Source: a plasmid
NCBI RefSeq assembly: GCF_988243305.1
Contig: NZ_OZ547138.1
Reading direction: 5' to 3' (one strand)
DNA: 64,000 nt
Part shown: positions 1 through 64,000 of the stretch, piece after piece
Numbering within the stretch: position 1 is the stretch's first letter
Layout of the letters: each line of letters opens with the position of its first letter
Made by a program: the position numbers and the translations under genes
Notes under the pieces: generated by a model
Databases searched by the model: none
What the model saw: only the letters and a program-made list of their open reading frames with translations
Told to the model about the DNA's origin: nothing

Positions 1-36
1 TGTTATCTTGTTATCTTGTTATCTCAAGGTGTTATC
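1..36. repeat. Inverted-orientation copies of the 8-bp GATAACAA-type repeat (TTGTTATC x3 plus a partial copy), cut by the window edge; candidate second centromere-like site downstream of the partition operon
   Basis: tgttatcttgttatcttgttatc at 1-24 is the reverse complement of the tandem repeat at 1084-1147. Confidence 0.5.
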
Positions 37-334
37 TTTGTTTTACTTCTGCTATCAATCGTGATACCTCTGTTTTTGATAGTGTTTTAAGTGCTTCTAC
101 CGCCGCCCTGACAACATCAGAACGATTCACTCTGCCTTTACCTGAAACCATCTCAGCCGTTATAAGGGCATCAATGTCTTTTAGGTTTTCTTCAAAAAAA
201 GAAATACTCACTGGTTTTGCTTTGCTTACAACCGATGATTTATCTGATGACTTTTTGGTATTATCAAGGCCAGCCGTGCCACCGTTAATAAATGCTGCCT
301 CGTCACGAGGTGAAGTGTTTGCTCTATTTCTCAC
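32..334 (-). CDS. Small partition partner protein (ParG/ParB-like, putative RHH centromere-binding protein)
   Basis: 100-aa ORF overlapping the ParA stop by 4 nt (ATGA); basic C-terminal region; position immediately downstream of ParA. Confidence 0.5.
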   Translation of the reverse strand: MRNRANTSPRDEAAFINGGTAGLDNTKKSSDKSSVVSKAKPVSISFFEENLKDIDALITAEMVSGKGRVNRSDVVRAAVEALKTLSKTEVSRLIAEVKQR

Positions 335-957
335 AGAATAACCTCTTTCACTAACGCTTCGATTTCTTGCTGGGCTTTATCATTTTGCGTTTCAAAAATT
401 GTCATTGATTCGGCCCAAGCATCTCGATGTGCTTTACGATCACATACCCGGGAGTTTGCCAGATGCATTTCAGGGTAATCCTTAAGTACTTCAGCTGCCT
501 CATTGGCTTCATTAACAAACATATTTGTGGGCGTCATGTTTAAAACGAGATATCCCCGAACATCCTCATTAAAATCTTTTGCTGCTGTAAAAACGGAGCA
601 TGTATGAGGCACAACATCCAGGTCCATCTGAGATGGGCGCAAAGGAGAAATGAATACATCTGCGGCCATCAATCCACTACGCATTTCTGCGCTATCACGG
701 CCAGCACAGTCTGCAATAACAAAATCATAGGATTTTTCGTGTTCCTTTAACATGGCTTTGATGTTACCTGTCGCGCCTGTAACCGGAATATGAGGGAGAT
801 CTTCAGGGCGATTGTTGTACCAGGTTAATACTGATTTCTGGTCATCTGCGTCGACAATAATCACTCTATTGCCTAGTGACATCAGATACGCAGCTATAGA
901 TACCGCCAGTGTACTTTTACCTACCCCACCCTTTTGACTACCTAATACTATTATCAT
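331..957 (-). CDS. ParA-family (ParF-like, type Ib) partition ATPase
   Basis: Deviant Walker A motif GSQKGGVGKST near the N-terminus; 208 aa; followed by small partner gene and flanked by repeats. Confidence 0.85.
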   Translation of the reverse strand: MIIVLGSQKGGVGKSTLAVSIAAYLMSLGNRVIIVDADDQKSVLTWYNNRPEDLPHIPVTGATGNIKAMLKEHEKSYDFVIADCAGRDSAEMRSGLMAADVFISPLRPSQMDLDVVPHTCSVFTAAKDFNEDVRGYLVLNMTPTNMFVNEANEAAEVLKDYPEMHLANSRVCDRKAHRDAWAESMTIFETQNDKAQQEIEALVKEVIL

Positions 958-1036
958 TATAGCCTCATATTAAGCTGTTAAGTTAACAACTTAATATTGC
1001 CATCTGAACACGAACCATGCAATTATTTTTGTTATG

Positions 1037-1057
1037 TTAACAACTTAGTAAGTTGTT
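1037..1057. promoter_or_regulatory. Perfect palindrome TAACAACTTA-g-TAAGTTGTTA in the partition operon promoter region; candidate operator
   Basis: 10-bp inverted repeat arms; related half-site TTAACAACTTA also at 975-990. Confidence 0.35.
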
Positions 1058-1083
1058 AAGTATTTGATTTATAGATTAATTAA

Positions 1084-1147
1084 GATAACAAGACAACAAG
1101 ATAACAAGATAACAAGATAACAAGATAACAAGATAACAAGATAACAA
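1084..1147. repeat. Eight tandem 8-bp repeats (GATAACAA, one GACAACAA variant); candidate partition centromere (parC/parH-like) or iteron array
   Basis: Direct tandem repeats read from the sequence upstream of the ParA gene start. Confidence 0.6.
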
Positions 1148-1168
1148 TATTATGGGTGGATTACATAT

Positions 1169-2440
1169 TCATAACTGGGCTACTGGCAAATCTGTCCATC
1201 TGGTGGTATACGCAGGAGAAAGCATTTCCCGTTTCATTTGCCATTCAGGGGCGGTTCCTCGCCCCGCAAACCACACTTTCCCTTTTCCCGACTGGTTCAG
1301 TTCATCGAGTGTTTTCATTAACTTTTCACTGTTTTTACGGGGCTGGATTTCATCAAATAATCCCGGCTGCGCTATACCCGATGGTGTGAAATCAGCCAGC
1401 ATGACTCCTGCCTTCATATAGCGGTACCCTTCACGCCAGACATGGTTTAAGGCTCTGCATGCGGCGGCAATAATGTCCCGGCTGTCCTGTGTGGGCAATG
1501 GAAGCTTTTCCACAGCGGCATTGCTGTAACAGGGTTCTTTTACTGCAAAGGGGGATGTCCGTACAAATGTCGTCACCTGCCGGCAATACTGACGCTCCCC
1601 ACGTAGTTTCTCTGCGGCCCGCTCTGCATACTGAACAACAGCCTGGTGCATGGCATCTTTGTCTGTGATTCGTTCACCAAAACTGCGACTACAGACAATC
1701 TGCTGTTTTGCCGGTGGTGCTTCTTCCAGGGATATGCAGGACTCGCCGTTGAGTTCGCGTACCGTACGCTCAAGAATGACGCTGAAGTTTTTCCGGATGA
1801 ATGCCGTGTTAGCCTGCGCCAGCTGCAGTGCTGTGTTAATACCCAGCGCATTCAGCTTTTCCGTCAGTCTGCGTCCTACTCCCCAGACCTCACCAACTGG
1901 CTGCAGCCCCAGTAGCTTCAAGGTCCGATTACGGTTTTCTGCCGTCAGCGCGACCACACCGGAAAACTGTGGCCATTGCTTTGTTGCCCACTGGGCACTT
2001 TTAGCCAGCGTTTTTGTAGGCGCAATGCCCACCCCCATGGTGAGTCCTGTCCAGCTCTTTACCTGTTCCCTGAGCTGATGACCAAAAATCTCCGGAGAGA
2101 TGCAATGATTTATCCCCCGCAAATCAATGAACATTTCATCAATTGAGTAGGGCTCAACTGCGGGAGAAAGCGACTCCAGAACAGCCATAACCCGTTGGCT
2201 CATGCTGTGGTACAGCGCATAATTGCTGGAAAATACATGTATTTTCTTCTCCAGGCGCATTTGTCTCACCTGAAACCAGGGCTGCCCCATTCTGATGCCA
2301 AGGGCTTTTGCCTCCGGGCTGCGCGCGATCACACAGCCATCGTTATTGCTGAGTACGATGACCGGTTCGTTGCGAAGGTCCGGGCGGAAAACTTTTTCAC
2401 ATGAGGCGTAGAAACTGTTGATATCAGCCAGTGCAAACAT
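1169..2440 (-). CDS. impB: Error-prone Y-family DNA polymerase subunit (UmuC/ImpB/MucB family)
   Basis: 423-aa translation starts MFALADINSFYASCE, the conserved UmuC N-terminus; operon with impA and impC. Confidence 0.9.
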   Translation of the reverse strand: MFALADINSFYASCEKVFRPDLRNEPVIVLSNNDGCVIARSPEAKALGIRMGQPWFQVRQMRLEKKIHVFSSNYALYHSMSQRVMAVLESLSPAVEPYSIDEMFIDLRGINHCISPEIFGHQLREQVKSWTGLTMGVGIAPTKTLAKSAQWATKQWPQFSGVVALTAENRNRTLKLLGLQPVGEVWGVGRRLTEKLNALGINTALQLAQANTAFIRKNFSVILERTVRELNGESCISLEEAPPAKQQIVCSRSFGERITDKDAMHQAVVQYAERAAEKLRGERQYCRQVTTFVRTSPFAVKEPCYSNAAVEKLPLPTQDSRDIIAAACRALNHVWREGYRYMKAGVMLADFTPSGIAQPGLFDEIQPRKNSEKLMKTLDELNQSGKGKVWFAGRGTAPEWQMKREMLSPAYTTRWTDLPVAQL

Positions 2441-2877
2441 CAGCGTAACTCCCGCGTCCTGTGTATCACGTGAGTGACAACACCAAAAATACAGATGTTT
2501 TCCGGATACAGTGTGCGGAACTCCGGGCTGTCTGAAACCGGCTCCAGTGCCGGGCGTGGGCGCAACAGCAGTCGTTTGACGGTGAACTCACCGTCGATCT
2601 CAGCGATAACGATGTCCCCGTGTTGTGGTTTTTCGGCCCTGTCCACTACCAGCAGATCACCATTCTGCACGCCAGCCTGGTTCATCGATTCACCGCTGGC
2701 GCGCAGAAAGAAGGTGGCTGCAGGTCTGCTGATGCAATAGCTGTTCAGATCCAGTTCCTGCTCAGCATAATCAGTGGCAGGCGAAGGAAAACCGGCCTGG
2801 CAACGATCGGCAAACAACGGTCGCACGTAACTGTCATCGCCTGAAGGGTCAGCCGGACGGTGATAAACGGTACTCAT
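2440..2877 (-). CDS. impA: UmuD/ImpA-like LexA-type S24 self-cleaving protein
   Basis: 145 aa with LexA-like C-terminal domain (GDSM..VVDRA..K); start/stop overlap with impB. Confidence 0.85.
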   Translation of the reverse strand: MSTVYHRPADPSGDDSYVRPLFADRCQAGFPSPATDYAEQELDLNSYCISRPAATFFLRASGESMNQAGVQNGDLLVVDRAEKPQHGDIVIAEIDGEFTVKRLLLRPRPALEPVSDSPEFRTLYPENICIFGVVTHVIHRTRELR

Positions 2878-3122
2878 GCTGCAGGCAGCCAGCTGTCGTC
2901 CTGCCAGATTTCTTCCAGCAGAGACAGGATACGTTCTTTATCCTTGTCGTTGCGGGCTCCTGTGACAGATACAGACGGGGCGCTGCCCTGGTCTATACGC
3001 AGCCAGATTTCCGGGTAGTGTGGTTTCAGACGTTGTTCGATTTCATTCTGTAGCGCCTGAAGTGTGCCTGATTTGAGGTTTTTTGTGCTCTGGCGGTCGA
3101 AAAGAATTTCAATGCGGATCAT
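2874..3122 (-). CDS. impC: ImpC small protein (first gene of the impCAB operon)
   Basis: Internal ATG at 3122 gives an 82-aa product MIRIEILFDRQ...; the longer ORF start at 3293 lacks support; LexA box directly upstream. Confidence 0.7.
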   Translation of the reverse strand: MIRIEILFDRQSTKNLKSGTLQALQNEIEQRLKPHYPEIWLRIDQGSAPSVSVTGARNDKDKERILSLLEEIWQDDSWLPAA

Positions 3123-3146
3123 GTTCTCATCTCCCTTTTCTTTATG

Positions 3147-3162
3147 CTGTATGTTTATACAG
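3147..3162. promoter_or_regulatory. LexA box (SOS operator) CTGTATGTTTATACAG upstream of impC
   Basis: Matches the CTGT-N8-ACAG consensus; located 25 bp upstream of the impC start. Confidence 0.6.
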
Positions 3163-3516
3163 TATTCTAATAACTGAATCCGCACACAGTCAAATGTCAT
3201 TGTTGTGACTAAAAAACGCTCAATTCTCTGAGTGTGTGGCTGTATGCCTGCTGTGGGCTGCTGTGTCCAGCTTATCCACAGCATTTTGCGCACGGTTCTG
3301 TGAATAAAATACCTGGTTACCCAGGCCGTGCCGGCACGTTAACCGGGCTGCATCCGATGCAAGTGTGTCGCTGTCGCCGGCCTCCTCACCCGGTCACGTT
3401 TCGTCGTTCCTCCTCCACGCGCTGCGGCTTCGGGGCCGCACCTGCATTCGTATGCGGTCGCCCGGTTACAGGTGCGGCACGGCCTGATGGAGGCCGCATG
3501 TGAGAGGAGAATTCCC

Positions 3517-4443
3517 ATGCCAAACTGGTGCTCGAATCGTATGTATTTTTCTGGTGAACCGGCACAGATCGCTGAGATTAAACGACTGGCCAGCGGCGCA
3601 GTCACACCGTTTTATCGCCGCGCCACAAATGAAGGTATTCAGCTGTTTCTGGCCGGAAGTGCCGGACTTCTGCAGACCACTGAAGATGTGCAGTTTGAAC
3701 CGTGCCCCGGACTGACGGCTGCCGGACGTGGTGTTGTATCGCCGGAGAATATCGCGTTCACACGCTGGCTGACACACCTGCAGAACGGTGTGCTACTGGA
3801 TGAACAAAACTGCCTGATGCTGCATGAACTCTGGCTGCAGAGCGGTACTGGACAGCGTCGCTGGGAAGGATTACCGGACGATGTCAGGGATACCATCACC
3901 GCACTTTTCACCGCAAAAAGAGGTGACTGGTGTGGCTTCTGGAGTAACGAGGATGTATCGGTGTGGTGGAACCGTCTGTGTGACAACGTACTGCCGGAAA
4001 AAACCATGCCGTTTGACCTGCTGACGGTTTTGCCGACCCGCCTGGATATTGAAGTGAATGGCTTTAACGGCGGTGTTCTGAACGGTGTTCCTTCTGCATA
4101 TCACTGGTATACAGAACGGTATGGCGTGAAGTGGCCTTGTGGGTATGACCTGAATATCAGCAGTCAGGGGGAAAACTTCATTCAGGTAGATTTCGACACG
4201 CCGTGGTGTCAGCCGGAAAGCGACGTTGTTGCAGAATTAAGCCGCCGTTTCAGCTGCACAATGGAGCACTGGTATGCCGAACAGGGCTGCAATTTCTGTG
4301 GCTGGCAGCGATATGAGCGTGGCGAGCTTGTTGATGTGCTGTGGGGGGAGCTGGAATGGTCTTCCCCGACAGATGACGATGAGCTGCCGGAAGTCACCGG
4401 ACCTGCGTGGATAGTCGACAATGTGGCGCATTATGGCGGATGA
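3517..4443 (+). CDS. Conserved leading-region hypothetical protein (Cys/Trp-rich)
   Basis: ORF with GAGGAG RBS 7 nt upstream of ATG 3517; the longer frame from 3472 lacks an RBS. Confidence 0.5.
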   Translation: MPNWCSNRMYFSGEPAQIAEIKRLASGAVTPFYRRATNEGIQLFLAGSAGLLQTTEDVQFEPCPGLTAAGRGVVSPENIAFTRWLTHLQNGVLLDEQNCLMLHELWLQSGTGQRRWEGLPDDVRDTITALFTAKRGDWCGFWSNEDVSVWWNRLCDNVLPEKTMPFDLLTVLPTRLDIEVNGFNGGVLNGVPSAYHWYTERYGVKWPCGYDLNISSQGENFIQVDFDTPWCQPESDVVAELSRRFSCTMEHWYAEQGCNFCGWQRYERGELVDVLWGELEWSSPTDDDELPEVTGPAWIVDNVAHYGG

Positions 4444-4455
4444 AGTATGACGGAG

Positions 4456-4485
4456 ACGGGCGGGCAACCGCCCGTTTCTTTTCCG
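4456..4485 (+). terminator. Rho-independent terminator candidate
   Basis: Hairpin ACGGGCGGG-caac-CGCCCGT followed by TTCTTTTCC. Confidence 0.5.
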
Positions 4486-4827
4486 GTAAAGGATGTCGCC
4501 GGGCTCCTCTTTTTACTGCGCCGGCTGACGCGGCGCGGCAGGAACGCTGCCTGTGGTCAGTGTCCCGCGTCCGGTGGGCACGGGACGGGCGCTTTTACCG
4601 CTCCCGGCTGGCACCGGTGACAGTGTACGCCAGCCCGTCGCCCTTTTCTGATGAACGCCCTTCAAGCCGCTTTCGCGGCATAGCCTTGCCGTCAGAAAGA
4701 CGACGGCTGCGGTATTCCACGGTCGGCCTGACCCGTTACCGGACGCGGTGAACAGCCCACAGGCAGCGGGGAACGGGCACCACAGGGGTGCCCTCCCGGT
4801 GTCCTCTGTAAGAGAAGGAGCGTTGTT

Positions 4828-5511
4828 ATGTCCCGTTTTGTCCTCGGTAACTGCATCGATGTTATGGCCCGTATTCCTGATAACGCCATTGATTTCATAC
4901 TGACTGACCCGCCGTACCTCGTCGGTTTTCGTGACCGTTTCGGGCGCACCATCGCTGGCGATAAAACCGATGAATGGCTGCAACCGGCCTGTAATGAAAT
5001 GTACCGCGTACTCAAAAAAGACGCGCTGATGGTGAGCTTCTACGGCTGGAACCGCGTCGATCGCTTTATGGCCGCCTGGAAAAATGCGGGATTCAGCGTT
5101 GTTGGTCACCTGGTCTTCACCAAAAACTACACATCGAAGGCCGCATATGTGGGCTATCGCCACGAATGCGCCTACATCCTGGCAAAAGGCCGTCCACGTC
5201 TGCCACAAAACCCGCTGCCGGACGTGCTGGGCTGGAAATATTCGGGCAATCGTCATCACCCGACGGAAAAGCCCGTTACCAGCCTGCAACCGCTGATTGA
5301 GAGCTTCACACACCCGAACGCAATTGTGCTGGACCCGTTTGCAGGCAGCGGCTCAACCTGCGTCGCTGCCCTCCAGTCCGGACGCCGGTATATCGGTATC
5401 GAGCTGCTTGAGCAGTATCACCGTGCCGGGCAGCAACGCCTTGCCGCCGTGCAACGGGCCATGCAGCAGGGGGCCGCGAATGATGACTGGTTTATGCCGG
5501 AGGCTGCGTAA
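4828..5511 (+). CDS. Orphan N6-adenine DNA methyltransferase (beta-class, DPPY motif)
   Basis: Motif LTDPPYL near the N-terminus and FAGSGST near the C-terminus; no adjacent restriction endonuclease gene. Confidence 0.8.
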   Translation: MSRFVLGNCIDVMARIPDNAIDFILTDPPYLVGFRDRFGRTIAGDKTDEWLQPACNEMYRVLKKDALMVSFYGWNRVDRFMAAWKNAGFSVVGHLVFTKNYTSKAAYVGYRHECAYILAKGRPRLPQNPLPDVLGWKYSGNRHHPTEKPVTSLQPLIESFTHPNAIVLDPFAGSGSTCVAALQSGRRYIGIELLEQYHRAGQQRLAAVQRAMQQGAANDDWFMPEAA

Positions 5512-5733
5512 ATGAACTATGCCGGACACGAAAAACTGCGCGCCGACGTGGCGGAGGTGGCCAATGCCATGTGCGACCTGCGTACAACCATGAATGAGAT
5601 GGAGCAGCGGTACAGCTTTAATGCCGACACCCTGCCGGAACGTCTGGTGCGTCAGACGCTGTTTCGCGCAAACCGCCTCCTGATGGAGGCATATACCGAA
5701 ATTCTTGAACTGGATGCGTGCTTCAAAGATTAA
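5512..5733 (+). CDS. Small hypothetical protein, translationally coupled to the methyltransferase
   Basis: Start codon overlaps the methylase stop (TAAATG); 73 aa. Confidence 0.35.
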   Translation: MNYAGHEKLRADVAEVANAMCDLRTTMNEMEQRYSFNADTLPERLVRQTLFRANRLLMEAYTEILELDACFKD

Positions 5734-5745
5734 GGAGGAGACGAA

Positions 5746-6180
5746 ATGTACGGAACATGCGAAACGCTCTGCCGTGAGCTGGCAGCAAAGTATCCGGGAA
5801 ACACGCCGCTGATGCTGCTTATCTGGTCCCCGGAAGAGATTCAGGCCCTCGCTGACGGAATGGATATTTCTCTGTCCGATCATGAAATCAGAACCGTCCT
5901 GGCGCGCCTGGAGGACATCCCGGAAGACCAGCGGACTGAATCCGGTATTTCTTCCGGTGCGGCGATGGAGATTATCAATAACGTGAGAGAAAACCGCCAG
6001 GTGACCGTCCCTGCTGAACTGCTGGCGTCCCTGATTCAGACCGCCGAACAGGCACTGTGGAAACGTGAGTGGGCCGCCCGTGATAACGGCCTCGCCGTCC
6101 CGGAATGCGTCACCCGCCGACAGGCGGTGGTTAATCAGGCCCGCGCCCTGCTGAAAAACAACACACGCGAAAACGACTGA
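5746..6180 (+). CDS. Hypothetical leading-region protein; paralog of the ORF at 7881-8303
   Basis: 144 aa; GGAG RBS; shares motif R..VTVPA..L and acidic character with 7881-8303. Confidence 0.5.
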   Translation: MYGTCETLCRELAAKYPGNTPLMLLIWSPEEIQALADGMDISLSDHEIRTVLARLEDIPEDQRTESGISSGAAMEIINNVRENRQVTVPAELLASLIQTAEQALWKREWAARDNGLAVPECVTRRQAVVNQARALLKNNTREND

Positions 6181-6224
6181 TGTTATCGCCGCCTGCGGGC
6201 GGCGATTCAGGGAGACCATGAATC

Positions 6225-6995
6225 ATGAACGAAACGCTGAATGCACTGATTTATCGCCACGCCAGCAACCTGCTGCTGGCGCAGGGCTGGCCGGAAGAGA
6301 CGGATGTTGACCAGCGTAATCCGAAGTATCCGGGCTGGATCAGCATTTACGTGCGGCTGGATGTGCCCCGGCTGGCGACGTTACTTATCAACCGTCACGG
6401 CGGCGTACTGCCGCCGCTCCTGGCCTCCGCCATTCAGAAACTGACCGGAACCGGGGCGGAACTGGTACTGTCCGGCAGTCAGTGGCAGTCGCTGCCGGTA
6501 CTTCCGGCAGACGGAACACAGGTGTTTTTCCCGTATGCCGGAGAATGGCTGACCGAAGACGAAATCAGGGCAGTTCTTGATGCAGTGCGCAATGCAGTAC
6601 GAAGCATCTGTTACCAAGTGGCAGAAGATGCCCGGCGTATCCGGGCGGCGCTGACCACCACCGGTCAGACGTTGCTGACCCGCCAGACGCGCCGCTTTCG
6701 TCTGGTTGTGAAGGAAAGCGATTACCCCTGCTGGCTTGATGAAGATGACGAAAATCTGCCCGTGGTGCTCGATGCCATTCTGAACCGTGGCGCTCGTTTT
6801 TCGTCGGTGGAAATGTATCTGGTCAGTGAGTGTGTGGAGCATATCCTGTCCAGTGGGCTGGCCTGCGATGTGCTGCGTATACCTGATGAACCGTCCCGTC
6901 GCTGGTTTGACCGGGATATTCTGCGGGAGGTGGTCCTGGAAGCCCGGACTGAAATCCGCAGCATGGCGGATGCACTGGCGAAAATCCGGAAATGA
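6225..6995 (+). CDS. Hypothetical leading-region protein
   Basis: 256-aa ORF in the same orientation as neighbours. Confidence 0.45.
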
Positions 6996-7051
6996 TGACG
7001 CTGGCGGGGAAAATCTCCGCCTTTTCCAGCCGGTCCCCGGAAAGAGCAAAA

Positions 7052-7390
7052 GGATGTCGCCGCAGGCTCCGCTTTACCCGGCCATGCGGGGCATGGCCTT
7101 GTGGGTTTTCAGTTATGTGGCCTCAGCGTCGTGTGCGGGCTGTGCCGTGCCTCCATCGTAGCCGGGCTTCTGCGGGCGGGTTGCAAGGTAAGGTGAACCG
7201 CTGCGGTCACCCGGTCCCTCCTTCCCGTCTGCCGTGATTTTCCGGTCGTTCACCCGCTCAGATTTCGCGGTCTCACCCTCCAACTCCCGTCAGCCGTGCG
7301 CGTCAGGCTGCGGCTTCCCTTGCGCCCTTGCAACCCTGCAGGTCCGGCAAAGATGGAGGCACGGCACCGCCCGGTGTCGCGGAATATGTG
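7052..7390. repeat. Structured GC-rich repeat, family A copy 1 (ssi/Frpo-like candidate single-strand promoter) upstream of klcA
   Basis: About 340 bp near-identical to 14001-14340; both end just upstream of an antirestriction gene start. Confidence 0.6.
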
Positions 7391-7408
7391 AACAACGGAG
7401 GAAATCCC

Positions 7409-7834
7409 ATGCAGTATGCGAAACCTGTCACTCTGAACGTTGAAGAGTGCGACCGTCTGTCTTTTCTGCCTTACCTGTTTGGCCTGGATTTTCTGTATGC
7501 CGAAGCGTCTGTATACGCGCTGGCGAAAAAAATGATGCCGGAATATGAAGGCGGATTCTGGCACTTCATCCGCCTGCCGGACGGTGGCGGTTACATGATG
7601 CCGGATGGCGACCGTTTTCATCTGGTCAACGGTGAAAACTGGTTTGACCGTACCGTGAGTGCTGATGCCGCAGGCATCATTTTGACTTCCCTTGTGATTA
7701 ACCGCCAGTTGTGGCTGTACCACGACAGCGGGGATGCAGGGTTGACACACCTGTACAGGATGCGCGATGCGCAGTTGTGGAGCCACATCGAATTTCACCC
7801 CGAATGCAACGCGATTTACGCGGCACTTGACTGA
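7409..7834 (+). CDS. klcA: KlcA/ArdB-family antirestriction protein
   Basis: Internal start MQYAKPVTLNVEECDRLSFLPY with GGAGG RBS gives 141 aa typical of KlcA. Confidence 0.8.
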   Translation: MQYAKPVTLNVEECDRLSFLPYLFGLDFLYAEASVYALAKKMMPEYEGGFWHFIRLPDGGGYMMPDGDRFHLVNGENWFDRTVSADAAGIILTSLVINRQLWLYHDSGDAGLTHLYRMRDAQLWSHIEFHPECNAIYAALD

Positions 7835-7880
7835 TTAACGGACGGGGCGGCAATGCCGCCCCTGTAAAGGAGACGAGAAC

Positions 7881-8303
7881 ATGTACTGTACTGTTAAAGA
7901 AATCATCCGCGATGTACTGGATACAGACGTGCCGGACAGTGAATGCGTTTTTGCCGTGGTGCTGACCCGTGGGGATGTGCGTCACATAGCCCAGGACTGG
8001 AACCTGTCAGACGATGAGCTGGAAACCGTCATGCAGCGACTGGACGATGCCTTTGAGCATGGTGCGGATGTCAGCGTTGTTCACGACGTTGTTCGTGAAC
8101 TGATGGAAGAAAAGCGCGCCAGCCGTCATGTGACAGTCCCGGCGGTGATGCTGGAAAAAGTGATGGCGCTGGCAGGCAGTGAAATGAAGCGCCTGTATGC
8201 CGTCGGGAGTGAGAACGGGGGCGACGGTGACGCATTCGTCAGGGAGGAACGCGAAGCAATGGACGTTGTGTTACAGGCGCTGGACGGGGAGACGATGTCA
8301 TGA
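7881..8303 (+). CDS. Hypothetical leading-region protein; paralog of the ORF at 5746-6180
   Basis: 140 aa; related to 5746-6180. Confidence 0.5.
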   Translation: MYCTVKEIIRDVLDTDVPDSECVFAVVLTRGDVRHIAQDWNLSDDELETVMQRLDDAFEHGADVSVVHDVVRELMEEKRASRHVTVPAVMLEKVMALAGSEMKRLYAVGSENGGDGDAFVREEREAMDVVLQALDGETMS

Positions 8304-8491
8304 ATATCAGCACAGAAACCCGCGAAATTCTGCGTAATTACAGGGCCGTGATTAATGCGCGGCGTCGTGAAATGGGGCAGAAACCGCTCACCACCGCGCA
8401 GATTGTTGATGAAATCTGCGATTTTGTGGCGAATCAGCAGGCGGTTTTCCTGGGCGGTCACTACATCCTTCAGGGCAGCAGAAACAGGTGA
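8300..8491 (+). CDS. Small hypothetical protein
   Basis: 63 aa; start overlaps the preceding stop (ATGA). Confidence 0.3.
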   Translation: MNISTETREILRNYRAVINARRREMGQKPLTTAQIVDEICDFVANQQAVFLGGHYILQGSRNR

Positions 8492-8693
8492 TACAGGGGC
8501 AGGCGGTGGAGGCCGCCTGTCAGCCCGCGCGAAAACCCCAGGCAGGCTGACGCCTGCCGGAAACGCGGGGTGCAGCGCCTGCGGCGCTGCCGGCCCGGCT
8601 TTCCGGTCAGAAGGTAGTGTATGGCTGTATGCAGGGAACAGGAGTGATATTCCGTGACACTGTCACCGTTTCTGGCTGTCTTTTATTGCGCCC

Positions 8694-9200
8694 ACTTCGG
8701 CTCCCGGCTGCCTGGCGGCATCCGGTCGTCAGGCCCGACTCCGACGGGCAGCTGCTGGCGCACCCGCCAGTCTCCGCCGAACCCGCTGGCGCGGTTTCGG
8801 GCTGCCGCTACGGTCCGATGCGTGAAAACCCGGCTTGCAGCGACCGTTCCGGTCGCGCCGCCCCTGTCGCGCCGTGACCTGCGCTCCCTGCACACCTGAC
8901 GGTGTGTGAGGAAACTGCGCCTGATGGCGCAGCAGTCCTCCCTCCTGCCGCCACTCCTGCGGCCTGTTTCCCGCTGTGGACTTTCCGGGGGGCAGACGTA
9001 ACCCCCTCCCGTTCCATCTGTCCAGGGTGAGATGCACCGGCCACAAAATTTTTAGCCATGAACCCGGCAAAAAATTTTGCGTCCGCCCCCGGACAGCTGC
9101 CCCGTGAGGCGGTAAACGGGCCCCCATCGGAAAGGTCCACTGCGGGGAGAAAACCCTGTGAAGTGGACGGCAGGAGGAGCTTTCGCTCCTCTGAAGGGGC
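8694..9200. repeat. Structured GC-rich repeat, family B copy 1 (ssi/Frpo-like) upstream of ssb
   Basis: About 500 bp homologous to 15041-15545 and, in part, 18071-18395. Confidence 0.6.
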
Positions 9201-9260
9201 ACATGAACGTCCCGTCGCCGGTATCCGGTTTATCTCACATCTTTCAGTCAGGAGGTTCTT

Positions 9261-9788
9261 ATGAGTGCACGTGGTATCAACAAGGTCATCCTCGTCGGGC
9301 GTCTGGGCAATGATCCGGAGGTCCGTTACATCCCCAACGGGGGCGCAGTGGCAAACCTGCAGGTGGCCACGTCAGAAAGCTGGCGCGACAAACAGACGGG
9401 GGAGATGCGGGAGCAGACGGAATGGCACCGCGTGGTGCTGTTCGGCAAGCTCGCGGAAGTGGCAGGTGAATATCTGCGCAAGGGCGCGCAGGTCTACATC
9501 GAGGGGCAACTCCGTACCCGTAGCTGGGAAGATAACGGTATCACCCGTTACGTCACTGAAATTCTTGTTAAGACCACGGGCACCATGCAGATGCTGGGGA
9601 GTGCACCACAGCAGAACGCTCAGGCGCAACCGAAGCCTCAGCAGTACGGCCAGCCACAGAGTGCTGACGCAACGAAAAAAGGGAGCGCGAAAACGAAAGG
9701 CCGTGGACGTAAGGCTGCGCAGCCGGAGCCTCAGCCGCAACCGCCGGAGGGTGAGGATTACTGGTTTTCAGACGATATCCCGTTCTGA
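9261..9788 (+). CDS. ssb: Plasmid single-stranded DNA-binding protein
   Basis: 175 aa, N-terminal OB-fold sequence [19 protein letters not shown], Gln/Pro-rich linker, acidic tail DDIPF. Confidence 0.95.
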
Positions 9789-9838
9789 ATGACTGACTGT
9801 GAAAACCGCCCCGTCCAGTGCGGGGCATCACCGGAGAT

Positions 9839-10078
9839 ATGAGGATGAGCGAATATTTCAGAATATTTCAGGGGCTGCCTGACGGCTCCTTTACCCGCGA
9901 ACAGGCTGAAGCCGTTGCCGCACAGTACCGGAATGTCTTTATCGAGGATGATCAGGGAACGCATTTTCGCCTGGTTGTCCGCAATAACAGTGGCCTGGTC
10001 TGGCGTACCTGGAATTTTGAGGACGGTGCCGGGTACTGGATGAACCATGTCATCCGGAATTTCGGCATTCTTAAGTAA
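9839..10078 (+). CDS. Small hypothetical protein (start uncertain: 9818 GTG, 9839 or 9845 ATG)
   Basis: ORF downstream of ssb in the same orientation. Confidence 0.35.
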
Positions 10079-10136
10079 GAGAGGTGCCGGACGCGCGAAC
10101 GTCCGGCAGGACATAAGCAATTATAAGGGGATGATT

Positions 10137-12095
10137 ATGCCTGTAACGAAGTGTGAACCAGAAACCACCCGCAAAGCAAGCCGTAAATCTGTAAAAACGC
10201 AGGAAACTGTCCTGTCTGCCCTGCTGGCGCAGACGGAGGAAGTGAGCGTGCCGCTGGCCTCGCTGATTAAATCACCGCTGAATGTGCGCACGGTGCCGTA
10301 TTCTGCGGAGTCCGTCAGCGAACTGGCGGAGTCCATTAAGGGCGTTGGCCTGTTGCAGAATCTGGTCGTGCATACCCTGCCTGGTGACCGTTACGGTGTC
10401 GCCGCAGGTGGTCGCCGACTGGCTGCACTCAACATGCTGGCAGAGCGTGGCATTATTCCGGCTGACTGGCCTGTACGCGTGAAGGTTATTCCGCAGGAGC
10501 TGGCGACTGCCGCATCAATGACTGAAAACGGTCATCGTCGGGATATGCACCCTGCCGAACAGATTGCCGGATTCCGTGCGATGGCGCAGGAAGGCAAAAC
10601 GCCTGCACAAATCGGTGATTTGCTGGGCTATTCGCCCCGCCACGTTCAGCGAATGCTGAAACTGGCAGACCTTGCGCCTGTCATCCTCGATGCGCTGGCA
10701 GAAGACCGCATCACCACAGAGCACTGTCAGGCGCTGGCGCTGGAGAACGACACCGCGCGTCAGGTGCAGGTGTTTGAAGCCGCCTGCCAGTCGGGATGGG
10801 GCGGTAAACCGGAAGTACAGACCATTCGTCGTCTGGTGACCGAAAGTGAAGTGGCGGTGGCGGGGAACAGTAAATTCCGCTTTGTGGGGGCTGATGCCTT
10901 CTCGCCAGATGAACTGCGCACTGATTTGTTCAGCGACGACGAGGGTGGCTATGTGGACTGTGTTGCGCTCGATGCCGCCCTGCTGGAAAAACTCCAGGCT
11001 GTTGCAGAGTTCCTTCGGGAAGCCGAAGGCTGGGGATGGTGCGCCGGACGCATGGAGCCTGTCGGTGAGTGCCGTGAGGATGCCGGAACATACCGCTGTC
11101 TGCCGGAGCCGGAAGCGGTGCTGACGGAGGCGGAAGAAGAACGCCTGAACGAACTGATGACGCGTTACGACGCGCTGGAAAACCAGTGTGAGGAATCCGA
11201 CCTGCTGGAAGCAGAAATGAAGCTGATTGACTGCATGGCGAAGGTCAGGGCGTGGACGCCGGAGATGCGTGCCGGAAGTGGCGTGGTGGTGTCCTGGCGT
11301 TATGGAAACGTATGTGTCCAGCGTGGTGTGCAGTTGCGCAGTGAAGATGACGCGACTGATGACGCTGACCGCACGGAACAGGTGCAGGAGAAAGCGTCAG
11401 TGGAGGAAATCAGTCTGCCGTTGCTGACGAAAATGTCTTCCGAACGCACGCTGGCAGTCCAGGCAGCACTGATGCAGCAACCGGACAAATCCCTGACACT
11501 GCTGGCATGGACGCTCTGCCTGAATGTGTTTGACAGCGGAGCGTACAGTAAACCAGCACAAATCAGCCTGGAATGTAAACATTATTCGCTGACCAGCGAT
11601 GCGCCGTCAGGGAAGGAAGGTGCCGCATTCCTGGCGCTGATGGCAGAAAAAGCCCGTCTTGCGGCCCTGTTACCGGAGGGATGGTCACGGGACATGACGA
11701 CGTTCCTGTCACTCAGTCAGGAGGTGCTGTTATCCCTGCTCAGTTTCTGCACCGCATGCAGCCTTAACGGTGTCCAGACCCGCGAGTGTGGTCGCACGTC
11801 ACGCAGTCCGCTTGACTCACTGGAGAGCGCCATCGGTTTTCACATGCGCGACTGGTGGCAGCCGACGAAAGCAAACTTCTTCGGACACCTGAAAAAGCCG
11901 CAGATTATCGCAGCCCTGAATGATGCCGGACTGTCCGGTGCCGCACGGGACGCAGAGAAGATGAAGAAAGGCGATGCCGCTGAACATGCAGAGTTCCATA
12001 TGAAAGACAACCGCTGGGTGCCTGGCTGGATGTGTTCACCACGTCCACAGACGGATGCCACTGAACGCGCCGATAACCTGGCTGATGCCGCCTGA
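10137..12095 (+). CDS. ParB-like nuclease domain protein of the leading region
   Basis: N-terminal ParB/Srx-like region (LQNLVVHTLPGDRYGVAAGGRRLAAL); about 650 aa; start ATG 10137 preferred (AAGGGG RBS). Confidence 0.7.
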   Translation: MPVTKCEPETTRKASRKSVKTQETVLSALLAQTEEVSVPLASLIKSPLNVRTVPYSAESVSELAESIKGVGLLQNLVVHTLPGDRYGVAAGGRRLAALNMLAERGIIPADWPVRVKVIPQELATAASMTENGHRRDMHPAEQIAGFRAMAQEGKTPAQIGDLLGYSPRHVQRMLKLADLAPVILDALAEDRITTEHCQALALENDTARQVQVFEAACQSGWGGKPEVQTIRRLVTESEVAVAGNSKFRFVGADAFSPDELRTDLFSDDEGGYVDCVALDAALLEKLQAVAEFLREAEGWGWCAGRMEPVGECREDAGTYRCLPEPEAVLTEAEEERLNELMTRYDALENQCEESDLLEAEMKLIDCMAKVRAWTPEMRAGSGVVVSWRYGNVCVQRGVQLRSEDDATDDADRTEQVQEKASVEEISLPLLTKMSSERTLAVQAALMQQPDKSLTLLAWTLCLNVFDSGAYSKPAQISLECKHYSLTSDAPSGKEGAAFLALMAEKARLAALLPEGWSRDMTTFLSLSQEVLLSLLSFCTACSLNGVQTRECGRTSRSPLDSLESAIGFHMRDWWQPTKANFFGHLKKPQIIAALNDAGLSGAARDAEKMKKGDAAEHAEFHMKDNRWVPGWMCSPRPQTDATERADNLADAA

Positions 12096-12146
12096 TGAAC
12101 AACCACACCGCCCCGCCGGAGACGGGGCGGCAGAGGGAGAAATACG

Positions 12147-12584
12147 ATGATGAATACCGAACTGACACTGAATGCCCTGCAGTCCATGAATGCCCAGGAA
12201 TATGAAGAAATCCGTGCTGCGGGAAGCGATATGCGCCGTAATCTCACTCACGAGGTGATGCGTGAAGTGGACGCACCGGCTAACTGGATGATGAACGGAG
12301 AGTATGGCAGCGAGTTCGGGGGCTTTTTCCCCGTCCAGGTTCGTTTCACGCCAGCCCACGAACGTTTCCACCTGGCATTATGTTCGCCGGGAGACGTCTC
12401 TCAGCTCTGGATGCTGGTTCTGGTGAATGGTGGTGGACAGCCTTTCGCCGTCGTTCAGGTGCAACATATCTTCACGCCTGTCGCGATCAGTCACACGCTG
12501 GCGCTTGCCGCGACACTGGATGCGCAGGGATACAGTGTTAACGACATCATCCATATCCTGATGGCAGAAGGAGGTCAGGCATGA
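12147..12584 (+). CDS. psiB: Plasmid SOS inhibition protein B
   Basis: 145 aa; [23 protein letters not shown]...HILMAEGGQ matches the PsiB family. Confidence 0.9.
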
Positions 12585-13300
12585 GCGCACGTTCACGGGC
12601 ACTGATCCCCCTCAGCGCAGAACAACAGGCCGCCATGCAGGCGGTGGCTGTCACAGAACAACGTCGTCGTCAGGGACGCACACTTTCAGCATGGCCTTAT
12701 GCCACCGCTTTCTTTCGCTGCCTGAATGGCAGTCGCCGGATTTCGCTGACCGATCTCCGCTTTTTTGCCCCTGCGCTGACGAAGGAGGAATTTCATGGCA
12801 ACCGTCTCCTGTGGCTGGCTGCCGTGGATAAACTGATTGAAAGTTTTGGGGAAGTCTGTGTTCTTCCCCTGCCATCCGATGCGGGGCACCGTCTGTTCCC
12901 GTCCGTGCCTTTTCGTGAAGGTGAGCGTCGTCGTCAGAAAACCACGCTGACAGAGCAGAAATACAGCCGCCAGCGGGAACGTGAGGCAGAACGACGGGAA
13001 CTGGAATACCAGACATGTTTTGCTCAGGCGCAGATTGACCTTGCGTTTCATACTCCCGCCACGGTCGGAAGCTGGTTGTCCCGCTGGTCTGGTGTTGTTG
13101 AGGAGCATGATCTGGAAACGATTTTCTGGGGGTGGTGCGGGCGTTTTCCATCACTGTCATCATTTGACCGGTTTTTCTGGCAGGAGGAACCACTCTGGCG
13201 GCTGATTTTTGAAGCCGGTGAGGCCGGTCGTGGTGCACCGGTACAGGTACGTGCACTTGAGCAGTGGATGATCCCGAACAAGCTGGAGAACGTAATATGA
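12581..13300 (+). CDS. psiA: Plasmid SOS inhibition protein A
   Basis: 239 aa immediately downstream of psiB with overlapping start/stop, the conserved psiB-psiA arrangement. Confidence 0.85.
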
Positions 13301-13893
13301 TGAAATCAGACGAAAAATACCAGGTTCCCGCGTGGATGCGACCTCTGTTGCCGTTGCTCTGCAACACCGGGGGGAACGATCCGGAAGAACTGCTGAATGA
13401 TACAGAAACCACTGCCAGTGCGAATGTTGTCCGTTATGTACTGATAGTTGCTGTGCGGTCGCAGGTTGATCTGCTGCAGCTTCTGTACAGGAAAGGGCTG
13501 TTGCGCACAGAGATACCAGGTGGCTTTTCACCGGAAGAAGCGCAGGCACTCCTGGATAATCTGGTGCGCAGCCATATCAGCAAGGCGCTGTCGGGCGAGC
13601 GAATGGCAGCCCGTGACAGAAATGCCGATCTGGCCTGGATTGGACAGCAACTGGTCGATGCCGCCTGGTTTGTCCGTGCCACACTGGAAGCGCATGGGAT
13701 GAGCGTCGGAAATGAGAGTCCCCCTGCTCCGCCGGAGACAATGCCGGACATACAGACACGGGAACTGGTGATGTTGATCAAGCGACTGGCATCATCGCTG
13801 AAAGCGGTGAAACCGGACAGTTGTGTGGTGCGTGAAGCGCAGGACTGGCTGCGCGACAGAAAACTTGTGAGCATCACGGATGTTCTCCGGTGA
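13297..13893 (+). CDS. Hypothetical leading-region protein
   Basis: ATG 13297 overlaps the psiA stop; about 198 aa. Confidence 0.45.
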   Translation: MMKSDEKYQVPAWMRPLLPLLCNTGGNDPEELLNDTETTASANVVRYVLIVAVRSQVDLLQLLYRKGLLRTEIPGGFSPEEAQALLDNLVRSHISKALSGERMAARDRNADLAWIGQQLVDAAWFVRATLEAHGMSVGNESPPAPPETMPDIQTRELVMLIKRLASSLKAVKPDSCVVREAQDWLRDRKLVSITDVLR

Positions 13894-14000
13894 ACCAGTG
13901 GAGGTATGCTTGAGGGGCAGGGACATGCCAGTCATGATCGTTTCATATCAGGGGTGGTCTGGAGGTCATGCGGTGTGCTCCCTGCTCTCGCCGGAATAAG

Positions 14001-14340
14001 GAAGTCGCCGGCGGCTCCGCTTTTACCCGGCCATGCGGGGCATGGCCTTGTGGGTTTTCAGTTATGTGGCCGCCGTGTCGTGTGCGGGCTGTGCCGTGCC
14101 TCCATCGTAGCCGGGCTTCTGCGGGCGGGATGCAAGGTAAGATGAACCGCTGCGGTCACCCGGTCCCTCCTTCCCGTCTGCCGTGATTTTCCGGTCGTTC
14201 ACCCGCTCAGATTTCGCGGTCTCACCCTCCAACTCCCGTCAGCCGTGCGCGTCGGGCTGCGGCTTTCCTTGCGCCCTTGCATCCCTGCAGGCCCGGCAAA
14301 GATGGAGGCACGGCACCGCCCGGTGTCGCAGAACATGTGA
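14001..14340. repeat. Structured GC-rich repeat, family A copy 2 (ssi/Frpo-like) upstream of ardA
   Basis: Near-identical to 7052-7390. Confidence 0.6.
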
Positions 14341-14357
14341 CTATGGAGGATTCGGGA

Positions 14358-14858
14358 ATGTCTGTTGTTGCACCTGCTGTATACGTTGGAACCTGGCACA
14401 AATACAACTGTGGAAGCATCGCCGGACGCTGGTTTGACCTGACCACGTTTGATGATGAGCGCGACTTTTTCGCCGCCTGCCGTGCTCTTCACCAGGATGA
14501 AGCCGATCCTGAACTGATGTTTCAGGATTATGAGGGATTCCCGGGGAATATGGCCTCTGAATGTCATATCAACTGGGCCTGGGTTGAAGGCTTCCGCCGG
14601 GCACGGGATGAAGGCTGCGAAGAGGCTTATCGTCTCTGGGTGGATGATACCGGTGAGACGGATTTTGACAGCTTCCGCGATGCCTGGTGGGGCGAGGCTG
14701 ACAGTGAGGAGGCTTTTGCGGTTGAGTTCGCCAGTGATACCGGCCTGCTGGCTGACGTGCCGGAGACGGTGGCGCTCTATTTTGACTATGAGGCGTATGC
14801 GCGGGATTTATTCCTGGACTCCTTCACCTTTATTGACGGTCATGTGTTCCGTCGGTGA
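14358..14858 (+). CDS. ardA: ArdA antirestriction protein (DNA mimic, anti type I R-M)
   Basis: Internal start MSVVAPAVYVGTWHKYNCGSIAGRWFDL gives 166 aa, highly acidic; about 5 kb from oriT as in IncI1. Confidence 0.9.
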   Translation: MSVVAPAVYVGTWHKYNCGSIAGRWFDLTTFDDERDFFAACRALHQDEADPELMFQDYEGFPGNMASECHINWAWVEGFRRARDEGCEEAYRLWVDDTGETDFDSFRDAWWGEADSEEAFAVEFASDTGLLADVPETVALYFDYEAYARDLFLDSFTFIDGHVFRR

Positions 14859-15040
14859 TTTACTCCCCCGCTCCGGCGGGGGTATGGCCTGCCAGGCCGC
14901 CGGAAAACCCTGGCAGGCTTACGCCTGCCTGAAATGCAGGAGGGCCGCGCCTGCGGCGCTGCCCTTCCTGCCCGTCATGGTGTGAGGCATTTTTCTGTTA
15001 TGTCGTTTCTGTTGTTCTGATTTCCGGAGGCGGGGACACC

Positions 15041-15545
15041 TTCGGCTCCCGGCTGCCTGGCGGCATCCGGTCGTCAGGCCCGACTCCGACAGGCAGCTGC
15101 TGGCGCACCCGCCAGTCTCCGCCGAACCCGCTGGCGCGGTTTCGGGCTGCCGCTACGGTCCGATGTCTGAAAAACCAGGCTTGCAGCGACCGTTCCGGTC
15201 GCGCCGCCTCTGTCGCGCCGTGACCTGCGCTCCCTGCACACCTGACGGTGTGTAAGGAAACTGCGCCTGATGGCGCAGTTGTCTGCCCTTCCGCCGCCAC
15301 CCCTGCGGCCTGTTTCCCGCTGTGGACTTTCCGGGGGCTGAAGCGGCCACAACACGTGTCAGCCGTCCAGGGGGGAGATGTACCAGCCACAAAACTTTTT
15401 GCCGCAAGCGTCAAAAACTTTTGCGTCTGCCCCCGGACAACTGCCCCGTGCCGTGGCTGTCGCTGCCCCATCGGAAAGGTCCACTGCGGGGAGAAACCCC
15501 GAAGAAGTGGACGGCAGAAGGGGCTTTCGCCCCTCCGGGGGAGCA
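15041..15545. repeat. Structured GC-rich repeat, family B copy 2 (ssi/Frpo-like)
   Basis: Homologous to 8694-9200. Confidence 0.6.
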
Positions 15546-15589
15546 ACCGGTCGGCCCGGCGACCTGATTCAGCAGAAGGAGACGTTTTC

Positions 15590-16024
15590 ATGACAGTCAG
15601 CAGCACGATTTCCGTTTTTTGCCGCGACGGGGTGTTCCGTACCGTTTACTGCCACCTGCACGGTGAGCCGACCTGGAACGGTCGCATCCTGCATACCCAC
15701 TATGCCACCGGTCAGCAGGCCGAAGCCCTGGTTGAACACGGTGATATCCGTTGCCTCGGTCCCCGTTGCGACAAACCCGCCGGGCATACGCTTCAGAACC
15801 CGGTGGACGGTGTGACGGCTTATTACGGACGTGACAGTGGTTTCCGGATGGACAGTGAGGCGCGTGAGTACCGTTCTTTCAGGGAGGCCATCGCCACGGA
15901 AAGCACTGAAGAGGTGCGCTTCCATTATGTGTTCATCGACGGCTACTGGAAGGTGATGTACCGCACGCCGGAAGGCTGGAAGATGAAGTCGCTTGCGCTG
16001 GCACTGCGCCGCTGTCCGAAATGA
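15590..16024 (+). CDS. Hypothetical Cys/His-containing protein directly downstream of an ssi-like element
   Basis: ATG 15590 with AGAAGGAG RBS; 144 aa (MTVSSTISVFCRDGVF...). Confidence 0.5.
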   Translation: MTVSSTISVFCRDGVFRTVYCHLHGEPTWNGRILHTHYATGQQAEALVEHGDIRCLGPRCDKPAGHTLQNPVDGVTAYYGRDSGFRMDSEAREYRSFREAIATESTEEVRFHYVFIDGYWKVMYRTPEGWKMKSLALALRRCPK

Positions 16025-16030
16025 AAAAAA

Positions 16031-16051
16031 GGCAGGGCGATAAACCCTGCC
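16031..16051. terminator. Hairpin GGCAGGG-cgataaa-CCCTGCC flanked by an A-run; candidate (bidirectional) terminator
   Basis: Inverted repeat immediately after the stop of the 15590-16024 ORF. Confidence 0.3.
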
Positions 16052-16117
16052 TCTCTCCGCCGGCGCTTCCCCGCCAGGAAGCCCGGCATCTCAATCACTA
16101 TCTATGGAGATTATGCC

Positions 16118-16384
16118 ATGAGACCATCAATTATCTTCGCAACCGCCGAGTATGTAAAGCGTCTGCGTGAAGAGTGCCTGCGGGAGAATAAACCCCTGCA
16201 CCGCCATACCCGCTTCAGACGTCAGGAGCTGGCACAGGATGAGATTAACCCGGACGTCCTGGCGATGAGCGGTCATATCGCCAGACGCTGCAGTGAGCAG
16301 AAGCGGGTGCGTATCCCCGCTATGAAAGCCAGCGAATGGGGCCACCTGCTCCGCGCGCTTGAAATTGAACGGGTCTGCCACTGA
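16118..16384 (+). CDS. Small hypothetical protein
   Basis: 88 aa; GGAG RBS. Confidence 0.35.
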   Translation: MRPSIIFATAEYVKRLREECLRENKPLHRHTRFRRQELAQDEINPDVLAMSGHIARRCSEQKRVRIPAMKASEWGHLLRALEIERVCH

Positions 16385-16448
16385 TTAACCCTTGCCGTCT
16401 GCCTGTGCAGGCGGCAGGATACGTTCAGACATCTCACCAGGAGGAACC

Positions 16449-17351
16449 GTGAGTAAGAAGAAAAACACCACAACGCCCACGCCGCATGATGCCGCGTTCC
16501 GGTCGTTCCTGGCGAATCCCGACGTCGCCAGAGATTTTCTGGAACTGCATCTTCCGGCGGAGTACCGGCAGTTGTGCGACCTGTCCACGCTGAAGCTGGA
16601 ACCCGCCACCTTTGTAGAGCCGGACCTGCATCAGTACGCCAGCGATATCCTCTGGAGCGTGAAAACCACCGGGGGTGAAGACGGCTATGTTTATACGCTC
16701 ATCGAGCACCAGAGCACCGAAAATCTGTACATGCCTTTTCGCATGTTACGTTACAGTGTGGCGGCGATGCAGAGACATCTGGAGCAGCACAAAACGTTGC
16801 CACTGGTGATTCCGGTGCTGTTCTATCACGGTGAGCGCAGCCCGTACCCGTACAGCATGAACTGGCTGGACTGTTTTGAGAATCCGGCACTTGCGGCTAA
16901 AATATACACAAAGCCGTTTCCGCTGGTTGATATCACTGTCGTTGATGACAATGAAATCATGAATCATCGCCGGATGGCCGCACTGACGCTGCTGATGAAG
17001 CATATCCGCCATCGTGACATGATGGAGCTGCTGGACAAACTCCCGAAGGTCATGGTGGAAATTTCAGACGAGCAGGTGCGTGTTCTGATTCATTACATCG
17101 TTAACGCAGGGGACTCTGTATCACCGGAATTTATGCGGGCGCTGGCTGAGCGTCTGCCGCAGCATGAGGATAAACTGATGACTATCGCAGAACGTCTTGA
17201 GCAAAAAGGTCGCCAGGAGGGCAGGATGGAAGGTGCGCTTGAAAAAGCCCTGGCTATTGCGTGCCAGCTTCAGAAAATGGGGATGACGCCGGAGCAGATT
17301 AAGCAGGCTACCGGGCTTTCCGATGACGAACTGAAGAAAATCACTCACTGA
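16449..17351 (+). CDS. Rpn-family (YhgA-like) recombination-promoting nuclease / putative transposase
   Basis: GTG start with AGGAGG RBS; about 300 aa with the YhgA-like core (ASDILWSV...YTLIEHQS) and the characteristic repeated C-terminal tail (ERLEQKGRQEGRMEGALEKA). Confidence 0.7.
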   Translation: MSKKKNTTTPTPHDAAFRSFLANPDVARDFLELHLPAEYRQLCDLSTLKLEPATFVEPDLHQYASDILWSVKTTGGEDGYVYTLIEHQSTENLYMPFRMLRYSVAAMQRHLEQHKTLPLVIPVLFYHGERSPYPYSMNWLDCFENPALAAKIYTKPFPLVDITVVDDNEIMNHRRMAALTLLMKHIRHRDMMELLDKLPKVMVEISDEQVRVLIHYIVNAGDSVSPEFMRALAERLPQHEDKLMTIAERLEQKGRQEGRMEGALEKALAIACQLQKMGMTPEQIKQATGLSDDELKKITH

Positions 17352-17363
17352 TGAGAGTATCAC

Positions 17364-17389
17364 AGCCCGGCAAAATGCCGGGCTTTTTA
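17364..17389 (+). terminator. Rho-independent terminator after the Rpn gene
   Basis: Hairpin AGCCCGGC-aaaat-GCCGGGCT followed by TTTTT. Confidence 0.55.
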
Positions 17390-17413
17390 TCCAGCAGGAG
17401 CAGAGCAAACAGT

Positions 17414-17584
17414 ATGACGCTTGCAGAACGTCTTATACAGAAAGGTTTTGAAAAAGGCGCTCTTGAAGTGGCGCGGGAAATAGCCTGTCGGCTTCGGGAT
17501 ATGGGCTGGCCGCCGAAACGGATTCAGGAGGCTACCGGACTTTCCGGTGAAGAACTGAAAAAACTGTTTCCTGATGAGCAGTAG
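17414..17584 (+). CDS. Small protein homologous to the Rpn C-terminal domain (free-standing RpnS-like candidate)
   Basis: 56 aa from ATG 17414 (CAGGAG RBS); MTLAERLIQKG..GALEVAREIACRLRDMGWPPKRIQEATGLSGEELKKL aligns with the Rpn tail TIAERLEQKG..GALEKALAIACQLQKMGMTPEQIKQATGLSDDELKKI. Confidence 0.45.
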   Translation: MTLAERLIQKGFEKGALEVAREIACRLRDMGWPPKRIQEATGLSGEELKKLFPDEQ

Positions 17585-17614
17585 CCTGGCATTCAGCCAG
17601 GCTGTGAATCACGC

Positions 17615-17866
17615 TCACACATCCTCTGCCGTTTCCCCCAGTTCATTTTCCAGACGCCTGATGATATCTGCCTTACGCATCCCCTGCATGTGAGGCAGCA
17701 GGTCACGGACTGAAAGAGCCTGGGTGGTCCTCCAGACGGTGACGTCCACCTGTTCCGCATTTTCCCAGGCGTGCCATGTTCTCTGCGTCACGCCAAATTC
17801 TCTGGCCGCTTTTTCGCGTGACCAGAGCATGCTTTTTCGCCAGATTCGCAGTTCCCAGTCGGTCAT
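17615..17866 (-). CDS. Small HTH (XRE-like) DNA-binding protein
   Basis: 83 aa; segment LWSREKAAREFGVTQRTWHAWE resembles an HTH; palindromic operators in its upstream region. Confidence 0.5.
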   Translation of the reverse strand: MTDWELRIWRKSMLWSREKAAREFGVTQRTWHAWENAEQVDVTVWRTTQALSVRDLLPHMQGMRKADIIRRLENELGETAEDV

Positions 17867-17880
17867 AAAATACCTTTGAA

Positions 17881-17968
17881 AAAGTGAAAAAACTTCACTT
17901 TATTTTATCACCATAATCACCAAATCAGCGCGAAAAATAAGTGTGAAAAAGTGAAGAAATTTCACTTT
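17881..17968. promoter_or_regulatory. Two palindromic operator-like sites AAAGTGAA-N5-TTCACTTT (17881-17901 and 17948-17968)
   Basis: Two near-identical 21-bp palindromes 67 bp apart in an AT-rich intergenic region upstream of the HTH gene. Confidence 0.4.
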
Positions 17969-18070
17969 TTTTAATTGCAGATGTCGTGCTGTTTTCTCTG
18001 TTTTCACCTGTGCGGGAGTGGTGTGCCAGTGACCACCACATGCCATTGTTGTGCCGTCGTTTTTCTTCAG

Positions 18071-18395
18071 TCGCGCCGGATGCGGCGCTCCCTGCACACC
18101 TGACGGTGTGTAAGGCCACTGCGCCTGATGGCGCAGCTGTCTCTGCCTGTCTGCCGCCGCACTGCGGCCTGTTCTCCGCAGACGGACTTTCCGGGGGAAC
18201 ATACACGACCACATCCCGTTTCAGTTATCCAGGGGAGAGATGTACCAGCCACAAAACTTTTTGCCGCAGGCGTCAAAAACTTTTGCGTCTGCCCCCGGAC
18301 AACTGCCCCGTGACGTGGTGAGCATCCCCCGTCGGAAAGGTCCACTGCGGGGAAATCCCCGAAGACCCGGACGGCAGAAGGAGCTTCGCTCCTCC
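18071..18395. repeat. Structured GC-rich repeat, family B copy 3 (partial; ssi/Frpo-like)
   Basis: Homologous to the right-hand 330 bp of 8694-9200 and 15041-15545. Confidence 0.55.
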
Positions 18396-18442
18396 GGGAA
18401 ATGACCTGGCTGACCCGGCAGTCGTGACGATGAGGAGACAAT

Positions 18443-19294
18443 GTGATGAATCAGACTTTACCCACTGCTGACCTGAATACTGCCGGCACGACAGATATTA
18501 TTCCGTCTGTGGCCATCGACCGCATTATCGCGCAGCGTAACGAAGGTATTGCACTGTTCATGCAGGCGATGGAATGCCTGGCGACAGCACGCAGGATTCT
18601 GCTCGATGCTTCTGGTGACATTTTTCTCTACGGGTTTGAAGACTGCGTGACTGACTCTGTTCGATGCATGGATAAACCGGAAGAAGCAAAAAAGAATATC
18701 ACCCGTCTTGCCGACCGTAAAATCTGGGACCGCCTGATGGCGGATACGGGGATGTACACCTTCATGAGTTCATGCCAGCGTGATGAGTGGAACAGCCAGC
18801 TGATGAGCGACACCTGTCCTGAAATCACCCTGGACAATGTGCTGGCAACTTTTCGCCATCTGAATGCCAGCAAGATGCAGACATTTGAACAGAGACTGAT
18901 TGATGTCTACCGGAAATTGTCATGGGATTACAGAACCAATAATCCCTGCCGTCTGGGCAAGAAAATCATTATTGAAAACCTGCTGTACCGCTGGAGTAAC
19001 GGGCGTGTGACGCTGGACTGCAGCGGACGGGAGGCACTGGATGACCTGGTACGTCCGTTTTATCTGCTGGAGGGACGCAACGTTCCTGACTTCAGGAACA
19101 GCATCGGGGCGCAGTATGGTGAATATCTCGGGAACGGCGATAATGTCGGTAAGCTGTTAGAAGGGGAATATTTTACGGTGCGTGGCTACCAGAAAGGGAC
19201 CGTACACATTGTCTTTAAGCGTCCTGACCTTGTTGAAAAACTGAATGATATTATTGCACGGCATTATCCTGGTGCATTGCCGCCACGAGTCTGA
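18443..19294 (+). CDS. Hypothetical protein directly downstream of an ssi-like element
   Basis: 283-aa ORF with GAGGAG RBS, followed by a terminator. Confidence 0.5.
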   Translation: MMNQTLPTADLNTAGTTDIIPSVAIDRIIAQRNEGIALFMQAMECLATARRILLDASGDIFLYGFEDCVTDSVRCMDKPEEAKKNITRLADRKIWDRLMADTGMYTFMSSCQRDEWNSQLMSDTCPEITLDNVLATFRHLNASKMQTFEQRLIDVYRKLSWDYRTNNPCRLGKKIIIENLLYRWSNGRVTLDCSGREALDDLVRPFYLLEGRNVPDFRNSIGAQYGEYLGNGDNVGKLLEGEYFTVRGYQKGTVHIVFKRPDLVEKLNDIIARHYPGALPPRV

Positions 19295-19304
19295 TTAAAC
19301 AGAA

Positions 19305-19336
19305 AAGCCCTGGTATTTATGCCGGGGCTTTTTTTC
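19305..19336 (+). terminator. Rho-independent terminator candidate
   Basis: Imperfect hairpin AGCCCTGG...CCGGGGCT followed by TTTTTTT. Confidence 0.5.
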
Positions 19337-19378
19337 TGTAATCATCATAATCTCAGAACACGATGTGACATTGTCACA

Positions 19379-19714
19379 TCAATTGTTGTTCATATCGATG
19401 CCATCTTTCCTGCCTGAATCTGTCTTTTTAGGTGCTGTTTTAGAGGAAGAACGGCGGGATGGTTTTTTCGATTCTGCTTCCCGAATAATGTCGCGAAGTG
19501 CTTTCTCTCCTACTTCATACCCTGCATTTTTGAGCGTGTCACGAACATCTGCCAGTGTATAACCCTTTGTCCTTACCAGGACAATGATGTCATCACGAAT
19601 GGCATCAAGAAAATCACGCAATGTTTTCCGTTGAGCGGTGAGGTCCGGCAATTCCGATAAGGCAGCTTTTGCCAGCTGGATGTCATCATCTGAGTAAAAT
19701 TTTTTAGAAGCCAT
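19379..19714 (-). CDS. Hypothetical protein with basic Ser/Lys-rich C-terminal tail, divergent from nikA next to oriT
   Basis: ATG 19714 (MASKKFYSDDDIQ) with GAGAGA RBS; 111 aa. Confidence 0.45.
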   Translation of the reverse strand: MASKKFYSDDDIQLAKAALSELPDLTAQRKTLRDFLDAIRDDIIVLVRTKGYTLADVRDTLKNAGYEVGEKALRDIIREAESKKPSRRSSSKTAPKKTDSGRKDGIDMNNN

Positions 19715-19769
19715 TGGCACTTTCTCTCTGTTTTATGTTGAAGCCTGATTTTATCACCAAAACTGCCTC

Positions 19770-19935
19770 CTGGCAGGGCTGCGCCCTGCCTCTGCCGTCT
19801 GCATAAGACTATGATGCACAAAAATAACAGGCTATAATTGACCGAAAAACGGGACAGGATGTGGGAATGTCGGACCGCGCACGCGCACTCAGACATTCCC
19901 CACCTGGTCAGGGCTTTGCCCCGACACCCCGGTAA
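19770..19935 (-). other. oriT: Origin of transfer (oriT) region with inverted repeats; nick predicted on the minus strand
   Basis: Intergenic region immediately upstream of nikA-nikB; inverted repeats GGCAGGGC-tgc-GCCCTGCC (19783-19801) and GGAATGTC...GACATTCC (19864-19900); sequence resembles my recollection of the R64 nick region. Confidence 0.5.
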
Positions 19936-19945
19936 GGAGCAGACC

Positions 19946-20278
19946 ATGAGTGAGAAGAAAACCCGAACGGGCAGTGAGAACAGGAAGAGAATTGTAAAAT
20001 TCACGGCGAGATTCACGGAGGATGAGGCTGAAATCGTAAGAGAAAAAGCGGAGTCAAGTGGACAGACGGTTTCAACATTTATACGAAGTTCTTCACTGGA
20101 TAAGGTGGTTAACTGCCGTACTGACGACCGTATGATTGATGAGATTATGCGTCTTGGCCGCCTTCAGAAGCATCTGTTTGTGGAGGGAAAACGCACTGGT
20201 GATAAGGAGTATGCAGAGGTTCTTGTTGCCATTACTGAATATGTCAATGCTCTGCGAAGAGACTTAATGGGACGCTGA
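19946..20278 (+). CDS. nikA: Relaxosome accessory protein NikA (RHH, oriT binding)
   Basis: 110 aa MSEKKTRTGSENRKRIVKFTARFTEDEAEIV with AAGGAG RBS; directly upstream of the relaxase. Confidence 0.9.
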   Translation: MSEKKTRTGSENRKRIVKFTARFTEDEAEIVREKAESSGQTVSTFIRSSSLDKVVNCRTDDRMIDEIMRLGRLQKHLFVEGKRTGDKEYAEVLVAITEYVNALRRDLMGR

Positions 20279-20289
20279 GATAACTGCTG

Positions 20290-23001
20290 ATGAATGCCAT
20301 TATTCCGCACAAAAGACGTGACGGCAGGTCTTCCTTTGAAGACCTGATTGCGTACACGTCTGTGCGGGATGATGTGCAGGAAAATGAGCTCACAGAAGAC
20401 AGCGAAATCAAGAGTGATGTCCCTCACCGCAACCGTTTCAGACGGCTTGTTGATTATGCAACACGCCTGCGTAACGAAAAATTTGTCTCCCTGATTGATG
20501 TGATGAAGGACGGCAGTCAGTGGGTAAATTTCTATGGCGTAACCTGTTTCCATAACTGCAATTCACTGGAAACAGCTGCTGAAGAGATGCAGTACAAGGC
20601 GGACAAAGCTGTTTTTTCCCGTAATGATACAGACCCCGTTTTCCACTACATTCTTTCCTGGCCTGCGCATGAAAGCCCGCGTCCTGAGCAGCTTTTTGAC
20701 TGTGTGCGTCACACACTGAAATCTCTTGAACTCTCAAAACATCAGTACGTGGCTGCCGTTCATACGGACACGGATAATCTGCATGTGCATGTTGCCGTGA
20801 ATCGTGTACATCCTGAAACTGGTTATATTAACTGGCTTTCCTGGAGCCAGGAAAAACTCAGCCGTGCATGTCGTGAACTTGAACTTAAGCACGGATTCGC
20901 GCCTGATAATGGCTGCTTTGTGCATGCACCCGGCAACCGTATTGTGCGCAAAACAGCGCTGGTACGTGAGCGCCGTAATGCCTGGCGACGCGGGAAAAAG
21001 CAGACGTTCAGGGAATATATTGCGCAGATGTCGATTGCCGGGCTGCGTGAAGAGCCCGCACAAGACTGGTTGTCTTTGCATAAACGGCTGGCCAGTGATG
21101 GTCTGTATATCACGATGCAGGAAGGGGAACTGGTGGTGAAGGATGGCTGGGACAGAGCGCGGGAAGGTGTTGCACTCAGTTCGTTCGGACCGTCATGGAC
21201 AGCTGAAAAACTGGGGCGGAAACTGGGGGAATATCAGCCTGTACCGACAGATATTTTCAGTCAGGTGGGGACACCCGGTCGTTATGATCCGGAAGCCATA
21301 AACGTTGATATCCGGCCGGAAAAAGTGGCAGAAACGGAGAGTCTGAAACAGTACGCCTGCCGTCATTTTGCCGAACGCTTACCGGAAATGGCGAGAAATG
21401 GTGAGCTGGAAAGTTGCCTGGATGTGCACAGAACTCTGGCAAAGGCTGGATTATGGATGGGGATCCAGCACGGGCATCTGGTACTGCATGATGGATTTGA
21501 TAAACAACAGACACCAGTACGTGCAGACAGTGTGTGGCCGTTAATGACGCTGGATTATATGCAGGATCTGGATGGTGGATGGCAGCCTGTACCGAAGGAT
21601 ATTTTTACTCAGGTTATACCCGGAGAACGATTCCGGGGACGTAATCTTGGTACTCAGGCTGTCAGTGATTACGAATGGTATCGTATTCGGATGGGGACAG
21701 GTCCACAGGGAGCAATAAAGCGCGAACTGTTTTCCGATAAGGAAAGTCTGTGGGGGTACACGACTGTTCAGTGTGAGTCGTTGATTGAAGATATGATCGC
21801 GGGCGGGAATTTCAGCTGGCAGGCGTGCCATGAGATGTTTGCGCGTAAAGGGCTTATGTTGCAGAAACAGCATCATGGTCTTGTGATTGTGGATGCGTTT
21901 AATCATGAGCTCACACCAGTGAAGGCCAGCAGTATCCACCCGGATTTGACGTTATCCAGGGCTGAGCCGCAGGCAGGGCCATTTGAGATTGCAGGTGCAG
22001 ATATATTTGAACGGGTGAAGCCTGAATGTCGCTACAATCCGGAACTTGCTGCCAGCGATGAAGTGGAGCTCGGCTTCCGGCGCGATCCTGTACTGCGTCG
22101 TGAACGCCGTGAAGCCCGTGCAGCTGCGCGGGAAGATTTGCGCGCGCGTTATCTTGCATGGAAGGAGCACTGGCGTAAACCCGACTTACGTTACGGAGAA
22201 CGGTTACGGGAAATTCATGCTGCCTGCCGTCGGCGCAAGGCGTATATCCGTGTGCAGTTCCGGGATCCACAATTGCGTAAGCTGCATTACCATATTGCAG
22301 AAGTGCAGCGTATGCAGGCGCTGATCAGGCTGAAGGAGAGTGTGAAGGAAGAGCGGTTGTCACTGATTGCGGAGGGTAAGTGGTATCCTTTGTCCTACCG
22401 GCAGTGGGTGGAGCAACAGGCGGTACAGGGAGACAGAGCTGCATTATCACAGTTACGTGGCTGGGATTATCGTGATCGTCGCAAAGACAAGCGACGAACA
22501 ACGAATGCCGACCGCTGCGTGATTCTCTGTGAACCGGGAGGAACTCCACTTTATGAAGACACTGGCGTTCTCGAAGCCCGTCTGCAGAAAGATGGCAGTG
22601 TGCGTTTTCGTGATCGGAGGAATGGCGAGTTAGTCTGTGTGGATTATGGGGACCGTGTGGTGTTCTACCATCATCAGGACAGAAATGAACTGGTGGATAA
22701 GCTGAATCTGATTGCTCCTGTATTGTTTGATCGTGAGCCAAGAATGGGTTTTGAACCGGAAGGCTCATATCAACAGTTTAATGATGTATTTGCGGAAATG
22801 GTGGCCTGGCATAATGCAGCTGGAATAACCGGAAGTGGACACTTTGTAATCAGCCGCCCGGATGTGGATTTACATCGTCAGCGTAGTGAACAGTACTACC
22901 ACGAATATATCAGGCAACAGAAAAGCATATCCGGGGGGCATGGCGCATCTTATGCTCCAGTTCAGGATAATGAGTGGACGCCACCATCACCTGGAATGTA
23001 G
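20290..23001 (+). CDS. nikB: MOBP-family relaxase NikB
   Basis: 903-aa ORF with relaxase histidine motif HVHVAVNRVHPETG; nikA-nikB organisation typical of IncI-complex plasmids. Confidence 0.9.
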   Translation: MNAIIPHKRRDGRSSFEDLIAYTSVRDDVQENELTEDSEIKSDVPHRNRFRRLVDYATRLRNEKFVSLIDVMKDGSQWVNFYGVTCFHNCNSLETAAEEMQYKADKAVFSRNDTDPVFHYILSWPAHESPRPEQLFDCVRHTLKSLELSKHQYVAAVHTDTDNLHVHVAVNRVHPETGYINWLSWSQEKLSRACRELELKHGFAPDNGCFVHAPGNRIVRKTALVRERRNAWRRGKKQTFREYIAQMSIAGLREEPAQDWLSLHKRLASDGLYITMQEGELVVKDGWDRAREGVALSSFGPSWTAEKLGRKLGEYQPVPTDIFSQVGTPGRYDPEAINVDIRPEKVAETESLKQYACRHFAERLPEMARNGELESCLDVHRTLAKAGLWMGIQHGHLVLHDGFDKQQTPVRADSVWPLMTLDYMQDLDGGWQPVPKDIFTQVIPGERFRGRNLGTQAVSDYEWYRIRMGTGPQGAIKRELFSDKESLWGYTTVQCESLIEDMIAGGNFSWQACHEMFARKGLMLQKQHHGLVIVDAFNHELTPVKASSIHPDLTLSRAEPQAGPFEIAGADIFERVKPECRYNPELAASDEVELGFRRDPVLRRERREARAAAREDLRARYLAWKEHWRKPDLRYGERLREIHAACRRRKAYIRVQFRDPQLRKLHYHIAEVQRMQALIRLKESVKEERLSLIAEGKWYPLSYRQWVEQQAVQGDRAALSQLRGWDYRDRRKDKRRTTNADRCVILCEPGGTPLYEDTGVLEARLQKDGSVRFRDRRNGELVCVDYGDRVVFYHHQDRNELVDKLNLIAPVLFDREPRMGFEPEGSYQQFNDVFAEMVAWHNAAGITGSGHFVISRPDVDLHRQRSEQYYHEYIRQQKSISGGHGASYAPVQDNEWTPPSPGM

Positions 23002-23021
23002 GGATGAGGAGTGGATATTAA

Positions 23022-23055
23022 AAATCTTAACTTGTATTAGTTAAGATTTTCTTTG
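23022..23055 (+). terminator. Rho-independent terminator after nikB
   Basis: Perfect 11-bp inverted repeat AAATCTTAACT-tgtatt-AGTTAAGATTT followed by a T-rich tract. Confidence 0.55.
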
Positions 23056-23104
23056 CTCTGACAGAGCTATGGTACTGAGATCTATATGGATTGAGGAGCA
23101 ATAT

Positions 23105-23500
23105 ATGGGGGTAAAGAAAATCGTTATGCTGGCTATTTTAGTCAGCTTTGTGGCGGGATGTGCGCCATTACATCCTTCAAATTGCCATAAAACTACAGCC
23201 CTGGGTAGTTGCAGTTCAGGACGTTGGGATGATCAGGATGAATGGGGGGAGCAAGCACGGGGAATCAGGGATGCAATTAATGCTAAACTTGATGATCCGC
23301 AAAAATGGAAAAGGAAAAAATGCAGGTTGCATATGGAATTCTCCCGGGATGGCACGGCGTTAAAAATATCAACCAGTAATGGCGATAAAGCCTATTGCGA
23401 AGCGATAAAGTCAGCAGCCCATAAAGCTAAATTCCCGGCCTTCAACAATCCGGAAGTTTATAGAGATTTTCAAAAATCCGGCTTTGACATGCGCGGTTAG
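23105..23500 (+). CDS. Putative lipoprotein
   Basis: Internal start MGVKKIVMLAILVSFVAGC gives a signal peptide with lipobox VAGC. Confidence 0.55.
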   Translation: MGVKKIVMLAILVSFVAGCAPLHPSNCHKTTALGSCSSGRWDDQDEWGEQARGIRDAINAKLDDPQKWKRKKCRLHMEFSRDGTALKISTSNGDKAYCEAIKSAAHKAKFPAFNNPEVYRDFQKSGFDMRG

Positions 23501-23785
23501 CTCCACGACATATCTGTAGGGCTAACAGAAGACTGTCAGGTTGGCTGATTACTACACTGGAACCTGAGGTACTTTGCCTCAGGTTATGTTGACATACTCA
23601 AAAATAGATTCTTACATTATCCCGGTAACGGCGTCCTTCATCGGCCTGCCAGTTACCATCAATGGTATTGGTACCCTCGTTCTTTCTGTCTGTGATGTTA
23701 ATAAGGGCAAAATTAATCAGCATGTCTGGCAGGAATGATTCCGCGTCTGGCACAGCCAGGCACCTGATGGCATGAAATGCCGCTA

Positions 23786-23812
23786 AGCCCGCGTAATTGC
23801 GGGCTTTTTTTT
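23786..23812 (+). terminator. Strong orphan rho-independent terminator hairpin (possible small-RNA 3' end)
   Basis: AGCCCGC-gtaatt-GCGGGCT followed by eight T; no protein gene ends nearby on this strand. Confidence 0.4.
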
Positions 23813-24042
23813 GTTTGTGTTTGGCACGATCTGGCAACGGGAGGAAGCGCCAAGCACCGTTTGAGCATGGCATTAAAGCTGGTATTATGGTTTGGCGATG
23901 CCATGATTGATGCCGATACCATGCTGCGTTCTTTTGTGTGTTCATGGTATTAATATTCTATAAGTTACTGTTTCGTAAGAAAAAATACGATAAATTCGAG
24001 ATTTTTTCAGCATGGTATCGGAGACGAAGAAGGACAAGGTAC

Positions 24043-24591
24043 ATGCTGACCGATACCAAGCTGCGCAATCTCAAGCCCAGGGACAAACTCTACAAAGTGA
24101 ATGACCGGGAAGGTCTCTATGTGGCAGTGACTCCAGCCGGCTCCATCTCGTTCCGTTACAACTACTCAATCAACGGTCGGCAGGAGACCATCACCTTTGG
24201 GCGTTATGGTGTCGGTGGCATCACCCTGGCCGAAGCCCGCGAGCTGTTGGGTGACGCCAAGAAGATGGTTGCGGCGGGCAAGTCGCCGGCCAAGGAGAAA
24301 GCCCGAGACAAGGCGCGGGTGAAAGATGCAGAGACGTTCGGTGCCTGGGCGGAGAAGTGGCTGCGTGGCTACCAGATGGCCGACTCCACCCGCGATATGC
24401 GCCGCTCGGTTTATGAGCGTGAGCTGAAGCCGAAATTCAGCAATCAGAAGCTGGTGGAGATCACCCACGAAGACTTGCGGGCGCTGGCTGATGCCATTGT
24501 TGAGCGAGGCGCACCGGCCACCGCCGTTCATGTGCGTGAAATCGTGTTGCAGGTATTTCGCTGGGCCATCGAGCGTGGGCAGAAGGTCGAA
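24043..24591 (+). pseudogene. int: N-terminal fragment of a P4-like tyrosine integrase, truncated by IS26
   Basis: MLTDTKLRNLKPRDKLYKVNDREGLYVAVTPAGSISFRYNY is a typical integrase arm-binding N-terminus; the frame runs into the IS26 terminal repeat at 24592. Confidence 0.6.
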
Positions 24592-25411
24592 GGCACTGTT
24601 GCAAATAGTCGGTGGTGATAAACTTATCATCCCCTTTTGCTGATGGAGCTGCACATGAACCCATTCAAAGGCCGGCATTTTCAGCGTGACATCATTCTGT
24701 GGGCCGTACGCTGGTACTGCAAATACGGCATCAGTTACCGTGAGCTGCAGGAGATGCTGGCTGAACGCGGAGTGAATGTCGATCACTCCACGATTTACCG
24801 CTGGGTTCAGCGTTATGCGCCTGAAATGGAAAAACGGCTGCGCTGGTACTGGCGTAACCCTTCCGATCTTTGCCCGTGGCACATGGATGAAACCTACGTG
24901 AAGGTCAATGGCCGCTGGGCGTATCTGTACCGGGCCGTCGACAGCCGGGGCCGCACTGTCGATTTTTATCTCTCCTCCCGTCGTAACAGCAAAGCTGCAT
25001 ACCGGTTTCTGGGTAAAATCCTCAACAACGTGAAGAAGTGGCAGATCCCGCGATTCATCAACACGGATAAAGCGCCCGCCTATGGTCGCGCGCTTGCTCT
25101 GCTCAAACGCGAAGGCCGGTGCCCGTCTGACGTTGAACACCGACAGATTAAGTACCGGAACAACGTGATTGAATGCGATCATGGCAAACTGAAACGGATA
25201 ATCGGCGCCACGCTGGGATTTAAATCCATGAAGACGGCTTACGCCACCATCAAAGGTATTGAGGTGATGCGTGCACTACGCAAAGGCCAGGCCTCAGCAT
25301 TTTATTATGGTGATCCCCTGGGCGAAATGCGCCTGGTAAGCAGAGTTTTTGAAATGTAAGGCCTTTGAATAAGACAAAAGGCTGCCTCATCGCTAACTTT
25401 GCAACAGTGCC
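24592..25411 (+). mobile_element. IS26: IS26 (820 bp) copy 1
   Basis: 14-bp terminal inverted repeats GGCACTGTTGCAAA (24592) and TTTGCAACAGTGCC (25411); no 8-bp target duplication. Confidence 0.95.
24655..25359 (+). CDS. tnpA: IS26 transposase Tnp26
   Basis: 234 aa MNPFKGRHFQRDIILWAVRWYCKYGISYRELQEM. Confidence 0.95.
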   Translation: MNPFKGRHFQRDIILWAVRWYCKYGISYRELQEMLAERGVNVDHSTIYRWVQRYAPEMEKRLRWYWRNPSDLCPWHMDETYVKVNGRWAYLYRAVDSRGRTVDFYLSSRRNSKAAYRFLGKILNNVKKWQIPRFINTDKAPAYGRALALLKREGRCPSDVEHRQIKYRNNVIECDHGKLKRIIGATLGFKSMKTAYATIKGIEVMRALRKGQASAFYYGDPLGEMRLVSRVFEM

Positions 25412-25480
25412 GGATTGAATATAACCGACGTGACTGTTACATTTAGGTGGCTAAACCCGTCAAGCCCTCAGGAGTGAATC

Positions 25481-26386
25481 ATGACCGTAGTCACGACCGC
25501 CGATACCTCCCAACTGTACGCACTTGCAGCCCGACATGGGCTCAAGCTCCATGGCCCGCTGACTGTCAATGAGCTTGGGCTCGACTATAGGATCGTGATC
25601 GCCACCGTCGACGATGGACGTCGGTGGGTGCTGCGCATCCCGCGCCGAGCCGAGGTAAGCGCGAAGGTCGAACCAGAGGCGCGGGTGCTGGCAATGCTCA
25701 AGAATCGCCTGCCGTTCGCGGTGCCGGACTGGCGCGTGGCCAACGCCGAGCTCGTTGCCTATCCCATGCTCGAAGACTCGACTGCGATGGTCATCCAGCC
25801 TGGTTCGTCCACGCCCGACTGGGTCGTGCCGCAGGACTCGGAGGTCTTCGCGGAGAGCTTCGCGACCGCGCTCGCCGCCCTGCATGCCGTCCCCATTTCC
25901 GCCGCCGTGGATGCGGGGATGCTCATCCGTACACCGACGCAGGCCCGTCAGAAGGTGGCCGACGACGTTGACCGCGTCCGACGCGAGTTCGTGGTGAACG
26001 ACAAGCGCCTCCACCGGTGGCAGCGCTGGCTCGACGACGATTCGTCGTGGCCAGATTTCTCCGTGGTGGTGCATGGCGATCTCTACGTGGGCCATGTGCT
26101 CATCGACAACACGGAGCGCGTCAGCGGGATGATCGACTGGAGCGAGGCCCGCGTTGATGACCCTGCCATCGACATGGCCGCGCACCTTATGGTCTTTGGT
26201 GAAGAGGGGCTCGCGAAGCTCCTCCTCACGTATGAAGCGGCCGGTGGCCGGGTGTGGCCGCGGCTCGCCCACCACATCGCGGAGCGCCTTGCGTTCGGGG
26301 CGGTCACCTACGCACTCTTCGCCCTCGACTCGGGTAACGAAGAGTACCTCGCTGCGGCGAAGGCGCAGCTCGCCGCAGCGGAATGA
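25481..26386 (+). CDS. mph(A): Macrolide 2'-phosphotransferase Mph(A)
   Basis: 301 aa MTVVTTADTSQLYALAARHGLKLHG; part of the canonical IS26-mph(A)-mrx-mphR(A)-IS6100 module. Confidence 0.95.
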   Translation: MTVVTTADTSQLYALAARHGLKLHGPLTVNELGLDYRIVIATVDDGRRWVLRIPRRAEVSAKVEPEARVLAMLKNRLPFAVPDWRVANAELVAYPMLEDSTAMVIQPGSSTPDWVVPQDSEVFAESFATALAALHAVPISAAVDAGMLIRTPTQARQKVADDVDRVRREFVVNDKRLHRWQRWLDDDSSWPDFSVVVHGDLYVGHVLIDNTERVSGMIDWSEARVDDPAIDMAAHLMVFGEEGLAKLLLTYEAAGGRVWPRLAHHIAERLAFGAVTYALFALDSGNEEYLAAAKAQLAAAE

Positions 26387-27621
26387 GCGAACGTCGATAT
26401 AGCCCGCTCGCGACGCTGTTCGCGGCGACCTTTCTCTTCCGGATCGGCAACGCGGTGGCGGCCCTCGCGCTTCCATGGTTCGTCCTGTCTCATACAAAGA
26501 GCGCGGCCTGGGCGGGCGCCACGGCCGCTAGCAGCGTCATCGCGACCATCATCGGCGCGTGGGTTGGTGGTGGCCTCGTCGATCGGTTCGGGCGCGCGCC
26601 CGTCGCATTGATCTCGGGTGTGGTGGGCGGCGTGGCCATGGCGAGCATCCCACTGCTCGATGCCGTTGGCGCCCTCTCGAACACTGGGCTGATCGCTTGC
26701 GTGGTGCTCGGTGCCGCGTTCGACGCACCCGGTATGGCCGCGCAGGACAGTGAGCTGCCCAAACTCGGCCACGTCGCCGGGCTCTCCGTTGAGCGCGTCT
26801 CGTCACTGAAAGCGGTGATCGGGAACGTCGCGATTCTAGGTGGCCCGGCCCTTGGGGGGGCCGCAATCGGCCTGCTTGGCGCTGCGCCAACGCTCGGGCT
26901 GACGGCGTTCTGCTCCGTCCTTGCAGGTCTGCTCGGCGCGTGGGTGCTTCCCGCGCGTGCCGCTCGGACGATGACCACGACGGCGACTCTCTCCATGCGC
27001 GCCGGCGTCGCTTTTCTCTGGAGCGAACCCCTGCTGCGCCCTCTCTTTGGTATAGTGATGATCTTCGTGGGCATCGTTGGCGCCAACGGCAGCGTCATCA
27101 TGCCTGCGCTGTTTGTAGATGCAGGACGCCAAGTAGCAGAGCTCGGGCTGTTCTCCTCAATGATGGGGGCTGGTGGTCTCCTTGGCATTGCCATTCATGC
27201 GTCGGTCGGCGCCCGGATATCAGCGCAGAACTGGCTGGCGGTGGCATTTTGTGGCTCTGCGGTGGGCTCGCTTCTGCTTTCACAGTTGCCAGGCGTGCCG
27301 GTGCTGATGTTGTTGGGCGCGCTCGTGGGACTGCTGACCGGCTCAGTCTCTCCCATTCTCAACGCTGCCATCTACAACCGCACGCCGCCAGAACTTCTCG
27401 GCCGGGTACTCGGCACGGTCTCGGCGGTGATGCTGTCAGCCTCGCCCATGGTTATGCTTGCGGCCGGCGCGTTTGTCGACCTTGCTGGTCCGCTCCCTGG
27501 CCTCGTTGTATCGGCCGTGTTTGCGGGGCTCGTGGCTCTACTCTCGCTCCGTCTTCAATTTGCTACAATGGCGGCGGCAGCCACAGCCTCCGCCCCAACC
27601 CATACAGAAGGTGAACACTGA
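26383..27621 (+). CDS. mrx: MFS-type membrane protein Mrx
   Basis: 412-aa polytopic membrane protein; start overlaps the mph(A) stop. Confidence 0.9.
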   Translation: MSERRYSPLATLFAATFLFRIGNAVAALALPWFVLSHTKSAAWAGATAASSVIATIIGAWVGGGLVDRFGRAPVALISGVVGGVAMASIPLLDAVGALSNTGLIACVVLGAAFDAPGMAAQDSELPKLGHVAGLSVERVSSLKAVIGNVAILGGPALGGAAIGLLGAAPTLGLTAFCSVLAGLLGAWVLPARAARTMTTTATLSMRAGVAFLWSEPLLRPLFGIVMIFVGIVGANGSVIMPALFVDAGRQVAELGLFSSMMGAGGLLGIAIHASVGARISAQNWLAVAFCGSAVGSLLLSQLPGVPVLMLLGALVGLLTGSVSPILNAAIYNRTPPELLGRVLGTVSAVMLSASPMVMLAAGAFVDLAGPLPGLVVSAVFAGLVALLSLRLQFATMAAAATASAPTHTEGEH

Positions 27622-28205
27622 TGCCCCGCCCCAAGCTCAAGTCCGATGACGAGGTACTCGAGGCCGCCACCGTAGTGCTGAAGCGTTGCGGTCCCATAGA
27701 GTTCACGCTCAGCGGAGTAGCAAAGGAGGTGGGGCTCTCCCGCGCAGCGTTAATCCAGCGCTTCACCAACCGCGATACGCTGCTGGTGAGGATGATGGAG
27801 CGCGGCGTCGAGCAGGTGCGGCATTACCTGAATGCGATACCGATAGGCGCAGGGCCGCAAGGGCTCTGGGAATTTTTGCAGGTGCTCGTTCGGAGCATGA
27901 ACACTCGCAACGACTTCTCGGTGAACTATCTCATCTCCTGGTACGAGCTCCAGGTGCCGGAGCTACGCACGCTTGCGATCCAGCGGAACCGCGCGGTGGT
28001 GGAGGGGATCCGCAAGCGACTGCCCCCAGGTGCTCCTGCGGCAGCTGAGTTGCTCCTGCACTCGGTCATCGCTGGCGCGACGATGCAGTGGGCCGTCGAT
28101 CCGGATGGTGAGCTAGCTGATCATGTGCTGGCTCAGATCGCTGCCATCCTGTGTTTAATGTTTCCCGAACACGACGATTTCCAACTCCTCCAGGCACATG
28201 CGTAA
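27621..28205 (+). CDS. mphR(A): TetR-family repressor MphR(A)
   Basis: 194 aa with N-terminal HTH; start overlaps the mrx stop. Confidence 0.9.
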   Translation: MPRPKLKSDDEVLEAATVVLKRCGPIEFTLSGVAKEVGLSRAALIQRFTNRDTLLVRMMERGVEQVRHYLNAIPIGAGPQGLWEFLQVLVRSMNTRNDFSVNYLISWYELQVPELRTLAIQRNRAVVEGIRKRLPPGAPAAAELLLHSVIAGATMQWAVDPDGELADHVLAQIAAILCLMFPEHDDFQLLQAHA

Positions 28206-28643
28206 ACGGAGGTGTGCAGAGTCCCTGCGGCAGGCGACGAACACGACCGTCGTCGATTAGTACCGGTACGGTCGGTGGTATCGAAGTCTTGATCACCACT
28301 CAGGTCTACGGCTTACAAATGGTGACCATCCCGATACTTGCGTCAGAGCACCGGGCCGATTCTTTGACAGTGAATCACTCCCGTAAGGTTGTGCCGGTGT
28401 GGGTGTCCCGGGTCGAGACGATACTCCGCCAATGCGCCCAGCAAACAACCTGGCCATCGCAGGTGGTGGGGAGCGGTGTGGCGGATGAGTTGGACAAGTT
28501 GGTGTAGCAGCACGAGCACGGCGAGATAACATCGCAGGAGTTCGACATGCTCAAGAGACAGCTGATTGCGAATCGCGATGCAGATTCATAACCCGATTGC
28601 GGGTTGGCTTCACTCCACCATCACCGAGCAGACTAGCACGGCG

Positions 28644-29523
28644 GGCTCTGTTGCAAAGATTGGCGGCAGTCAGAGGTAGGCTGTCGCTCTGCGCCGATCA
28701 GGCGGCTGCTGCGAAATGGTGGTTGAGCATGCCCATGGCCTCCGTCAGCGCCGAGGGCCCAATGCCAAAAGCTCTCTCCACAAGGCGCACCTCGCCCCTG
28801 ATGCCGGGCTGCAGGCACCAGGGGCGAGCCTGTCCTTTGCGCAGGGCTCGCATGACTTCGAATCCCTTGATCGTGGCATAGGCCGTGGGGATCGATTTGA
28901 AACCGCGCACCGGCTTGATCAGTATCTTGAGCTTTCCGTGATCGGCCTCGATCACGTTATTGAGATACTTCACCTGCCGGTGGGCCGTCTCCCGGTCCAG
29001 CTTTCCTTCGCGCTTCAATTCGGTGATCGCTGCACCATAGCTCGGCGCTTTGTCGGTATTGAGCGTGGCAGGCTTTTCCCAGTGCTTCAGGCCTCGCAGG
29101 GCCTTGCCCAGGAACCGCTTCGCTGCCTTGGCGCTGCGGGTCGGCGACAGGTAGAAATCGATCGTGTCGCCCCGCTTGTCGACTGCCCGGTACAGGTAGG
29201 TCCACTTGCCCCGCACCTTGACGTAGGTTTCATCCAGGCGCCAGCTCGGATCAAAGCCACGCCGCCAGAACCAGCGCAGCCGCTTCTCCATCTCCGGGGC
29301 GTAGCACTGGACCCAGCGATAGATCGTCGTATGGTCGACCGAAATGCCGCGTTCCGCCAGCATTTCCTCAAGGTCGCGATAGCTGATCGGATAGCGACAA
29401 TACCAGCGCACCGCCCACAGGATCACATCACCCTGGAAATGGCGCCACTTGAAATCCGTCATCGTTCCGTCCGTCCAATCTCCGCCAAGCATGCTCAAGC
29501 TTCACGATTTTTGCAACAGAGCC
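28644..29523 (-). mobile_element. IS6100: IS6100 (880 bp)
   Basis: Terminal inverted repeats GGCTCTGTTGCAAA (28644) and TTTGCAACAGAGCC (29523). Confidence 0.95.
28698..29462 (-). CDS. tnpA: IS6100 transposase
   Basis: MTDFKWRHFQGDVILWAVRWYCRYPISYRDLEEM, IS6-family transposase. Confidence 0.9.
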   Translation of the reverse strand: MTDFKWRHFQGDVILWAVRWYCRYPISYRDLEEMLAERGISVDHTTIYRWVQCYAPEMEKRLRWFWRRGFDPSWRLDETYVKVRGKWTYLYRAVDKRGDTIDFYLSPTRSAKAAKRFLGKALRGLKHWEKPATLNTDKAPSYGAAITELKREGKLDRETAHRQVKYLNNVIEADHGKLKILIKPVRGFKSIPTAYATIKGFEVMRALRKGQARPWCLQPGIRGEVRLVERAFGIGPSALTEAMGMLNHHFAAAA

Positions 29524-29688
29524 CACACGAGTATTGAGCATAGTCGAGATTGGTGCAGATCACTTCTGATATTGAACTGTCAGGAGCTGGCTGCACAACA
29601 GCCATTACGCCCAATCAACTGGTGCAGTCGTCTTCTGAAAATGACAATCCAGTTAGGGTATAGCTCAACCTGACATAGAAGCAAAAAC

Positions 29689-29994
29689 TCAACCACCTTC
29701 TACCAACTCTCCGAACAGCTCCTTGACCTTTGTTTTCGCATCAGCAAGTGCAGTTCTGCCTTGTTCAGTGATGTCATAAACACGCCGTTCACGTCGCCCG
29801 GTGCGTTCGTGGCGTGAGGTCAGATAGCCTTTTTTTTCCAGGCCGTGCAGCATCGGGTACACGGTGCCAGCGCTCATCTCGTAGCCGTGTCGGCGTAGCT
29901 CTTCGATGATCCCCAGCCCAAAGACAGGTTCCTCGGCTGCATGGTGAAGGATGTGCAGGCGGATCAAACCGCCGTAGAGGTCTTTGTCAGTCAT
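29689..29994 (-). CDS. padR: PadR-family transcriptional regulator
   Basis: 101 aa with PadR-like winged HTH (GYEMSAGTVYPMLHGLEKKGYL); canonical partner of chrA in class 1 integron 3' regions. Confidence 0.8.
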   Translation of the reverse strand: MTDKDLYGGLIRLHILHHAAEEPVFGLGIIEELRRHGYEMSAGTVYPMLHGLEKKGYLTSRHERTGRRERRVYDITEQGRTALADAKTKVKELFGELVEGG

Positions 29995-30004
29995 TTTTTG
30001 TGCC

Positions 30005-31210
30005 TCACAGAGCGACGCTCAACAGCCACCCAGCTGCACCGCTACCGAGGACAACCAGCCACGGCGGGAGCTTCCAGAACATAAGTGCGACAAGGGCAAC
30101 TAATGCCAAGCCGAAGTCTTGCGGCTGAAAGATGGCGCTAGTCCATACAGGCTGATACAGCGCGGCCAGCAGCAAGCCGACTACAGCGGCATTGATCCCG
30201 GCCAGCGCAGCTTGGATGCCTGTATTGCGGCGCAAACGCTCCCAAAATGGCATTGATCCGACGACCAGCAAGAACGAGGGCGCGAAGATAGCCAGCAGAC
30301 ACACAATGCCGCCGATCCAGCCCGACGGGGCGGTGTTCATCGAGGCACCAAGAAACGCGGCGAACGTGAACAAAGGGCCGGGCACCGCTTGAGCTGCCCC
30401 GTACCCCGCGAGAAAGGATTCATTGTTGACCCAGCCGGAGGGCACCACTTCGGCTTGCAGTAATGGCAGCACAACGTGACCACCGCCGAACACCAGTGAT
30501 CCGACACGATAGAAGGAATCCACCATTGCCATGGTTTGACTTGGCATCAGTTCGGCCAACACCGGCAGGCCAATCAGCAAGACAAAGAACAGCGAGAGCC
30601 AAAGCACGCCGGCCCGGTGACTGACCGTGATAGGTAGGGGGTCATGCTCAACAACTTTCGCTGGCTTGAACAATAACCGGCCTGCGATGCCTGCGATAGC
30701 AATCACGCCAACCTGTCCCCACGCGGACGGCACAAGTAAAACGACGCAGGTAGCAATTGCCATGATGGTGACTCGCAGCCCATCCGTGCATAGGTTACGC
30801 GCCATGCCCCATACTGCTTGAGCGACCACGGCCACAGCCACCACTTTTAAGCCATGCAACGCGCCCTGCGAGACGTAATCGCCATAGCTGGAGATGCCGA
30901 GCGCAAAAAGGATCAAGGCTATGGCAGACGGCAGCGTGAAGCCAGCCCAAGCAGCCAGCGCCCCGCTGTATCCAGCCCGAGACAGTCCTACCGCTATGCC
31001 GACCTGGCTGCTTGCAGGCCCTGGCAAGAACTGACAAAGCGCGACCAAGTCAGCATAGCTCCGTTCGGAGAGCCAGCGCCGCCGTGTGACAAATTCGGCG
31101 CGGAAGTAGCCCAAGTGCGCAATGGGGCCGCCAAAAGATGTCAATCCAAGCCGCAGAAAAATAAGAAAGACCGACCATGGTCTGCTGTCATCGGTAGGGT
31201 TATTCGTCAT
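30005..31210 (-). CDS. chrA: Chromate ion transporter ChrA
   Basis: 401-aa polytopic membrane protein with CHR-family repeats. Confidence 0.9.
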   Translation of the reverse strand: MTNNPTDDSRPWSVFLIFLRLGLTSFGGPIAHLGYFRAEFVTRRRWLSERSYADLVALCQFLPGPASSQVGIAVGLSRAGYSGALAAWAGFTLPSAIALILFALGISSYGDYVSQGALHGLKVVAVAVVAQAVWGMARNLCTDGLRVTIMAIATCVVLLVPSAWGQVGVIAIAGIAGRLLFKPAKVVEHDPLPITVSHRAGVLWLSLFFVLLIGLPVLAELMPSQTMAMVDSFYRVGSLVFGGGHVVLPLLQAEVVPSGWVNNESFLAGYGAAQAVPGPLFTFAAFLGASMNTAPSGWIGGIVCLLAIFAPSFLLVVGSMPFWERLRRNTGIQAALAGINAAVVGLLLAALYQPVWTSAIFQPQDFGLALVALVALMFWKLPPWLVVLGSGAAGWLLSVAL

Positions 31211-31365
31211 ACTTTCGCCTTCATGATCTGCAACGAGTTGATCAATAATAAGCGAAATTCGATAACGAAATTCGATATAAATCTAGAAAAAAATACCTCT
31301 ATGTGTACTACGCAGTTTTAGCTGTGGCTTTCACAGGAGCACGCTTACTTACGGCTTAGCGTGCT

Positions 31366-31569
31366 TTATTTTCCGTTTTCTGAGGCGATCCCTAGGAGCT
31401 CGGATCTCAGGACGAAGGTCTCCGCGAATGTCCGGTCGATCCGCGCGACGTCCCAGGCGGGCGTTCCCTTGGCGGACATCCACGCCGCAGCGTCGTGCAT
31501 CAGCCGCACAACCTCGTCGATATCACCCGAGCAGGCGACCCGAACGTTCGGAGGCTCCTCGCTGTCCAT
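31366..31569 (-). pseudogene. orf5: Truncated orf5 (GNAT acetyltransferase remnant of the 3'-conserved segment)
   Basis: MDSEEPPNVRVACSGDIDEVVRLMHDAAAWM is the orf5 N-terminus; ORF is only 67 aa. Confidence 0.6.
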
Positions 31570-31696
31570 TCGCTCCCCTGGCGCGGTATGAACCGCCGCC
31601 TCATAGTGCAGTTTGATCCTGACGAGCCCAGCATGTCTGCGCCCACCTTCGCGGAACCTGACCAGGGTCCGCTAGCGGGCGGCCGGAAGGTGAATG

Positions 31697-32536
31697 CTAG
31701 GCATGATCTAACCCTCGGTCTCTGGCGTCGCGACTGCGAAATTTCGCGAGGGTTTCCGAGAAGGTGATTGCGCTTCGCAGATCTCCAGGCGCGTGGGTGC
31801 GGACGTAGTCAGCGCCATTGCCGATCGCGTGAAGTTCCGCCGCAAGGCTCGCTGGACCCAGATCCTTTACAGGAAGGCCAACGGTGGCGCCCAAGAAGGA
31901 TTTCCGCGACACCGAGACCAATAGCGGAAGCCCCAACGCCGACTTCAGCTTTTGAAGGTTCGACAGCACGTGCAGCGATGTTTCCGGTGCGGGGCTCAAG
32001 AAAAATCCCATCCCCGGATCGAGGATGAGCCGGTCGGCAGCGACCCCGCTCCGTCGCAAGGCGGAAACCCGCGCCTCGAAGAACCGCACAATCTCGTCGA
32101 GCGCGTCTTCGGGTCGAAGGTGACCGGTGCGGGTGGCGATGCCATCCCGCTGCGCTGAGTGCATAACCACCAGCCTGCAGTCCGCCTCAGCAATATCGGG
32201 ATAGAGCGCAGGGTCAGGAAATCCTTGGATATCGTTCAGGTAGCCCACGCCGCGCTTGAGCGCATAGCGCTGGGTTTCCGGTTGGAAGCTGTCGATTGAA
32301 ACACGGTGCATCTGATCGGACAGGGCGTCTAAGAGCGGCGCAATACGTCTGATCTCATCGGCCGGCGATACAGGCCTCGCGTCCGGATGGCTGGCGGCCG
32401 GTCCGACATCCACGACGTCTGATCCGACTCGCAGCATTTCGATCGCCGCGGTGACAGCGCCGGCGGGGTCTAGCCGCCGGCTCTCATCGAAGAAGGAGTC
32501 CTCGGTGAGATTCAGAATGCCGAACACCGTCACCAT
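31697..32536 (-). CDS. sul1: Sulfonamide-resistant dihydropteroate synthase Sul1
   Basis: 279 aa from [21 protein letters not shown]; overlaps the qacEdelta1 stop as in the 3'-CS. Confidence 0.97.
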
Positions 32537-32877
32537 GGCGTCGGCCTCCGCAGCGACTTCCACGATGGGGATCGGGCGAGCAAAAAGGCAGCAATTATGA
32601 GCCCCATACCTACAAAGCCCCACGCATCAAGCTTTTGCCCATGAAGCAACCAGGCAATGGCTGTAATTATGACGACGCCGAGTCCCGACCAGACTGCATA
32701 AGCAACACCGACAGGGATGGATTTCAGAACCAGAGAAAGAAAATAAAATGCGATGCCATAACCGATTATGACAACGGCGGAAGGGGCAAGCTTAGTAAAG
32801 CCCTCGCTAGATTTTAATGCGGATGTTGCGATTACTTCGCCAACTATTGCGATAACAAGAAAAAGCCAGCCTTTCAT
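32530..32877 (-). CDS. qacEdelta1: Truncated SMR efflux protein QacEdelta1
   Basis: 115 aa [27 protein letters not shown]. Confidence 0.95.
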
Positions 32878-33082
32878 GATATATCTCCCAATTTGTGTAG
32901 GGCTTATTATGCACGCTTAAAAATAATAAAAGCAGACTTGACCTGATAGTTTGGCTGTGAGCAATTATGTGCTTAGTGCATCTAACGCATAGTTGAGCGG
33001 CGGGCGCAGCCCGTCCGCTTGAACGCCGAGTTAGGCATCAGATGCCCTCGGCGCGGGTCGATGCACTTTTCGCACATGCCGC
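32878..33082 (-). other. attC: attC recombination site of the aadA5 cassette plus cassette/3'-CS boundary
   Basis: Intergenic segment between the aadA5 stop and qacEdelta1 with GTTAG/CTAAC core-like repeats; boundaries approximate. Confidence 0.45.
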
Positions 33083-33871
33083 TCAACGCAAGATTCTCTC
33101 AATCGTTGCTTTGGCATATCGAACGAACGCGGCCGTCTCTTCGACGCGCATTGCTAGGTCGTCGTCCTCGCTACCCAGGTACGCCGCGCGTGCCTTGCAG
33201 ATGAGGGGCCGATGCTCGGCAGGCAAACGCTCCGATACCCATGCGGCAGCAACGTCCTTAGGAGCAATGAGACCAGTTGAAGCGCTGTACCAAATGCGAG
33301 CAAGAGCAAGAACGACGTTCCGCTCGTCACCCTTCCAATCCGACTCTGCATTCCACTGGGCAATAGTGTCGAAAAGCGCCTTGGAGAAATGCTCCTTCGG
33401 CACCGGCTCGAAAAACGTGGCTGCGGATGGGCCTAGAAGCGCAAGGCTGTGTTGCCTCGCCTTGGTCAGCAAAATCGCAAGATCGTGATCCAGAACGGCA
33501 GGCTCGAACGTTCCGGAAAGGATGTCGTGGCGGAGCCACTCACCGAACTGAAGCTCACGCCGCGCCGGATAGCGCCAAGGCACTACTTCGCTTCGAGCGA
33601 CAACAGTTAGCTCCAGCGGTCGCCATGTTCCGCCATCGCCTGGCGGTGATGAGACTTTCAGCAAATCGAGCATTAGCGCCTGCCGGAGCGAATCGTTAGG
33701 TGCGGCGCTGACGGTCACGAGCAAGTCTATGTCGCTGTCCGGCTTCAGCCCTCCATCGATCGCAGATCCGAACAGGTGGATTGTGTCCAGTGTCGCAGCC
33801 AGATGGCGCTCGATCACCGCGCGAGCGTGGGACAGCTGCTTGAAAACTTGTGCAGGGAAAAATTCACCCAT
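33083..33871 (-). CDS. aadA5: Aminoglycoside (3'') adenylyltransferase, aadA5-type
   Basis: 262 aa MGEFFPAQVFKQLSHARAVIERHL; aadA family; sequence recalled as aadA5 (dfrA17-aadA5 array). Confidence 0.85.
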   Translation of the reverse strand: MGEFFPAQVFKQLSHARAVIERHLAATLDTIHLFGSAIDGGLKPDSDIDLLVTVSAAPNDSLRQALMLDLLKVSSPPGDGGTWRPLELTVVARSEVVPWRYPARRELQFGEWLRHDILSGTFEPAVLDHDLAILLTKARQHSLALLGPSAATFFEPVPKEHFSKALFDTIAQWNAESDWKGDERNVVLALARIWYSASTGLIAPKDVAAAWVSERLPAEHRPLICKARAAYLGSEDDDLAMRVEETAAFVRYAKATIERILR

Positions 33872-34001
33872 GATGCCTAACGTTAAGTTCAGCGGCAGCT
33901 TTTAAGTTGCGGCTTTGTGGAATACTTTTGCGCAGCAAAACCACAAAGACGCGACTTAAAAGCTGTCCAAGGAGCGAAGCGACTGGTGCTGCAACGCATT
34001 G
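33872..34001 (-). other. attC: attC site of the dfrA17 cassette
   Basis: Short intergenic segment between cassettes; boundaries approximate. Confidence 0.45.
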
Positions 34002-34475
34002 TTAGCCTTTTTTCCAAATCTGGTATGTATAATTTATATTAGACATAAAAAACTGTTCAAAAACCAAATTGAAATTCTCAGGCATTATAGGGAATTTGAT
34101 ATCACCTTCGACTTCAACGTGAACAGTAGACAAATGAATTATATCTGCTTTTTCAATAAGGCTATTATAGATTTGACCCCCGCCAGAGACATATACATGA
34201 TCTGTAACTTTTGATAGCTCTTTCAAAGCATTTTCTATTGAAGGAAAAACTAGGACGTTTTCATTTGAGCTTGAAATTCCGTTCTTTGACACTACTGCAT
34301 ATTTGCGATTTGGAAGAACACCCATAGAGTCAAATGTTTTTCTTCCGACAAGGAGCCATTGATTATATGTGAGCGCTTTAAAGAGTAGTTGCTCACCTTT
34401 TACTGACCACGGGATATCAGGACCACTACCGATTACGCCATTTTCTGACACTGCAGAAATCAATGATATTTTCAA
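34002..34475 (-). CDS. dfrA17: Trimethoprim-resistant dihydrofolate reductase, dfrA17-type
   Basis: 157 aa from [23 protein letters not shown]; first cassette next to attI1. Confidence 0.85.
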
Positions 34476-34632
34476 TTTAACTCCCTTAATGGCTAACTTT
34501 GTTTTAGGGCGACTGCCCTGCTGCGTAACATCGTTGCTGCTCCATAACATCAAACATCGACCCACGGCGTAACGCGCTTGCTGCTTGGATGCCCGAGGCA
34601 TAGACTGTACAAAAAAACAGTCATAACAAGCC
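34476..34632 (-). other. attI1: attI1 integration site region of the class 1 integron
   Basis: Region between the intI1 start and the first cassette. Confidence 0.6.
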
Positions 34633-35646
34633 ATGAAAACCGCCACTGCGCCGTTACCACCGCTGCGTTCGGTCAAGGTTCTGGACCAGTTGCGTGAGCG
34701 CATACGCTACTTGCATTACAGTTTACGAACCGAACAGGCTTATGTCCACTGGGTTCGTGCCTTCATCCGTTTCCACGGTGTGCGTCACCCGGCAACCTTG
34801 GGCAGCAGCGAAGTCGAGGCATTTCTGTCCTGGCTGGCGAACGAGCGCAAGGTTTCGGTCTCCACGCATCGTCAGGCATTGGCGGCCTTGCTGTTCTTCT
34901 ACGGCAAGGTGCTGTGCACGGATCTGCCCTGGCTTCAGGAGATCGGAAGACCTCGGCCGTCGCGGCGCTTGCCGGTGGTGCTGACCCCGGATGAAGTGGT
35001 TCGCATCCTCGGTTTTCTGGAAGGCGAGCATCGTTTGTTCGCCCAGCTTCTGTATGGAACGGGCATGCGGATCAGTGAGGGTTTGCAACTGCGGGTCAAG
35101 GATCTGGATTTCGATCACGGCACGATCATCGTGCGGGAGGGCAAGGGCTCCAAGGATCGGGCCTTGATGTTACCCGAGAGCTTGGCACCCAGCCTGCGCG
35201 AGCAGCTGTCGCGTGCACGGGCATGGTGGCTGAAGGACCAGGCCGAGGGCCGCAGCGGCGTTGCGCTTCCCGACGCCCTTGAGCGGAAGTATCCGCGCGC
35301 CGGGCATTCCTGGCCGTGGTTCTGGGTTTTTGCGCAGCACACGCATTCGACCGATCCACGGAGCGGTGTCGTGCGTCGCCATCACATGTATGACCAGACC
35401 TTTCAGCGCGCCTTCAAACGTGCCGTAGAACAAGCAGGCATCACGAAGCCCGCCACACCGCACACCCTCCGCCACTCGTTCGCGACGGCCTTGCTCCGCA
35501 GCGGTTACGACATTCGAACCGTGCAGGATCTGCTCGGCCATTCCGACGTCTCTACGACGATGATTTACACGCATGTGCTGAAAGTTGGCGGTGCCGGAGT
35601 GCGCTCACCGCTTGATGCGCTGCCGCCCCTCACTAGTGAGAGGTAG
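34633..35646 (+). CDS. intI1: Class 1 integron integrase IntI1
   Basis: 337 aa [53 protein letters not shown]. Confidence 0.97.
34720..34748 (-). promoter_or_regulatory. Pc: Cassette promoter Pc, hybrid variant (-35 TGGACA, 17-bp spacer, -10 TAAACT) inside intI1
   Basis: Read on the minus strand: TGGACA-taagcctgttcggttcg-TAAACT. Confidence 0.7.
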
Positions 35647-35823
35647 GGCAGCGCAAGTCAATCCTGGCGGATTCACTACCCCTGCGCGAAGGCCATCGGT
35701 GCCGCATCGAACGGCCGGTTGCGGAAAGTCCTCCCTGCGTCCGCTGATGGCCGGCAGCAGCCCGTCGTTGCCTGATGGATCCAACCCCTCCGCTGCTATA
35801 GTGCAGTCGGCTTCTGACGTTCA

Positions 35824-35848
35824 GTGCAGCCGTCTTCTGAAAACGACA
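35824..35848. mobile_element. IRi, 25-bp inverted repeat marking the intI1 end of the class 1 integron
   Basis: GTGCAGCCGTCTTCTGAAAACGACA is the reverse complement of TGTCGTTTTCAGAAGACGGCTGCAC. Confidence 0.8.
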
Positions 35849-36199
35849 ATGGAGGTGGTAGCCGAGGGTGTGGAAACACCCGACTGCCTTGCGTGGTTGC
35901 GGCAGGCGGGTTGCGACACGGTGCAGGGTTTCCTGTTCGCCAGGCCGATGCCGGCGGCGGCCTTCGTCGGCTTCGTCAACCAATGGAGGAACACCACCAT
36001 GAACGCCAATGAACCGAGCACCAGTTGCTGCGTGTGCTGCAAGGAAATCCCGCTCGATGCCGCCTTCACGCCGGAAGGGGCCGAGTACGTGGAGCATTTC
36101 TGCGGGCTGGAGTGCTATCAGCGCTTCCAGGCGCGGGCCAGCACTGCGACCGAAACCAGCGTCAAACCGGACGCTTGTGATTCGCCGCCGTCAGGTTGA
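35849..36199 (+). CDS. tnpM: TnpM (urf2M-derived putative transposition modulator of Tn21)
   Basis: 116-aa ORF starting immediately after IRi ([28 protein letters not shown]), the Tn21 signature of integron insertion. Confidence 0.7.
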
Positions 36200-36374
36200 G
36201 GCATACCCTAACTTGATGTCAGGCAGGGCCGCGCCGCTTCGTCAGAATAGAGTCTGCTTTCCCATTTTTTGACACATGCCCGCGAAGGTTATAGATTTCA
36301 GCCTGACAGAAATGGGCTTTGAGGCACAACGGAACAGAAAGTGCACTTAAGCCGCCTTCAACCAAGGAGACATC
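36200..36374. other. res: res (resolution) site region of the Tn21-family transposon
   Basis: Intergenic region between tnpM and tnpR; assigned by position. Confidence 0.5.
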
Positions 36375-36935
36375 GTGCAGGGGCACCGCATCGGCTACGT
36401 CCGGGTCAGCAGCTTTGACCAGAACCCGGAACGCCAGCTGGAACAAACCCAGGTGAGCAAGGTGTTCACCGACAAGGCATCGGGCAAGGACACCCAGCGC
36501 CCCCAGCTCGAAGCGCTGCTGAGCTTCGTCCGCGAAGGCGATACAGTGGTGGTGCACAGCATGGATCGGCTGGCCCGCAACCTCGATGACCTGCGTCGCT
36601 TGGTACAGAAGCTGACTCAGCGCGGCGTGCGCATCGAGTTCCTGAAGGAGGGCCTGGTGTTCACTGGCGAGGACTCGCCGATGGCCAACCTGATGCTGTC
36701 GGTGATGGGGGCCTTCGCTGAGTTCGAGCGCGCCCTGATCCGCGAGCGGCAGCGTGAGGGCATCGCCTTGGCCAAGCAGCGTGGCGCGTACCGGGGCCGC
36801 AAGAAAGCCCTGTCCGATGAGCAGGCTGCTACCCTGCGGCAGCGAGCGACGGCCGGCGAGCCCAAGGCGCAGCTTGCCCGCGAGTTCAACATCAGCCGGG
36901 AAACCCTCTACCAGTACCTCCGCACGGACGACTGA
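36375..36935 (+). CDS. tnpR: Serine resolvase TnpR (Tn21 subgroup)
   Basis: 186 aa MQGHRIGYVRVSSFDQNPERQLE with catalytic serine and C-terminal HTH. Confidence 0.9.
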   Translation: MQGHRIGYVRVSSFDQNPERQLEQTQVSKVFTDKASGKDTQRPQLEALLSFVREGDTVVVHSMDRLARNLDDLRRLVQKLTQRGVRIEFLKEGLVFTGEDSPMANLMLSVMGAFAEFERALIRERQREGIALAKQRGAYRGRKKALSDEQAATLRQRATAGEPKAQLAREFNISRETLYQYLRTDD

Positions 36936-36938
36936 CAC

Positions 36939-39869
36939 ATGCCGCGTCGCTTGATCCTCTCGGCCACGGAGCGGGACACCCTGCTTGCGCTGCCGGAAAG
37001 CCAGGATGACCTGATCCGCTACTACACCTTCAACGACTCCGACCTGTCGCTGATCCGCCAGCGACGCGGCGACGCCAACCGCCTCGGCTTCGCCGTGCAG
37101 CTCTGCCTGCTGCGCTACCCCGGTTACGCGCTGGGAACCGACAGCGAGCTGCCCGAGCCGGTCATCCTGTGGGTGGCGAAGCAAGTCCAGGCCGAGCCGG
37201 CGAGCTGGGCAAAGTACGGCGAGCGCGACGTGACCCGTCGCGAGCATGCCCAGGAACTGCGCACCTACCTGCAACTGGCCCCGTTCGGCCTGTCCGACTT
37301 CCGCGCCCTGGTGCGCGAGCTAACCGAGCTGGCCCAGCAGACCGACAAAGGCTTGCTGCTGGCCGGTCAGGCCCTGGAGAGCCTACGGCAGAAACGACGC
37401 ATCCTGCCGGCGCTGAGCGTGATTGACCGGGCCTGCTCGGAAGCCATTGCGCGAGCCAATCGGCGGGTCTACCGCGCCCTGGTCGAACCACTCACGGACT
37501 CGCATCGGGCCAAGCTGGACGAGCTGTTGAAGCTCAAGGCCGGCAGCAGCATCACCTGGTTGACCTGGCTGCGCCAGGCACCGCTGAAACCCAACTCTCG
37601 GCACATGCTGGAACACATCGAGCGGCTGAAGACATTTCAGTTGGTGGACTTGCCCGAAGGCCTGGGCCGGCACATCCACCAGAACCGCCTGCTCAAGCTG
37701 GCCCGCGAGGGTGGGCAGATGACGCCCAAAGACCTCGGTAAGTTCGAGCCGCAGCGCCGCTACGCGACCCTGGCCGCCGTGGTGCTGGAGAGCACCGCGA
37801 CCGTGATCGATGAGCTGGTCGATCTGCATGACCGCATCCTGGTCAAGCTGTTCAGCGGCGCGAAGCACAAGCATCAGCAGCAGTTCCAGAAGCAGGGCAA
37901 GGCGATCAACGACAAGGTGCGCCTGTACTCCAGGATCGGCCAGGCGCTGCTGGAAGCGAAGGAAAGCGGCAGCGACCCCTATGCCGCCATCGAGGCGGTG
38001 ATTCCCTGGGACGAGTTCACCGAGAGCGTCAGCGAGGCCGAGCTGCTGGCCCGGCCGGAAGGCTTCGACCACCTGCACCTGGTCGGCGAGAACTTCGCCA
38101 CCCTGCGCCGTTACACGCCGGCCGCGCAAGGCGTGCTGGCAGCCGTGCAGACCCTGCGTGAGATGAACGCCGACAACCTGCGCAAGGTGCCGGCCGATGC
38201 ACCCACGGCCTTCATCAAGCCGCGCTGGAAGCCGCTGGTGATCACCCCGGAAGGCCTCGACCGGAAATTCTACGAAATCTGCGCCCTGTCCGAGCTGAAG
38301 AACGCCCTGCGCTCCGGCGACATCTGGGTCAAGGGCTCGCGGCAGTTCCGCGACTTCGACGACTACCTGCTGCCGGCCGAGAAGTTCGCCGCACTCAAGC
38401 GCGAGCAGGCCCTGCCCCTGGCGATCAACCCGAACAGCGACCAGTACCTGGAAGAGCGTTTGCAGCTGCTGGACGAGCAGTTGGCCACCGTCACCCGCCT
38501 GGCCAAGGACAACGAGCTGCCCGATGCCATCCTCACCGAGTCAGGGCTGAAAATCACCCCGCTGGATGCGGCGGTGCCGGATCGGGCGCAGGCGCTGATC
38601 GACCAAACCAGCCAGTTACTGCCGCGCATCAAGATCACCGAACTGCTGATGGACGTGGACGACTGGACGGGCTTCAGCCGCCACTTCACCCACTTGAAGG
38701 ACGGGGCCGAGGCCAAAGACAGGACGTTGCTGCTGTCCGCAATCCTCGGTGATGCGATCAACCTCGGGCTGACCAAGATGGCCGAGTCGAGCCCCGGCCT
38801 GACCTACGCCAAGCTGTCCTGGCTGCAAGCCTGGCACATCCGCGACGAAACCTATTCGGCGGCCTTGGCCGAGCTGGTCAACCACCAGTATCGCCACGCC
38901 TTTGCCGCCCACTGGGGCGACGGCACGACCTCATCCTCCGATGGCCAGCGCTTCCGCGCGGGTGGCCGGGGCGAGAGCACCGGGCACGTCAACCCGAAGT
39001 ACGGTAGCGAGCCGGGACGGCTGTTCTATACCCATATCTCCGACCAGTACGCGCCGTTCAGCACCCGCGTGGTGAATGTCGGCGTCCGCGATTCCACCTA
39101 TGTGCTCGACGGCCTGCTGTACCACGAGTCCGACCTGCGGATCGAGGAGCACTACACCGACACGGCCGGCTTCACCGATCACGTCTTTGCCCTGATGCAC
39201 CTGCTAGGCTTCCGCTTCGCGCCGCGCATCCGCGACCTCGGCGAAACCAAGCTGTACGTGCCGCAGGGCGTGCAAGCCTACCCGACGTTGCGCCCGCTGA
39301 TCGGCGGCACCCTGAACATCAAGCACGTGCGTGCCCACTGGGACGACATCCTGCGCCTGGCCAGCTCGATCAAGCAGGGCACCGTCACCGCCTCGCTGAT
39401 GCTGCGCAAGCTCGGCAGCTACCCGCGCCAGAACGGACTGGCCGTGGCCCTGCGCGAGCTGGGCCGGATCGAGCGCACGCTGTTCATCCTGGACTGGCTG
39501 CAAAGTGTTGAACTGCGCCGCCGCGTGCATGCCGGCCTGAACAAAGGTGAGGCGCGCAACTCGCTGGCCAGGGCGGTGTTCTTCAACCGCCTTGGGGAAA
39601 TCAGGGATCGGAGCTTCGAGCAGCAGCGCTACCGGGCCAGCGGCCTCAACCTGGTGACGGCGGCTATCGTGCTGTGGAACACGGTGTACCTGGAACGCGC
39701 CACCCAGGGGTTGGTCGAGGCCGGCAAGCCGGTGGACGGCGAGCTGCTGCAATTCCTGTCGCCGCTGGGCTGGGAGCACATCAACCTAACCGGCGATTAC
39801 GTCTGGCGGCAGAGCCGCAGACTGGAAGACGGGAAGTTTCGGCCCTTACGGATGCCCGGAAAACCTTAG
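36939..39869 (+). CDS. tnpA: Tn3-family transposase TnpA (Tn21 subgroup; 3' end in a Tn1721-type IR)
   Basis: 976-aa [34 protein letters not shown]; the stop lies inside the 38-bp terminal repeat. Confidence 0.9.
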
Positions 39870-39902
39870 CGTACGATTTTTTCCGAATTCTGCGGGCTCC
39901 CC
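39865..39902. mobile_element. 38-bp Tn3-family terminal inverted repeat, Tn1721-type
   Basis: CTTAGCGTACGATTTTTTCCGAATTCTGCGGGCTCCCC, reverse complement of GGGGAGCCCGCAGAATTCGGAAAAAATCGTACGCTAAG. Confidence 0.8.
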
Positions 39903-40200
39903 TATCTCATCTGCGCAAGGCAGAACGTGAAGACGGCCGCCCTGGACCTCGCCCGCGAGCGCCAGGCGCACGAGGCCGGCGCGCGGACCCGCGCCACGGC
40001 CCACGAGCGGACGCCGCAGCAGGAGCGCCAGAAGGCCGCCAGAGAGGCCGAGCGCGGCCGTGAGGCTTGGACGCTAGGGCAGGGCATGAAAAAGCCCGTA
40101 GCGGGCTGCTACGGGCGTCTGACGCGGTGGAAAGGGGGAGGGGATGTTGTCTACATGGCTCTGCTGTAGTGAGTGGGTTGCGCTCCGGCAGCGGTCCTGA

Positions 40201-40851
40201 TCAATCGTCACCCTTTCTCGGTCCTTCAACGTTCCTGACAACGAGCCTCCTTTTCGCCAATCCATCGACAATCACCGCGAGTCCCTGCTCGAACGCTGCG
40301 TCCGGACCGGCTTCGTCGAAGGCGTCTATCGCGGCCCGCAACAGCGGCGAGAGCGGAGCCTGTTCAACGGTGCCGCCGCGCTCGCCGGCATCGCTGTCGC
40401 CGGCCTGCTCCTCAAGCACGGCCCCAACAGTGAAGTAGCTGATTGTCATCAGCGCATTGACGGCGTCCCCGGCCGAAAAACCCGCCTCGCAGAGGAAGCG
40501 AAGCTGCGCGTCGGCCGTTTCCATCTGCGGTGCGCCCGGTCGCGTGCCGGCATGGATGCGCGCGCCATCGCGGTAGGCGAGCAGCGCCTGCCTGAAGCTG
40601 CGGGCATTCCCGATCAGAAATGAGCGCCAGTCGTCGTCGGCTCTCGGCACCGAATGCGTATGATTCTCCGCCAGCATGGCTTCGGCCAGTGCGTCGAGCA
40701 GCGCCCGCTTGTTCCTGAAGTGCCAGTAAAGCGCCGGCTGCTGAACCCCCAACCGTTCCGCCAGTTTGCGTGTCGTCAGACCGTCTACGCCGACCTCGTT
40801 CAACAGGTCCAGGGCGGCACGGATCACTGTATTCGGCTGCAACTTTGTCAT
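40201..40851 (-). CDS. tetR(A): Tetracycline repressor TetR(A)
   Basis: 216 aa from MTKLQPNTVIRAALDLLNEVGVDGLTTRKLAERLGVQQPALYWHF. Confidence 0.95.
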   Translation of the reverse strand: MTKLQPNTVIRAALDLLNEVGVDGLTTRKLAERLGVQQPALYWHFRNKRALLDALAEAMLAENHTHSVPRADDDWRSFLIGNARSFRQALLAYRDGARIHAGTRPGAPQMETADAQLRFLCEAGFSAGDAVNALMTISYFTVGAVLEEQAGDSDAGERGGTVEQAPLSPLLRAAIDAFDEAGPDAAFEQGLAVIVDGLAKRRLVVRNVEGPRKGDD

Positions 40852-40956
40852 GCTTGACACTTTATCACTGATAAACATAATATGTCCACCAACTTATCAG
40901 TGATAAAGAATCCGCGCGTTCAATCGGACCAGCGGAGGCTGGTCCGGAGGCCAGAC

Positions 40957-42156
40957 GTGAAACCCAACAGACCCCTGATCGTAATTCTGAGCACTGTCGC
41001 GCTCGACGCTGTCGGCATCGGCCTGATTATGCCGGTGCTGCCGGGCCTCCTGCGCGATCTGGTTCACTCGAACGACGTCACCGCCCACTATGGCATTCTG
41101 CTGGCGCTGTATGCGTTGATGCAATTTGCCTGCGCACCTGTGCTGGGCGCGCTGTCGGATCGTTTCGGGCGGCGGCCGGTCTTGCTCGTCTCGCTGGCCG
41201 GCGCTGCTGTCGACTACGCCATCATGGCGACGGCGCCTTTCCTTTGGGTTCTCTATATCGGGCGGATCGTGGCCGGCATCACCGGGGCGACTGGGGCGGT
41301 AGCCGGCGCTTATATTGCCGATATCACTGATGGCGATGAGCGCGCGCGGCACTTCGGCTTCATGAGCGCCTGTTTCGGGTTCGGGATGGTCGCGGGACCT
41401 GTGCTCGGTGGGCTGATGGGCGGTTTCTCCCCCCACGCTCCGTTCTTCGCCGCGGCAGCCTTGAACGGCCTCAATTTCCTGACGGGCTGTTTCCTTTTGC
41501 CGGAGTCGCACAAAGGCGAACGCCGGCCGTTACGCCGGGAGGCTCTCAACCCGCTCGCTTCGTTCCGGTGGGCCCGGGGCATGACCGTCGTCGCCGCCCT
41601 GATGGCGGTCTTCTTCATCATGCAACTTGTCGGACAGGTGCCGGCCGCGCTTTGGGTCATTTTCGGCGAGGATCGCTTTCACTGGGACGCGACCACGATC
41701 GGCATTTCGCTTGCCGCATTTGGCATTCTGCATTCACTCGCCCAGGCAATGATCACCGGCCCTGTAGCCGCCCGGCTCGGCGAAAGGCGGGCACTCATGC
41801 TCGGAATGATTGCCGACGGCACAGGCTACATCCTGCTTGCCTTCGCGACACGGGGATGGATGGCGTTCCCGATCATGGTCCTGCTTGCTTCGGGTGGCAT
41901 CGGAATGCCGGCGCTGCAAGCAATGTTGTCCAGGCAGGTGGATGAGGAACGTCAGGGGCAGCTGCAAGGCTCACTGGCGGCGCTCACCAGCCTGACCTCG
42001 ATCGTCGGACCCCTCCTCTTCACGGCGATCTATGCGGCTTCTATAACAACGTGGAACGGGTGGGCATGGATTGCAGGCGCTGCCCTCTACTTGCTCTGCC
42101 TGCCGGCGCTGCGTCGCGGGCTTTGGAGCGGCGCAGGGCAACGAGCCGATCGCTGA
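40957..42156 (+). CDS. tet(A): Tetracycline efflux MFS transporter Tet(A)
   Basis: 399 aa from GTG (VKPNRPLIVILSTVALDAVGIGLIMPVLPGLLRDL); divergent from tetR(A). Confidence 0.95.
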   Translation: MKPNRPLIVILSTVALDAVGIGLIMPVLPGLLRDLVHSNDVTAHYGILLALYALMQFACAPVLGALSDRFGRRPVLLVSLAGAAVDYAIMATAPFLWVLYIGRIVAGITGATGAVAGAYIADITDGDERARHFGFMSACFGFGMVAGPVLGGLMGGFSPHAPFFAAAALNGLNFLTGCFLLPESHKGERRPLRREALNPLASFRWARGMTVVAALMAVFFIMQLVGQVPAALWVIFGEDRFHWDATTIGISLAAFGILHSLAQAMITGPVAARLGERRALMLGMIADGTGYILLAFATRGWMAFPIMVLLASGGIGMPALQAMLSRQVDEERQGQLQGSLAALTSLTSIVGPLLFTAIYAASITTWNGWAWIAGAALYLLCLPALRRGLWSGAGQRADR

Positions 42157-42187
42157 TCGTGGAAACGATAGGCCTATGCCATGCGGG

Positions 42188-43072
42188 TCAAGGCGACTTC
42201 CGGCAAGCTATACGCGCCCTAGGAGTGCGGTTGGAACGTTGGCCCAGCCAGATACTCCCGATCACGAGCAGGACGCCGATGATTTGAAGCGCACTCAGCG
42301 TCTGATCCAAGAACAACCATCCTAGCAACACGGCGGTCCCCGGGCTGAGAAAGCCCAGTAAGGAAACAACTGTAGGTTCGAGTCGCGAGATCCCCCGGAA
42401 CCAAAGGAAGTAGGTTAAACCCGCTCCGATCAGGCCGAGCCACGCCAGGCCGAGAACATTGGTTCCTGTAGGCATCGGGATTGGCGGATCAAACACTAAA
42501 GCTACTGGAACGAGCAGAAGTCCTCCGGCCGCCAGTTGCCAGGCGGTAAAGGTGAGCAGAGGCACGGGAGGTTGCCACTTGCGGGTCAGCACGGTTCCGA
42601 ACGCCATGGAAACCGCCCCCGCCAGGCCCGCTGCGACGCCGACAGGATCTAGCGCTGCGTTTGGTGTCAACACCAACAGCGCCACGCCCGCAGTTCCGCA
42701 AATAGCCCCCAGGACCGCCATCAATCGTATCGGGCTACCTAGCAGAGCGGCAGAGATGAACACGACCATCAGCGGCTGCACAGCGCCTACCGTCGCCGCG
42801 ACCCCGCCCGGCAGGCGGTAGACCGAAATAAACAACAAGCTCCAGAATAGCGAAATATTAAGTGCGCCGAGGATGAAGATGCGCATCCACCAGATTCCCG
42901 TTGGAATCTGTCGGACGATCATCACGAGCAATAAACCCGCCGGCAACGCCCGCAGCATCGCGACCGTCATCGGTGAGAAGTTCGGCAGGTATTGGGTGGT
43001 GACAATGTAGGTGCTGCCCCAAATGGCAGGTGCTATCGCTGTGAACAATAAATCGGGCGTGCGTAATGACAT
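42188..43072 (-). CDS. pecM: EamA-family membrane protein PecM (Tn1721 tet module)
   Basis: 294-aa polytopic membrane protein convergent with tet(A). Confidence 0.8.
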   Translation of the reverse strand: MSLRTPDLLFTAIAPAIWGSTYIVTTQYLPNFSPMTVAMLRALPAGLLLVMIVRQIPTGIWWMRIFILGALNISLFWSLLFISVYRLPGGVAATVGAVQPLMVVFISAALLGSPIRLMAVLGAICGTAGVALLVLTPNAALDPVGVAAGLAGAVSMAFGTVLTRKWQPPVPLLTFTAWQLAAGGLLLVPVALVFDPPIPMPTGTNVLGLAWLGLIGAGLTYFLWFRGISRLEPTVVSLLGFLSPGTAVLLGWLFLDQTLSALQIIGVLLVIGSIWLGQRSNRTPRARIACRKSP

Positions 43073-43463
43073 GCGATTACAAGACCTCCGCTACGGCGAT
43101 GGGTTTTTGAGAGTTGCAGGCGCCGCGATGACCGCACCCTGACTTGGACTGGCCCTGCCTCGCACCAATCCACCTGCGGCTATGGCCGCGATCATGCGAG
43201 GCCCGAAAATTACACGACCTGTACACGTCCGCCGAACCCGGAACGCAACAGAGCTTCGTGGGCATCCCGATCCGGGTCGTAGCAGCAGTCCTGGACCAAA
43301 CGCACGTCGTAGTCCGCATCACTAGCCCAGGCGACGCTTGAAAGAACAACGCCGGTGGTGCTTATCCCGGCCATGACAAGCGTGCTTACGCCGCGCGTCC
43401 GAAGGTCGGCGTCGAGCGCCGTGCCATAAAAGACGCTGGCTCGCGGACATGCATAGAAAAGGT

Positions 43464-44283
43464 GGCACTGTTGCAAAGTTAGCGATGAGGCAGCCTTTTG
43501 TCTTATTCAAAGGCCTTACATTTCAAAAACTCTGCTTACCAGGCGCATTTCGCCCAGGGGATCACCATAATAAAATGCTGAGGCCTGGCCTTTGCGTAGT
43601 GCACGCATCACCTCAATACCTTTGATGGTGGCGTAAGCCGTCTTCATGGATTTAAATCCCAGCGTGGCGCCGATTATCCGTTTCAGTTTGCCATGATCGC
43701 ATTCAATCACGTTGTTCCGGTACTTAATCTGTCGGTGTTCAACGTCAGACGGGCACCGGCCTTCGCGTTTGAGCAGAGCAAGCGCGCGACCATAGGCGGG
43801 CGCTTTATCCGTGTTGATGAATCGCGGGATCTGCCACTTCTTCACGTTGTTGAGGATTTTACCCAGAAACCGGTATGCAGCTTTGCTGTTACGACGGGAG
43901 GAGAGATAAAAATCGACAGTGCGGCCCCGGCTGTCGACGGCCCGGTACAGATACGCCCAGCGGCCATTGACCTTCACGTAGGTTTCATCCATGTGCCACG
44001 GGCAAAGATCGGAAGGGTTACGCCAGTACCAGCGCAGCCGTTTTTCCATTTCAGGCGCATAACGCTGAACCCAGCGGTAAATCGTGGAGTGATCGACATT
44101 CACTCCGCGTTCAGCCAGCATCTCCTGCAGCTCACGGTAACTGATGCCGTATTTGCAGTACCAGCGTACGGCCCACAGAATGATGTCACGCTGAAAATGC
44201 CGGCCTTTGAATGGGTTCATGTGCAGCTCCATCAGCAAAAGGGGATGATAAGTTTATCACCACCGACTATTTGCAACAGTGCC
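43464..44283 (-). mobile_element. IS26: IS26 (820 bp) copy 2, inverted relative to copy 1
   Basis: Terminal repeats GGCACTGTTGCAAA (43464) and TTTGCAACAGTGCC (44283); no target duplication. Confidence 0.95.
43516..44220 (-). CDS. tnpA: IS26 transposase Tnp26
   Basis: Protein identical to the copy at 24655-25359. Confidence 0.95.
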   Translation of the reverse strand: MNPFKGRHFQRDIILWAVRWYCKYGISYRELQEMLAERGVNVDHSTIYRWVQRYAPEMEKRLRWYWRNPSDLCPWHMDETYVKVNGRWAYLYRAVDSRGRTVDFYLSSRRNSKAAYRFLGKILNNVKKWQIPRFINTDKAPAYGRALALLKREGRCPSDVEHRQIKYRNNVIECDHGKLKRIIGATLGFKSMKTAYATIKGIEVMRALRKGQASAFYYGDPLGEMRLVSRVFEM

Positions 44284-45151
44284 AGCTGAAACAGGCGCCA
44301 TAGTAGGTCGCATAGGTGATGCATCAAATCGGCTTAGCGAACACACCCGAGGCCTACTAAAGGATATTGAGTCAAGCAATGTACTTACAGTTGAGCAGCA
44401 GGCAGAGACAGATCAAATAGCAACGGCAGTAAACCAAATGGTGGCAAGCATTCAAGAGGTTGCGAGCAATGCACAGCATGCTGCAGATGCGGCCGGAAGA
44501 GCAGACACTGAGACGGCATCTGGCCAGCGTCTGGTAGCCCACACAAGCCAGTCAATCACTGCCCTTGAAGGTGAAATTAGGCAAGCCACTCAGGTTATTC
44601 ATGAGCTTGAAGGTCAAAGTAACGAGATATCAAAAGTTCTTGACGTTATACGAGGGATCGCCGAGCAAACGAATTTGTTGGCACTCAACGCAGCAATTGA
44701 GGCCGCGCGTGCTGGTGAGCAGGGGCGTGGTTTTGCTGTTGTCGCCGATGAGGTTCGCAGTCTTGCTGCTCGCACACAGCAATCGACAACGGATATTCAA
44801 AGCATGATCAGCGCTCTACAAGAGCGAGCGCAATCCGCTGTTACAGTCATGGAGCAAAGTAGTCGGCAAGCGCACACGAGTGTAGCTCACGCAGAGGAAG
44901 CAGCTACAGCTCTTGATGGAATTGGCCAACGCGTTAACGAAATTACCGACATGAACGCGCAAATAGCGACTGCGGTCGAGCAGCAGGGAGCAGTAAGTGA
45001 AGACATAAACCGCAGTATTATCAATATACGCGATGCTGCTGATACCAATGTACAGACCGGGCAGAATAATTTGCAAAGTGCGAAATCTGTCGCTCAGTTA
45101 ACTAGCGCTCTGAGCGAACTGGCAAAACAGTTTTGGGAAAAACGAGGATAA
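44284..45151 (+). pseudogene. C-terminal fragment of a methyl-accepting chemotaxis-like protein (Tn1721 mcp/orfI-like), N-terminus removed by IS26
   Basis: MCP signalling-domain sequence ([33 protein letters not shown]); frame begins at the IS26 boundary. Confidence 0.6.
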
Positions 45152-45302
45152 CGCTTTTCAGTATCTCGACAGGGATAACTTACTTTACCATCGGTTATCC
45201 CTTTTAGCCGCACAAATTTTAGCCATGGCTTTTCAGGAAGTCAGGGCTATCAGAATGGCCTTAGAAAGCCTAGTCAAAGAGCTGTCACGAGAACACCGTT
45301 AG

Positions 45303-45340
45303 CTTAGCGTACGATTTTTTCCGAATTCTGCGGTTCCCCC
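45303..45340. mobile_element. 38-bp Tn3-family terminal inverted repeat, Tn1721-type, second copy
   Basis: CTTAGCGTACGATTTTTTCCGAATTCTGCGGTTCCCCC; same orientation as the copy at 39865. Confidence 0.75.
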
Positions 45341-45516
45341 TAGAAAGCTTCTTTAAATCATTAAAGGCTGAGTTGATTTGGCGCAGACACTGGCAAACAA
45401 GGCGAGATATTGAGATTGCAATCTTCGAATATATAAATGGCTTTTATAATCCACGCCGAAGACATTCAACACTCGGCTGGAAATCGCCGGTGGCATTTGA
45501 GAAAAAAGCCGCTTAA
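45341..45516 (+). pseudogene. 3' fragment of an IS3-family transposase gene (integrase-core C-terminus; IS1133-like remnant as in Tn5393)
   Basis: Translation ...IFEYINGFYNPRRRHSTLGWKSPVAFEKKAA* is a typical IS3-family OrfB C-terminus; abuts the Tn1721 IR. Confidence 0.5.
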
Positions 45517-45622
45517 AATGAGAGATAGACCGGAACACAACCGGTGCAAGTCCATAGCAACTCGTTTCTTTTCGCAGGTTGAGCCACCTCCGCGCTTCAT
45601 CAGAAAACTGAAGGAACCTCCA

Positions 45623-46426
45623 TTGAATCGAACTAATATTTTTTTTGGTGAATCGCATTCTGACTGGTTGCCTGTCAGAGGCGGAGAATCTGGTGATTTT
45701 GTTTTTCGACGTGGTGACGGGCATGCCTTCGCGAAAATCGCACCTGCTTCCCGCCGCGGTGAGCTCGCTGGAGAGCGTGACCGCCTCATTTGGCTCAAAG
45801 GTCGAGGTGTGGCTTGCCCCGAGGTGATCAACTGGCAGGAGGAACAGGAGGGTGCATGCTTGGTGATAACGGCAATTCCGGGAGTACCGGCGGCTGATCT
45901 GTCTGGAGCGGATTTGCTCAAAGCGTGGCCGTCAATGGGGCAGCAACTTGGCGCTGTTCACAGCCTATCGGTTGATCAATGTCCGTTTGAGCGCAGGCTG
46001 TCGCGAATGTTCGGACGCGCCGTTGATGTGGTGTCCCGCAATGCCGTCAATCCCGACTTCTTACCGGACGAGGACAAGAGTACGCCGCAGCTCGATCTTT
46101 TGGCTCGTGTCGAACGAGAGCTACCGGTGCGGCTCGACCAAGAGCGCACCGATATGGTTGTTTGCCATGGTGATCTCTGCATGCCGAACTTCATGGTGGA
46201 CCCTAAAACTCTTCAATGCACGGGTCTGATCGACCTTGGGCGGCTCGGAACAGCAGATCGCTATGCCGATTTGGCACTCATGATTGCTAACGCCGAAGAG
46301 AACTGGGCAGCGCCAGATGAAGCAGAGCGCGCCTTCGCTGTCCTATTCAATGTATTGGGGATCGAAGCCCCCGACCGCGAACGCCTTGCCTTCTATCTGC
46401 GATTGGACCCTCTGACTTGGGGTTGA
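45623..46426 (+). CDS. strA: Streptomycin phosphotransferase APH(3'')-Ib
   Basis: 267 aa from TTG (MNRTNIFFGESHSDWLPVRGGESGDFVFRRGDG). Confidence 0.9.
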   Translation: MNRTNIFFGESHSDWLPVRGGESGDFVFRRGDGHAFAKIAPASRRGELAGERDRLIWLKGRGVACPEVINWQEEQEGACLVITAIPGVPAADLSGADLLKAWPSMGQQLGAVHSLSVDQCPFERRLSRMFGRAVDVVSRNAVNPDFLPDEDKSTPQLDLLARVERELPVRLDQERTDMVVCHGDLCMPNFMVDPKTLQCTGLIDLGRLGTADRYADLALMIANAEENWAAPDEAERAFAVLFNVLGIEAPDRERLAFYLRLDPLTWG

Positions 46427-47262
46427 TGTTCATGCCGCCTGTTTTTCCTGCTCATTGGCACGTTTCGCAACCTGTTCTCATTGCGGACACCTTTTCCAGC
46501 CTCGTTTGGAAAGTTTCATTGCCAGACGGGACTCCTGCAATCGTCAAGGGATTGAAACCTATAGAAGACATTGCTGATGAACTGCGCGGGGCCGACTATC
46601 TGGTATGGCGCAATGGGAGGGGAGCAGTCCGGTTGCTCGGTCGTGAGAACAATCTGATGTTGCTCGAATATGCCGGGGAGCGAATGCTCTCTCACATCGT
46701 TGCCGAGCACGGCGACTACCAGGCGACCGAAATTGCAGCGGAACTAATGGCGAAGCTGTATGCCGCATCTGAGGAACCCCTGCCTTCTGCCCTTCTCCCG
46801 ATCCGGGATCGCTTTGCAGCTTTGTTTCAGCGGGCGCGCGATGATCAAAACGCAGGTTGTCAAACTGACTACGTCCACGCGGCGATTATAGCCGATCAAA
46901 TGATGAGCAATGCCTCGGAACTGCGTGGGCTACATGGCGATCTGCATCATGAAAACATCATGTTCTCCAGTCGCGGCTGGCTGGTGATAGATCCCGTCGG
47001 TCTGGTCGGTGAAGTGGGCTTTGGCGCCGCCAATATGTTCTACGATCCGGCTGACAGAGACGACCTTTGTCTCGATCCTAGACGCATTGCACAGATGGCG
47101 GACGCATTCTCTCGTGCGCTGGACGTCGATCCGCGTCGCCTGCTCGACCAGGCGTACGCTTATGGGTGCCTTTCCGCAGCTTGGAACGCGGATGGAGAAG
47201 AGGAGCAACGCGATCTAGCTATCGCGGCCGCGATCAAGCAGGTGCGACAGACGTCATACTAG
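46426..47262 (+). CDS. strB: Streptomycin phosphotransferase APH(6)-Id
   Basis: 278 aa from MFMPPVFPAHWHVSQPVLIADTFSSLVWKV; overlaps the strA stop. Confidence 0.9.
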   Translation: MFMPPVFPAHWHVSQPVLIADTFSSLVWKVSLPDGTPAIVKGLKPIEDIADELRGADYLVWRNGRGAVRLLGRENNLMLLEYAGERMLSHIVAEHGDYQATEIAAELMAKLYAASEEPLPSALLPIRDRFAALFQRARDDQNAGCQTDYVHAAIIADQMMSNASELRGLHGDLHHENIMFSSRGWLVIDPVGLVGEVGFGAANMFYDPADRDDLCLDPRRIAQMADAFSRALDVDPRRLLDQAYAYGCLSAAWNADGEEEQRDLAIAAAIKQVRQTSY

Positions 47263-47330
47263 ATATCAAGCGACTTCTCCTATCCCCTGGGAACACATCA
47301 ATCTTACCGGAGAATATCGTTGGCCAAAGC

Positions 47331-47368
47331 CTTAGCGTAGGATTTCGCCCTCTCCCGCAAACGACCCC
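47331..47368. mobile_element. Tn5393-type 38-bp terminal inverted repeat downstream of strB
   Basis: CTTAGCGTAGGATTTCGCCCTCTCCCGCAAACGACCCC, a Tn3-family GGGG...CTAAG repeat. Confidence 0.7.
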
Positions 47369-47381
47369 AGGAGGAAAGGGC

Positions 47382-47606
47382 ATGAAGAAGCCGAACCAAG
47401 ACGACGAGCCGTTTTTCATCACCGAGGAGATTGCGGCCGAAATGATCGCCGGCGGCTATGAGTTCGAGCTGCCGCCCATTCCTTGCACCATCCGCCTACG
47501 CGACGTGCTGGAGCGCATGACCGATGCTGAGCTAGCATTGCAGCCGGGCGAGATCGCCGACCAGGAGCGTGAACGCTGCCGGCGCAAGCCGTGTTCAACC
47601 TCATGA
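47382..47606 (+). CDS. Small hypothetical ORF just outside the Tn5393 IR
   Basis: AGGAGG RBS 6 nt upstream of ATG; 74 aa; function unknown. Confidence 0.3.
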   Translation: MKKPNQDDEPFFITEEIAAEMIAGGYEFELPPIPCTIRLRDVLERMTDAELALQPGEIADQERERCRRKPCSTS

Positions 47607-47705
47607 TCTGGTCATGGTATTTTTCATGGCACTGAGCCTGATAGTTCTTGCAAATTGTTGTCACTAAAGGGTTTTGTGTGCTTGTTTACAATCGAGTGGG
47701 AGTGA
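47606..47705. repeat. ISCR2-associated end-like sequence, copy M (motifs CATGGTATTTTTCATGG and CTTGTTTACAATCGAGTGGGA)
   Basis: Shares two motifs at identical 51-nt spacing with 50893-50995. Confidence 0.4.
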
Positions 47706-47816
47706 CGGGCACTGGCTGGCAATGTCTAGCAACGGCAGGCATTTCGGCTGAGGGTAAAAGAACTTTCCGCTAAGCGATAGACTGTATGTAAACACAGTAT
47801 TGCAAGGACGCGGAAC

Positions 47817-49310
47817 ATGCCTCATGTGGCGGCCAGGACGGCCAGCCGGGATCGGGATACTGGTCGTTACCAGAGCCACCGACCCGAGCAAACCCTTCTC
47901 TATCAGATCGTTGACGAGTATTACCCGGCATTCGCTGCGCTTATGGCAGAGCAGGGAAAGGAATTGCCGGGCTATGTGCAACGGGAATTTGAAGAATTTC
48001 TCCAATGCGGGCGGCTGGAGCATGGCTTTCTACGGGTTCGCTGCGAGTCTTGCCACGCCGAGCACCTGGTCGCTTTCAGCTGTAAGCGTCGCGGTTTCTG
48101 CCCGAGCTGTGGGGCGCGGCGGATGGCCGAAAGTGCCGCCTTGCTGGTTGATGAAGTACTGCCTGAACAACCCATGCGTCAGTGGGTGTTGAGCTTCCCG
48201 TTTCAGCTGCGTTTCCTGTTTGCCAGCCGGCCCGAGATCATGGGGTGGGTGCTGGGCATCGTTTACCGCGTCATTGCCACGCACCTGGTCAAGAAAGCGG
48301 GCCATACCCACCAAGTGGCCAAGACGGGCGCGGTCACCCTGATCCAGCGTTTTGGATCGGCGCTCAATCTGAATGTTCACTTCCACATGCTGTTTCTCGA
48401 CGGTGTGTATGTCGAGCAATCCCACGGCTCAGCGCGTTTCCGCTGGGTCAAGGCGCCGACCAGCCCAGAGCTCACCCAGCTGACGCACACCATCGCCCAC
48501 CGGGTGGGTCGCTATCTGGAACGGCAAGGCCTGCTGGAACGGGATGTCGAAAACAGCTATCTGGCCTCGGATGCGGTGGATGACGACCCGATGACACCCC
48601 TGCTGGGGCACTCGATCACTTACCGTATCGCTGTCGGTTCACAGGCGGGGCGAAAGGTGTTCACTTTGCAAACTCTGCCGACCAGTGGTGATCCGTTCGG
48701 TGACGGGATTGGCAAGGTAGCCGGGTCCAGCCTGCACGCCGGCGTGGCGGCCAGGGCCGATGAACGCAAGAAGCTCGAACGGCTGTGCCGGTACATCAGC
48801 CGCCCGGCGGTATCCGAGAAGCGGCTGTCGTTAACACGAGGCGGCAACGTGCGCTACCAGCTCAAGACGCCGTACCGGGACGGCACCACGCACGTCATTT
48901 TCGAACCATTGGATTTCATTGCAAGGCTGGCCGCCCTGGTACCGAAGCCCAGAGTCAACCTAACCCGCTTCCACGGGGTGTTCGCACCCAACAGTCGGCA
49001 CCGGGCGTTGGTCACGCCGGCAAAACGGGGCAGGGGCAACAAGGTCAGGGTGGCTGATGAACCGGCAACACCAGCACAACGGCGAGCGTCGATGACATGG
49101 GCGCAACGGCTCAAGCGTGTTTTCAATATCGACATCGAGACCTGCAGCGGCTGCGGCGGCGCCATGAAAGTCATCGCCTGCATTGAAGACCCTATAGTGA
49201 TCAAGCAGATCCTTGATCACCTGAAGCACAAAGCCGAAACCAGCGGGACCAGGGCGTTACCCGAAAGCCGGGCGCCACCGGCTGAGCTGCTCCTGGGTCT
49301 GTTTGACTGA
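47817..49310 (+). CDS. rcr2: ISCR2 rolling-circle (IS91-family) transposase
   Basis: 497 aa with Cys-rich zinc-binding N-terminus (CESCHAEHLVAFSCKRRGFCPSCGARRM) and HUH-type core; classic sul2 neighbour. Confidence 0.9.
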   Translation: MPHVAARTASRDRDTGRYQSHRPEQTLLYQIVDEYYPAFAALMAEQGKELPGYVQREFEEFLQCGRLEHGFLRVRCESCHAEHLVAFSCKRRGFCPSCGARRMAESAALLVDEVLPEQPMRQWVLSFPFQLRFLFASRPEIMGWVLGIVYRVIATHLVKKAGHTHQVAKTGAVTLIQRFGSALNLNVHFHMLFLDGVYVEQSHGSARFRWVKAPTSPELTQLTHTIAHRVGRYLERQGLLERDVENSYLASDAVDDDPMTPLLGHSITYRIAVGSQAGRKVFTLQTLPTSGDPFGDGIGKVAGSSLHAGVAARADERKKLERLCRYISRPAVSEKRLSLTRGGNVRYQLKTPYRDGTTHVIFEPLDFIARLAALVPKPRVNLTRFHGVFAPNSRHRALVTPAKRGRGNKVRVADEPATPAQRRASMTWAQRLKRVFNIDIETCSGCGGAMKVIACIEDPIVIKQILDHLKHKAETSGTRALPESRAPPAELLLGLFD

Positions 49311-49485
49311 CGAGCCTGAAGGCCAACGATACCAATCAAAATGCTGCGTTCACAGCGCCGCGGCAGGGATCCGCCGTGCTGGTTGTCGGAAAAGGAGCCG
49401 CTAGTGGGAAAGAGGAGGGTAAATTTTCAGCGTTGCTGGCTCCCCGTCAGCCGGATTGGGTTGCATCGCAGGGGTGTCGAAAGAG

Positions 49486-49788
49486 TCAACTGCGGTCCAA
49501 AGCTGTTGGACTTGGGTGAAAAGGGCGTTTATTCTTCCTATACGTTGTCGGCAGCGGGCCAAAAAGGAATACGTCCATGCCCATCGAGGTGAAACCGGCT
49601 GTGAGCGCGGGTTCAAGCATATAGCCCGACAGGCGCGTATCCTTGCCGATCACGACACGATGGCGGTGGTCACCGCGACGAAAGACACGGCCAGCCGCCA
49701 TGCCGACGCGCAAGGCGGTTTCCGCCGTCATCGCGCCTTCGTTGGCTTTGCCACGAATACCGTCTGTGCCGAAATATTTGCGCACCAT
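49486..49788 (-). pseudogene. glmM: Truncated phosphoglucosamine mutase gene (glmM remnant)
   Basis: N-terminus [18 protein letters not shown] of GlmM followed by out-of-context sequence; lies between ISCR2 and sul2. Confidence 0.7.
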
Positions 49789-49874
49789 AAGGTCGATTAT
49801 CCTGTCGTCGGGTCGCCCTCAAAGGGGACATGCCTGCTGAACCGCGAATATAGAGAAATATCCCGAATGTGCAG

Positions 49875-50690
49875 TTAACGAATTCTTGCGGTTTCTTTCA
49901 GCGCCGCCAATACCGCCAGCCCGTCGCGCAAGGGGCGCGGCTCGTGTGTGCGGATGAAGTCAGCTCCACCTGCGGCGGCGGCAAGCTCTGCAGCGAGTGT
50001 CGCGGCCCCGACATCCCCCGGACCACGGCCTGTGAGCGCGCGCAGAAAGGATTTGCGCGAAACAGACAGAAGCACCGGCAAATCGAAGCGCAGCCGCAAT
50101 TCATCGAACCGCGCCAGCACCGAGAGCGAGGTTTCGGGAGCAGCCCCCAGAAAAAACCCCATGCCGGGATCAAGGACAAGGCGGTTGCGTTTGATACCGG
50201 CACCCGTCAGCGCCGCGATGCGCGCGTCAAAGAACGCCGCAATGTGATCCATGATGTCGCCAGCGGGTGCCTCGCGCCGATCTGCCTGCCCGTCTTGCAC
50301 CGAATGCATAACGACGAGTTTGGCAGATGATTTCGCCAATTGCGGATAGAACGCAGCGTCTGGAAAACCGCGAATATCATTGAGATAGGCCACACCACGC
50401 GACAAGGCATAGGCTTGCGTCGCGGGTTGATAACTGTCGAGCGAGACGGGAATGCCATCTGCCTTGAGCGCGTCCAGCACCGGCGCGATACGCGCGATTT
50501 CTGTGTCGGACGAAACAGGCGCGGCGTCGGGATTGCTGGATGCCGGACCGAGGTCGATCACATCTGCCCCCTCGGCCATCAGCTTACGCGCCTGCGCAAT
50601 GGCTGCGTCTGGCGCCAGATACCGGCCTCCATCGGAGAAACTGTCCGAGGTTATGTTGACGATGCCGAAAATGATGAGCGATTTATTCAT
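49875..50690 (-). CDS. sul2: Sulfonamide-resistant dihydropteroate synthase Sul2
   Basis: 271 aa MNKSLIIFGIVNITSDSFSDGGRY. Confidence 0.95.
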   Translation of the reverse strand: MNKSLIIFGIVNITSDSFSDGGRYLAPDAAIAQARKLMAEGADVIDLGPASSNPDAAPVSSDTEIARIAPVLDALKADGIPVSLDSYQPATQAYALSRGVAYLNDIRGFPDAAFYPQLAKSSAKLVVMHSVQDGQADRREAPAGDIMDHIAAFFDARIAALTGAGIKRNRLVLDPGMGFFLGAAPETSLSVLARFDELRLRFDLPVLLSVSRKSFLRALTGRGPGDVGAATLAAELAAAAGGADFIRTHEPRPLRDGLAVLAALKETARIR

Positions 50691-50892
50691 GGGGGCTTCT
50701 ATAATAATAATAATCGAGCATGAGTCTCATACGGATGCTCGGGTCGAAAGGGAATCCCCAGGCGAGTAACCTGTTTGCGGTGATCCATTAGCTGCAGGAG
50801 CAGAATAGCATACATCTGGAAGCAAAGCCAGGAAAGCGGCCTATGGAGCTGTGCGGCAGCGCTCAGTAGGCAATTTTTCAAAATATTGTTAA

Positions 50893-50995
50893 GCCTTTTC
50901 TGAGCATGGTATTTTTCATGGTATTACCAATTAGCAGGAAAATAAGCCATTGAATATAAAAGATAAAAATGTCTTGTTTACAATAGAGTGGGATC
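50893..50995. repeat. ISCR2-associated end-like sequence, copy R, beyond sul2
   Basis: CATGGTATTTTTCATGG ...51 nt... CTTGTTTACAATAGAGTGGGA. Confidence 0.4.
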
Positions 50996-51146
50996 TGGGA
51001 ATTCATACCAATATCCATAGAAGTGAATCTATTACGAACGTGGGGAACCCTGGCACCATTTTTTGTGCTGCCCATATTTGTTTTCATGTATAATTCATAA
51101 TCAAAGCGTTCATCCTGATTTAGCTTAACTGATTAAAATCCGTAGA

Positions 51147-51440
51147 TTATGATTTTATCAGTTTTGTGACTTTATTTATTATGGGGAGCTTACCCAGTAT
51201 TTCGAAATTATCGGGAGAACACTTGTACCATCTGTTTGAGCCTGCAAGTATTTCTCTGTCCCATCGTCTGACCCTCTCCCCGTTTCTGAGTATGCATATC
51301 ATATAGTTTTCGGGCACCATCAGTGTCCGGGCTGCCAGAAGACTATTTTTAAACGTCAGGGAAGTGATATTGATATCTTCTCCGGAATTTTTACGATAAA
51401 TAACAGACCATGAGTTTGTTTCCGGGCTACTAATACACAT
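51147..51440 (-). CDS. Hypothetical protein downstream of trbC
   Basis: 97-aa ORF; weak support. Confidence 0.3.
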   Translation of the reverse strand: MCISSPETNSWSVIYRKNSGEDINITSLTFKNSLLAARTLMVPENYMICILRNGERVRRWDREILAGSNRWYKCSPDNFEILGKLPIINKVTKLIKS

Positions 51441-51553
51441 TTATTGTACCTCTGGTGATGGATTGAAATCCTGAATCCTCCGCTTACTATGGTGAGCGGA
51501 GGAGATTAATAATCGCGTAAAGGTTGTTATTAAAATCAGCCATACAGGTGTTA

Positions 51554-53857
51554 TCAGAATCTTTTTTTACGACTCTCTTGTTTTCCACCTGATGGTGTCT
51601 GAGCGACATTTTTTTTATGGGGCGGGGATGCAGTTAGATCCGGTACAGGTAACAGCATCTCCAGGGGGAGCAGAGTATTCAGAATCGCCTTCACTGAAGG
51701 TATATCTTCAGGACCGGAGTGTTCCTCTTCCGGACGATTCAGTGTGATATAACATACCCGGCGTTCTTCCCTGGTTGTGTTATTGATAGTGTGCACAGCC
51801 TTTTTCCACAGTTCGTTTGCCCGGGATTCGATATCTGTATCATATTGCGGAAGCAGATCCAGTGATGTCTGCGCTGTTGCCAACTGGCGCTGGAATGTAT
51901 CAATGATACGGTAAGGCTCTGTACGGTTTTTACGACGTTTACGGGATGGTTTTGCTGTCAGTACACCGATGATGCTGCTGACATGCTCCGGTGTGGGGAG
52001 CCTGCGCTGCACTGTCCTGGGGACGAGACGGCGGAGACGCTCCAGCCGGGGGGCTTCAACGGAAATATAGCGGTTGATGACCACCGGATCACTGTCGCAA
52101 CTTTTCTCGCTGTCCGGAATATACACAGAGGCTGACGGCACCACATCCCCCTGGAAAACGGTAAAGAACTCACCAGCATTCAGTCTGATCAAATCCTGCA
52201 CGTCGATTTTGCTTTCCATCTGGATGGTGATCTGGTTACCGTCCACCCAGGACTCACCCATCACACCATCGTGGCGCTGCAGGCTGCCCATTCTGGCCCG
52301 TGCCTCTTCACCGGCGGCATTTTTCACCGTTCTTGCCGTTTTGTCGTCACTGACAATGCGTCCGGCGAATTTGGTGCCGGCGTTCTGCATCAGTGTGGCG
52401 GTGTTGGTGGCGGAGGTCTGCCCTTCAATTCGCTCCTGATCCTGCGCCGTCATTATCAGGGAAAACTCCAGTGAACGTACCTGGGTGGCCTCCACAGCAA
52501 TGCGGTCTGTGTAGTAGGCACCGACTTCGTCAAGGATACAGATATAGGGGAAGCTGCCTTTGTATTTTTTGACTTCCAGGGTCTGTGCATCTGTGCCTTC
52601 CAGCCGGTAGCCCAGGTCACGGGCGAGGAGCATGCTCTGCTGGGTGACGAACATACGACCGAGTGCCGACGTGGTATGAGCCGATGTGTCCAGTGCAGGG
52701 ATCATCACAATCAGAATGCGGTCGCTGTGAATACTGTCGCGAATATCGATGTCGCCGGCATCTGCCGCAAAGACGTCCCCGAAGGTTTCGGCAAAGGTTG
52801 TGAACGTTTCCGAGAACTGACCGGAGAGATAAGCATGCTGTTTACGGGGCTCCTCAGTCCAGGCTGACGGCGTTCTCACCAGTGACATATCGAATCCCGG
52901 GACATCCTGCAGGTAGTTTCGCAGTGGTGCGATAGCTTCTTCCGGCCACTGGTCATCAAGGCCACGGCAATAGAGTTTTGCCATCCCTTCCAGCGTCATA
53001 TGTTCCCGTAACATCTGCAGGGACATGGTTTTACCTTCCCGGACGCACCAGAATTTTGTGCCAAAGACCAGGGCCTTGTTCATGGCTATCGCCCGTGACT
53101 GCCATTCACCGCCCTGAACGTTCTGGGGCAGCATGGACTGCATGGTTTCGGCGGTGAAGGCTTCGGTGCTGAATGCGAACGGGTTCCAGGTGTTTGACTG
53201 TGGGCGGGATTTTTCGCCGCTCTGAATGATTTCACTGCGGGATTTTCCGCCGTTCATGAAGTTGATGACTTCGATATCATCCTCCCTGCCAAAACGTCGG
53301 GAGAGATACCAGATTGTCCTCGTGGTATCGTTCTGTGCCTTTCCGTCAACAAAGGTAAAGCCTCTTCCCCAGCAGAGCGGGTTGAGCAGCCAGGCAAAGG
53401 TGGTTTCTGTTTTACCGCCACCGGTGGTGGCAAAAAACATGACATGCCGGGTGAGGTCATCCATGCTCAGCCAGAGCTCACGACCGATATCGTTGATACG
53501 GCGGTAACCGACATAAAAAATCCCCCGGGCGGGGAATGTTTCATCCGCTTCATACTGAAACAGGGTGGGCCAGAAGCTGAAGAGGCTTCTCCTGACCTTT
53601 CTGTCCTGGGAGGGGTCATCAAGGCTGAGTGTCATGGGCATACGCAGGGGGCATCGCCAGCGTTGCAGCATGAATATCACGGAGGTGACCAGGGTGAACA
53701 GCAGGCAGACAGGAAGGGCCAGTGGCCATATCAGCGCCGTAATGATACTGCCGGCCAGACACAGACCAGTGATGTTCAGGTTATGCAGTGCATTCCACAA
53801 CGGGTTTCCCCAGGCCGTGCGGTGTATGAGGTCAGGATTAACGTGGTGCTGGCTCAT
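51554..53857 (-). CDS. trbC: Conjugal transfer ATPase TrbC (type IVB coupling-protein-like, Walker A)
   Basis: 767 aa; N-terminal transmembrane segments, Walker A FFATTGGGKTET; trbA-trbB-trbC operon convergent with nikB. Confidence 0.8.
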   Translation of the reverse strand: MSQHHVNPDLIHRTAWGNPLWNALHNLNITGLCLAGSIITALIWPLALPVCLLFTLVTSVIFMLQRWRCPLRMPMTLSLDDPSQDRKVRRSLFSFWPTLFQYEADETFPARGIFYVGYRRINDIGRELWLSMDDLTRHVMFFATTGGGKTETTFAWLLNPLCWGRGFTFVDGKAQNDTTRTIWYLSRRFGREDDIEVINFMNGGKSRSEIIQSGEKSRPQSNTWNPFAFSTEAFTAETMQSMLPQNVQGGEWQSRAIAMNKALVFGTKFWCVREGKTMSLQMLREHMTLEGMAKLYCRGLDDQWPEEAIAPLRNYLQDVPGFDMSLVRTPSAWTEEPRKQHAYLSGQFSETFTTFAETFGDVFAADAGDIDIRDSIHSDRILIVMIPALDTSAHTTSALGRMFVTQQSMLLARDLGYRLEGTDAQTLEVKKYKGSFPYICILDEVGAYYTDRIAVEATQVRSLEFSLIMTAQDQERIEGQTSATNTATLMQNAGTKFAGRIVSDDKTARTVKNAAGEEARARMGSLQRHDGVMGESWVDGNQITIQMESKIDVQDLIRLNAGEFFTVFQGDVVPSASVYIPDSEKSCDSDPVVINRYISVEAPRLERLRRLVPRTVQRRLPTPEHVSSIIGVLTAKPSRKRRKNRTEPYRIIDTFQRQLATAQTSLDLLPQYDTDIESRANELWKKAVHTINNTTREERRVCYITLNRPEEEHSGPEDIPSVKAILNTLLPLEMLLPVPDLTASPPHKKNVAQTPSGGKQESRKKRF

Positions 53858-54962
53858 TGTGATACTCCTCGCTATCTGTTGCTTTCAGGAAGAGGCGAAC
53901 GGAAGTGGCGTCTTTCAGGATGCCGGACGGCAGGTGCCAGCCGGTATCTGATAACACCCAGGGGGTTCCGCCAAAACCGAACTGGCGGAAAGCCTGGTTA
54001 TTGACATCGATGGCAGCACGTGCGGCGGTCAGACACTGTCCATCCTGTGCGGCCGGTGCATCGCCGGTGGGGGCCATACCACTGTCAGCGGAATACAGCT
54101 GATGCCATCCGGTCGCCCGTTTTTGTGAGTCCGGTTCACACAGCAGCGGAGCAGTCCGCTTTGTACTGGACTCCCCGCCAATCACGGAGACCGGATAAAT
54201 CACCACGCTGAATTCCCGGGCCAGTTGCTTAAGCGCGGGTTCCAGCAGACGGCAGTTGATGCATGCGGGGTCAAGGAAGGCGTACAGCGTGCGTTCATGA
54301 CCAGTGGACAGGTTAATGGTGAACATCCCCCGGTCTGCGTTGCGTTTAAGTACTGTGGCCAGATTACGGCGGGCCTCAGCGGCCTGAACGTGTTGTTCTT
54401 CCGTCACTGCCGTCGGGGCGGGGGCAGAAGAAGGTTCCTGCTGTGTGGGAGCCGGGCGGGCCGGGATGCTGTTAACATGATGTTCCGTATGTGGGCGTGG
54501 TGTCTCTGTGTCGGTTACTGGTTCAGCTCTCCATTCCTGAGATGTAGGGTAAGCCAGCGTGGAAGGGGGCTCTGCCTTCATCCAGTGGTAACCTGCAACT
54601 GTCGCCGGCAGAGCAATTCCGGCGATAAAGCCACACATCAGTGTCCGCCAGAAGCCATTTTTCCGGGAGGGATGTTTTCCTTTTCCGGCATATTCGGCAT
54701 CCAGGCAGGCATCAATCGCTGAGAGCATTCTGCCGATGTGATGTCCGGGACGTTCTGCATCAACGGTATCAACAAGCACCGTTTCGGTTATTTCGCGAAA
54801 AGGGGAACTGAAGGACAGGTGCATCAGCCTGTTATTACGGTTAATCAGTGCGCCCAGTTCTGTGACTGGCAGGATGGCAATCACCTCCCGATTACCGTCA
54901 GGGTACAGGGCGATCAGGGACAGGTGTTTATTATTCAGTGTTGCAGTGTAGTGGATGGTCAT
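53838..54962 (-). CDS. trbB: Conjugal transfer protein TrbB (thioredoxin-like, CxxC)
   Basis: 374 aa with CINC motif, Pro/Thr-rich linker and a transmembrane segment. Confidence 0.7.
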   Translation of the reverse strand: MTIHYTATLNNKHLSLIALYPDGNREVIAILPVTELGALINRNNRLMHLSFSSPFREITETVLVDTVDAERPGHHIGRMLSAIDACLDAEYAGKGKHPSRKNGFWRTLMCGFIAGIALPATVAGYHWMKAEPPSTLAYPTSQEWRAEPVTDTETPRPHTEHHVNSIPARPAPTQQEPSSAPAPTAVTEEQHVQAAEARRNLATVLKRNADRGMFTINLSTGHERTLYAFLDPACINCRLLEPALKQLAREFSVVIYPVSVIGGESSTKRTAPLLCEPDSQKRATGWHQLYSADSGMAPTGDAPAAQDGQCLTAARAAIDVNNQAFRQFGFGGTPWVLSDTGWHLPSGILKDATSVRLFLKATDSEEYHNEPAPR

Positions 54963-56293
54963 TGTTCTTTTTCCTTGTCGGCGGGATGCTGTTTTTCGGT
55001 GGTTTCGGTGGTTTCGGTGGTTTCGGTGGTTTCGGTGGTTTCGGTGGTTTCGGTGGTTTCGGTGGTTTCGGTGGTTTCACCAGTGTCAGTGTCTTCGTCG
55101 TTATCATGGCGGCGGGGTATCACGTCATCCGTGAGTGACCAGCGGGTCCTGATCTGACGTTTACGATCGCGATCTGGCTGAGGTTCGTCCCATATCAGGC
55201 CCAGCCCCAGCATGTCCCGTCGAAGCCCTTCAATGGCCTCTTCCACACAGGGTTCCGGGCAGGGGAGGCCGAGACGGCTGGCTTCATTTTCTGCCCGGGC
55301 AACGGCCACCACGCCGGCCCCTTCGATGAAGCCTTTTGTGGTGTTTGCCCGGTGAAGGGCATAGAAGAGCGTCCGGTCAACGCCCTTGAGCCACAGCCAG
55401 TTCGGAGGCGTCAGGCGCAAATCATGTGCGTAAAGCCAGACCAGACCGCTGCGAACGTAACGGTGCTGCCTGAGCCACTGTTGTGCGCCTTCTGTTTTGA
55501 TGACCCGGATAAAGGCGTTTCTGGCCAGTGAATACACCGGCGTGCTGAAACGCCCCTGGTCCCGTTTACTTTTGAGCCTGCAGGAGAGATTGAGGTTGTT
55601 CATCAGGGCTACCGCTGCTTTCCGGTCACCGAGGAAGAACTGCAGGCCAAAGATGGCAAAGAGCGCTTTTTCATGTGGGGCCATGTCTTTCCAGCTGGTC
55701 AGTGGTTGCCCCAGTTGCGCCATGAAGCACTGGCGTGTGGACGCAACATCGAGCTGCATGTTGCGGATAAGGTTGTTCTGCTCCACAAAGACTTCGGGGG
55801 TTAGTGCGACACGGCGCTCGGGACGTTTTTGTCCGTGGAAGAGTCTGTTGTTGTCTCCATCAGCCAGAACGGGGGCGATCGCCGGTGACAGAGCTGAAAA
55901 AATATGGGGCAGTGTGTGGATATTCAGTGGCCTGCGGGTAAAACGGGGCTGGGCCGGATGGTGAAACCACATCCACAGAAAGCCGAATGTCATGGGAAGC
56001 AGAATCAACCAGAGGATCCCCACTGTCCGGGACATAACATCCAGCCACTGGCCGAAAGTGATGGTTGCCGCGTTGTTAGCAGTGATGGCCAGCAGGTTGT
56101 AACGGGGGGCGGCAAAGTTGTGAAAGGGCCCCCAGTCAATCATGCCCCACAGTGTGTGCAGGATCAGGCAGGAGGCGAAGACGATTTCAGGTAAAAAGCG
56201 CCAGATGATAATCGCAAAGAGCAGGCATATGGCACCGACGATATACCATATAGCCATTGGATCTTCGGCGGCAGACGTCTGTTGGTAAGACAC
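54959..56293 (-). CDS. trbA: Conjugal transfer membrane protein TrbA with C-terminal TET tandem repeat
   Basis: 444-aa polytopic membrane protein, first gene of the trb operon; C-terminus GETTETTETTETTETTETTETTETTE. Confidence 0.7.
   Translation of the reverse strand: MSYQQTSAAEDPMAIWYIVGAICLLFAIIIWRFLPEIVFASCLILHTLWGMIDWGPFHNFAAPRYNLLAITANNAATITFGQWLDVMSRTVGILWLILLPMTFGFLWMWFHHPAQPRFTRRPLNIHTLPHIFSALSPAIAPVLADGDNNRLFHGQKRPERRVALTPEVFVEQNNLIRNMQLDVASTRQCFMAQLGQPLTSWKDMAPHEKALFAIFGLQFFLGDRKAAVALMNNLNLSCRLKSKRDQGRFSTPVYSLARNAFIRVIKTEGAQQWLRQHRYVRSGLVWLYAHDLRLTPPNWLWLKGVDRTLFYALHRANTTKGFIEGAGVVAVARAENEASRLGLPCPEPCVEEAIEGLRRDMLGLGLIWDEPQPDRDRKRQIRTRWSLTDDVIPRRHDNDEDTDTGETTETTETTETTETTETTETTETTETTEKQHPADKEKEQ
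54994..55080. repeat. Tandem 9-bp repeat (GGTTTCGGT, about 9.5 copies) within the 3' end of trbA
   Basis: Perfect tandem repeats read directly; encode the (TTE)n tract on the minus strand. Confidence 0.85.
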
Positions 56294-56436
56294 GGGGATT
56301 CCTCCATCGATAAATAGATAAATTTCGGGATGAGGCTGAGTGGAATTAATGCGAACAATCGCCGGTAATGACTGGGCAGGGCTGAATTCAGCAGGGCATT
56401 TTCACAGGAACAGCAGAAGGTGGTGAGAGACAGGCA

Positions 56437-56535
56437 CAAAAAAGCCGACTGGTGAGGCCGGCTTTTTTGCGATCCCAGGGAGAGTGGGTGGCTCTGGCCC
56501 GGAGGAAGTCTCTTTTCAACTAACGTTACCAGAAT
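56437..56535 (-). ncRNA. Candidate antisense antitoxin small RNA 1 (predicted, type I TA unit 1)
   Basis: Minus-strand promoter-like TTGCGA-17-TATTCT near 56560-56590, 34-nt segment complementary to the toxin-1 5' UTR (motif 56491-56524 versus 56727-56758), terminated by a hairpin plus T-run on the minus strand (56437-56467). Confidence 0.35.
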
Positions 56536-56829
56536 ATCGTTATATTCACCTGATCGCAATCTGTTCGTTACAGTCTATTGTTCCGGGAGTAGCGATATCG
56601 CCTGAAACAAGTATAATCAGCAAGTTAGCCTTGTCTGGAGACTTACCTTCGCATCAATCCATCGGGACTATGGATCTGTGCTATTCAAAGACCTGGCCGG
56701 ACAAACAGGTGGTGCTGCGTCTGGTGCTCTGGCCGGAGGAAGTCTCTTTTCAGCTAACAATGAAAGAGCTGTTGTGACAGGCAATGTAAGAGTAAACAAC
56801 AGTGATTTCCTCCATTGATGGAGAAACGG

Positions 56830-56925
56830 ATGATTAACCTGTTAATCATCGTTCTCAGGGCGGTTGTTGCTGTGGCTAACGCAGTGATAGCAATCCTGGA
56901 ACTGATCCGGGAACTGGTTGACTGA
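56830..56925 (+). CDS. Candidate DinQ/TisB-like type I toxin, 31-aa hydrophobic peptide (copy 1)
   Basis: MINLLIIVLRAVVAVANAVIAILELIRELVD; RBS GGAG embedded in the palindrome CTCCATTGATGGAG; strong terminator downstream. Confidence 0.55.
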   Translation: MINLLIIVLRAVVAVANAVIAILELIRELVD

Positions 56926-56946
56926 TAATCCCGGAAACGTACTTAA

Positions 56947-56975
56947 GGGCAGAGGGTCACCGCCCTCTGCCCTTT
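56947..56975 (+). terminator. Rho-independent terminator of toxin unit 1
   Basis: 10-bp stem GGGCAGAGGG-tcaccg-CCCTCTGCCC followed by TTT. Confidence 0.6.
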
Positions 56976-57163
56976 AATAATCTACGGACAGATTACTTTC
57001 TGTACTTCCAGAGCCTGTTTCTGTGAGTCAAACATGAGCTGGTTTTTACCGACTACACCCAAGTAAATATATTCGATATCTCCCATTTGCCGTATTTTCG
57101 TAAAATTCAACAGGAAATATTCAACGGGAGTGAGAGAACTGCTGTCCGGGGAGGAGGTACAGA

Positions 57164-57262
57164 CGCAAAAAAACCGACTGGTGAGGCCGGTTTTTTTGCG
57201 ATTCCGGATCGAAGTTGGTAGCCCTGACCGGAAGATAACTGCCTATAACTGACTATGAAATA
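57164..57262 (-). ncRNA. Candidate antisense antitoxin small RNA 2 (predicted, type I TA unit 2)
   Basis: Minus-strand promoter-like TTGCAG-17-TATTAT near 57285-57315, segment 57221-57252 matching the toxin-2 5' UTR motif (57410-57441), hairpin plus T-run 57166-57197. Confidence 0.35.
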
Positions 57263-57513
57263 ATACGGCTGAAATAATATTTCTGCAAGCACAGTATAAG
57301 TATATACTCGGTGTGTCAGCTTTGAGGCACGTTCTTTCCGGCATATCGTTCACCGGGATGAACAGGTTGCAAGTCCTGGCCAAAACATCAGGTGGTGCTG
57401 GTTTTGGTGCTCTGGCCGGAGAAGAACTGTCTATAACTGACACTATAGAAAACGTGGCGACAGGCAATGTAAGGGCAAACCACGGTGTTCTTTCTCCATT
57501 GATGGAGAAGCGG

Positions 57514-57609
57514 ATGATTAACCTGTTAATCATCGTTCTCAGGGCGGTTGTTGCTGTGGCTAACGCAGTGATAGCAATCCTGGAACTGATCCGGGAACTG
57601 GTTGACTGA
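57514..57609 (+). CDS. Candidate DinQ/TisB-like type I toxin, 31-aa peptide (copy 2, identical coding sequence)
   Basis: Coding sequence identical to 56830-56925, same RBS palindrome and terminator. Confidence 0.55.
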   Translation: MINLLIIVLRAVVAVANAVIAILELIRELVD

Positions 57610-57630
57610 TAATCCCGGAAACGTACTTAA

Positions 57631-57659
57631 GGGCAGAGGGTCACCGCCTTCTGCCCTTT
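57631..57659 (+). terminator. Rho-independent terminator of toxin unit 2
   Basis: GGGCAGAGGG-tcaccg-CCTTCTGCCC followed by TTT. Confidence 0.6.
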
Positions 57660-57997
57660 AACAAAATATGCTCAGGTTAAAAATCGAAAACCTTCCTGCA
57701 CTTCCTGTGCCTGTTCCCGTGAGTCAAACATGAGCCGGCTTTTACCCGGAACTCCCCAGGAAATATATTCTACATCCACCCACCATTTTCCGTATTCTTC
57801 ATACGGTCCGGATATCACTTTAGTGACAAATGCATCAACCAGGTTCATTTTTACACCTTTCTGTTATTCTGCTTATTACGACCAGCAGACAGCAAATATT
57901 AAAAATAACGCGGCGGTAAAAATGGCAATTTTTTCCATGCTGTATTTTTGCCATTTATTTTCTTTGAAATGGTTTTTTTCTTCATATCAGCAAATAA

Positions 57998-58465
57998 TTA
58001 TTTCTTATTCTGTTTTCTCCAGGTCCATGGTGGTACCGGATTTTTATCTGCCCATAATCCCCGCTTCAGGGCGCGGGCATCACGCTGGAGCGGCGGGAGA
58101 GTATAGTCATTATTGTAGTCCGGGTACACCCAGGCAGCGCCGTTACGGACCTGCCAGCGATTTGCTTCTGTGCCGTCAGCGGTATAGACCCGGCCGAGAA
58201 TACGGCCATACCTGTCTGTCTGCGCGTATTGCACGGTTACGGGCTTTCCGGCCACCAGGTCCTTCAGCTGAGTGGCTGACCAGCGTCCAAAGGGCTGTTT
58301 CTTTTCCGGTGCATCAATATTAGCCAGACGGACCCTGACAGGCTTTTTGTCCTGTAATATTTCCAGCGTATCACCATCAAGAACGCGGATGACGTGCCCC
58401 TGAATCTGTGCGGCACAGAGAGAGGCGGAAAAAATAATGGTGAGTGAAAATATATATTTTATCAT
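57998..58465 (-). CDS. nuc: Secreted thermonuclease-like endonuclease (SNase family, plasmid nuc-type)
   Basis: 155 aa with signal peptide and SNase-like motifs (VIRVLDGDTLEI, RLANIDAPE, DRYGRILGRV). Confidence 0.8.
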   Translation of the reverse strand: MIKYIFSLTIIFSASLCAAQIQGHVIRVLDGDTLEILQDKKPVRVRLANIDAPEKKQPFGRWSATQLKDLVAGKPVTVQYAQTDRYGRILGRVYTADGTEANRWQVRNGAAWVYPDYNNDYTLPPLQRDARALKRGLWADKNPVPPWTWRKQNKK

Positions 58466-58567
58466 TTCATCGTCTCCTTTTTATTTATGAAAACAGGTGC
58501 AATTAATATTGCGAAATAATAACGTTCAGGTGTGTTTTTTTTGGCAGTGTGATACTTCACGCAGGGC

Positions 58568-59248
58568 ATGAATTCCAGTACGCTGATATCCGTGATGATA
58601 CGGCAACAGATATCCGGTGACGGTATGCAGGAACATATTGATTATCAGATTGAGAAATATCAGTTCAGGGCCAGGAATGAGTCACCGCGACTGATGCGCC
58701 AGTGGGAAGATGTCATGCGTGAATGCCGTGATACCGGAGCAGGAGCCAGGGAGCGGCTGCGGATTGCCTTACTTAATGTTGATTATGTGACCAGTTTTGA
58801 ACTGCCGTTTCGTCTGCTGTTAACCCGGACACCGCAGATGATTGACAGCGTGCGGCGGGAATGGCAGCTCAGCCAGAAAAAAGTTGTATTCAATGAGCGG
58901 CAGCGGGGATGTGTATACAGTCTGCAGAATGACTTATCCGGCGTGCCGGATAGCTTCAGTTACAGTCTTGCGACGCGAATACGGCGGGCGGACAGCTATG
59001 GCATGACGACGCGTTGTTTCACTGATATAGCCGGGCAGGTTAAAGCCCCGACAGCACGGCTGAAACTGGCGCTGGAAAGCGGGTTAATTGTCACCGCGCT
59101 GGATGGTCTGTTCTGGCTTGGTATTCAACGTATTGCCGCAGATGTGCAGCGGCTGCGTCAGTCCGGAATGACAATCATCACCCGGGATGTTGAGGTCTCA
59201 GACTCGCTGACCGGAACCACACGGGTTGTTTCCGGGTACAGCCTTTGA
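58568..59248 (+). CDS. Hypothetical protein (start uncertain, possibly ATG 58626)
   Basis: 226-aa ORF; no recognisable motif. Confidence 0.4.
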   Translation: MNSSTLISVMIRQQISGDGMQEHIDYQIEKYQFRARNESPRLMRQWEDVMRECRDTGAGARERLRIALLNVDYVTSFELPFRLLLTRTPQMIDSVRREWQLSQKKVVFNERQRGCVYSLQNDLSGVPDSFSYSLATRIRRADSYGMTTRCFTDIAGQVKAPTARLKLALESGLIVTALDGLFWLGIQRIAADVQRLRQSGMTIITRDVEVSDSLTGTTRVVSGYSL

Positions 59249-59449
59249 TTTATGCAACAAAGTATCGCAGCGTCGAATATGAGCTATGGCCAGATTTTTG
59301 TTAATCGTGGTTGTTGCAACATGTAAGGCGAATGACCACACTATTCTGGCACGCTCGTAATCATGCTGAAATTCTGCTTCCTGTCCTGCCGTGATGAGTT
59401 CCGACCAGGACATACGGCGAAGTGTATGTCTGTCAGTAATATCCGTCAT
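59198..59449 (-). CDS. Small hypothetical protein (fourth gene of a coupled four-gene cluster)
   Basis: 83 aa; start overlaps the upstream gene stop by 4 nt. Confidence 0.35.
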   Translation of the reverse strand: MTDITDRHTLRRMSWSELITAGQEAEFQHDYERARIVWSFALHVATTTINKNLAIAHIRRCDTLLHKSKAVPGNNPCGSGQRV

Positions 59450-59661
59450 GAGCTCTCAGCCTCCTCCTTCGTATTTCCGTCAGAAACACAAACGCCCCGC
59501 AGAGAAAATTCGCCAACATTCTCCTTTTTAATGGCGCGCAATGCATCGCGGCAGGCCCGTTCGGTATGAAAGGCCTGGCTGTGCACCGCCAGTGTGGGCT
59601 GACGGGCATCACCGGAAGAGACATTAAAGGGCGATGAAAGCCAGAAAATCAGTAGCCACAT
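59446..59661 (-). CDS. Small hypothetical protein with N-terminal hydrophobic segment (third gene)
   Basis: 71 aa; MWLLIFWLSSPF signal-like N-terminus. Confidence 0.35.
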   Translation of the reverse strand: MWLLIFWLSSPFNVSSGDARQPTLAVHSQAFHTERACRDALRAIKKENVGEFSLRGVCVSDGNTKEEAESS

Positions 59662-59664
59662 GCG

Positions 59665-60048
59665 TCACACCTCGTCCTTTTTATGCGGGTATCTGGACAG
59701 AATATTGAGCGCCTGTAATGGCGCTTCATGCATTTCACGGATACAACGGGCATCGGTGATATTTTCCCGGTAATGTGTGGTTTCCAGCATCATATGATGC
59801 ATATGGAGCATCCGGGCCAGGGCTGCGCGGAGTTCTTCAATATGTTGTTCATGGGAATGCTGGCGGGGCTGTATCCGGCAGAGAGGGATAACCTCCACAT
59901 CATCCGGGTGCGCGCGAAGCCACGCGTCAGTGACTGCAATGTCGTCAGTGTAAAACCATGTGCCGGATGTCCCGTTGGCCAGAAAACGCATTTTCCAGGT
60001 TTCTGGGGTGGCGGTTGTGTTGTTATCTTTCATGGTGCCACCACTCAT
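59665..60048 (-). CDS. Hypothetical protein (second gene)
   Basis: 127 aa; start overlaps the upstream gene stop. Confidence 0.4.
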   Translation of the reverse strand: MSGGTMKDNNTTATPETWKMRFLANGTSGTWFYTDDIAVTDAWLRAHPDDVEVIPLCRIQPRQHSHEQHIEELRAALARMLHMHHMMLETTHYRENITDARCIREMHEAPLQALNILSRYPHKKDEV

Positions 60049-60236
60049 TCAACAGGCTTAATGCTGTCCAGGCGCAGTCTGCTCAGACTGTCGTGGCTGC
60101 CACAGCGGCGTCCAGTGCTTTTGCTGTAGCACTCCTGCCCCCTGATACACCATGCCGTTGGCGTTTCGTAGAGGCTGACACGTCGGGTTTTATCTTTAAT
60201 GATGAGAAGCCCGGTGTGAGTTTTTGTCTTTTTCAT
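60045..60236 (-). CDS. Small hypothetical protein (first gene)
   Basis: 63 aa. Confidence 0.3.
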   Translation of the reverse strand: MKKTKTHTGLLIIKDKTRRVSLYETPTAWCIRGQECYSKSTGRRCGSHDSLSRLRLDSIKPVE

Positions 60237-60323
60237 CGGTGGGGTACAAACGCAGAAATTTTGTTGTCATCAGTTTTTGCCTGCAGAGGCCTGAAAAGAC
60301 AGCGTTTTCAGGCCCTGTTCAGG

Positions 60324-60566
60324 TTAGTGAATATTCTTGCCTGGCTTTTCGGCAATATCAATCCCCTGAAGTTGCATGGATATCCCATGCCCATTGAGCA
60401 TCTGGCTGTCCATGGAATGGATACCGCATGTCATCATCAGGTTGTAACAAAGCGTACTCAGCATGGTGAGCGCCTCTTCTGAGGATTTACAATGTGTATT
60501 CATAAGGGCCAGAAACTGCTCAACAACATCCGGGTTAATGCTGGTACTGTGTATTTCATCCTTCAT
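60324..60566 (-). CDS. Small hypothetical protein (start taken at MKDEIHST)
   Basis: 80 aa from an internal ATG with a weak RBS; the longer ORF extends to 60644. Confidence 0.35.
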   Translation of the reverse strand: MKDEIHSTSINPDVVEQFLALMNTHCKSSEEALTMLSTLCYNLMMTCGIHSMDSQMLNGHGISMQLQGIDIAEKPGKNIH

Positions 60567-60747
60567 GATGTGTCCTTGTTTTTTATTATTTTGCATTTCA
60601 GAAAATAACACGATGCCTGCAGCCCGGAAAACAGATGTGTGCACACGTAGTCACTTTCCGGCTTTATTTCTGTCCCTGACACAAAATACGTGGTGGCATG
60701 AAAAGGATTGTGGCGGACAGGAAAACGATTAGAATAGCGGCGGGCGC

Positions 60748-61041
60748 TTGAGGCTGTATGCCGAAAGCGTTTTGTGGACGGCATGTAGCAGAAAGCCCCA
60801 GGCGATTTTTTTATCAATCAACCCAGGGCCCACTGTAATGCCTAGACAACATTATAGTAGCCCGATGACGGCCGAAAGGCAATGGAGGGGCTGCGATGCC
60901 ACAACGAACGTTTTTAATGATGTTAATCGTCGTCTGTGTGACGATACTGTGTTTTGTCTGGATGGTGAGGGATTCGCTTTGCGGATTTCGTATCGAGCAG
61001 GGAAATACGGTGTTTGTGGCAACGTTAGCCTACGAAGTTAA
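60748..61041 (+). CDS. pndC: Candidate PndC (mok-like frame overlapping pndA; true start uncertain)
   Basis: ORF overlapping pndA in another frame, as in hok/mok-type loci. Confidence 0.35.
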   Translation: MRLYAESVLWTACSRKPQAIFLSINPGPTVMPRQHYSSPMTAERQWRGCDATTNVFNDVNRRLCDDTVFCLDGEGFALRISYRAGKYGVCGNVSLRS

Positions 61042-61048
61042 ACGTTAA
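60896..61048 (+). CDS. pndA: Hok-family type I toxin PndA
   Basis: 50 aa MPQRTFLMMLIVVCVTILCFVWMVRDSLCGFRIEQGNTVFVATLAYEVKR, GGAGG RBS. Confidence 0.85.
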   Translation: MPQRTFLMMLIVVCVTILCFVWMVRDSLCGFRIEQGNTVFVATLAYEVKR

Positions 61049-61185
61049 CGGGCAACACGGCGGCAGGACATCTGCCGCCGGATTGTTGCGAAGGCTGACC
61101 TCAATGCGCCTTGTTTGTCTTTTTTACCGGACGACTGCTGGATGCTGCTGTCCGGCAGCTATTATTTTTTCCGTCCTGTGCGTCA

Positions 61186-62772
61186 TCAATTATGACAGTC
61201 GCTCTCATTTGGTTGTCTCTGGTTAGATGTATTATTAGATATTTTCGGGGTAATTCGATAAAAGTTATCCACTTCAGCACCAGACTGAATGATATATGCA
61301 ATAAGATCTAAACGATGAATCTCGTATCGTGTACGTAACTCCATCATTTCACGCCATGCTAAAATCCTTGATGTTTTCAGTTCAGCCTCTATAAGTTTCC
61401 ATGTGTTTGTTGAGATGGCATGTTCTTCCAGCTGACGTAACGAGAACCTATCACTAATGACCAACCATCCCCATCCTCGAGTATGTGCCCATTTGCGACC
61501 TGCATTACTTTTTATTCTCGTGAGACTCAAGGTCATTCGGTCTGTTGGCTTCACTTCCATAAGTAGGCACCGACCATCAACTGTCGCAATGAGTAAATCT
61601 GGATAGTATTTTTTTGATTTGTTTTTAAAACAATATGGAATAGAAAATGGTTGTTCTTGATAGAAAAGAACCTGATCGCAACATTCTAATAGATTCATTA
61701 TTTTAAACTCAAGCCCTGATTCGTACTGGACTGTACGACCTAATTTTTGAGAGTAAAAGAATCCAGATATGTCAGTATCATTAACCGCTCTCTGTGAACA
61801 TAGCTGTTCTACGGGGGGAGGAGGTGCGATATATTTTGGCCAATGTGTATTGTCTAGCCATTTACTGAATATGAACTCAACTCTTTCTTTCTTGATTCGG
61901 GCTCTTTCCTGAGCGTGAGCGTGTGCTAATTCTGCTCTTCGTTCACGTAACTTCTGCTTTTGTAATTGTGATATTAATGAGAGCGAATTTTTTATTTCAT
62001 CTCGTCTTGCTTTAGGAATGCCTGCGGCAAAAATGATGAATTTGGCGGCTAACTCAGAGGATGTAACGAAATCCCGATGAACAATACGATAAATCCATAC
62101 TGCTATATCATATGGTGAATTACCTATTGAGTTAATAAGGGCTTTAAGGCAAGCTCCAGGTGTCCCTTCATAGCGAGATTTAGCAGCTAGTAAGCCAAGG
62201 GCTCGTTCCTGAAGTTGTCTTACCCTTTCACGGGAAATTCCTAATTTGACGGCAATATCTGCCAGAGAATGAGGTGAATCATCTGTGCCGAGTCGCATTA
62301 GAAGAATATATTGATGTCGTTTATTAGATAAACTTTCGATAGCAGAATGAATTAGCATAATGACATCATGTTCATCGGCTATATAATCTTTAAAATCTGT
62401 ATTGGGTTGGCAGAGGGGGAGTGGGGTATTTTGTTTAAAACTATTCTTTTGTATTTCAACTTTATCATGAGCAATTGTTTTTGCAGTGCTCAATGATATT
62501 AAATTATTGATGATACTATTGTGTTCTTGGCGAGGAATCTTGTTGAAGTAATTGCTGAGATCATTCACCGTGTTTATATCGTTGAACTCAAGAAACTCAG
62601 AAGGAAGCAGGCGTTTGATTGCTCCACGTATTCCCCCGGACGATCGTTGATGTGTTTGAGTAAGTTTTTTTAGCGAGACGCCCTCCGCTATGGATACGAG
62701 AAGACGCTGTAACTCTTCAGTATTCCATGGAGTACCATGTCGTGCTGGAAAATTGCTGCGGGATTCAGACAT
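61186..62772 (-). CDS. Hypothetical protein combining a sigma-70 region-4-like HTH with a C-terminal PD-(D/E)xK (TnsA-like) nuclease-fold domain
   Basis: 528 aa; middle segment LADIAVKLGISRERVRQLQERALGLL; C-terminal YESGLEFK...YPDLLIATVDGRCLLMEVKP resembles the E...D...EVK catalytic arrangement of TnsA-like endonucleases. Confidence 0.5.
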   Translation of the reverse strand: MSESRSNFPARHGTPWNTEELQRLLVSIAEGVSLKKLTQTHQRSSGGIRGAIKRLLPSEFLEFNDINTVNDLSNYFNKIPRQEHNSIINNLISLSTAKTIAHDKVEIQKNSFKQNTPLPLCQPNTDFKDYIADEHDVIMLIHSAIESLSNKRHQYILLMRLGTDDSPHSLADIAVKLGISRERVRQLQERALGLLAAKSRYEGTPGACLKALINSIGNSPYDIAVWIYRIVHRDFVTSSELAAKFIIFAAGIPKARRDEIKNSLSLISQLQKQKLRERRAELAHAHAQERARIKKERVEFIFSKWLDNTHWPKYIAPPPPVEQLCSQRAVNDTDISGFFYSQKLGRTVQYESGLEFKIMNLLECCDQVLFYQEQPFSIPYCFKNKSKKYYPDLLIATVDGRCLLMEVKPTDRMTLSLTRIKSNAGRKWAHTRGWGWLVISDRFSLRQLEEHAISTNTWKLIEAELKTSRILAWREMMELRTRYEIHRLDLIAYIIQSGAEVDNFYRITPKISNNTSNQRQPNESDCHN

Positions 62773-63045
62773 GATTTTATCTTTATGTTTTCTAGGTACT
62801 GCCTTGAGTGTGTGGTTATGATAATTATTTATAATGATATTGTTATCTTTTATAGATAACTGATATGCAGAATTGTATTGATTTTGTCTACAGTGGGCAA
62901 GACAGTGCTAAGAATTTGTGGGGAAAACATAGAGACTCCATGCGGCGTCCTGAGATAGACGGCAGACAGGCATTCTGCCTGAAAAGAAAAAGCCGGTTCA
63001 GAGAAAACCGGCTGACGGATTATCGTCTAACAGTTGATAGCTACC

Positions 63046-63693
63046 TCAAAATACTTCTGCAACAGGAACACCGGCAACTTTTTCCCACTCTTTAACCCGA
63101 TACCGGATCATCTGTGGGAAACGTTCCTTGTACTCATATCCACGTGCAGCCATGGTGTGCATGGTGTTGGCCAGCGTCCTTGATGAGATGCCGGAGATTT
63201 CCAGTGGGATCATCGGCAGACTCACATATGTAGTGTGGATTTCCAGCTTGCCGTCTTCAGCAACCGTGCGGGTAAAGTTGTGAATATCCAGACCAATCAC
63301 ATCCATCACATTGTTCGGATAAATGCGCACATACAGCATGGTGCCGTTTTTAATGTCGATCCCGAAATAACAACTCTTCGAGAATGACAGTTGCTCATAA
63401 TCGCTGGTTGGAGCAAAGTGACAGCTTTCTTTTATCTGCTGAACAACCTGCTGGACTTTCTTTTTTTTCGCTCTGGTTCTCAGATATAGCCAGAGTAATG
63501 GGAGAATTATTAATGCCCAGCATCCATATGCAAAAATAAAATCCATTGTTTGAGATAAGGCTGAATCATGAACAATTAGTGTTCCGAAAAAAGCATAAAA
63601 TAATAAGCATGGTATGCCAAATATGAAATACGCATTGCGAACAAGGTAATAATATGGCCACCAGGAAGGATATCTGCTTTTTGTTGTACTCAT
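63046..63693 (-). CDS. Inner-membrane protein (two N-terminal TM helices plus soluble domain); possible entry-exclusion (ExcA-like) protein
   Basis: 215 aa; sits directly downstream of a partial gene that may be a traY-like transfer gene; exclusion assignment is positional only. Confidence 0.4.
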   Translation of the reverse strand: MSTTKSRYPSWWPYYYLVRNAYFIFGIPCLLFYAFFGTLIVHDSALSQTMDFIFAYGCWALIILPLLWLYLRTRAKKKKVQQVVQQIKESCHFAPTSDYEQLSFSKSCYFGIDIKNGTMLYVRIYPNNVMDVIGLDIHNFTRTVAEDGKLEIHTTYVSLPMIPLEISGISSRTLANTMHTMAARGYEYKERFPQMIRYRVKEWEKVAGVPVAEVF

Positions 63694-63780
63694 AATAAAC
63701 CCCCATATTCACCTGAATATATTTTAATCTCTTCAGGTGAATATGGCAATAGTGTTTTATTGGTTTTTCGATATTTTTAT

Positions 63781-64000
63781 TTATTGTTTTATTCCGTCTT
63801 TATCATCTCCATTAACATTTTTCAGTTTTTCTTCACGAACGCCAGGTGTTCTGCGCATATTGGTATTACCTCCGGCAATAATATCTTTGACTGAAGAAAC
63901 CATATTCCCCAGCATATTAACACCGTCACGTCCGCCCAGAAAATTAATTACATGGTCAGGCAGATAAGCCTGAAGCGCAAAAACGGCTGCAACCAGTGTG
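63781..64000 (-). CDS. 3' end of a gene running off the window (C-terminus ...KDIIAGGNTNMRRTPGVREEKLKNVNGDDKDGIKQ); possibly a conjugal transfer gene
   Basis: Open minus-strand frame from the window edge to stop TAA at 63781-63783; partial, absent from the ORF track. Confidence 0.4.
   Translation of the reverse strand, partial: TLVAAVFALQAYLPDHVINFLGGRDGVNMLGNMVSSVKDIIAGGNTNMRRTPGVREEKLKNVNGDDKDGIKQ

Follow-up and report, generated by a model that had tools for sequence, protein, structure and literature searches.

Sequence anatomy of a B/O/K/Z-type origin of transfer with a predicted minus-strand nick in an IncI-complex resistance plasmid

The intergenic region upstream of nikA carries several inverted repeats at positions 19770-19935, which raises the question of which of them belong to an origin of transfer (oriT), where and on which strand the plasmid is nicked, and which genes enter the recipient first. 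We addressed this within a window of 64,000 nucleotides, the whole stretch of plasmid DNA that was analyzed. The interval very probably represents the ordinary oriT of an IncI-complex conjugative resistance plasmid with a NikAB relaxosome of the B/O/K/Z type. It lies between a divergent yggA-like gene (minus strand, start at 19714) and nikA/nikB (nikA ATG at 19946), and the features of the region are as follows.

19379-19714, minus strand: yggA-like gene, the first gene on the leading side, divergent from nikAB
19748-19776, minus strand: candidate promoter of the yggA-like gene, with −35 CTGCCA, a 17-nt spacer and extended −10 TGaTAAAAT (promoter scan)
19772-19790, no strand assigned: palindrome GGCAGGGC-tgc-GCCCTGCC, with a perfect 8-bp stem (19772-19779/19783-19790)
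19833-19838, plus strand: TATAAT, candidate −10 box of nikAB
19851-19863, minus strand: nick region CACATCCTG|TCCC; nick predicted at G19855|T19854
19863-19900, minus strand: long ('17-bp', 17/18-bp) inverted repeat, arms 19900-19883 and 19880-19863
19907-19925, minus strand: 8-bp inverted repeat GTCGGGGC-aaa-GCCCTGAC, which reads GTCAGGGC-ttt-GCCCCGAC on the plus strand
19946-20278, plus strand: nikA, ribbon-helix-helix relaxosome accessory protein (110 aa)
20290-23001, plus strand: nikB, MOBP relaxase (903 aa)

A database comparison of 251 bases around the interval gave matches in 2,767 plasmid records, which typing identifies as conjugative with a MOBP relaxase and MPF_I. Identity was at least 99% in 21 of these records, 95-99% in about 380 (IncK2/Z-type plasmids, such as pCP55-141k and pSFE059) and 80-90% in about 1,700 (IncI1-type plasmids, including R64). 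The plasmid closest to the host plasmid of the window is p1-S1-KEN-03-A, a 126-kb E. coli plasmid with an IncI-gamma/K1 replicon that is 99.8% identical over positions 18001-43000. The prediction of an oriT at this place holds up, as the interval aligns with the R64 oriT between yggA and nikA and is 100% identical to IncZ plasmid pO26-CRL125 over a stretch that starts at the nikA ATG, takes in both repeats and the nick, and ends at nick+10. The oriT is thus already known, because pO26-CRL125 carries the same copy, annotated earlier against R64 as part of the description of an 85-bp oriT for IncZ pO26-CRL125 and IncB p3521 (PMC3817090). The NikA protein of pO26-CRL125 is also identical (WP_001291058.1), and the 8 differences between the two plasmids (7 substitutions and a 1-nt indel) are located further into the leading side, with none in the oriT core.

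The two relaxosome genes adjoin the predicted nick, read away from it and are intact as judged from their sequences. NikA matches the Pfam NikA-like (E = 3.4e-19) and NCBIfam MobA (E = 4.6e-31) models, and its N-terminus matches PDB 2BA3, the solved R64 NikA(1-51). NikA is 60% identical to R64 NikA, with most of the differences in the DNA-binding N-terminus. NikB matches Pfam Relaxase (PF03432, E = 5.3e-30) and NCBIfam TraI_MobP_relax (E = 2.9e-120), is 72% identical to R64 NikB and conserves the His-triad motif HTDTDNLHVHV; nikB was found to be essential in the cluster-2 plasmid pMS7163B (PMC10286972). The putative nikAB −10 box, TATAAT, is invariant in seven large plasmids, including the diverged ones, and absent from small oriT-only plasmids. 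No good −35 element was found for this candidate promoter, and the promoter scan did not call the TATAAT at 19833-19838. Directly downstream of nikB, as in other B/O/K/Z-type plasmids, a gene at 23069-23500 (plus strand) has a product of 143 aa that contains a TolA C-terminal domain (Pfam E = 5e-14). This gene is missing there in R64, where trbC directly follows nikB.

The consensus for MOBP nick sites is (C/T)ATCCTG(C/T), cut as YATCCTG|Y (PMC3772185), and the minus strand at 19861-19854 reads CATCCTGT. The octamer alone is not diagnostic: YATCCTGY has 17 occurrences in the window, more than in any of 100 shuffles (7.9 ± 2.7 per shuffle). Only the site at 19854-19861 has an oriT context. The 12-mer CACATCCTGTCC at 19863-19852 (minus strand) is unique in the window, identical in R64 and invariant among ten aligned oriTs. 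It starts straight after the long inverted repeat, whose nick-proximal arm ends 8 nt 5′ of the predicted nick after G19855, the intervening 8 nt being ACATCCTG. The proposed likeness to the R64 nick region, for which an R64 alignment had been suggested as the check, is borne out by ACATCCTGTCCCGTTTTTCGG, a stretch of 21 nt at the nick that is identical in R64 and the window. Furuya & Komano reportedly mapped the R64 nick in 1991 to a G|T bond 8 bp from the 17-bp repeat. Combining this mapping with the MOBP consensus, we predict that the cleaved bond is G19855|T19854, in which case the transferred strand would start with T19854 at its 5′ end. Another nick-like sequence, CATATCCTGTCC (6840-6851, plus strand), has no inverted repeat next to it and was dismissed as a chance match or part of a coding sequence.

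On the minus strand the 8-bp inverted repeat (19925-19907) is followed by the long inverted repeat (19900-19863) and then by the nick region ACATCCTG|TCCC. The minus strand from 19935 to 19760 folds with −41.4 kcal/mol (z = −5.25), a stability reached by 0 of 200 shuffles. The long inverted repeat has 18-nt arms (19863-19880/19883-19900) that are complementary at 15 of 18 positions (83%) and separated by a 2-nt gap. Repeats of this kind (18-nt arms, at least 15 matches, loop of up to 6 nt) number 6 in the 64-kb window and 0.11 per dinucleotide shuffle, so the long inverted repeat is far beyond chance expectation. A scan of 19300-20300 at the Rfam gathering threshold gave no match. Both of the repeats named in the original prediction are present in the intergenic space upstream of nikA. 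They are not nested, as had been proposed, but lie side by side: GGCAGGGC/GCCCTGCC and GGAATGTC/GACATTCC are 72 bp apart, on either side of the predicted nick, and GGAATGTC (19864-19871) and GACATTCC (19892-19899) form the inner part of the long inverted repeat. The true 8-bp inverted repeat at 19907-19925, the counterpart of the R64 '8-bp repeat', had been overlooked.

To follow the conservation of these elements we aligned ten oriT cores, from IncK2/Z, IncI-gamma, IncI1, IncX1 mobilisable and Citrobacter pasteurii plasmids and from four small relaxase-less plasmids. The motifs CACATCCTGTCC and GGGTGTC(G)GGGC...GCC(C)TGACCAG show essentially no variation, and the 8-bp inverted repeat is invariant in sequence, including its G.T position. 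The long inverted repeat is conserved in its pairing: 7 of 19 pairs are changed on both sides (compensatory changes), 93-95% of cells pair (30-44% after the partner has been shifted 1-3 columns), and the covariation score was reached by 0 of 500 shuffles. The nick-proximal arm (19880-19863) is presumed to be the NikA binding site and the counterpart of R64 'repeat A', which is named as required for transfer (PMC4743918). The long-repeat arms and the N-terminal beta-strand region of NikA (KRIVKFTARFT here, QKTVVRTLRFS in R64, QKTILRAVRFS in IncI-gamma) vary in parallel among plasmids, as would be expected for a NikA site in the proximal arm. This covariation suggests that NikA would bind the diverged arm.

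R64 and ColIb-P9 (IncI1) share the order of 8-bp inverted repeat, long inverted repeat, 8-nt spacer, nick and leading region, and R64 has identical 8-bp arms, as reported for the IncZ oriT (PMC3817090), and the same nikA-nikB layout and yggA neighbor. The following sequence features of an R64-type oriT are found in the window: a nick region, a long inverted repeat, a distal 8-bp inverted repeat, nikA/nikB and a leading region templated by the transferred strand. The long-repeat arms of R64 differ at about half of their positions with the pairing kept (GGGGAATGTCTGAGTG here, GCAATTGTAATAGCG in R64). As the arms differ and NikA is 60% identical, the locus is not IncI1 in the strict sense, and sequence comparison places it in the B/O/K/Z type, probably with a NikA/repeat specificity distinct from that of R64. 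Identity to R64 changes sharply at the oriT, at about 19800-19900, from 95-99% over 17400-19700 to 55-77% from the long repeat through nikAB. This mosaic junction fits with recombination at or near oriT, and NikB-dependent oriT-oriT recombination has been reported for R64 (PMC5714925).

More distant systems share parts of the arrangement. RP4 (IncP, TraJ/TraI) has in common the ATCCTG core with similar flanks (TTCACCTATCCTGCCCGG in RP4, TTCCCACATCCTGTCCCG here), an inverted repeat just 5′ of the nick, and genes for a small accessory protein and a relaxase that read away from the nick; the relaxase here matches the TraI/MobA(P) model. Unlike RP4, the window has a relaxase of a different subfamily, unrelated repeat sequences, MPF_I rather than MPF_T, and no evident TraK-type leader operon. 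In the IncM plasmid pCTX-M3 (31429-31779) the order is GTCGGGGC-tt-GCCCTGAC, an 18-nt inverted repeat and then ACATCTTGTCCCG, with identical 8-bp arms and a nick motif that carries one C-to-T change (CTTG for CCTG). A divergent YggA homologue, Orf35 (35% identical), is likewise found on its leading side, and its nikAB genes are fused to the tra operon (PMC6112013).

Small oriT-only plasmids (pEC156-type and Col(MG828) plasmids of 1.5-1.8 kb) carry the equivalent of 19846-19931, that is the nick region, the long inverted repeat with arms of their own and the 8-bp inverted repeat, and they lack nikAB, the TATAAT and the leading-side palindrome. The relaxase-less carriers that we found include plasmids of 1.78 kb from S. 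sonnei, 1.55 kb from E. coli and 2.5 kb from Enterobacter, and one of 15 kb. A 93-bp R64-like oriT makes pEC156 mobilisable by R64 (PMC4743918). The 1.78-kb plasmid of Shigella sonnei has a nick-proximal arm that matches the B/O/K/Z type exactly and a distal arm that is off at one position, which suggests that this plasmid is tuned to the B/O/K/Z type of NikA rather than to that of R64. The assignment of the locus to the B/O/K/Z rather than the R64 specificity type matters for predicting which small oriT-only plasmids are mobilised.

The palindrome GGCAGGGC-tgc-GCCCTGCC had also been taken for an oriT repeat. It is positioned 65-83 nt 3′ of the predicted nick on the transferred strand, on the leading side, and falls outside the 19846-19931 block that the oriT-only plasmids conserve. 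Perfect 8-bp hairpins with loops of 2-6 nt are frequent in the window (45, against 6.5 per 64 kb by chance), so the hairpin is unremarkable alone and takes its significance only from conservation with compensatory changes. In the seven large plasmids 98% of its cells are paired, with two compensatory pairs (arms GGCAGGAC/GTCCTGCC in pN16S065 and GGCAGTGC/GCACTGCC in the C. pasteurii plasmid), while the S. salamae plasmid has one T.G wobble and R64 a 1-nt deletion in one arm. The flanks of the palindrome are diverged in the S. salamae and C. pasteurii plasmids, and the adjoining upstream GACGGCA is invariant. The hairpin is absent from the small relaxase-less plasmids, whose matches cover only 19846-19931. 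These plasmids, together with the mobilisation of pEC156 through 93 bp, place the palindrome outside the minimal cis-acting origin.

The right arm of the palindrome overlaps the CTGCCA of the candidate yggA-like promoter, and in the alignment of the seven large plasmids both CTGCCA and the extended −10 element TGnTAnnAT are invariant columns. A search for further GGCAG..CTGCC palindromes in the window, which could have indicated a regulon, returned only degenerate matches with 1-2 mismatches, near chance level. The corresponding intergenic region of pCTX-M3 lacks a GGCAG...CTGCC palindrome; it has GGCAG direct repeats only, and the spacer of the orf35 promoter holds another, unlike palindrome. 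We also considered and rejected an intrinsic terminator; the sole candidate is the minus-strand sequence CTGCC-agga-GGCAG+TTTT, which is weak, and R64, pN16S065 and the C. pasteurii plasmid do not conserve it.

The yggA-like protein is 98% identical to R64 YggA and 32-35% identical to pCTX-M3 Orf35. It has no match in Pfam, NCBIfam or PDB even at E = 10, and its AlphaFold single-sequence model is all-helical with low confidence (pLDDT 64). Deletion of orf35 in pCTX-M3 raised nikA, nikB and traH transcripts 40-, 23- and 80-fold, respectively, and mobilisation more than 200-fold (PMC6112013), the behavior of a repressor of nikAB-tra in IncM. By analogy, the yggA-like gene probably encodes a regulator of nikAB. 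RefSeq labels it 'molybdopterin-guanine dinucleotide biosynthesis protein MobC', which looks like a misnomer.

The strand that is transferred determines which side of the nick leads. On the low-coordinate side, the yggA-like gene is followed by genes for DUF4942 and Rpn proteins, ardA (at about 5 kb), psiAB, a ParB-like gene, ssb (at about 10 kb), a klcA-like gene and a methylase gene. According to the annotation of the collinear pCP55-141k, the ssb, psiB, psiA, ardA, klcA-like and methylase genes are all on the plus strand. With a minus transferred strand, this lower-coordinate side would enter first and nikA/nikB last, and the plus-strand leading genes would be templated by the incoming strand, in line with the single-stranded-promoter model and the general rule proposed for the polarity of leading-region anti-defence genes (PMC11541004). 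In the IncI1 plasmid pESBL, six single-stranded promoters have been mapped and the order of transfer has been shown (PMC12672017). The leading region here contains two repeat families that match the pESBL single-stranded promoters of classes 1 and 2. One consists of three Frpo/ssi-like intergenic copies (8695-9217, 15040-15561 and 18206-18318), and the minus strand of 18060-18445 forms a long Frpo/ssi-like hairpin (z = −8.0). The other comprises two 300-nt copies with 97% identity (7073-7372 and 14022-14321), upstream of the klcA-like gene and ardA. Two of the leading-region repeat copies have tips that are inverted repeats with 18-nt arms.

Three other readings of the locus have to be weighed against this evidence. 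It is unlikely that the GGCAGGGC-tgc-GCCCTGCC hairpin functions as an arm of oriT, for instance as a duplicate of the 8-bp repeat that works together with it in relaxosome assembly or resealing, although this reading has points in its favor. The pattern GTCRGGGCNNNGCCCYGAC, with up to 2 mismatches, finds only the palindrome and the 8-bp inverted repeat in 64 kb (0.14 expected), and 13 of 16 arm positions are alike; diverged plasmids preserve the hairpin through compensatory changes, and the T.G wobble in S. salamae fits a hairpin formed in single-stranded DNA. However, the oriT-only plasmids do without the hairpin, pEC156 is mobilised by R64 through its 93-bp oriT, and the hairpin of R64 itself has a deletion in one arm. 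In pN16S065 and the C. pasteurii plasmid, moreover, the hairpin drifts and the 8-bp inverted repeat does not, so that the likeness of the two, real in the window, is lost there and they are not maintained as a pair. The palindrome thus most likely stands outside the oriT machinery and belongs to the divergent yggA/nikAB promoter region. That it acts there as a regulatory site is the reading we favor, at slightly less than even odds. We hold a little more tentatively that it may be an uncharacterised functional element, either an operator for nikAB bound by the YggA family or a hairpin in the first ~80 nt of the transferred strand; no description of a function for it was found in the literature that we searched.

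The two remaining alternatives dispute the nick itself. The repeats could be only operators, promoters or 5′-UTR structures of nikA and yggA, with the true nick elsewhere on the plasmid. The invariant TATAAT at 19833-19838 and the candidate yggA promoter do lie within the interval, and autoregulation is common among ribbon-helix-helix accessory proteins and is seen with MobC of RA3 (PMC4175270). Yet experiments on R64-type plasmids have defined this very block as their oriT, and deletion of a 121-bp oriT abolished transfer of pESBL (PMC7602700). Plasmids of 1.5-2.5 kb without nik genes carry the block, where a nikA operator would have no purpose, and no other exact copy of the nick 12-mer is present in the window. 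Regulation and nicking are, moreover, not mutually exclusive. We consider a purely regulatory role very improbable. Still less probable is a nick at this place on the plus strand, with nikAB leading and the ssb/psiB/ardA region last to enter. We found no support for it beyond the symmetry of inverted repeats, which would in principle permit folding on either strand. The conserved motif at the site reads only on the minus strand, and a minus-strand nick has the repeats on its 5′ side, which is the arrangement of RP4 and R64. Were the plus strand nicked, the incoming strand would not be the template of the anti-restriction, SOS-inhibition and ssb genes, and these would come at the wrong end; the general rule (PMC11541004) and the order of transfer shown for pESBL (PMC12672017) both speak against this. 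The proposal that the minus strand is transferred toward coordinate 1 therefore agrees with both the orientation of the MOBP consensus and the plus-strand leading-region genes at lower coordinates.

With a minus-strand nick at oriT, transfer would proceed as follows, by extension from R64 and RP4. In the donor, a ribbon-helix-helix dimer of NikA would bind the nick-proximal arm (19880-19863) and so place NikB, the relaxase, on the conserved nick region next to it. NikB would then cut the minus strand after the G of CATCCTG (19855/19854) and stay covalently attached to the 5′ end, T19854, while the minus strand is unwound and exported 5′ to 3′ toward coordinate 1. The yggA-like gene and then the ardA/psiAB/ssb leading region would be the first to arrive, and nikBA the last. 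In the recipient, the plus-strand leading genes may be transcribed off the incoming minus strand from single-stranded hairpin promoters. As the round closes, the long repeat and the 8-bp repeat, situated just 5′ of the nick sequence, would come in, fold, and aid NikB in recognizing and resealing the site. The bond that is cleaved, the binding of NikA and the part of the repeats in termination are in this scheme modeled on R64 and RP4; the analysis itself shows the anatomy of the sequence, its homology and covariation, and that the genes are intact.

For annotation, the value of the analysis is a nick placed on the minus strand at 19855|19854. From this position, 20 kb with anti-restriction, SOS-inhibition and ssb genes would enter the recipient first, and the ~27-kb resistance region beyond nikB would enter late. 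Relative to pCP55-141k, this multiresistance region is an insertion at approximately 23734-50991, between the TolA C-terminal-domain gene downstream of nikB and trbC. It contains IS26, mph(A)-mrx-mphR, IS6100, chrA, sul1-qacEdelta1-aadA5-dfrA17-intI1, TnAs1 and tet(A), with an Rfam match to attI/AAC_AAD_leader at 34462-34543. An ORF at 23938-24618 looks, from its translation alone, like an N-terminal fragment of a P4-type integrase. Further along the window, Rfam models match a sok antitoxin RNA at 60742-60898 (plus strand, 125.6 bits) and an AgrB antisense RNA at 57165-57252 (minus strand, 47.7 bits), which presumably mark type I toxin-antitoxin loci of the transfer region, of the pnd/hok-sok type and DinQ-like, respectively.

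Follow-up and report, generated by a model that had tools for sequence, protein, structure and literature searches.

GIsul2, on which Nigro and Hall reportedly wrote in 2011, carries in its intact records an integrase gene (int) followed by alpA, repA, repC, trbJKL, a toxin gene, the ars operon, resG, ISCR2 and sul2. Harmer et al. (2017), whose work is cited in PMC9376610 and PMC5704250, and Zhang et al. (2022; PMC9376610) dealt with the element. The experiments in PMC9376610 found Int to be both required and sufficient for GIsul2 integration, and a mini-donor with only int and attL integrated into attB. The same paper defines the att sites as 19 bp with the core GAGTGGGA, describes attLR as a site and documents secondary plasmid sites for GIsul2, while arms are nowhere mentioned. 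As far as the portion of this literature cited in PMC5704250 goes, the ARI-B islands of IncC plasmids have been proposed to be derived from GIsul2 (Harmer et al., 2017), with a pattern in which GIsul2 seeds an island that is then eroded and expanded until an int stub and a CR2-sul2 end are left.

Two groups of related integrases are informative about how such elements recombine. The ε15 cluster of the IntSXT subgroup targets guaA (PMC8138268), and we assign the GIsul2 Int to this guaA-targeting cluster of the IntSXT/DUF4102 subgroup, given that it is 55% identical to the Int of phage SPN1S (54–55% over the full length for ε15-like phages) and 30% identical to P4 Int. SPN1S and the related phage TL-2011b have a core, ATTGAGTGGGAATGA, identical to that of GIsul2 and arm sites at the same distances as those proposed here for GIsul2, but they are phages rather than resistance islands, their repeat is GACGGTAT, and they have fewer int-proximal sites. 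The P4 integrase has the same DUF4102 arm-binding, central and catalytic domains, and its attP has a tandem arm pair 65–80 bp from the core plus int-proximal repeats; however, its arm motif is GGGGGCAT instead of CATGGTAT, and it targets a tRNA gene, not guaA (PMC8138268).

Here, we analysed a window of 64,000 nucleotides of a plasmid (NZ_OZ547138.1), in which a multiresistance island begins with a truncated integrase gene preceded by short repeats. Both ends of the island are 100% identical to intact GIsul2 (15.46 kb), and the pattern resembles that of the ARI-B islands as reported in the citing source, which differ in having an IncC rather than an IncI-complex backbone and another integration site. 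Close relatives also include the IncI plasmids pHUSEC41-1 and pHUSEC411like, which have a complete GIsul2 at the same backbone site with identical attL and attR junctions; in the window, mph(A), a class 1 integron, tet(A), strAB and two copies of IS26 stand in place of the interior. Neither the element nor the way in which it evolved is new; what is modestly new, and well supported by the comparisons below, is a set of predicted arm-type sites, with coordinates, for integrases of the GIsul2/ε15 cluster. We hold with high confidence that the left side of the island is a GIsul2 end that decayed through IS26 and that its repeats are most likely putative arm-type sites of Int. A search for arm-type sites in the accessible literature, to which Harmer et al. 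(2017) did not belong, returned no description of them. The analysis fixes the exact boundaries of this 27-kb multiresistance island of a conjugative IncI plasmid, as well as its history of growth on a GIsul2 scaffold, and it supplies testable arm coordinates for a family of integrases by which sul2 and further resistance genes are spread among Proteobacteria. Arm sites would further help to define minimal att sites and to predict which decayed islands are movable by an integrase supplied in trans.

Ends and att sites of the GIsul2 remnant

We used the 15,463-bp GIsul2 of pHUSEC411like as reference in a local BLAST against the window, which returned only two pieces, each at 100% identity (Table 1), and we established the identity of the left end to Acinetobacter baumannii pAB3 and other records by megablast against plasmids. 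The left remnant (860 bp) was 100% identical to GIsul2 in both reference loci, L001 and L002, and the match to GIsul2 of pAB3 and pHUSEC411like begins at 23732. The right remnant holds the 3′ end of resG, a small orf, attLR, ISCR2, sul2 and attR, and therein the CR2-sul2 unit of ISCR2 (rcr2), truncated glmM and sul2. By sequence identity, the element is therefore a remnant of GIsul2, and the resistance island spans 23732–50993, about 27.3 kb. A preliminary description had the island start at 23880, which is 148 bp too far right, as attL lies at 23732; its expectations that GIsul2 would align at both ends, with a partner end present, and that sul2 and ISCR2 lie at the far end were borne out.

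The diagnostic features of GIsul2 found in the window are the identity of int over codons 1–183, the GAGTGGGA core at attR and attLR, and a hybrid at attL. The remainder of the backbone, namely the 3′ part of int, alpA, repA, repC, trbJ-K-L, the toxin gene, arsRHCB and most of resG, is missing: GIsul2 positions 861–11836 occur neither in the window nor in the other 62 kb of NZ_CP145695.1, the matching plasmid.

Table 1. Positions of the features of the GIsul2-derived island in the window, with the evidence for each.
Feature	Position	Strand	Description and evidence
attL junction	23727..23738	+	TGGCAGGA/ATGA; plasmid half of secondary attB joined to GIsul2 left end
GIsul2 left-end remnant	23732..24591	+	GIsul2 1–860: P′ arm, int regulatory region, int codons 1–183
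Tandem TCTGGCAC/AGGCAC block	23746..23765	+	Next to core; columns at least 95% conserved in 80-sequence alignment
Intrinsic terminator, hairpin and T-run	23785..23814	+	Terminator scan; hairpin conserved in related loci
Second conserved tandem block, TTTGGCAC-GA-TCTGGCAA	23818..23837	+	Conserved alignment columns
Putative arm site S1, CATGGCAT	23866..23873	+	+139 from core; column identity 0.93 (80 loci)
Putative arm site S2, CATGGCAT inverted	23898..23905	-	+171 from core; column identity 0.98
Putative arm site S3, CATGGTAT inverted	23916..23923	-	+189; column identity 0.99; exact in 76/80 loci
Putative arm site S4, CATGGTAT	23943..23950	+	+216; column identity 0.995; exact in 77/80 loci
Putative arm site S5, CATGGTAT	24011..24018	+	+284; column identity 0.998; exact in 79/80 loci
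Truncated int	24043..24618	+	Codons 1–183 (to 24591), 8 IS26 codons and stop
IS26 copy 1	24592..25411	+	820 bp; truncates int; 14-bp IRs GGCACTGTTGCAAA / TTTGCAACAGTGCC
IS26 copy 2	43464..44283	-	Inverted orientation, inside island
GIsul2 right-end remnant	47367..50993	+	GIsul2 11837–15463; 100% over 3,627 bp
Putative P-arm pair left of attLR, CATGGTAT-TTTT-CATGGCAC	47613..47632	+	-81/-69 from attLR core
attLR core, GAGTGGGA	47694..47701	+	Internal att site upstream of rcr2
rcr2 (ISCR2)	47817-49310		Feature table; 100% identical region
sul2	49878-50690	-	Feature table; far end of island
Putative P-arm pair at attR, CATGGTAT-TTTT-CATGGTAT	50905..50924	+	12-bp period; -81/-69 from core
attR core, GAGTGGGA	50986..50993	+	GIsul2 right end; followed by plasmid sequence TCTGGGAATTC

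The backbone, which includes genes for a MOBP relaxase and a TolA-C-like protein as well as trbC, is that of a conjugative plasmid of the IncI complex, and the island sits between the nikB/tolA-like genes and trbC. The flanks are accordingly IncI backbone rather than the 3′ end of guaA, the primary site, and no guaA fragment was found in the island flanks, because GIsul2 inserted at a secondary site of the plasmid. In L004, the unoccupied site has the sequence TGGCAGGA/TCTGGGAATTC (TCTGGG right of the junction), and the four att sequences compared are CATGTCTGGCAGGA/TCTGGGAATTC for attB′, ...TGGCAGGA/ATGATTCCGCG for attL, TTGTTTACAATAGAGTGGGA/TCTGGGAATTC for attR and TTGTTTACAATCGAGTGGGA/GTGACGG for attLR. 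Given that the plasmid target shares only GGA with the core, it is a secondary site with little likeness to the guaA target, which also explains why attL has the hybrid TGGCAGGA; the comparison places the crossover within the shared GGA.

Three smaller observations concern this junction. The core region at 23732–23742, GGAAT-G-ATTCC, is perfectly dyad-symmetric about the TGA that takes the place of the guaA stop codon; this symmetry may indicate where the core-type binding sites and the overlap region lie. A 'hypothetical protein' annotated in matching records (23598–23945, minus strand) spans the attL junction and is for that reason probably spurious. On the plus strand, a 54-codon ORF (23574–23738) has its stop codon supplied by the GIsul2 end.

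Truncation by IS26 and history of the island

The int start codon lies at 24043, and the 549 bases from there to 24591 make exactly 183 codons, which match, with 100% nucleotide identity, the 5′ part of int (400 codons) in the GIsul2 copies of pAB3 and pHUSEC411like; the 217 codons of the 3′ part are missing from this copy. The 191-aa product of the stub retains the arm-binding and central domains, with Pfam matches to Arm-DNA-bind_3 (DUF4102, PF13356; aa 2–88, E 2.7e-20) and Phage_int_M (aa 99–180), and the N-terminus of Int gave matches to two arm-binding domains of known structure, 3ju0 and 3jtz (E about 4e-12). In full-length Int, the arm-binding (aa 2–88) and central (aa 99–190) domains are followed by a catalytic Phage_integrase domain (PF00589, aa 203–375), which is absent here because GIsul2-encoded sequence ends at aa 183. 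The preliminary description of 183 integrase codons cut by IS26 was thus accurate. Its term 'P4-like' suits the domain architecture and the attP layout but not the relationship, since the 30% identity to P4 Int leaves this Int in the ε15 cluster and outside the P4 cluster proper, whose members are close to P4 Int and target tRNA genes. Origin from a P4-type phage remnant was rejected on the same comparison (30% to P4 Int, 55% to SPN1S Int).

IS26 copy 1, which truncates int, lacks an 8-bp target duplication (flanks AGGTCGAA and GGATTGAA), as does copy 2 (flanks GAAAAGGT and AGCTGAAA), which fits IS26-mediated deletion or cointegrate formation and not simple insertion. The junction of int codon 183 with IS26 was found in only 3 PLSDB records, and int stubs cut elsewhere are very common, with 2,616 plasmids matching part of the region. 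Between the two stubs lie 22,775 bp of inserted DNA (24592–47366) made up of IS26-associated resistance modules: IS26, mph(A)-mrx-mphR, IS6100, chrA and a class 1 integron with dfrA17-aadA5 and sul1, together with a TnAs1-family transposase gene, tet(A), the inverted IS26, a fragment of a chemotaxis-receptor gene and strAB. The fragment, a 290-codon ORF (44279–45151) that adjoins the second IS26 and contains the signalling domain of methyl-accepting chemotaxis proteins (E 3e-44), is an unusual passenger for a resistance island.

The E. coli PMV-1 plasmid pHUSEC411like carries a complete 15,463-bp GIsul2 at the same position with identical junctions, and the same site is empty in p_STEC1588_1 (IncI). 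Given that both the complete element and the empty site are known, we infer that the 27-kb island is a GIsul2 that decayed in place, having lost 10,976 bp and kept 4,487 of its 15,463 bp. Inversion or translocation of the missing GIsul2 DNA was considered and rejected: the 3′ half of int and the other missing parts were not found elsewhere in the matching plasmid, which favours loss. Seeding by GIsul2 followed by IS26 remodelling, as proposed in the preliminary description, is therefore supported as the simplest history by the 100% identical ends, the shared site in pHUSEC411like and the empty site.

This history would need amending if the interior and right part of the island (strAB, orf, ISCR2 and sul2) had been imported from another GIsul2 derivative of the kind found in Acinetobacter plasmids. 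In that case, the two GIsul2 ends would not go back to a single island decaying in place. We consider such an import, whether through homologous or IS26-mediated recombination or through an Int-mediated insertion of CR2-sul2, rather unlikely. The junction between strB and resG (47366/47367) is identical in 73 PLSDB plasmids, and the matches listed are Acinetobacter plasmids; the junction of attR with the backbone occurs in 72 PLSDB plasmids, against only 8 for the junction of attL with int (at least 77% query cover), and Int is able to mobilise CR2-sul2 by itself (PMC9376610). However, the outer junctions are base for base those of GIsul2 in pHUSEC411like and agree with the empty site, which indicates that the ends, at least, come from one integration event, and an exchange of the interior would modify rather than replace a history of seeding and remodelling. 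Given that the strB/resG junction is common to 73 plasmids, the interior may partly derive from recombination and not from stepwise decay. The junction downstream of strB also hints at a module common to IncI and Acinetobacter plasmids.

Repeats in the att arms

The 160 bp before the int start codon contain three exact copies of CATGGTAT, at 23916 (-), 23943 (+) and 24011 (+), the last of which stands 25 bp before the ATG, and two CATGGCAT variants at 23866 (+) and 23898 (-) complete an int-proximal set of five, S1–S5. The several repeats noted in the preliminary description were real, and the int-proximal set as a whole comprises three exact copies and two variants. In the whole window, CATGGTAT occurs seven times, against 1.6 expected, a count that was reached in none of 100 shuffles. 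The att arms account for six of these seven: the three upstream of int, two at attR (50905 and 50917) and one at attLR (47613). With the variants included, the P arm has two copies and the P′ arm five, three direct and two inverted. The seventh exact copy, at 63608–63615, is outside any att region and probably occurs there by chance.

We scanned species-representative genomes for related integrases and obtained 80 loci (L005–L084) whose integrases are 88–100% identical and which span alpha-, beta- and gamma-proteobacteria. Such identity across diverse proteobacteria indicates wide horizontal spread of the integration module. The 79 upstream regions that were aligned are, in the median, 61% identical to the window; within this alignment, the columns of S1–S5 have identities of 0.93–1.0, compared to 0.65 for the other 179 intergenic columns, and of 10,000 random sets of five 8-column windows, none was as conserved. 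Both the motif sequence and its position are hence kept among relatives while the flanking DNA diverges, as would be expected of arm sites. The int-distal side behaves similarly: in a gap-free alignment of attLR and attR, CATGGTATTTTTCATGG and the core CTTGTTTACAAT-N-GAGTGGGA are kept, and the spacer of about 50 bp between them has diverged.

The register relative to the core is also found in more distant elements. Two E. coli chromosomal guaA islands, L085 (int 77% identical at the nucleotide level) and L086 (73%), keep the -81/-69 register of the P-arm pair seen at attR and attLR, although the spacers have diverged; the motif is found at -81 in L085 and at -69 in L086, in which the -69 copy is the only exact one. 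One of these islands has int-proximal sites at +140, +172, +191, +218 and +287, the second at +190, +217 and +285. A search for far-end att sites within the 10-kb flanks of the 80 related loci gave a clear result only in the Acetobacter locus L082, which has the same tandem pair with its 12-bp period upstream of a GAGTGGGA core, and an unclear one in L019.

In phage SPN1S (ε15-like), which has the core ATTGAGTGGGAATGA and a different repeat, the copies of GACGGTAT at -82, -70, +140 and +169 (inverted) correspond in place and direction to the P-arm pair, S1 and S2 of GIsul2, and TL-2011b has the same int-proximal arm as SPN1S. The comparison of SPN1S with GIsul2 looks like co-variation of motif and integrase. 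In these ε15-like attP regions, GACGGTAT-type repeats are spaced from a GAGTGGGAATGA core as the CATGGTAT sites of GIsul2 are from theirs, at positions 1195–1473 of the SPN1S locus (L087) and 115–172 of the TL-2011b locus (L088). The GenBank record of P4 annotates as 'attP arm sequence repeat' a tandem pair with a 12-bp period about 77 and 65 bp before the core, and, read in the orientation of int, P4 has int-proximal copies as well, one of them inverted at the start of int. Since the annotated P4 repeats share this design, the GIsul2 layout is classical for this class of integrases. With conservation, register and the layouts of P4 and SPN1S in agreement, the CATGG(T/C)AT repeats are very probably arm-type sites of Int, and the resemblance to such sites pointed out in the preliminary description has gained strong support.

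Predicted function of the repeats and other conserved elements

Neither conservation nor register can name the protein that binds the repeats, and this could instead be an AlpA-family excisionase encoded beside int or a host architectural or regulatory factor of int transcription. An AlpA-family gene does come after int in intact GIsul2, and the position of S4 and S5 immediately before int would suit a transcriptional regulator. On the other hand, copies of the motif flank the core on either side and point in both directions, with a tandem int-distal pair, which is the layout annotated for the arm repeats of P4; the motif changes along with the integrase in SPN1S, Int has a dedicated arm-binding domain, and a host factor common to alpha-, beta- and gamma-proteobacteria is unlikely, so that we regard another binding protein as improbable. 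A motif length of only 8 bp and the isolated copy at 63608 might suggest that the repeats arose by chance in intergenic DNA rich in AT, but this reading is effectively refuted by the failure of all 100 shuffles to reach seven copies and of all 10,000 random column sets to match the conservation, and by the register to the core kept in diverged elements.

The locus is best explained by the following sequence of events. GIsul2 entered a secondary, non-guaA plasmid site through site-specific recombination by its tyrosine recombinase. Through the later activity of IS26, the remainder of int was lost along with about 11 kb of the island, and resistance modules of about 23 kb in total were acquired, while the outer ends with attLR, ISCR2, sul2 and attR stayed in place. 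CATGG(T/C)AT would be bound by the N-terminal Arm-DNA-bind_3 domain of Int, which, in the excised circle, would bridge the arm sites to the core in a recombination complex. Autoregulation of int through S4 and S5, which directly precede its ATG, is an additional possibility. We consider this role here because the Int of P4 acts as a repressor of its own expression; it is nevertheless speculative, given that the int promoter could not be placed convincingly: a scan for the sigma-70 consensus gave only a weak TTGAGC-16-TATTAT (23861–23888), which is not conserved in relatives. The int-distal side of the CR2-sul2 circle is without a CATGGTAT-like site, and both this circle and the mini-donor with int and attL recombine with one arm each, which indicates that neither arm is strictly essential there.

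Lacking the catalytic domain of Int, the island is immobile by itself. Given that all att sites and arms are intact, full-length Int supplied in trans could in principle excise CR2-sul2 or the whole island, and mobilisation of this kind is conceivable; the predicted products of excision are a circle junction TTGTTTACAATAGAGTGGGAATGATTCCGCG and a repaired site CATGTCTGGCAGGATCTGGGAATTC. We offer more tentatively, as a nearly balanced possibility that we do not quite favour, the wider proposal that the family of guaA-targeting integrases as a whole recognises CATGG(T/C)AT as an undescribed arm motif, in an attP of fixed layout (the -81/-69 pair and five int-proximal sites), that a full-length GIsul2-type integrase in the same cell could excise CR2-sul2 or the 27-kb island, and that the 191-aa stub might modulate this.

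Other elements of the left end are conserved besides the repeats. Two (T)CTGGCA(C/A) blocks (23746–23765 and 23818–23837) lie between the core and S1 and are kept across the 79 related loci. TCTGGCA(A/C) is not enriched in the window (seven copies against 5.5 expected), so that it is the conservation that gives these blocks their significance. They may be sites for a second protein such as an excisionase, and the block at 23746–23765 is a possible excisionase or core-proximal binding site. Once the island has integrated, the terminator between the two blocks presumably takes over from the target gene's own terminator.

Follow-up and report, generated by a model that had tools for sequence, protein, structure and literature searches.

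The region from 36939 to 45340 of the window (i.e., the whole 64,000-nucleotide stretch of plasmid DNA analysed here) is an ordinary, decayed derivative of a known Tn21/Tn1721 hybrid resistance transposon, which was later rearranged by IS26; its architecture has already been described and agrees with that of Tn7714 and other published hybrids. The identity of the parts and the join at the res site, taken together, can be given with high confidence. The Tn21 share is limited to IRi, tnpM and the left half of res site I, with 99.9–100% identity to R100, while the Tn1721 share runs from 36203 to 43463 and differs from the copy in pRK100 only by a 36-bp deletion and one pRK100-specific SNP. The first-pass annotation had proposed a Tn21/Tn1721 chimera followed by an IS26-mediated rearrangement, and both of these hold, but the position of the join had to be moved out of tnpA to res site I (36203–36212), upstream of tnpR.

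First of all, the Tn21 side is made up of a class 1 integron and its flank. The intI1 gene (34633–35646, + strand) of this dfrA17-aadA5 integron, annotated as such in the identical plasmid NZ_CP145695.1, is 99.7% identical to that of Tn21/In2 in R100, and the segment 35000–36222 is 99.9% identical to R100. IRi of the integron (GTGCAGCCGTCTTCTGAAAACGACA, 35824–35848, − strand), read from the sequence, sits where In2 lies in Tn21, its flank ATGGA is of the In2 type, and the ORF of tnpM (35849–36199, + strand, 116 aa in translation) starts at the very next base, as had been noticed at first reading. The tnpM segment is 100% identical to Tn21 of R100 up to 36212 and has EAL-domain matches; it represents what is left of the C-terminal EAL domain of urf2M, with the tail annotated as DUF3330. 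No complete Tn21 feature follows it. IntI1, IRi, tnpM and the left res I arm are shared with Tn21 (R100/NR1) at 99.9–100% identity, whereas the following tnpR, tnpA and IR are not of Tn21 type (about 75% nucleotide identity); no match to the mer operon or IRmer of R100 Tn21 was found within the whole window, and the terminal IR pair of Tn21 is likewise absent from it in the comparison with R100.

The Tn1721 side begins with the rest of the res region (36217–36374), which as a whole takes in sites II and III, the tnpR promoter and the leader, and which equals Tn1721 and is clearly unlike Tn21. Tn1721 and Tn1722 are said to have been described by Allmeier et al. (1992). The resolvase gene tnpR (36375–36935, + strand, 186 aa) encodes a protein identical to TnpR of Tn1721 in pRK100 at 186 of 186 residues and 81.2% identical to that of Tn21; its accession, WP_001161490.1, is common to the window, pRK100, p2009_36_F and pAPEC-O2-R. 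According to the alignment with Tn1721, the transposase gene tnpA (36939–39869, + strand) carries a 36-bp in-frame deletion, leaving 976 aa instead of the full-length 988 aa. Of these, 975 of the 976 aligned residues agree with the pRK100 copy (99.9%), the sole difference being pRK100-specific, compared with 73.7% identity to Tn21. TnpA matches the NCBIfam profile of Tn3-family transposases with 1254 bits and aligns over its full length with the Tn4430 TnpA structures 7QD4 and 7QD8. Therefore, the former label of a Tn21-type tnpM-tnpR-tnpA unit is correct for tnpM and wrong for tnpR and tnpA.

The stop codon of tnpA (39867–39869) is covered by a 38-bp repeat (39865–39902, − strand, GGGGAGCCCGCAGAATTCGGAAAAAATCGTACGCTAAG), which had been taken as Tn1721-type and is indeed identical to IRRI of Tn1721 in pRK100, with the same sequence after it (TATCTCATCT) and 10–11 mismatches to the Tn21 IRs. 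As also expected from the first reading, the Tn1721 tet module (39903–43463) follows, without any difference from Tn1721 in pRK100 or pLR-51_1; it contains, by annotation, tetR(A) (40201–40851, − strand), tet(A) (40957–42156, + strand) and pecM/EamA (42188–43072, − strand), then a further 391 bp, and ends 142 bp short of the normal start of the tnpA duplicate. The features beyond it were confirmed at the positions first assigned to them: a second IS26 (43464–44283, − strand), the 3′ part of the Tn1721 mcp gene (orfI; 44284–45302, + strand, coding to 45151), and a second Tn1721-type IR (45303–45340, − strand, GGGGGAACCGCAGAATTCGGAAAAAATCGTACGCTAAG), co-oriented with the first and beginning 5,438 bp past it, in agreement with the spacing of about 5.4 kb given earlier. 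Comparison with the reference IRs of pRK100 Tn1721 identifies this second IR as IRL, that is, the GGGGGAACC variant adjoining mcp, which has 3 mismatches to IRRI; it equals the mcp-side IR of pRK100 at every position. The mcp fragment matches methyl-accepting chemotaxis proteins and, together with its lead-in to IRL, is 99.9% identical to pRK100 Tn1721 in reverse orientation; mcp and IRL are inverted relative to tnpR-tnpA and to canonical Tn1721, and they abut IS26. Behind IRL comes a 3′ remnant of IS1133 from Tn5393 (45341–45516, + strand), from inside which onward the sequence is 99.95% identical to Tn5393 of pSE81-1706 and extends past strA-strB as far as the IR of Tn5393 near 47288–47369.

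A third Tn21-family IR, a 38-bp remnant (GGGATCGCCTCAGAAAACGGAAAATAAAGCACGCTAAG, 31355–31392, − strand), lies by chrA-padR and is co-oriented with both Tn1721 IRs; the corresponding IR of an IncC relative is the site of an IS4321 insertion. The Tn21-subgroup IR pattern was found three times in the window and in none of 100 shuffles, and all three IRs share one orientation.

The rearrangement itself may be read from the two IS26 copies. Copy 1 (24592–25411, + strand; flanks AGGTCGAA and GGATTGAA) adjoins mph(A) and equals copy 2 at 820 of 820 positions, and copy 2 has the flanks GAAAAGGT and AGCTGAAA. The copies are inverted relative to each other and so do not form an IS26 pseudo-compound transposon, which has two direct copies. 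An ancestor colinear with Tn1721, inserted within the IS1133 of Tn5393, would have had the order IRL–mcp fragment–IS26–mph(A)...chrA...sul1–aadA5–dfrA17–intI1–tnpM–hybrid res–tnpR–tnpA–IRRI–tet–(tnpA duplicate–IRRII). It is supported by relatives carrying such arrangements: pJNQH497-2 is colinear in the order IRRI–tnpA–tnpR–hybrid res–tnpM–intI1–dfrA17–aadA5 fragment–IS26–mcp fragment–IRL, and an IncC plasmid has the order chrA...mph(A)–IS26–mcp fragment–IRL. No single contiguous record with the complete colinear ancestor was found, and matching 5-bp repeats were not found around the pJNQH497-2 element (CTTAT versus TTTAA). From this ancestor, intramolecular replicative transposition or recombination between the two inverse IS26 copies could have inverted the 18-kb segment 25412–43463 relative to the mcp fragment and IRL, and an IS26-adjacent deletion could have taken out the tnpA duplicate, IRRII and the remaining Tn5393, so that IRRI and IRL would have become direct repeats 5,438 bp apart.

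Inversion and adjacent deletion by IS26 were reportedly described by He et al. in 2015. These activities are documented in the literature (He et al. 2015 as cited in PMC13367494; also PMC4326458), and the window resembles such systems in that two inverse IS26 copies bracket the rearranged segment. Moreover, the sister plasmid pJNQH940-1 is identical save for 38783–43463, which was deleted by IS26 copy 2, and this deletion next to the same IS26 shows that IS26 is active in the lineage. The window differs from these systems in one respect: the flanks of copy 2 hold no 8-bp duplication, and the reverse-complement 8-bp target signature expected of an IS26 inversion was not found, all four IS26 flanks being unrelated in either orientation. 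Therefore, one has to assume either two or more events or homologous recombination of the IS26 copies with each other. On balance, we lean towards the inversion history of a single element. A less likely, though still serious, explanation is that the mcp fragment and IRL come from an independent second copy of Tn1721/Tn1722 in IS1133, which was joined to the hybrid by IS26 recombination without any inversion of a single element. The missing signature agrees with it, as do the junction of IS26 copy 2 with mcp, which is a widespread module present in 121 plasmids with various neighbours, and the left (pecM-side) junction, which is private to this plasmid; however, relatives carry IS26–mcp fragment–IRL in colinear orientation, directly beside mph(A) in some cases and beside the same In54/hybrid res unit in others, and so one inversion between two inverted IS26 copies explains the window without a second element.

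The join between the two parents is old: it is inherited and did not originate in the present plasmid. It is found in 857 of 72,556 plasmids, pAPEC-O2-R (NC_006671) among them, and 314 of the 5,426 complete E. coli genomes carry it as well. The alignment against the Tn21 and Tn1721 references, which the first-pass annotation had suggested, located the crossover upstream of tnpR, in a 10-bp stretch common to both parents (ATACCCTAAC, 36203–36212): the last Tn21-specific bases are 36201–36202 and the first Tn1721-specific base is 36213. The res sub-sites of Tn21 and Tn1721 were reportedly mapped by Rogowsky et al. (1985). In the three-way alignment, the hybrid res site I occupies 36191–36216 and consists of the Tn21 left arm TCAGGTTGAGGC, the centre AT at 36203–36204 and the Tn1721 right arm ACCCTAACTTGA, the assignment as site I being our own reading of the dyad symmetry combined with a secondary description in PMC13367494. 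The two central bases, AT, of a 12+2+12 dyad mark the start of the crossover interval, and the centre of res site I is the position at which serine resolvases cut (PMC13367494). A synthetic query made of the Tn1721 left arm and the Tn21 right arm recovered the predicted reciprocal junction at 100% identity in 239 plasmids. In pC59-153, for example, its context is tnpA21–tnpR21–hybrid res–mcp–IRL; this hybrid shares the crossover interval in res site I with the window and holds the opposite half of each parent. The breakpoint at the site I centre and the existence of both reciprocal products fit a resolvase-mediated exchange, most likely catalysed by the serine resolvase TnpR. By such a conservative exchange, the accessory side of Tn21 (the integron in In2 position, IRi, tnpM and the left res I arm) would have been joined to the right res I arm, res II/III, tnpR, tnpA, IRRI and tet module of Tn1721.

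Some authors ascribe such chimeras to homologous recombination (PMC4326458, PMC3817090), and a RecA-dependent join in the short common stretch would give reciprocal products as well; by sequence alone, a 10-bp interval separates neither the exact cleavage position nor TnpR from RecA. This route is nevertheless improbable, since the 10 bp of identity at the switch fall far short of what RecA uses efficiently, tnpR and tnpA offer stretches of much greater length and similarity that were left unused, and the interval opens precisely on the centre of the site I dyad, the cutting position of serine resolvases (PMC13367494).

As for a recombinant tnpA or terminal IR produced by homologous recombination inside tnpA, as first supposed, a hybrid tnpA is known from AbaR0 (1,418 bp of Tn1721 and 401 bp of Tn21; PMC4899885) and the two genes are 81% identical in parts, but tnpR, tnpA and the IR agree with Tn1721 over their whole length, the stretch 36203–43463 shows no Tn21-type patch, and the idea is thereby refuted; the first-pass annotation had itself named a match of tnpR-tnpA to one single transposon as the observation that would speak against it. 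Equally negligible is the notion that the second IR is IRRII of an ordinary Tn1721 with a canonical layout save for the inserted IS26: the orientation is the same and the spacing of 5,438 bp is near the 5,488 bp that separates the direct IRRI and IRRII of the normal layout in pLR-51_1, but IRRII there reads as IRRI does and comes after a 1.8-kb duplicate of tnpA, while the IR in the window is the IRL variant after mcp and the duplicate is absent.

Compared with the copies of Tn1721/Tn1722 in pRK100 and p2009_36_F, 36203–43463 and 44284–45340 are 99.9–100% identical, including IRL, IRRI, tnpR and the tet module, but in the window the mcp 5′ part and the left res I arm are replaced by Tn21, the IRL end is inverted and the right end is missing. 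The closest likeness is to the hybrid Tn1721/Tn21 transposons (Tn7714, PMC11332342; pTZ41_1P_HI2, PMC7355605; the junction of pAPEC-O2-R, identical over 250 bp), in which the Tn21 integron, IRi and tnpM likewise lead through a hybrid Tn21/Tn1721 resolution site to Tn1721 tnpR, tnpA, IRRI, tetR(A), tet(A) and pecM. In Tn7714 the layout is the same, IRRI and IRRII lie in direct orientation 5,488 bp apart, and its transposition has been demonstrated (PMC11332342). Unlike these hybrids, the window lacks the Tn21 mer module, IRmer, the tnpA duplicate and IRRII, and it has the tnpA deletion and the inverted mcp fragment and IRL behind IS26. No IRmer or IRL stands inverted to IRRI/IRRII, and since no inversely oriented IR pair is left, the structure as it now stands is not mobile as a Tn3-family unit; its spread proceeds through IS26 activity and plasmid conjugation.

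The deletion in tnpA takes out TnpA residues 395–406 (PALLEVLELRAA), a stretch that Tn21 conserves and that has an aligned counterpart in Tn4430 TnpA, and leaves as a scar one copy of an 8-bp direct repeat (CGCCGGCC, 38116–38123); it is a slippage-type loss between the repeats. Its junction occurs in only 3 of the 72,556 plasmids, and the junction of IRL with IS1133 is also limited to 3 plasmids. It is very doubtful that the 976-aa TnpA is still active and drives one-ended transposition or replicon fusion from the adjoining IRRI, or acts in trans on other Tn21-subgroup IRs of the cell; if it did so, this lineage-specific allele would be a natural separation-of-function variant of a Tn3-family transposase.

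The finding is of use for annotation and epidemiology and carries little weight otherwise. Within these limits, it shows how a junction that is very common in resistance plasmids should be read and keeps annotators from calling a recombinant transposase, and it is a clean demonstration within the databases that both reciprocal products of the exchange between Tn21 and Tn1721 at res site I are in circulation. In addition, three lineage-private markers, namely the 36-bp tnpA deletion, the IRL|IS1133 junction and the pecM-side|IS26 junction, could serve to track this lineage of IncI-gamma/K plasmids through E. coli and Salmonella.

The references for parentage were Tn21 in R100 and Tn1721 in pRK100. 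The 35000-36222 segment of the window is 99.9% identical to Tn21, while 36199-43472 corresponds to Tn1721. IRi (35824-35848) is followed at the very next base by tnpM, an ORF of 116 codons (35849-36199), as in Tn21. The first-pass annotation had taken the whole tnpM-tnpR-tnpA unit as Tn21-type and had proposed a recombinant tnpA or end; all the elements that it listed are found in the window, but tnpR and tnpA both belong to Tn1721. TnpR is identical to that of Tn1721 at 186/186 residues and 81.2% identical to that of Tn21, TnpA is 73.7% identical to its Tn21 counterpart, and tnpR-tnpA as a whole shares just 75% identity with Tn21. When 36203-43463 was compared base by base with Tn1721 of pRK100, the sole differences were a 36-bp deletion after 38115 and a SNP at 38500, and the latter is peculiar to pRK100, because the window base is found in five other copies. 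With all differences from Tn1721 listed, there is no mosaic inside tnpR-tnpA; the whole segment matches one reference, Tn1721, end to end, and the recombinant tnpA has to be given up. A tnpA that is truly hybrid, as envisaged in that annotation, is known from AbaR0 (PMC4899885); the window has none. In the RefSeq naming, the TnpA proteins of the window, pRK100 and pAPEC-O2-R are "TnAs1 family", and the Tn21 TnpA of R100 is "TnAs3 family".

In a three-way alignment, the last Tn21-specific bases are 36201-36202 and the first Tn1721-specific base is 36213, therefore the crossover lies within the shared ATACCCTAAC (36203-36212), an interval located 3 bp past the tnpM stop and 163 bp ahead of tnpR. 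The observation behind the first-pass annotation is real, but its interpretation was misplaced: the join is in res rather than in tnpA. The surroundings of the crossover appear to form an imperfect 12+2+12 dyad in both parents, which reads TCAGGTTGAGGC AT ACCCTAACCTGA in Tn21 and TCAATCTAGGCT AT ACCCTAACTTGA in Tn1721; the window has the left arm of Tn21 and the right arm of Tn1721, and the crossover interval begins at the central AT. From this base-level arrangement we infer that the join was probably made by resolvase-catalysed exchange at res site I. A RecA event within these 10 identical bp is much less probable, given that tnpR and tnpA offer far longer stretches of similarity, none of which was used. 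A conservative reciprocal exchange would be expected to give the opposite product as well, carrying the left arm from Tn1721 and the right arm from Tn21. The reciprocal junction was assembled from the two references as a 250-bp synthetic sequence and searched in the plasmid collection, and it was found as predicted in 239 plasmid records, at 100% identity and full length. In pC59-153 (8579-8828), the reciprocal context is also as expected: Tn21 tnpA - tnpR - hybrid res - Tn1721 mcp - IRL, the last being the Tn1721 end beside mcp. An 87-codon ORF at 36009-36272, seemingly running across the hybrid res junction, was rejected as a spurious Arg/Pro-rich frame; the DUF3330-annotated tail of tnpM uses a different frame and stops at 36199, just upstream of the crossover.

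The 250-bp junction of the window is present in 857 of 72,556 plasmids (coverage of at least 80%) and in 314 of 5,426 complete E. coli genomes. pAPEC-O2-R is among the carriers, with the same context of intI1 - tnpM - tnpR - tnpA - tetR - tet(A). In Tn7714, the mer, intI1 and tnpM part is Tn21 and the tnpR, tnpA and tet(A) part is Tn1721; its two IRR copies lie 5,488 bp apart, and its transposition between plasmids has been observed (PMC11332342); a bioRxiv preprint (10.1101/2022.09.12.507718) also terms the configuration previously described. What the window carries is this known hybrid, with its join in res instead of tnpA and with further scrambling by IS26.

The 38-bp IR overlapping the tnpA stop, IRRI (39865-39902), is followed by tetR(A), tet(A) and pecM; it shows no mismatch to IRRI of Tn1721 in pRK100 and 10-11 to the Tn21 IRs. 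Between IRRI and tetR(A), all Tn1721 copies that were examined have a small ORF (39927-40169 in the window) annotated as "transposase" (WP_000844627.1). The 3′ part of Tn1721 mcp and a second 38-bp IR occupy 44284-45340. The Tn21-subgroup IR pattern gave three matches in the window (two Tn1721-type, and one Tn21-type near chrA) versus 0 in 100 shuffles, and the three share the same orientation; no further Tn21-subgroup IRs, nor other Tn1721, Tn21 or Tn5393 pieces able to pair with IRRI or IRL, were found elsewhere in the window. In canonical Tn1721, IRRI and IRRII, the IR after the tnpA duplicate, are direct repeats. Tn1721 is interrupted or truncated in each of pFBAOT6, pRK100 and p2009_36_F, and the canonical right end was taken from pLR-51_1, which has the same hybrid with the right end intact: IRRI at 13777 and IRRII at 19265 are identical in sequence and 5,488 bp apart, and IRRII comes after a 1,787-bp duplicate of the tnpA end. 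The second IR of the window was considered as IRRII and rejected, as it is the IRL variant (GGGGGAACC...) with mcp before it rather than the tnpA duplicate. Moreover, the Tn1721 tet module ends at 43463, 142 bp before the expected start of the duplicate. For these three reasons, the resemblance of the 5,438-bp spacing between IRRI and the second IR to the canonical distance is a coincidence. In Tn1721, mcp is transcribed towards IRL, so the mcp fragment and IRL of the window are inverted with respect to tnpR-tnpA. At 45340/45341, IRL runs directly into IS1133 of Tn5393 (flank TAGAA). Only the 176 bp at the 3′ end of IS1133 remain, and the window contains neither the rest of that element nor the tnp genes of Tn5393.

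The IS26 rearrangement suspected in the first-pass annotation is borne out. IS26 copy 2 (43464-44283) stands between the tet module and the inverted mcp fragment with IRL, and two relatives shed light on its history. One, an IncC plasmid, reads contiguously chrA - padR - IS6100 - mphR - mrx - mph(A) - IS26 - mcp fragment - IRL. pJNQH497-2 has the order IRRI - tnpA - tnpR - hybrid res - tnpM - intI1 - dfrA17 - aadA5 fragment - IS26 - mcp fragment - IRL, which is colinear with canonical Tn1721, and no 5-bp Tn3-family duplications surround it. Flipping 25412-43463 between the inversely oriented IS26 copies of the window restores exactly the colinear arrangement, therefore the most economical history is that of a colinear hybrid, an inversion and adjacent deletions. 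A Tn1721-bounded colinear hybrid would have been located in IS1133 of Tn5393, inversion between the IS26 copies would have followed, and IS26-adjacent deletions would then have taken out the tnpA duplicate, IRRII and the remainder of Tn5393. This history is one that we infer, because the expected duplication signatures are missing: neither IS26 copy has 8-bp target duplications, direct or reverse-complement, and all four flanks are unrelated in either orientation. The IS26/mcp junction occurs in 121 plasmids of many genera, the pecM-side/IS26 junction as a contiguous match only in two records of the window's plasmid, and the IRL/IS1133 junction in only three plasmid records, all of the window's lineage. 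That a second, independent Tn1721 copy was joined via IS26 is a less likely but still reasonable alternative. Deletion next to IS26 is directly shown to be ongoing in the lineage: Salmonella Enteritidis pJNQH940-1 (NZ_CP136142.1) is identical to the window at 24000-38782 and 43464-52000 and is without 38783-43463 (the 3′ part of tnpA, IRRI, tetR(A), tet(A) and pecM), which is an adjacent deletion by IS26 copy 2.

The transposase gene itself (36939-39869) has lost its 36 bp in frame between two 8-bp direct repeats CGCCGGCC, leaving a scar at 38116-38123, and such a loss between repeats is typical of slippage. The deletion takes TnpA residues 395-406 (PALLEVLELRAA), the equivalents of which are kept in Tn21 TnpA (PEFLAVLKLRAA); these residues align opposite a 12-residue stretch of the solved Tn4430 TnpA. 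Only 3 of 72,556 plasmids have the deletion junction, all of the window's lineage (two E. coli records and Salmonella pJNQH940-1).

The 33000-46500 segment is 100% identical to the E. coli IncI-gamma/K1 plasmid p1-S1-KEN-03-A (126 kb, NZ_CP145695.1). The hybrid region sits within the multiresistance region of the plasmid, which runs from IS26 (24592-25411), mph(A)-mrx-mphR, IS6100 and padR-chrA through a Tn21-family IR (31355-31392) to sul1-qacEdelta1-aadA5-dfrA17, intI1, the hybrid Tn21/Tn1721 region, and then strA-strB, ISCR2 (annotated ISVsa3) and sul2. The IR at 31355-31392 is a 38-bp remnant between sul1/orf5 and chrA, and in the IncC relative (about 964-2291) IS4321 is inserted exactly at its counterpart. 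After strB, a Tn5393 terminal IR (47288-47369) is directly followed by ISCR2 and sul2 (47817-49310, 49875-50690); the segment 47367-50995 is also present in pLR-51_1, and on its right side the resistance region probably ends next to trbC.

As resistance determinants, tet(A), the integron genes and mph(A) are intact. The Tn3-family machinery is vestigial, because no two of the IRs in the window are inversely oriented, both parental elements have lost their outer ends and the transposase is altered. Movement of the region now depends on IS26 and plasmid conjugation.

Follow-up and report, generated by a model that had tools for sequence, protein, structure and literature searches.

Two copies of a paired motif in the 64-kb plasmid stretch analysed here (the window) are very probably the attachment sites attLR (47613–47701) and attR (50905–50993) of guaA-targeting tyrosine integrases of the GIsul2 family, which bound the 3,292-bp CR2-sul2 unit, with the first motif of each pair providing arm sites and the unit being mobilizable only in trans. 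The copies of the second motif are the published attLR and attR of GIsul2, whose core GAGTGGGA is the 3′ end of guaA. While this core motif is already published, motif 1 appears from its sequence to be a previously undescribed accessory ("arm") site of the integrase; the main text of PMC9376610 mentions neither the ATGGTAT tandem nor the IHF-like element nor the phased GGCA array described below.

Two motifs recur at a fixed spacing around CR2-sul2

Motif 1, CATGGTATTTTTCATGG, lies on the + strand at 47613–47629 and 50905–50921, and motif 2, CTTGTTTACAAT(C/A)GAGTGGGA, on the same strand at 47681–47701 (copy A, C variant) and 50973–50993 (copy B, A variant). Each occurs exactly twice in the window, with no third copy of either when 2–3 mismatches were allowed; chance expectations in 64 kb are 0.01 for motif 1 and 0.00 for motif 2, and two or more matches to motif 1 arose in 0 of 100 shuffles. 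The motifs are separated by 51 nt in both copies (47630–47680 and 50922–50972). Identity between copies A and B is 37/38 over the motif positions and 15/51 over the spacer, and their flanks are 35% (left 100 nt) and 17% (right 100 nt) identical. The initial annotation, which had reported both motifs twice at identical spacing around a diverged spacer and had taken them for functional sites and not a plain duplication, is borne out on both counts; constant spacing combined with a diverged spacer is meaningful. Motif 1 can be refined to a 7-nt unit repeated in tandem with a period of 12 nt, ATGGTAT-N5-ATGGTAT. The putative arm-type units read ATGGTAT-ttttc-ATGGCAC in copy A (47614–47632, + strand; units 47614–47620 and 47626–47632) and ATGGTAT-ttttc-ATGGTAT in copy B, where the tandem follows a conserved TTCTGA (50897–50924 in all, + strand; units 50906–50912 and 50918–50924).

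Among ORFs of 90 aa or more between the sites, only rcr2, a glmM remnant and sul2 were assigned a function, a content that matches the canonical CR2-sul2 unit. rcr2 (47817–49310, + strand) encodes the IS91-like HUH/Y2 transposase of ISCR2 (ISVsa3), with the Pfam domains Y2_Tnp and Zn_Tnp_IS91; the glmM remnant (49486–49788, − strand) is identical to a segment annotated as phosphoglucosamine mutase in a related sequence (L002); and sul2 (49875–50690, − strand) encodes the sulfonamide-resistant dihydropteroate synthase. A search of Rfam for structured RNA gave only a chance match within rcr2 (E = 0.22).

Motif 2 is the GIsul2 attachment site

Zhang et al. (2022; PMC9376610) reported excision and integration of CR2-sul2 by the tyrosine integrase of GIsul2, acting on the attLR and attR cores; the unit is excised as a circle that re-inserts at the guaA 3′ end (attB) or at degenerate secondary sites. 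Deletion of int or of the att sites abolishes mobilisation, deletion of rcr2 has no effect, and AlpA boosts the excision of both GIsul2 and CR2-sul2. Their att site is 19 bp long; attLR is located 112–130 bp upstream of the rcr2 gene, and the distance from attR to sul2, again upstream, is ~304 bp. The same distances are found here: counted from the rcr2 ATG at 47817, the 19-bp site falls at 47687–47705, and the sul2 ATG is at 50690 with the core ending at 50993. When compared with the published GIsul2 ends, as the initial annotation had proposed, the two copies of motif 2 coincide with attLR (copy A) and with the attR of both GIsul2 and the CR2-sul2 unit (copy B).

Each copy consists of a core-type region followed by the 8-bp crossover core GAGTGGGA at 47694–47701 and 50986–50993, and both boundaries of the unit fall within the core; measured from the last base of core A to the last base of core B, the unit is 3,292 bp long. 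In copy A, motif 2 reads ACA ATC GAG TGG GAG TGA (T-I-E-W-E-stop), the 3′ end of guaA. The unit differs by 1–2 bases from copies in Sphingopyxis, Luteimonas, Alloalcanivorax, Brevundimonas and a Caulobacterales MAG (L104, L007, L010, L060 and L073). In four unrelated species the same 3,292-bp unit (1–2 mismatches) sits exactly at the guaA GAGTGGGA, and the host coding sequence to its left differs in each; these natural insertions support integrase-dependent excision and integration at these sites. Motif 2 would then comprise the core-type binding region and the crossover core, the GIsul2 integrase recombining the core of attLR with that of attR. The TACAAT within motif 2 was also considered as a promoter −10 element and rejected, as it has no suitable −35, has opposite orientations relative to the adjacent genes in the two copies and encodes the guaA C-terminus.

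Motif 1 is likely an arm-type site

Sequence comparisons suggest that motif 1 is likely a tandem pair of arm-type sites bound by the N-terminal domain of the integrase. This reading follows from the presence of an Arm-DNA-binding domain in the protein, whose residues 2–88 match PF13356 (Arm-DNA-bind_3; Pfam, E = 1e-19). The window contains CATGGTAT seven times, where 1.5 occurrences would be expected; six of these lie within att arms. Our genome scan required an exact 18-mer, so that the sample is biased towards relatives sharing this core-type sequence and the counts hold among the matches listed; 54 distinct arms were chosen from these, the sole criterion being that a stop of the guaA type follows the core. 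Among the matches listed, the tandem ends 48–50 nt before motif 2 in 42 of the 54 distinct arms, all from other bacteria, and at any other offset in none of them. Where the unit varies (ATGGCAT, GTGGTAT or ACGGTAA), both tandem copies change together.

A second integrase subfamily carries ACGGTAA at positions matching those at which the GIsul2 family has ATGGTAT-type units. Alongside integrases 51–63% identical, GACGGTAA repeats lie at about +134, −186, +198 and +269, and the GIsul2 counterparts are ATGG(C/T)AT at +133, −164, −182, +210 and +278. An E. coli island (L126) with an integrase 89% identical has other arm sequences in the same layout, with a spacer of exactly 51 nt. At the sequence level, repeats unlike the core are found in both arms at conserved positions. 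In the search for the ACGGTAA subfamily, the E. coli matches were all of the ATGGTAT type, an Acinetobacter plasmid yielded a fragment only, and a Ralstonia island had no recognisable attR within 47 kb. A 3,975-bp Sphingomonas 'plasmid' made up of guaA, int and alpA was considered as an excised circle and rejected as probably an assembly artefact.

The att deletions of Zhang et al. covered the 19-bp sites alone, and their minimal int+attL plasmid could integrate despite lacking any P arm (PMC9376610); motif 1 is thus dispensable for at least some reactions. The CR2 5′ region contains no ATGGTAT unit, and an excised circle would therefore carry arm-type sites on one side only.

It is also conceivable, though unlikely, that motif 2 is the att core while motif 1 serves as the binding site of another protein, the candidate being an AlpA-type excisionase (recombination directionality factor, RDF). 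Short direct repeats on a single arm are common binding sites of excisionases, the TorI sites in KplE1 (PMC2951348) being an example; alpA adjoins int, and AlpA boosts the excision of GIsul2 and CR2-sul2 (PMC9376610). Int and AlpA both co-vary with the island subfamily, so covariation between the units and the integrase cannot separate the two proteins. However, the 7-nt unit is found in each of the two arms, in either orientation, and also immediately before the int start codon, a pattern that fits arm-type integrase sites (lambda P1/P2 and P′1–3; KplE1 P′), whereas excisionase sites usually occupy one arm. The phased GGCA array by the core is, moreover, a better excisionase candidate than motif 1.

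An IHF-like element and a phased GGCA array flank the core-type region

The spacer contains an IHF-like element that starts 30 nt before motif 2 in both copies. It is degenerate in copy A (47651–47663, + strand; CAAATTGTTGTCA, 2 mismatches to YAANNNNTTGATW) and has 1 mismatch to the consensus in copy B (50943–50955, + strand; TAAGCCATTGAAT), so that neither copy holds an exact match. An exact consensus is present in 12 of the 54 arms (matches listed), always 30 nt before motif 2, compared with 0.27% of shuffled spacers, and also at the corresponding position in the E. coli island L126. The 51-nt spacer probably contains an IHF-type bend that places the arm-bound domain of the integrase at the core; this would account for a conserved spacer length despite free drift of the spacer sequence.

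On the other side of core A, the CR2 5′ end (47702–47742, + strand) overlaps the terIS proposed by Toleman, GGGAGTGACGGGCACTGGC, and carries phased GGCA/AGCA units at +7, +17, +27 and +37 from the core. The same phased array comes after the core at no fewer than 16 other distinct sites, many of which have no rcr gene. The GGCA units to the right of the core, the so-called ISCR2 terIS, would constitute the other arm (P′ side) of the att site of the unit, and the array may be bound by AlpA or may be a core-proximal array of integrase-binding sites.

The motif pair and the ends of ISCR2

The initial annotation had suggested that the functional sites might be rolling-circle origin or termination signals of ISCR2; they are functional sites, but the rolling-circle part fails because rcr2 is dispensable and int and the att sites are essential. 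That the motif pair represents the terIS or oriIS at which the Rcr2 HUH transposase starts or stops replicative transposition is now highly improbable and largely refuted. Copy A does adjoin the proposed terIS, which starts within the core GAGTGGGA, ISCR2 copies in other contexts lose left homology at 47694–47699, inside motif 2, and the Y2_Tnp and Zn_Tnp_IS91 domains of Rcr2 are intact. The oriIS-side end of ISCR2 (49515–49546, + strand), however, ends in ...GGCGTTTATTCTTCCTATACGT with homology lost at ~49545/6, resembles neither motif and lies 1.4 kb short of copy B, which is on the far side of sul2. Mapping of the ISCR2 boundaries therefore agrees with the initial annotation on the terIS side, within copy A motif 2, and departs from it on the oriIS side; only copy A touches an ISCR2 boundary. 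The motif pair is also present in integrase-bearing islands and in cassettes without any rcr gene, and the two-motif architecture occurs in dozens of loci without an IS91-like gene. The leading CTTG of motif 2, earlier associated with IS91-family ends, varies among relatives (CTCG, CCCG, TTCG, ATTG, GTTG and others) and so is no IS91-type target tetranucleotide, and motif 2 itself is the guaA 3′ end. Deletion of rcr2 was harmless to mobilisation, whereas deletion of int or the att sites abolished it (PMC9376610); rcr2 is cargo of the unit and dispensable for its integrase-mediated movement. A further possibility raised at the outset, that one copy is internal ISCR2 sequence and the other a chance match, does not apply, as both are genuine homologous sites.

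Regulation of rcr2 by copy A and of sul2 by copy B through a shared promoter or operator is less probable still. Each copy is upstream of a gene (116 nt before rcr2; 213–303 nt before sul2, on the other strand), but the orientation relative to that gene is opposite in the two copies, and among relatives the architecture goes with the guaA end irrespective of the neighbouring gene. The rcr2 promoter (−10 TAGACT, 47778–47783) and LexA box (CTGTATGTAAACACAG, 47782–47797) map elsewhere, at 47778–47797 on the + strand, and both the promoter and LexA binding were shown experimentally for ISCR2 (PMC13393415). A functionless relic duplication with a decayed spacer, or a chance similarity, has nothing in its favour except the repeat itself and is already refuted, its residual probability being negligible given the motif and spacer identities above, chance expectations of ~0, a fixed offset kept across many diverged arms (matches listed) and the experimentally shown recombination at attLR/attR (PMC9376610).

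The GIsul2-derived island in this plasmid lacks an intact integrase

The left junction of the island with the IncI backbone and the P′ arm span 23732–24042 (+ strand), where a degenerate attL shares only GGA (23732–23734) with the core; this end was found only via the P′-arm repeats. The P′ arm carries GGCA units at +15, +25 and +35 and, between attL and int, six arm-type units (ATGGCAT at +33 and +133, ATGCCAT at −164, ATACCAT at −182, and ATGGTAT at +210 and +278) in the same positions as in a chromosomal island (L003). The int gene (24043–24591, + strand) is cut after codon 183 of 400 by IS26 (24592–25411), no functional cognate integrase was found within the 64-kb window, and the IncI backbone resumes at 50991–50994 (shared GGA). 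A complete GIsul2 has an intact int and a full-core attL, and the region has neither; the truncation of int and the junction sharing GGA alone mark it as a derivative of GIsul2 and not an intact island. The whole 27-kb resistance region (~23732–50993) is a derivative of GIsul2, which used a degenerate GGA site to insert into the IncI backbone. As int is destroyed, the CR2-sul2 unit is non-autonomous and cis-mobilizable, and moves only with a related integrase in trans. Another sequence, H117, which has a sul2-attP-int junction, was considered as a full GIsul2 and rejected as an incomplete, IS26-bounded fragment.

Relation to known systems

The core, the attLR and attR distances, the 3,292-bp unit and the integrase gene are shared with GIsul2 (Nigro & Hall 2011; Harmer et al. 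2017; PMC9376610). The element here differs in its IncI plasmid location, its GGA secondary site and its truncation of int by IS26. Lambda attP, a heterobivalent tyrosine-integrase site, has arm-type sites P1/P2 and P′1–3 and IHF sites H1, H2 and H′. As in lambda and in the IntS/TorI system of KplE1 (PMC2951348), the integrase has a separate arm-binding domain, non-core repeats lie in both arms, a putative bend site separates the arm from the core, and candidate arm sites and the int promoter region overlap. In contrast to these systems, the integrase is P4-like (Arm-DNA-bind_3) and targets a protein-coding 3′ end; the sequences, numbers and spacings of the units differ, and binding is here predicted from sequence.

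Cis-mobilizable elements (CIMEs) and tandem accretion have been described for ICESt1/ICESt3 of Streptococcus thermophilus (review PMC5704250). The CR2-sul2 unit is likewise an att-flanked segment without its own integrase, found in tandem with an integrase-bearing element and excisable by the integrase of that neighbour. It differs from those CIMEs in integrase family, target and host phylum, and also spreads alone into guaA of species without the 12-kb island. With ISCR2/IS91 elements (Toleman et al. 2006; PMC13393415) it shares an intact IS91-like rcr2, the LexA-regulated promoter and a terIS overlapping copy A, whereas the motifs differ from ISCR ends, copy B is outside ISCR2 and the 'terIS' is common to att-bounded cassettes that lack rcr.

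In environmental bacteria, the same att architecture was seen around tandem toxin-antitoxin cassettes that lie at guaA and lack an integrase. Like integron arrays, these guaA cassettes are tandem, integrase-less, similarly oriented and often toxin-antitoxin, and each ends in a recombination site beside a fixed chromosomal locus; unlike in integrons, these recombination sites are double-stranded att arms, ~105 nt long, of a P4-like integrase at guaA, and not folded attC sites used by IntI. No integrase or common promoter was seen adjoining the guaA cassette arrays. We tentatively propose, as a possibility somewhat short of an even chance, that small integrase-less cassettes defined by the two-motif architecture form a widespread and so far undescribed class, accumulating as tandem arrays at guaA of environmental Proteobacteria and carrying toxin-antitoxin systems for the most part; CR2-sul2 would be one such cassette that captured an IS91-like gene and sul2. 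Such a cassette would open, directly downstream of the GAGTGGGA core, with the phased GGCA array that has long been taken for the ISCR2 'terIS', and would end with TTCTGA, two ATGGTAT units, the IHF-like site and the core-type site.

Implications

The mechanism is fixed for one of the commonest plasmid-borne resistance modules of Gram-negative bacteria: being bounded by integrase att sites, ISCR2-sul2 spreads via the integrases of guaA islands and not via its own IS91-like transposase. Integrases of the GIsul2 family are encoded in about 260 of 5,426 complete E. coli genomes, which makes trans-mobilisation of plasmid-borne copies, the present one included, plausible. The extended site, with its arm repeats, fixed spacing, IHF-like element and GGCA array, offers targets for mutagenesis and a sensitive signature for related units, and argues for a reinterpretation of annotated ISCR2 'terIS' sequences. 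If the cassette reading is true, the 5′ 'end' of ISCR2 would be a recombination arm for the integrase and AlpA and no transposon terminus, and the guaA-island integrases would run an integron-like cassette system.

Paired motifs flank the CR2-sul2 unit

A motif search of the 64-kb window located motif 1, CATGGTATTTTTCATGG, at 47613–47629 and 50905–50921, and motif 2, CTTGTTTACAAT(C/A)GAGTGGGA, at 47681–47701 and 50973–50993. No further copy of either motif was found in the window with 2–3 mismatches allowed, and shuffled sequence gave essentially zero matches. The repeat of the motif pair is real, and chance is excluded. The initial annotation had described two motifs, each occurring twice at identical spacing, and this was confirmed: the spacer is exactly 51 nt in both copy A (47613–47701) and copy B (50905–50993), with only 15/51 identical positions, and the sequence outside the pairs is unrelated between the copies.

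The window, part of an IncI-gamma/K1 plasmid from E. coli, has the same sequence as NZ_CP145695.1. Around the motifs the order runs strA-strB, the 335-bp GIsul2 backbone tail, copy A, ISCR2 with rcr2 (47817–49310), a glmM remnant, sul2 (49875–50690, minus strand), copy B and the IncI backbone (trbC). The sequence on the sul2 side is common to thousands of plasmids as far as 50992–50995, and the uninterrupted IncI backbone picks up again at 50991. At 47367–47369, strB-downstream sequence that is common to many strAB contexts joins the terminal 335 bp of that backbone tail of GIsul2, an arrangement present in only 73 plasmid records. The rcr2 promoter, with the -10 element TAGACT and a LexA box, CTGTATGTAAACACAG, lies between copy A and rcr2 (47778–47797); a 2026 paper (PMC13393415) describes SOS control of ISCR2 and leaves unmentioned that its 'terIS region' overlaps the GIsul2 attachment site.

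Motif 2 is a known attachment site of GIsul2

Motif 2 contains ACA ATC GAG TGG GAG TGA, which reads T-I-E-W-E-stop, the end of guaA. GIsul2, a guaA-targeting genomic island with a tyrosine integrase (int) and AlpA, is described as having three attachment sites, attL and attR at the island ends and attLR 112–130 bp upstream of rcr2, with the core GAGTGGGA common to all three (PMC9376610). The published attLR corresponds to 47687–47705 in the window and the attR end lies 303 nt upstream of sul2. Because these coordinates match, motif 2 is already known, as attLR and attR of GIsul2. The expectation that the motif pairs are functional sites was borne out. In that work (Zhang et al. 2022, PMC9376610), GIsul2 and the CR2-sul2 unit were each detected as excised circles, with the junctions sequenced, and integration needed int and the attachment sites, did not need rcr2, resG or rep, and gave a higher yield when AlpA was over-expressed.

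We scanned one genome per species with the exact 18-mer GTTTACAATNGAGTGGGA as the only query, which gave at least 120 stretches. The 3,292-bp CR2-sul2 unit, with 1–2 mismatches, is inserted exactly at GAGTGGGA of the host guaA in Luteimonas wenzhouensis, a Caulobacterales MAG, Alloalcanivorax balearicus and a Brevundimonas MAG. The host coding sequence to the left differs in each of the four, and the 12-kb island is absent. By sequence comparison, these insertions are natural evidence of site-specific movement of exactly the segment between the two cores.

The initial annotation had proposed that the motifs might be rolling-circle origin or termination signals of ISCR2. The proposed terIS of ISCR2 does begin within the attLR core (PMC9376610), and the homology of ISCR2 copies in other contexts ends at 47694–47699, within the core. 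This reading nevertheless failed, because rcr2 is dispensable, the oriIS-side boundary (~49545/6) is far from copy B, and the architecture is common without an rcr gene. The leading CTTG of motif 2, noted as a tetranucleotide associated with IS91-family ends, fared no better, as these four bases vary freely among related arms.

Motif 1 contains putative arm-type integrase-binding sites

Motif 1, which goes unmentioned in the main text of PMC9376610, is built from tandem 7-nt units that repeat every 12 nt; copy A reads ATGGTAT-N5-ATGGCAC and copy B reads ATGGTAT-N5-ATGGTAT. Six further units, in direct and inverted orientation, lie in the ~310 nt from the attL core to the int start codon, and this array was seen in the chromosomal 12-kb island of E. 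coli P377 (L003; L-numbers denote sequences retrieved from other genomes) and in the window at 23767–24018. The sequence CATGGTAT occurs 7 times in the window vs 1.5 expected, and 6/7 occurrences are within attachment-site arms. The GIsul2 integrase has an N-terminal Arm-DNA-binding domain (PF13356, Pfam).

Among the matches listed there were 67 distinct upstream arms, of which 54 were kept by the presence of a guaA-type stop after the core, a criterion independent of arm sequence. The profile built from these 54 arms includes copies A and B; the sample, limited to exact 18-mer matches, is biased, and of the 105 sites for which 130 nt or more of upstream sequence was available, 35 have the identical B arm. 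Within this sample, a tandem RYGGYRY-N5-RYGGYRY was present in 42/54 arms, ending 48–50 nt before motif 2 (equivalent to a spacer of 51–53 nt as first measured), and at any other offset in 0/54. Both tandem copies change together in the unit variants ATGGCAT, GTGGTAT and ACGGTAA. The P′ arms of islands with integrases 51–63% identical carry GACGGTAA repeats near +134, -186, +198 and +269, nearly the same positions as the GIsul2 units, and ACGGTAA tandems stand at the standard offset in two P arms (L054, L124). The layout, including a spacer of exactly 51 nt, is also kept in an E. coli island that encodes an 89%-identical integrase, although its arm sequence is unrelated. These patterns suggest that motif 1 most probably represents the two putative arm-type integrase-binding sites of the P arm.

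The 51–63%-identical integrases constitute a second subfamily that also targets the guaA core, with GACGGTAA replacing ATGGTAT at matching positions (P′ arms, L025, L111, L115, L093 and L080; P arms, L054 and L124). At L111 and L115, CR2-sul2 units with ATGGTAT arms directly adjoin second-subfamily islands.

A bend may constrain spacer length

The consensus of the 54 arms reads TTCTGA, ATGGTAT-N5-ATGGTAT, ~17 nt, TAAGCCATTGAT, ~12 nt, AAAATGG, CTCGTTTACAAT and GAGTGGGA. Among the matches listed, 12/54 arms have an exact IHF consensus as the middle element, in each case 30 nt ahead of motif 2, vs 0.27% of shuffled spacers; a relaxase-bearing island relative (L126) matches exactly, copy B has one mismatch and copy A has two. 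We propose that a protein-induced bend would deliver the arm-bound domain to the core, so that spacer length would be constrained while most of its sequence could drift freely, which fits the pattern first noted. IHF is a candidate for the bending protein, on suggestive evidence.

The GGCA array to the right of the core

Within the first 40 nt of CR2, a stretch that includes the proposed terIS, GGCA/AGCA units stand at +7, +17, +27 and +37. The same array begins 16 further distinct sites, and GIsul2 attL has GGCA at +15, +25 and +35. Since many of these sites then carry unrelated cargo with no rcr gene, the array belongs with the attachment site rather than with the IS91-like gene. By analogy with the TorI sites of KplE1 it may, speculatively, be a candidate AlpA-binding sequence.

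Homologues of rcr2, diverged and for the most part decayed (43–88% amino-acid identity), start ~115 nt after an attachment core, as in CR2 (L048, 3267+115; L066, L058, L097, L105, L118 and L008). This shared distance indicates that the association of an IS91-like gene with an attachment site is old and extends beyond the clinical element.

Tandem integrase-less cassettes

A search with the arm profile revealed that many environmental Gammaproteobacteria carry 2–4 attachment-like sites as a tandem array with a common orientation (four sites in L044, three each in L014 and L118; also L049, L057, L059, L062, L084 and L087), and several of these arrays directly adjoin guaA. These sites bound integrase-less segments of 0.8–3.7 kb, each with a phased GGCA array at its start and a full arm at its end. 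Their cargo includes ParDE, PIN/VapB (VapBC), GNAT/TacA, Phd and Gp49/HigB-like modules by Pfam, and a Fic-like protein, an AAA ATPase and HipAB by sequence alone; some segments contain decayed rcr2 homologues ~115 nt after the core. No description of such cassettes was found in the literature searched, but they were seen in a small and biased set of genomes. A 3,975-bp 'plasmid' of Sphingomonas parapaucimobilis (L127, NZ_CP155767.1) consists of guaA, a GIsul2-family integrase and alpA, and is probably an artefact of assembly, neither a replicon nor an excised element.

A decayed GIsul2 and its potential for mobility

The window also includes the left end of GIsul2, 24 kb upstream of copy A, where the IncI backbone meets the island at 23732–23734, followed by the P′ arm and int. 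An uninterrupted backbone relative (L005) reads CATGTCTGGCAGGA|TCTGGGAATTC, with only GGA in common with the core; the junction is a secondary-site integration, and a comparable secondary site, GGGA, was reported for IncC plasmids (PMC9376610). Because this left end is present and int is interrupted by IS26 after codon 183 (left end region, 23732–25411), the whole 27-kb multiresistance region is a decayed GIsul2 derivative. It contains mph(A), chrA, a class 1 integron, TnAs1, tet(A), strAB and CR2-sul2, is inserted into the IncI backbone between trbC and a TolA-like gene, and is analogous to ARI-B of IncC plasmids.

Junctions of attP type occur in nature (L002, 20527–21040; L035, 3209; L066). 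On an E. coli chromosome (L002), within a stretch bounded by IS26, the arm and core of the sul2 side run straight into the P′ arm of GIsul2 and a truncated int. The same arm and core adjoin the 5′ end of CR2 in Pseudomonas saliphila and Alteromonas antoniana. These junctions look like tandem copies or captured circles.

In this plasmid attL is poor and the integrase is dead, while attLR and attR are intact with their arms, and the CR2-sul2 unit could be excisable if a related integrase were supplied. Excision would be predicted to yield a 3,292-bp circle with the junction ...ACAATAGAGTGGGA|GTGACGGGCACTGG... and a deleted plasmid with the junction ...ACAATCGAGTGGGA|TCTGGGAATTC.... Integrases of the GIsul2 family are found in ~260/5,426 complete E. 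coli genomes; E. coli P377 (L003) carries the 12-kb island without CR2-sul2 ('GI12K') and E. coli SCPM-O-B-7615 (L126) a 13.4-kb relaxase-bearing relative, both at chromosomal guaA. E. coli strains with such an integrase are thus potential helpers for plasmid-borne CR2-sul2.
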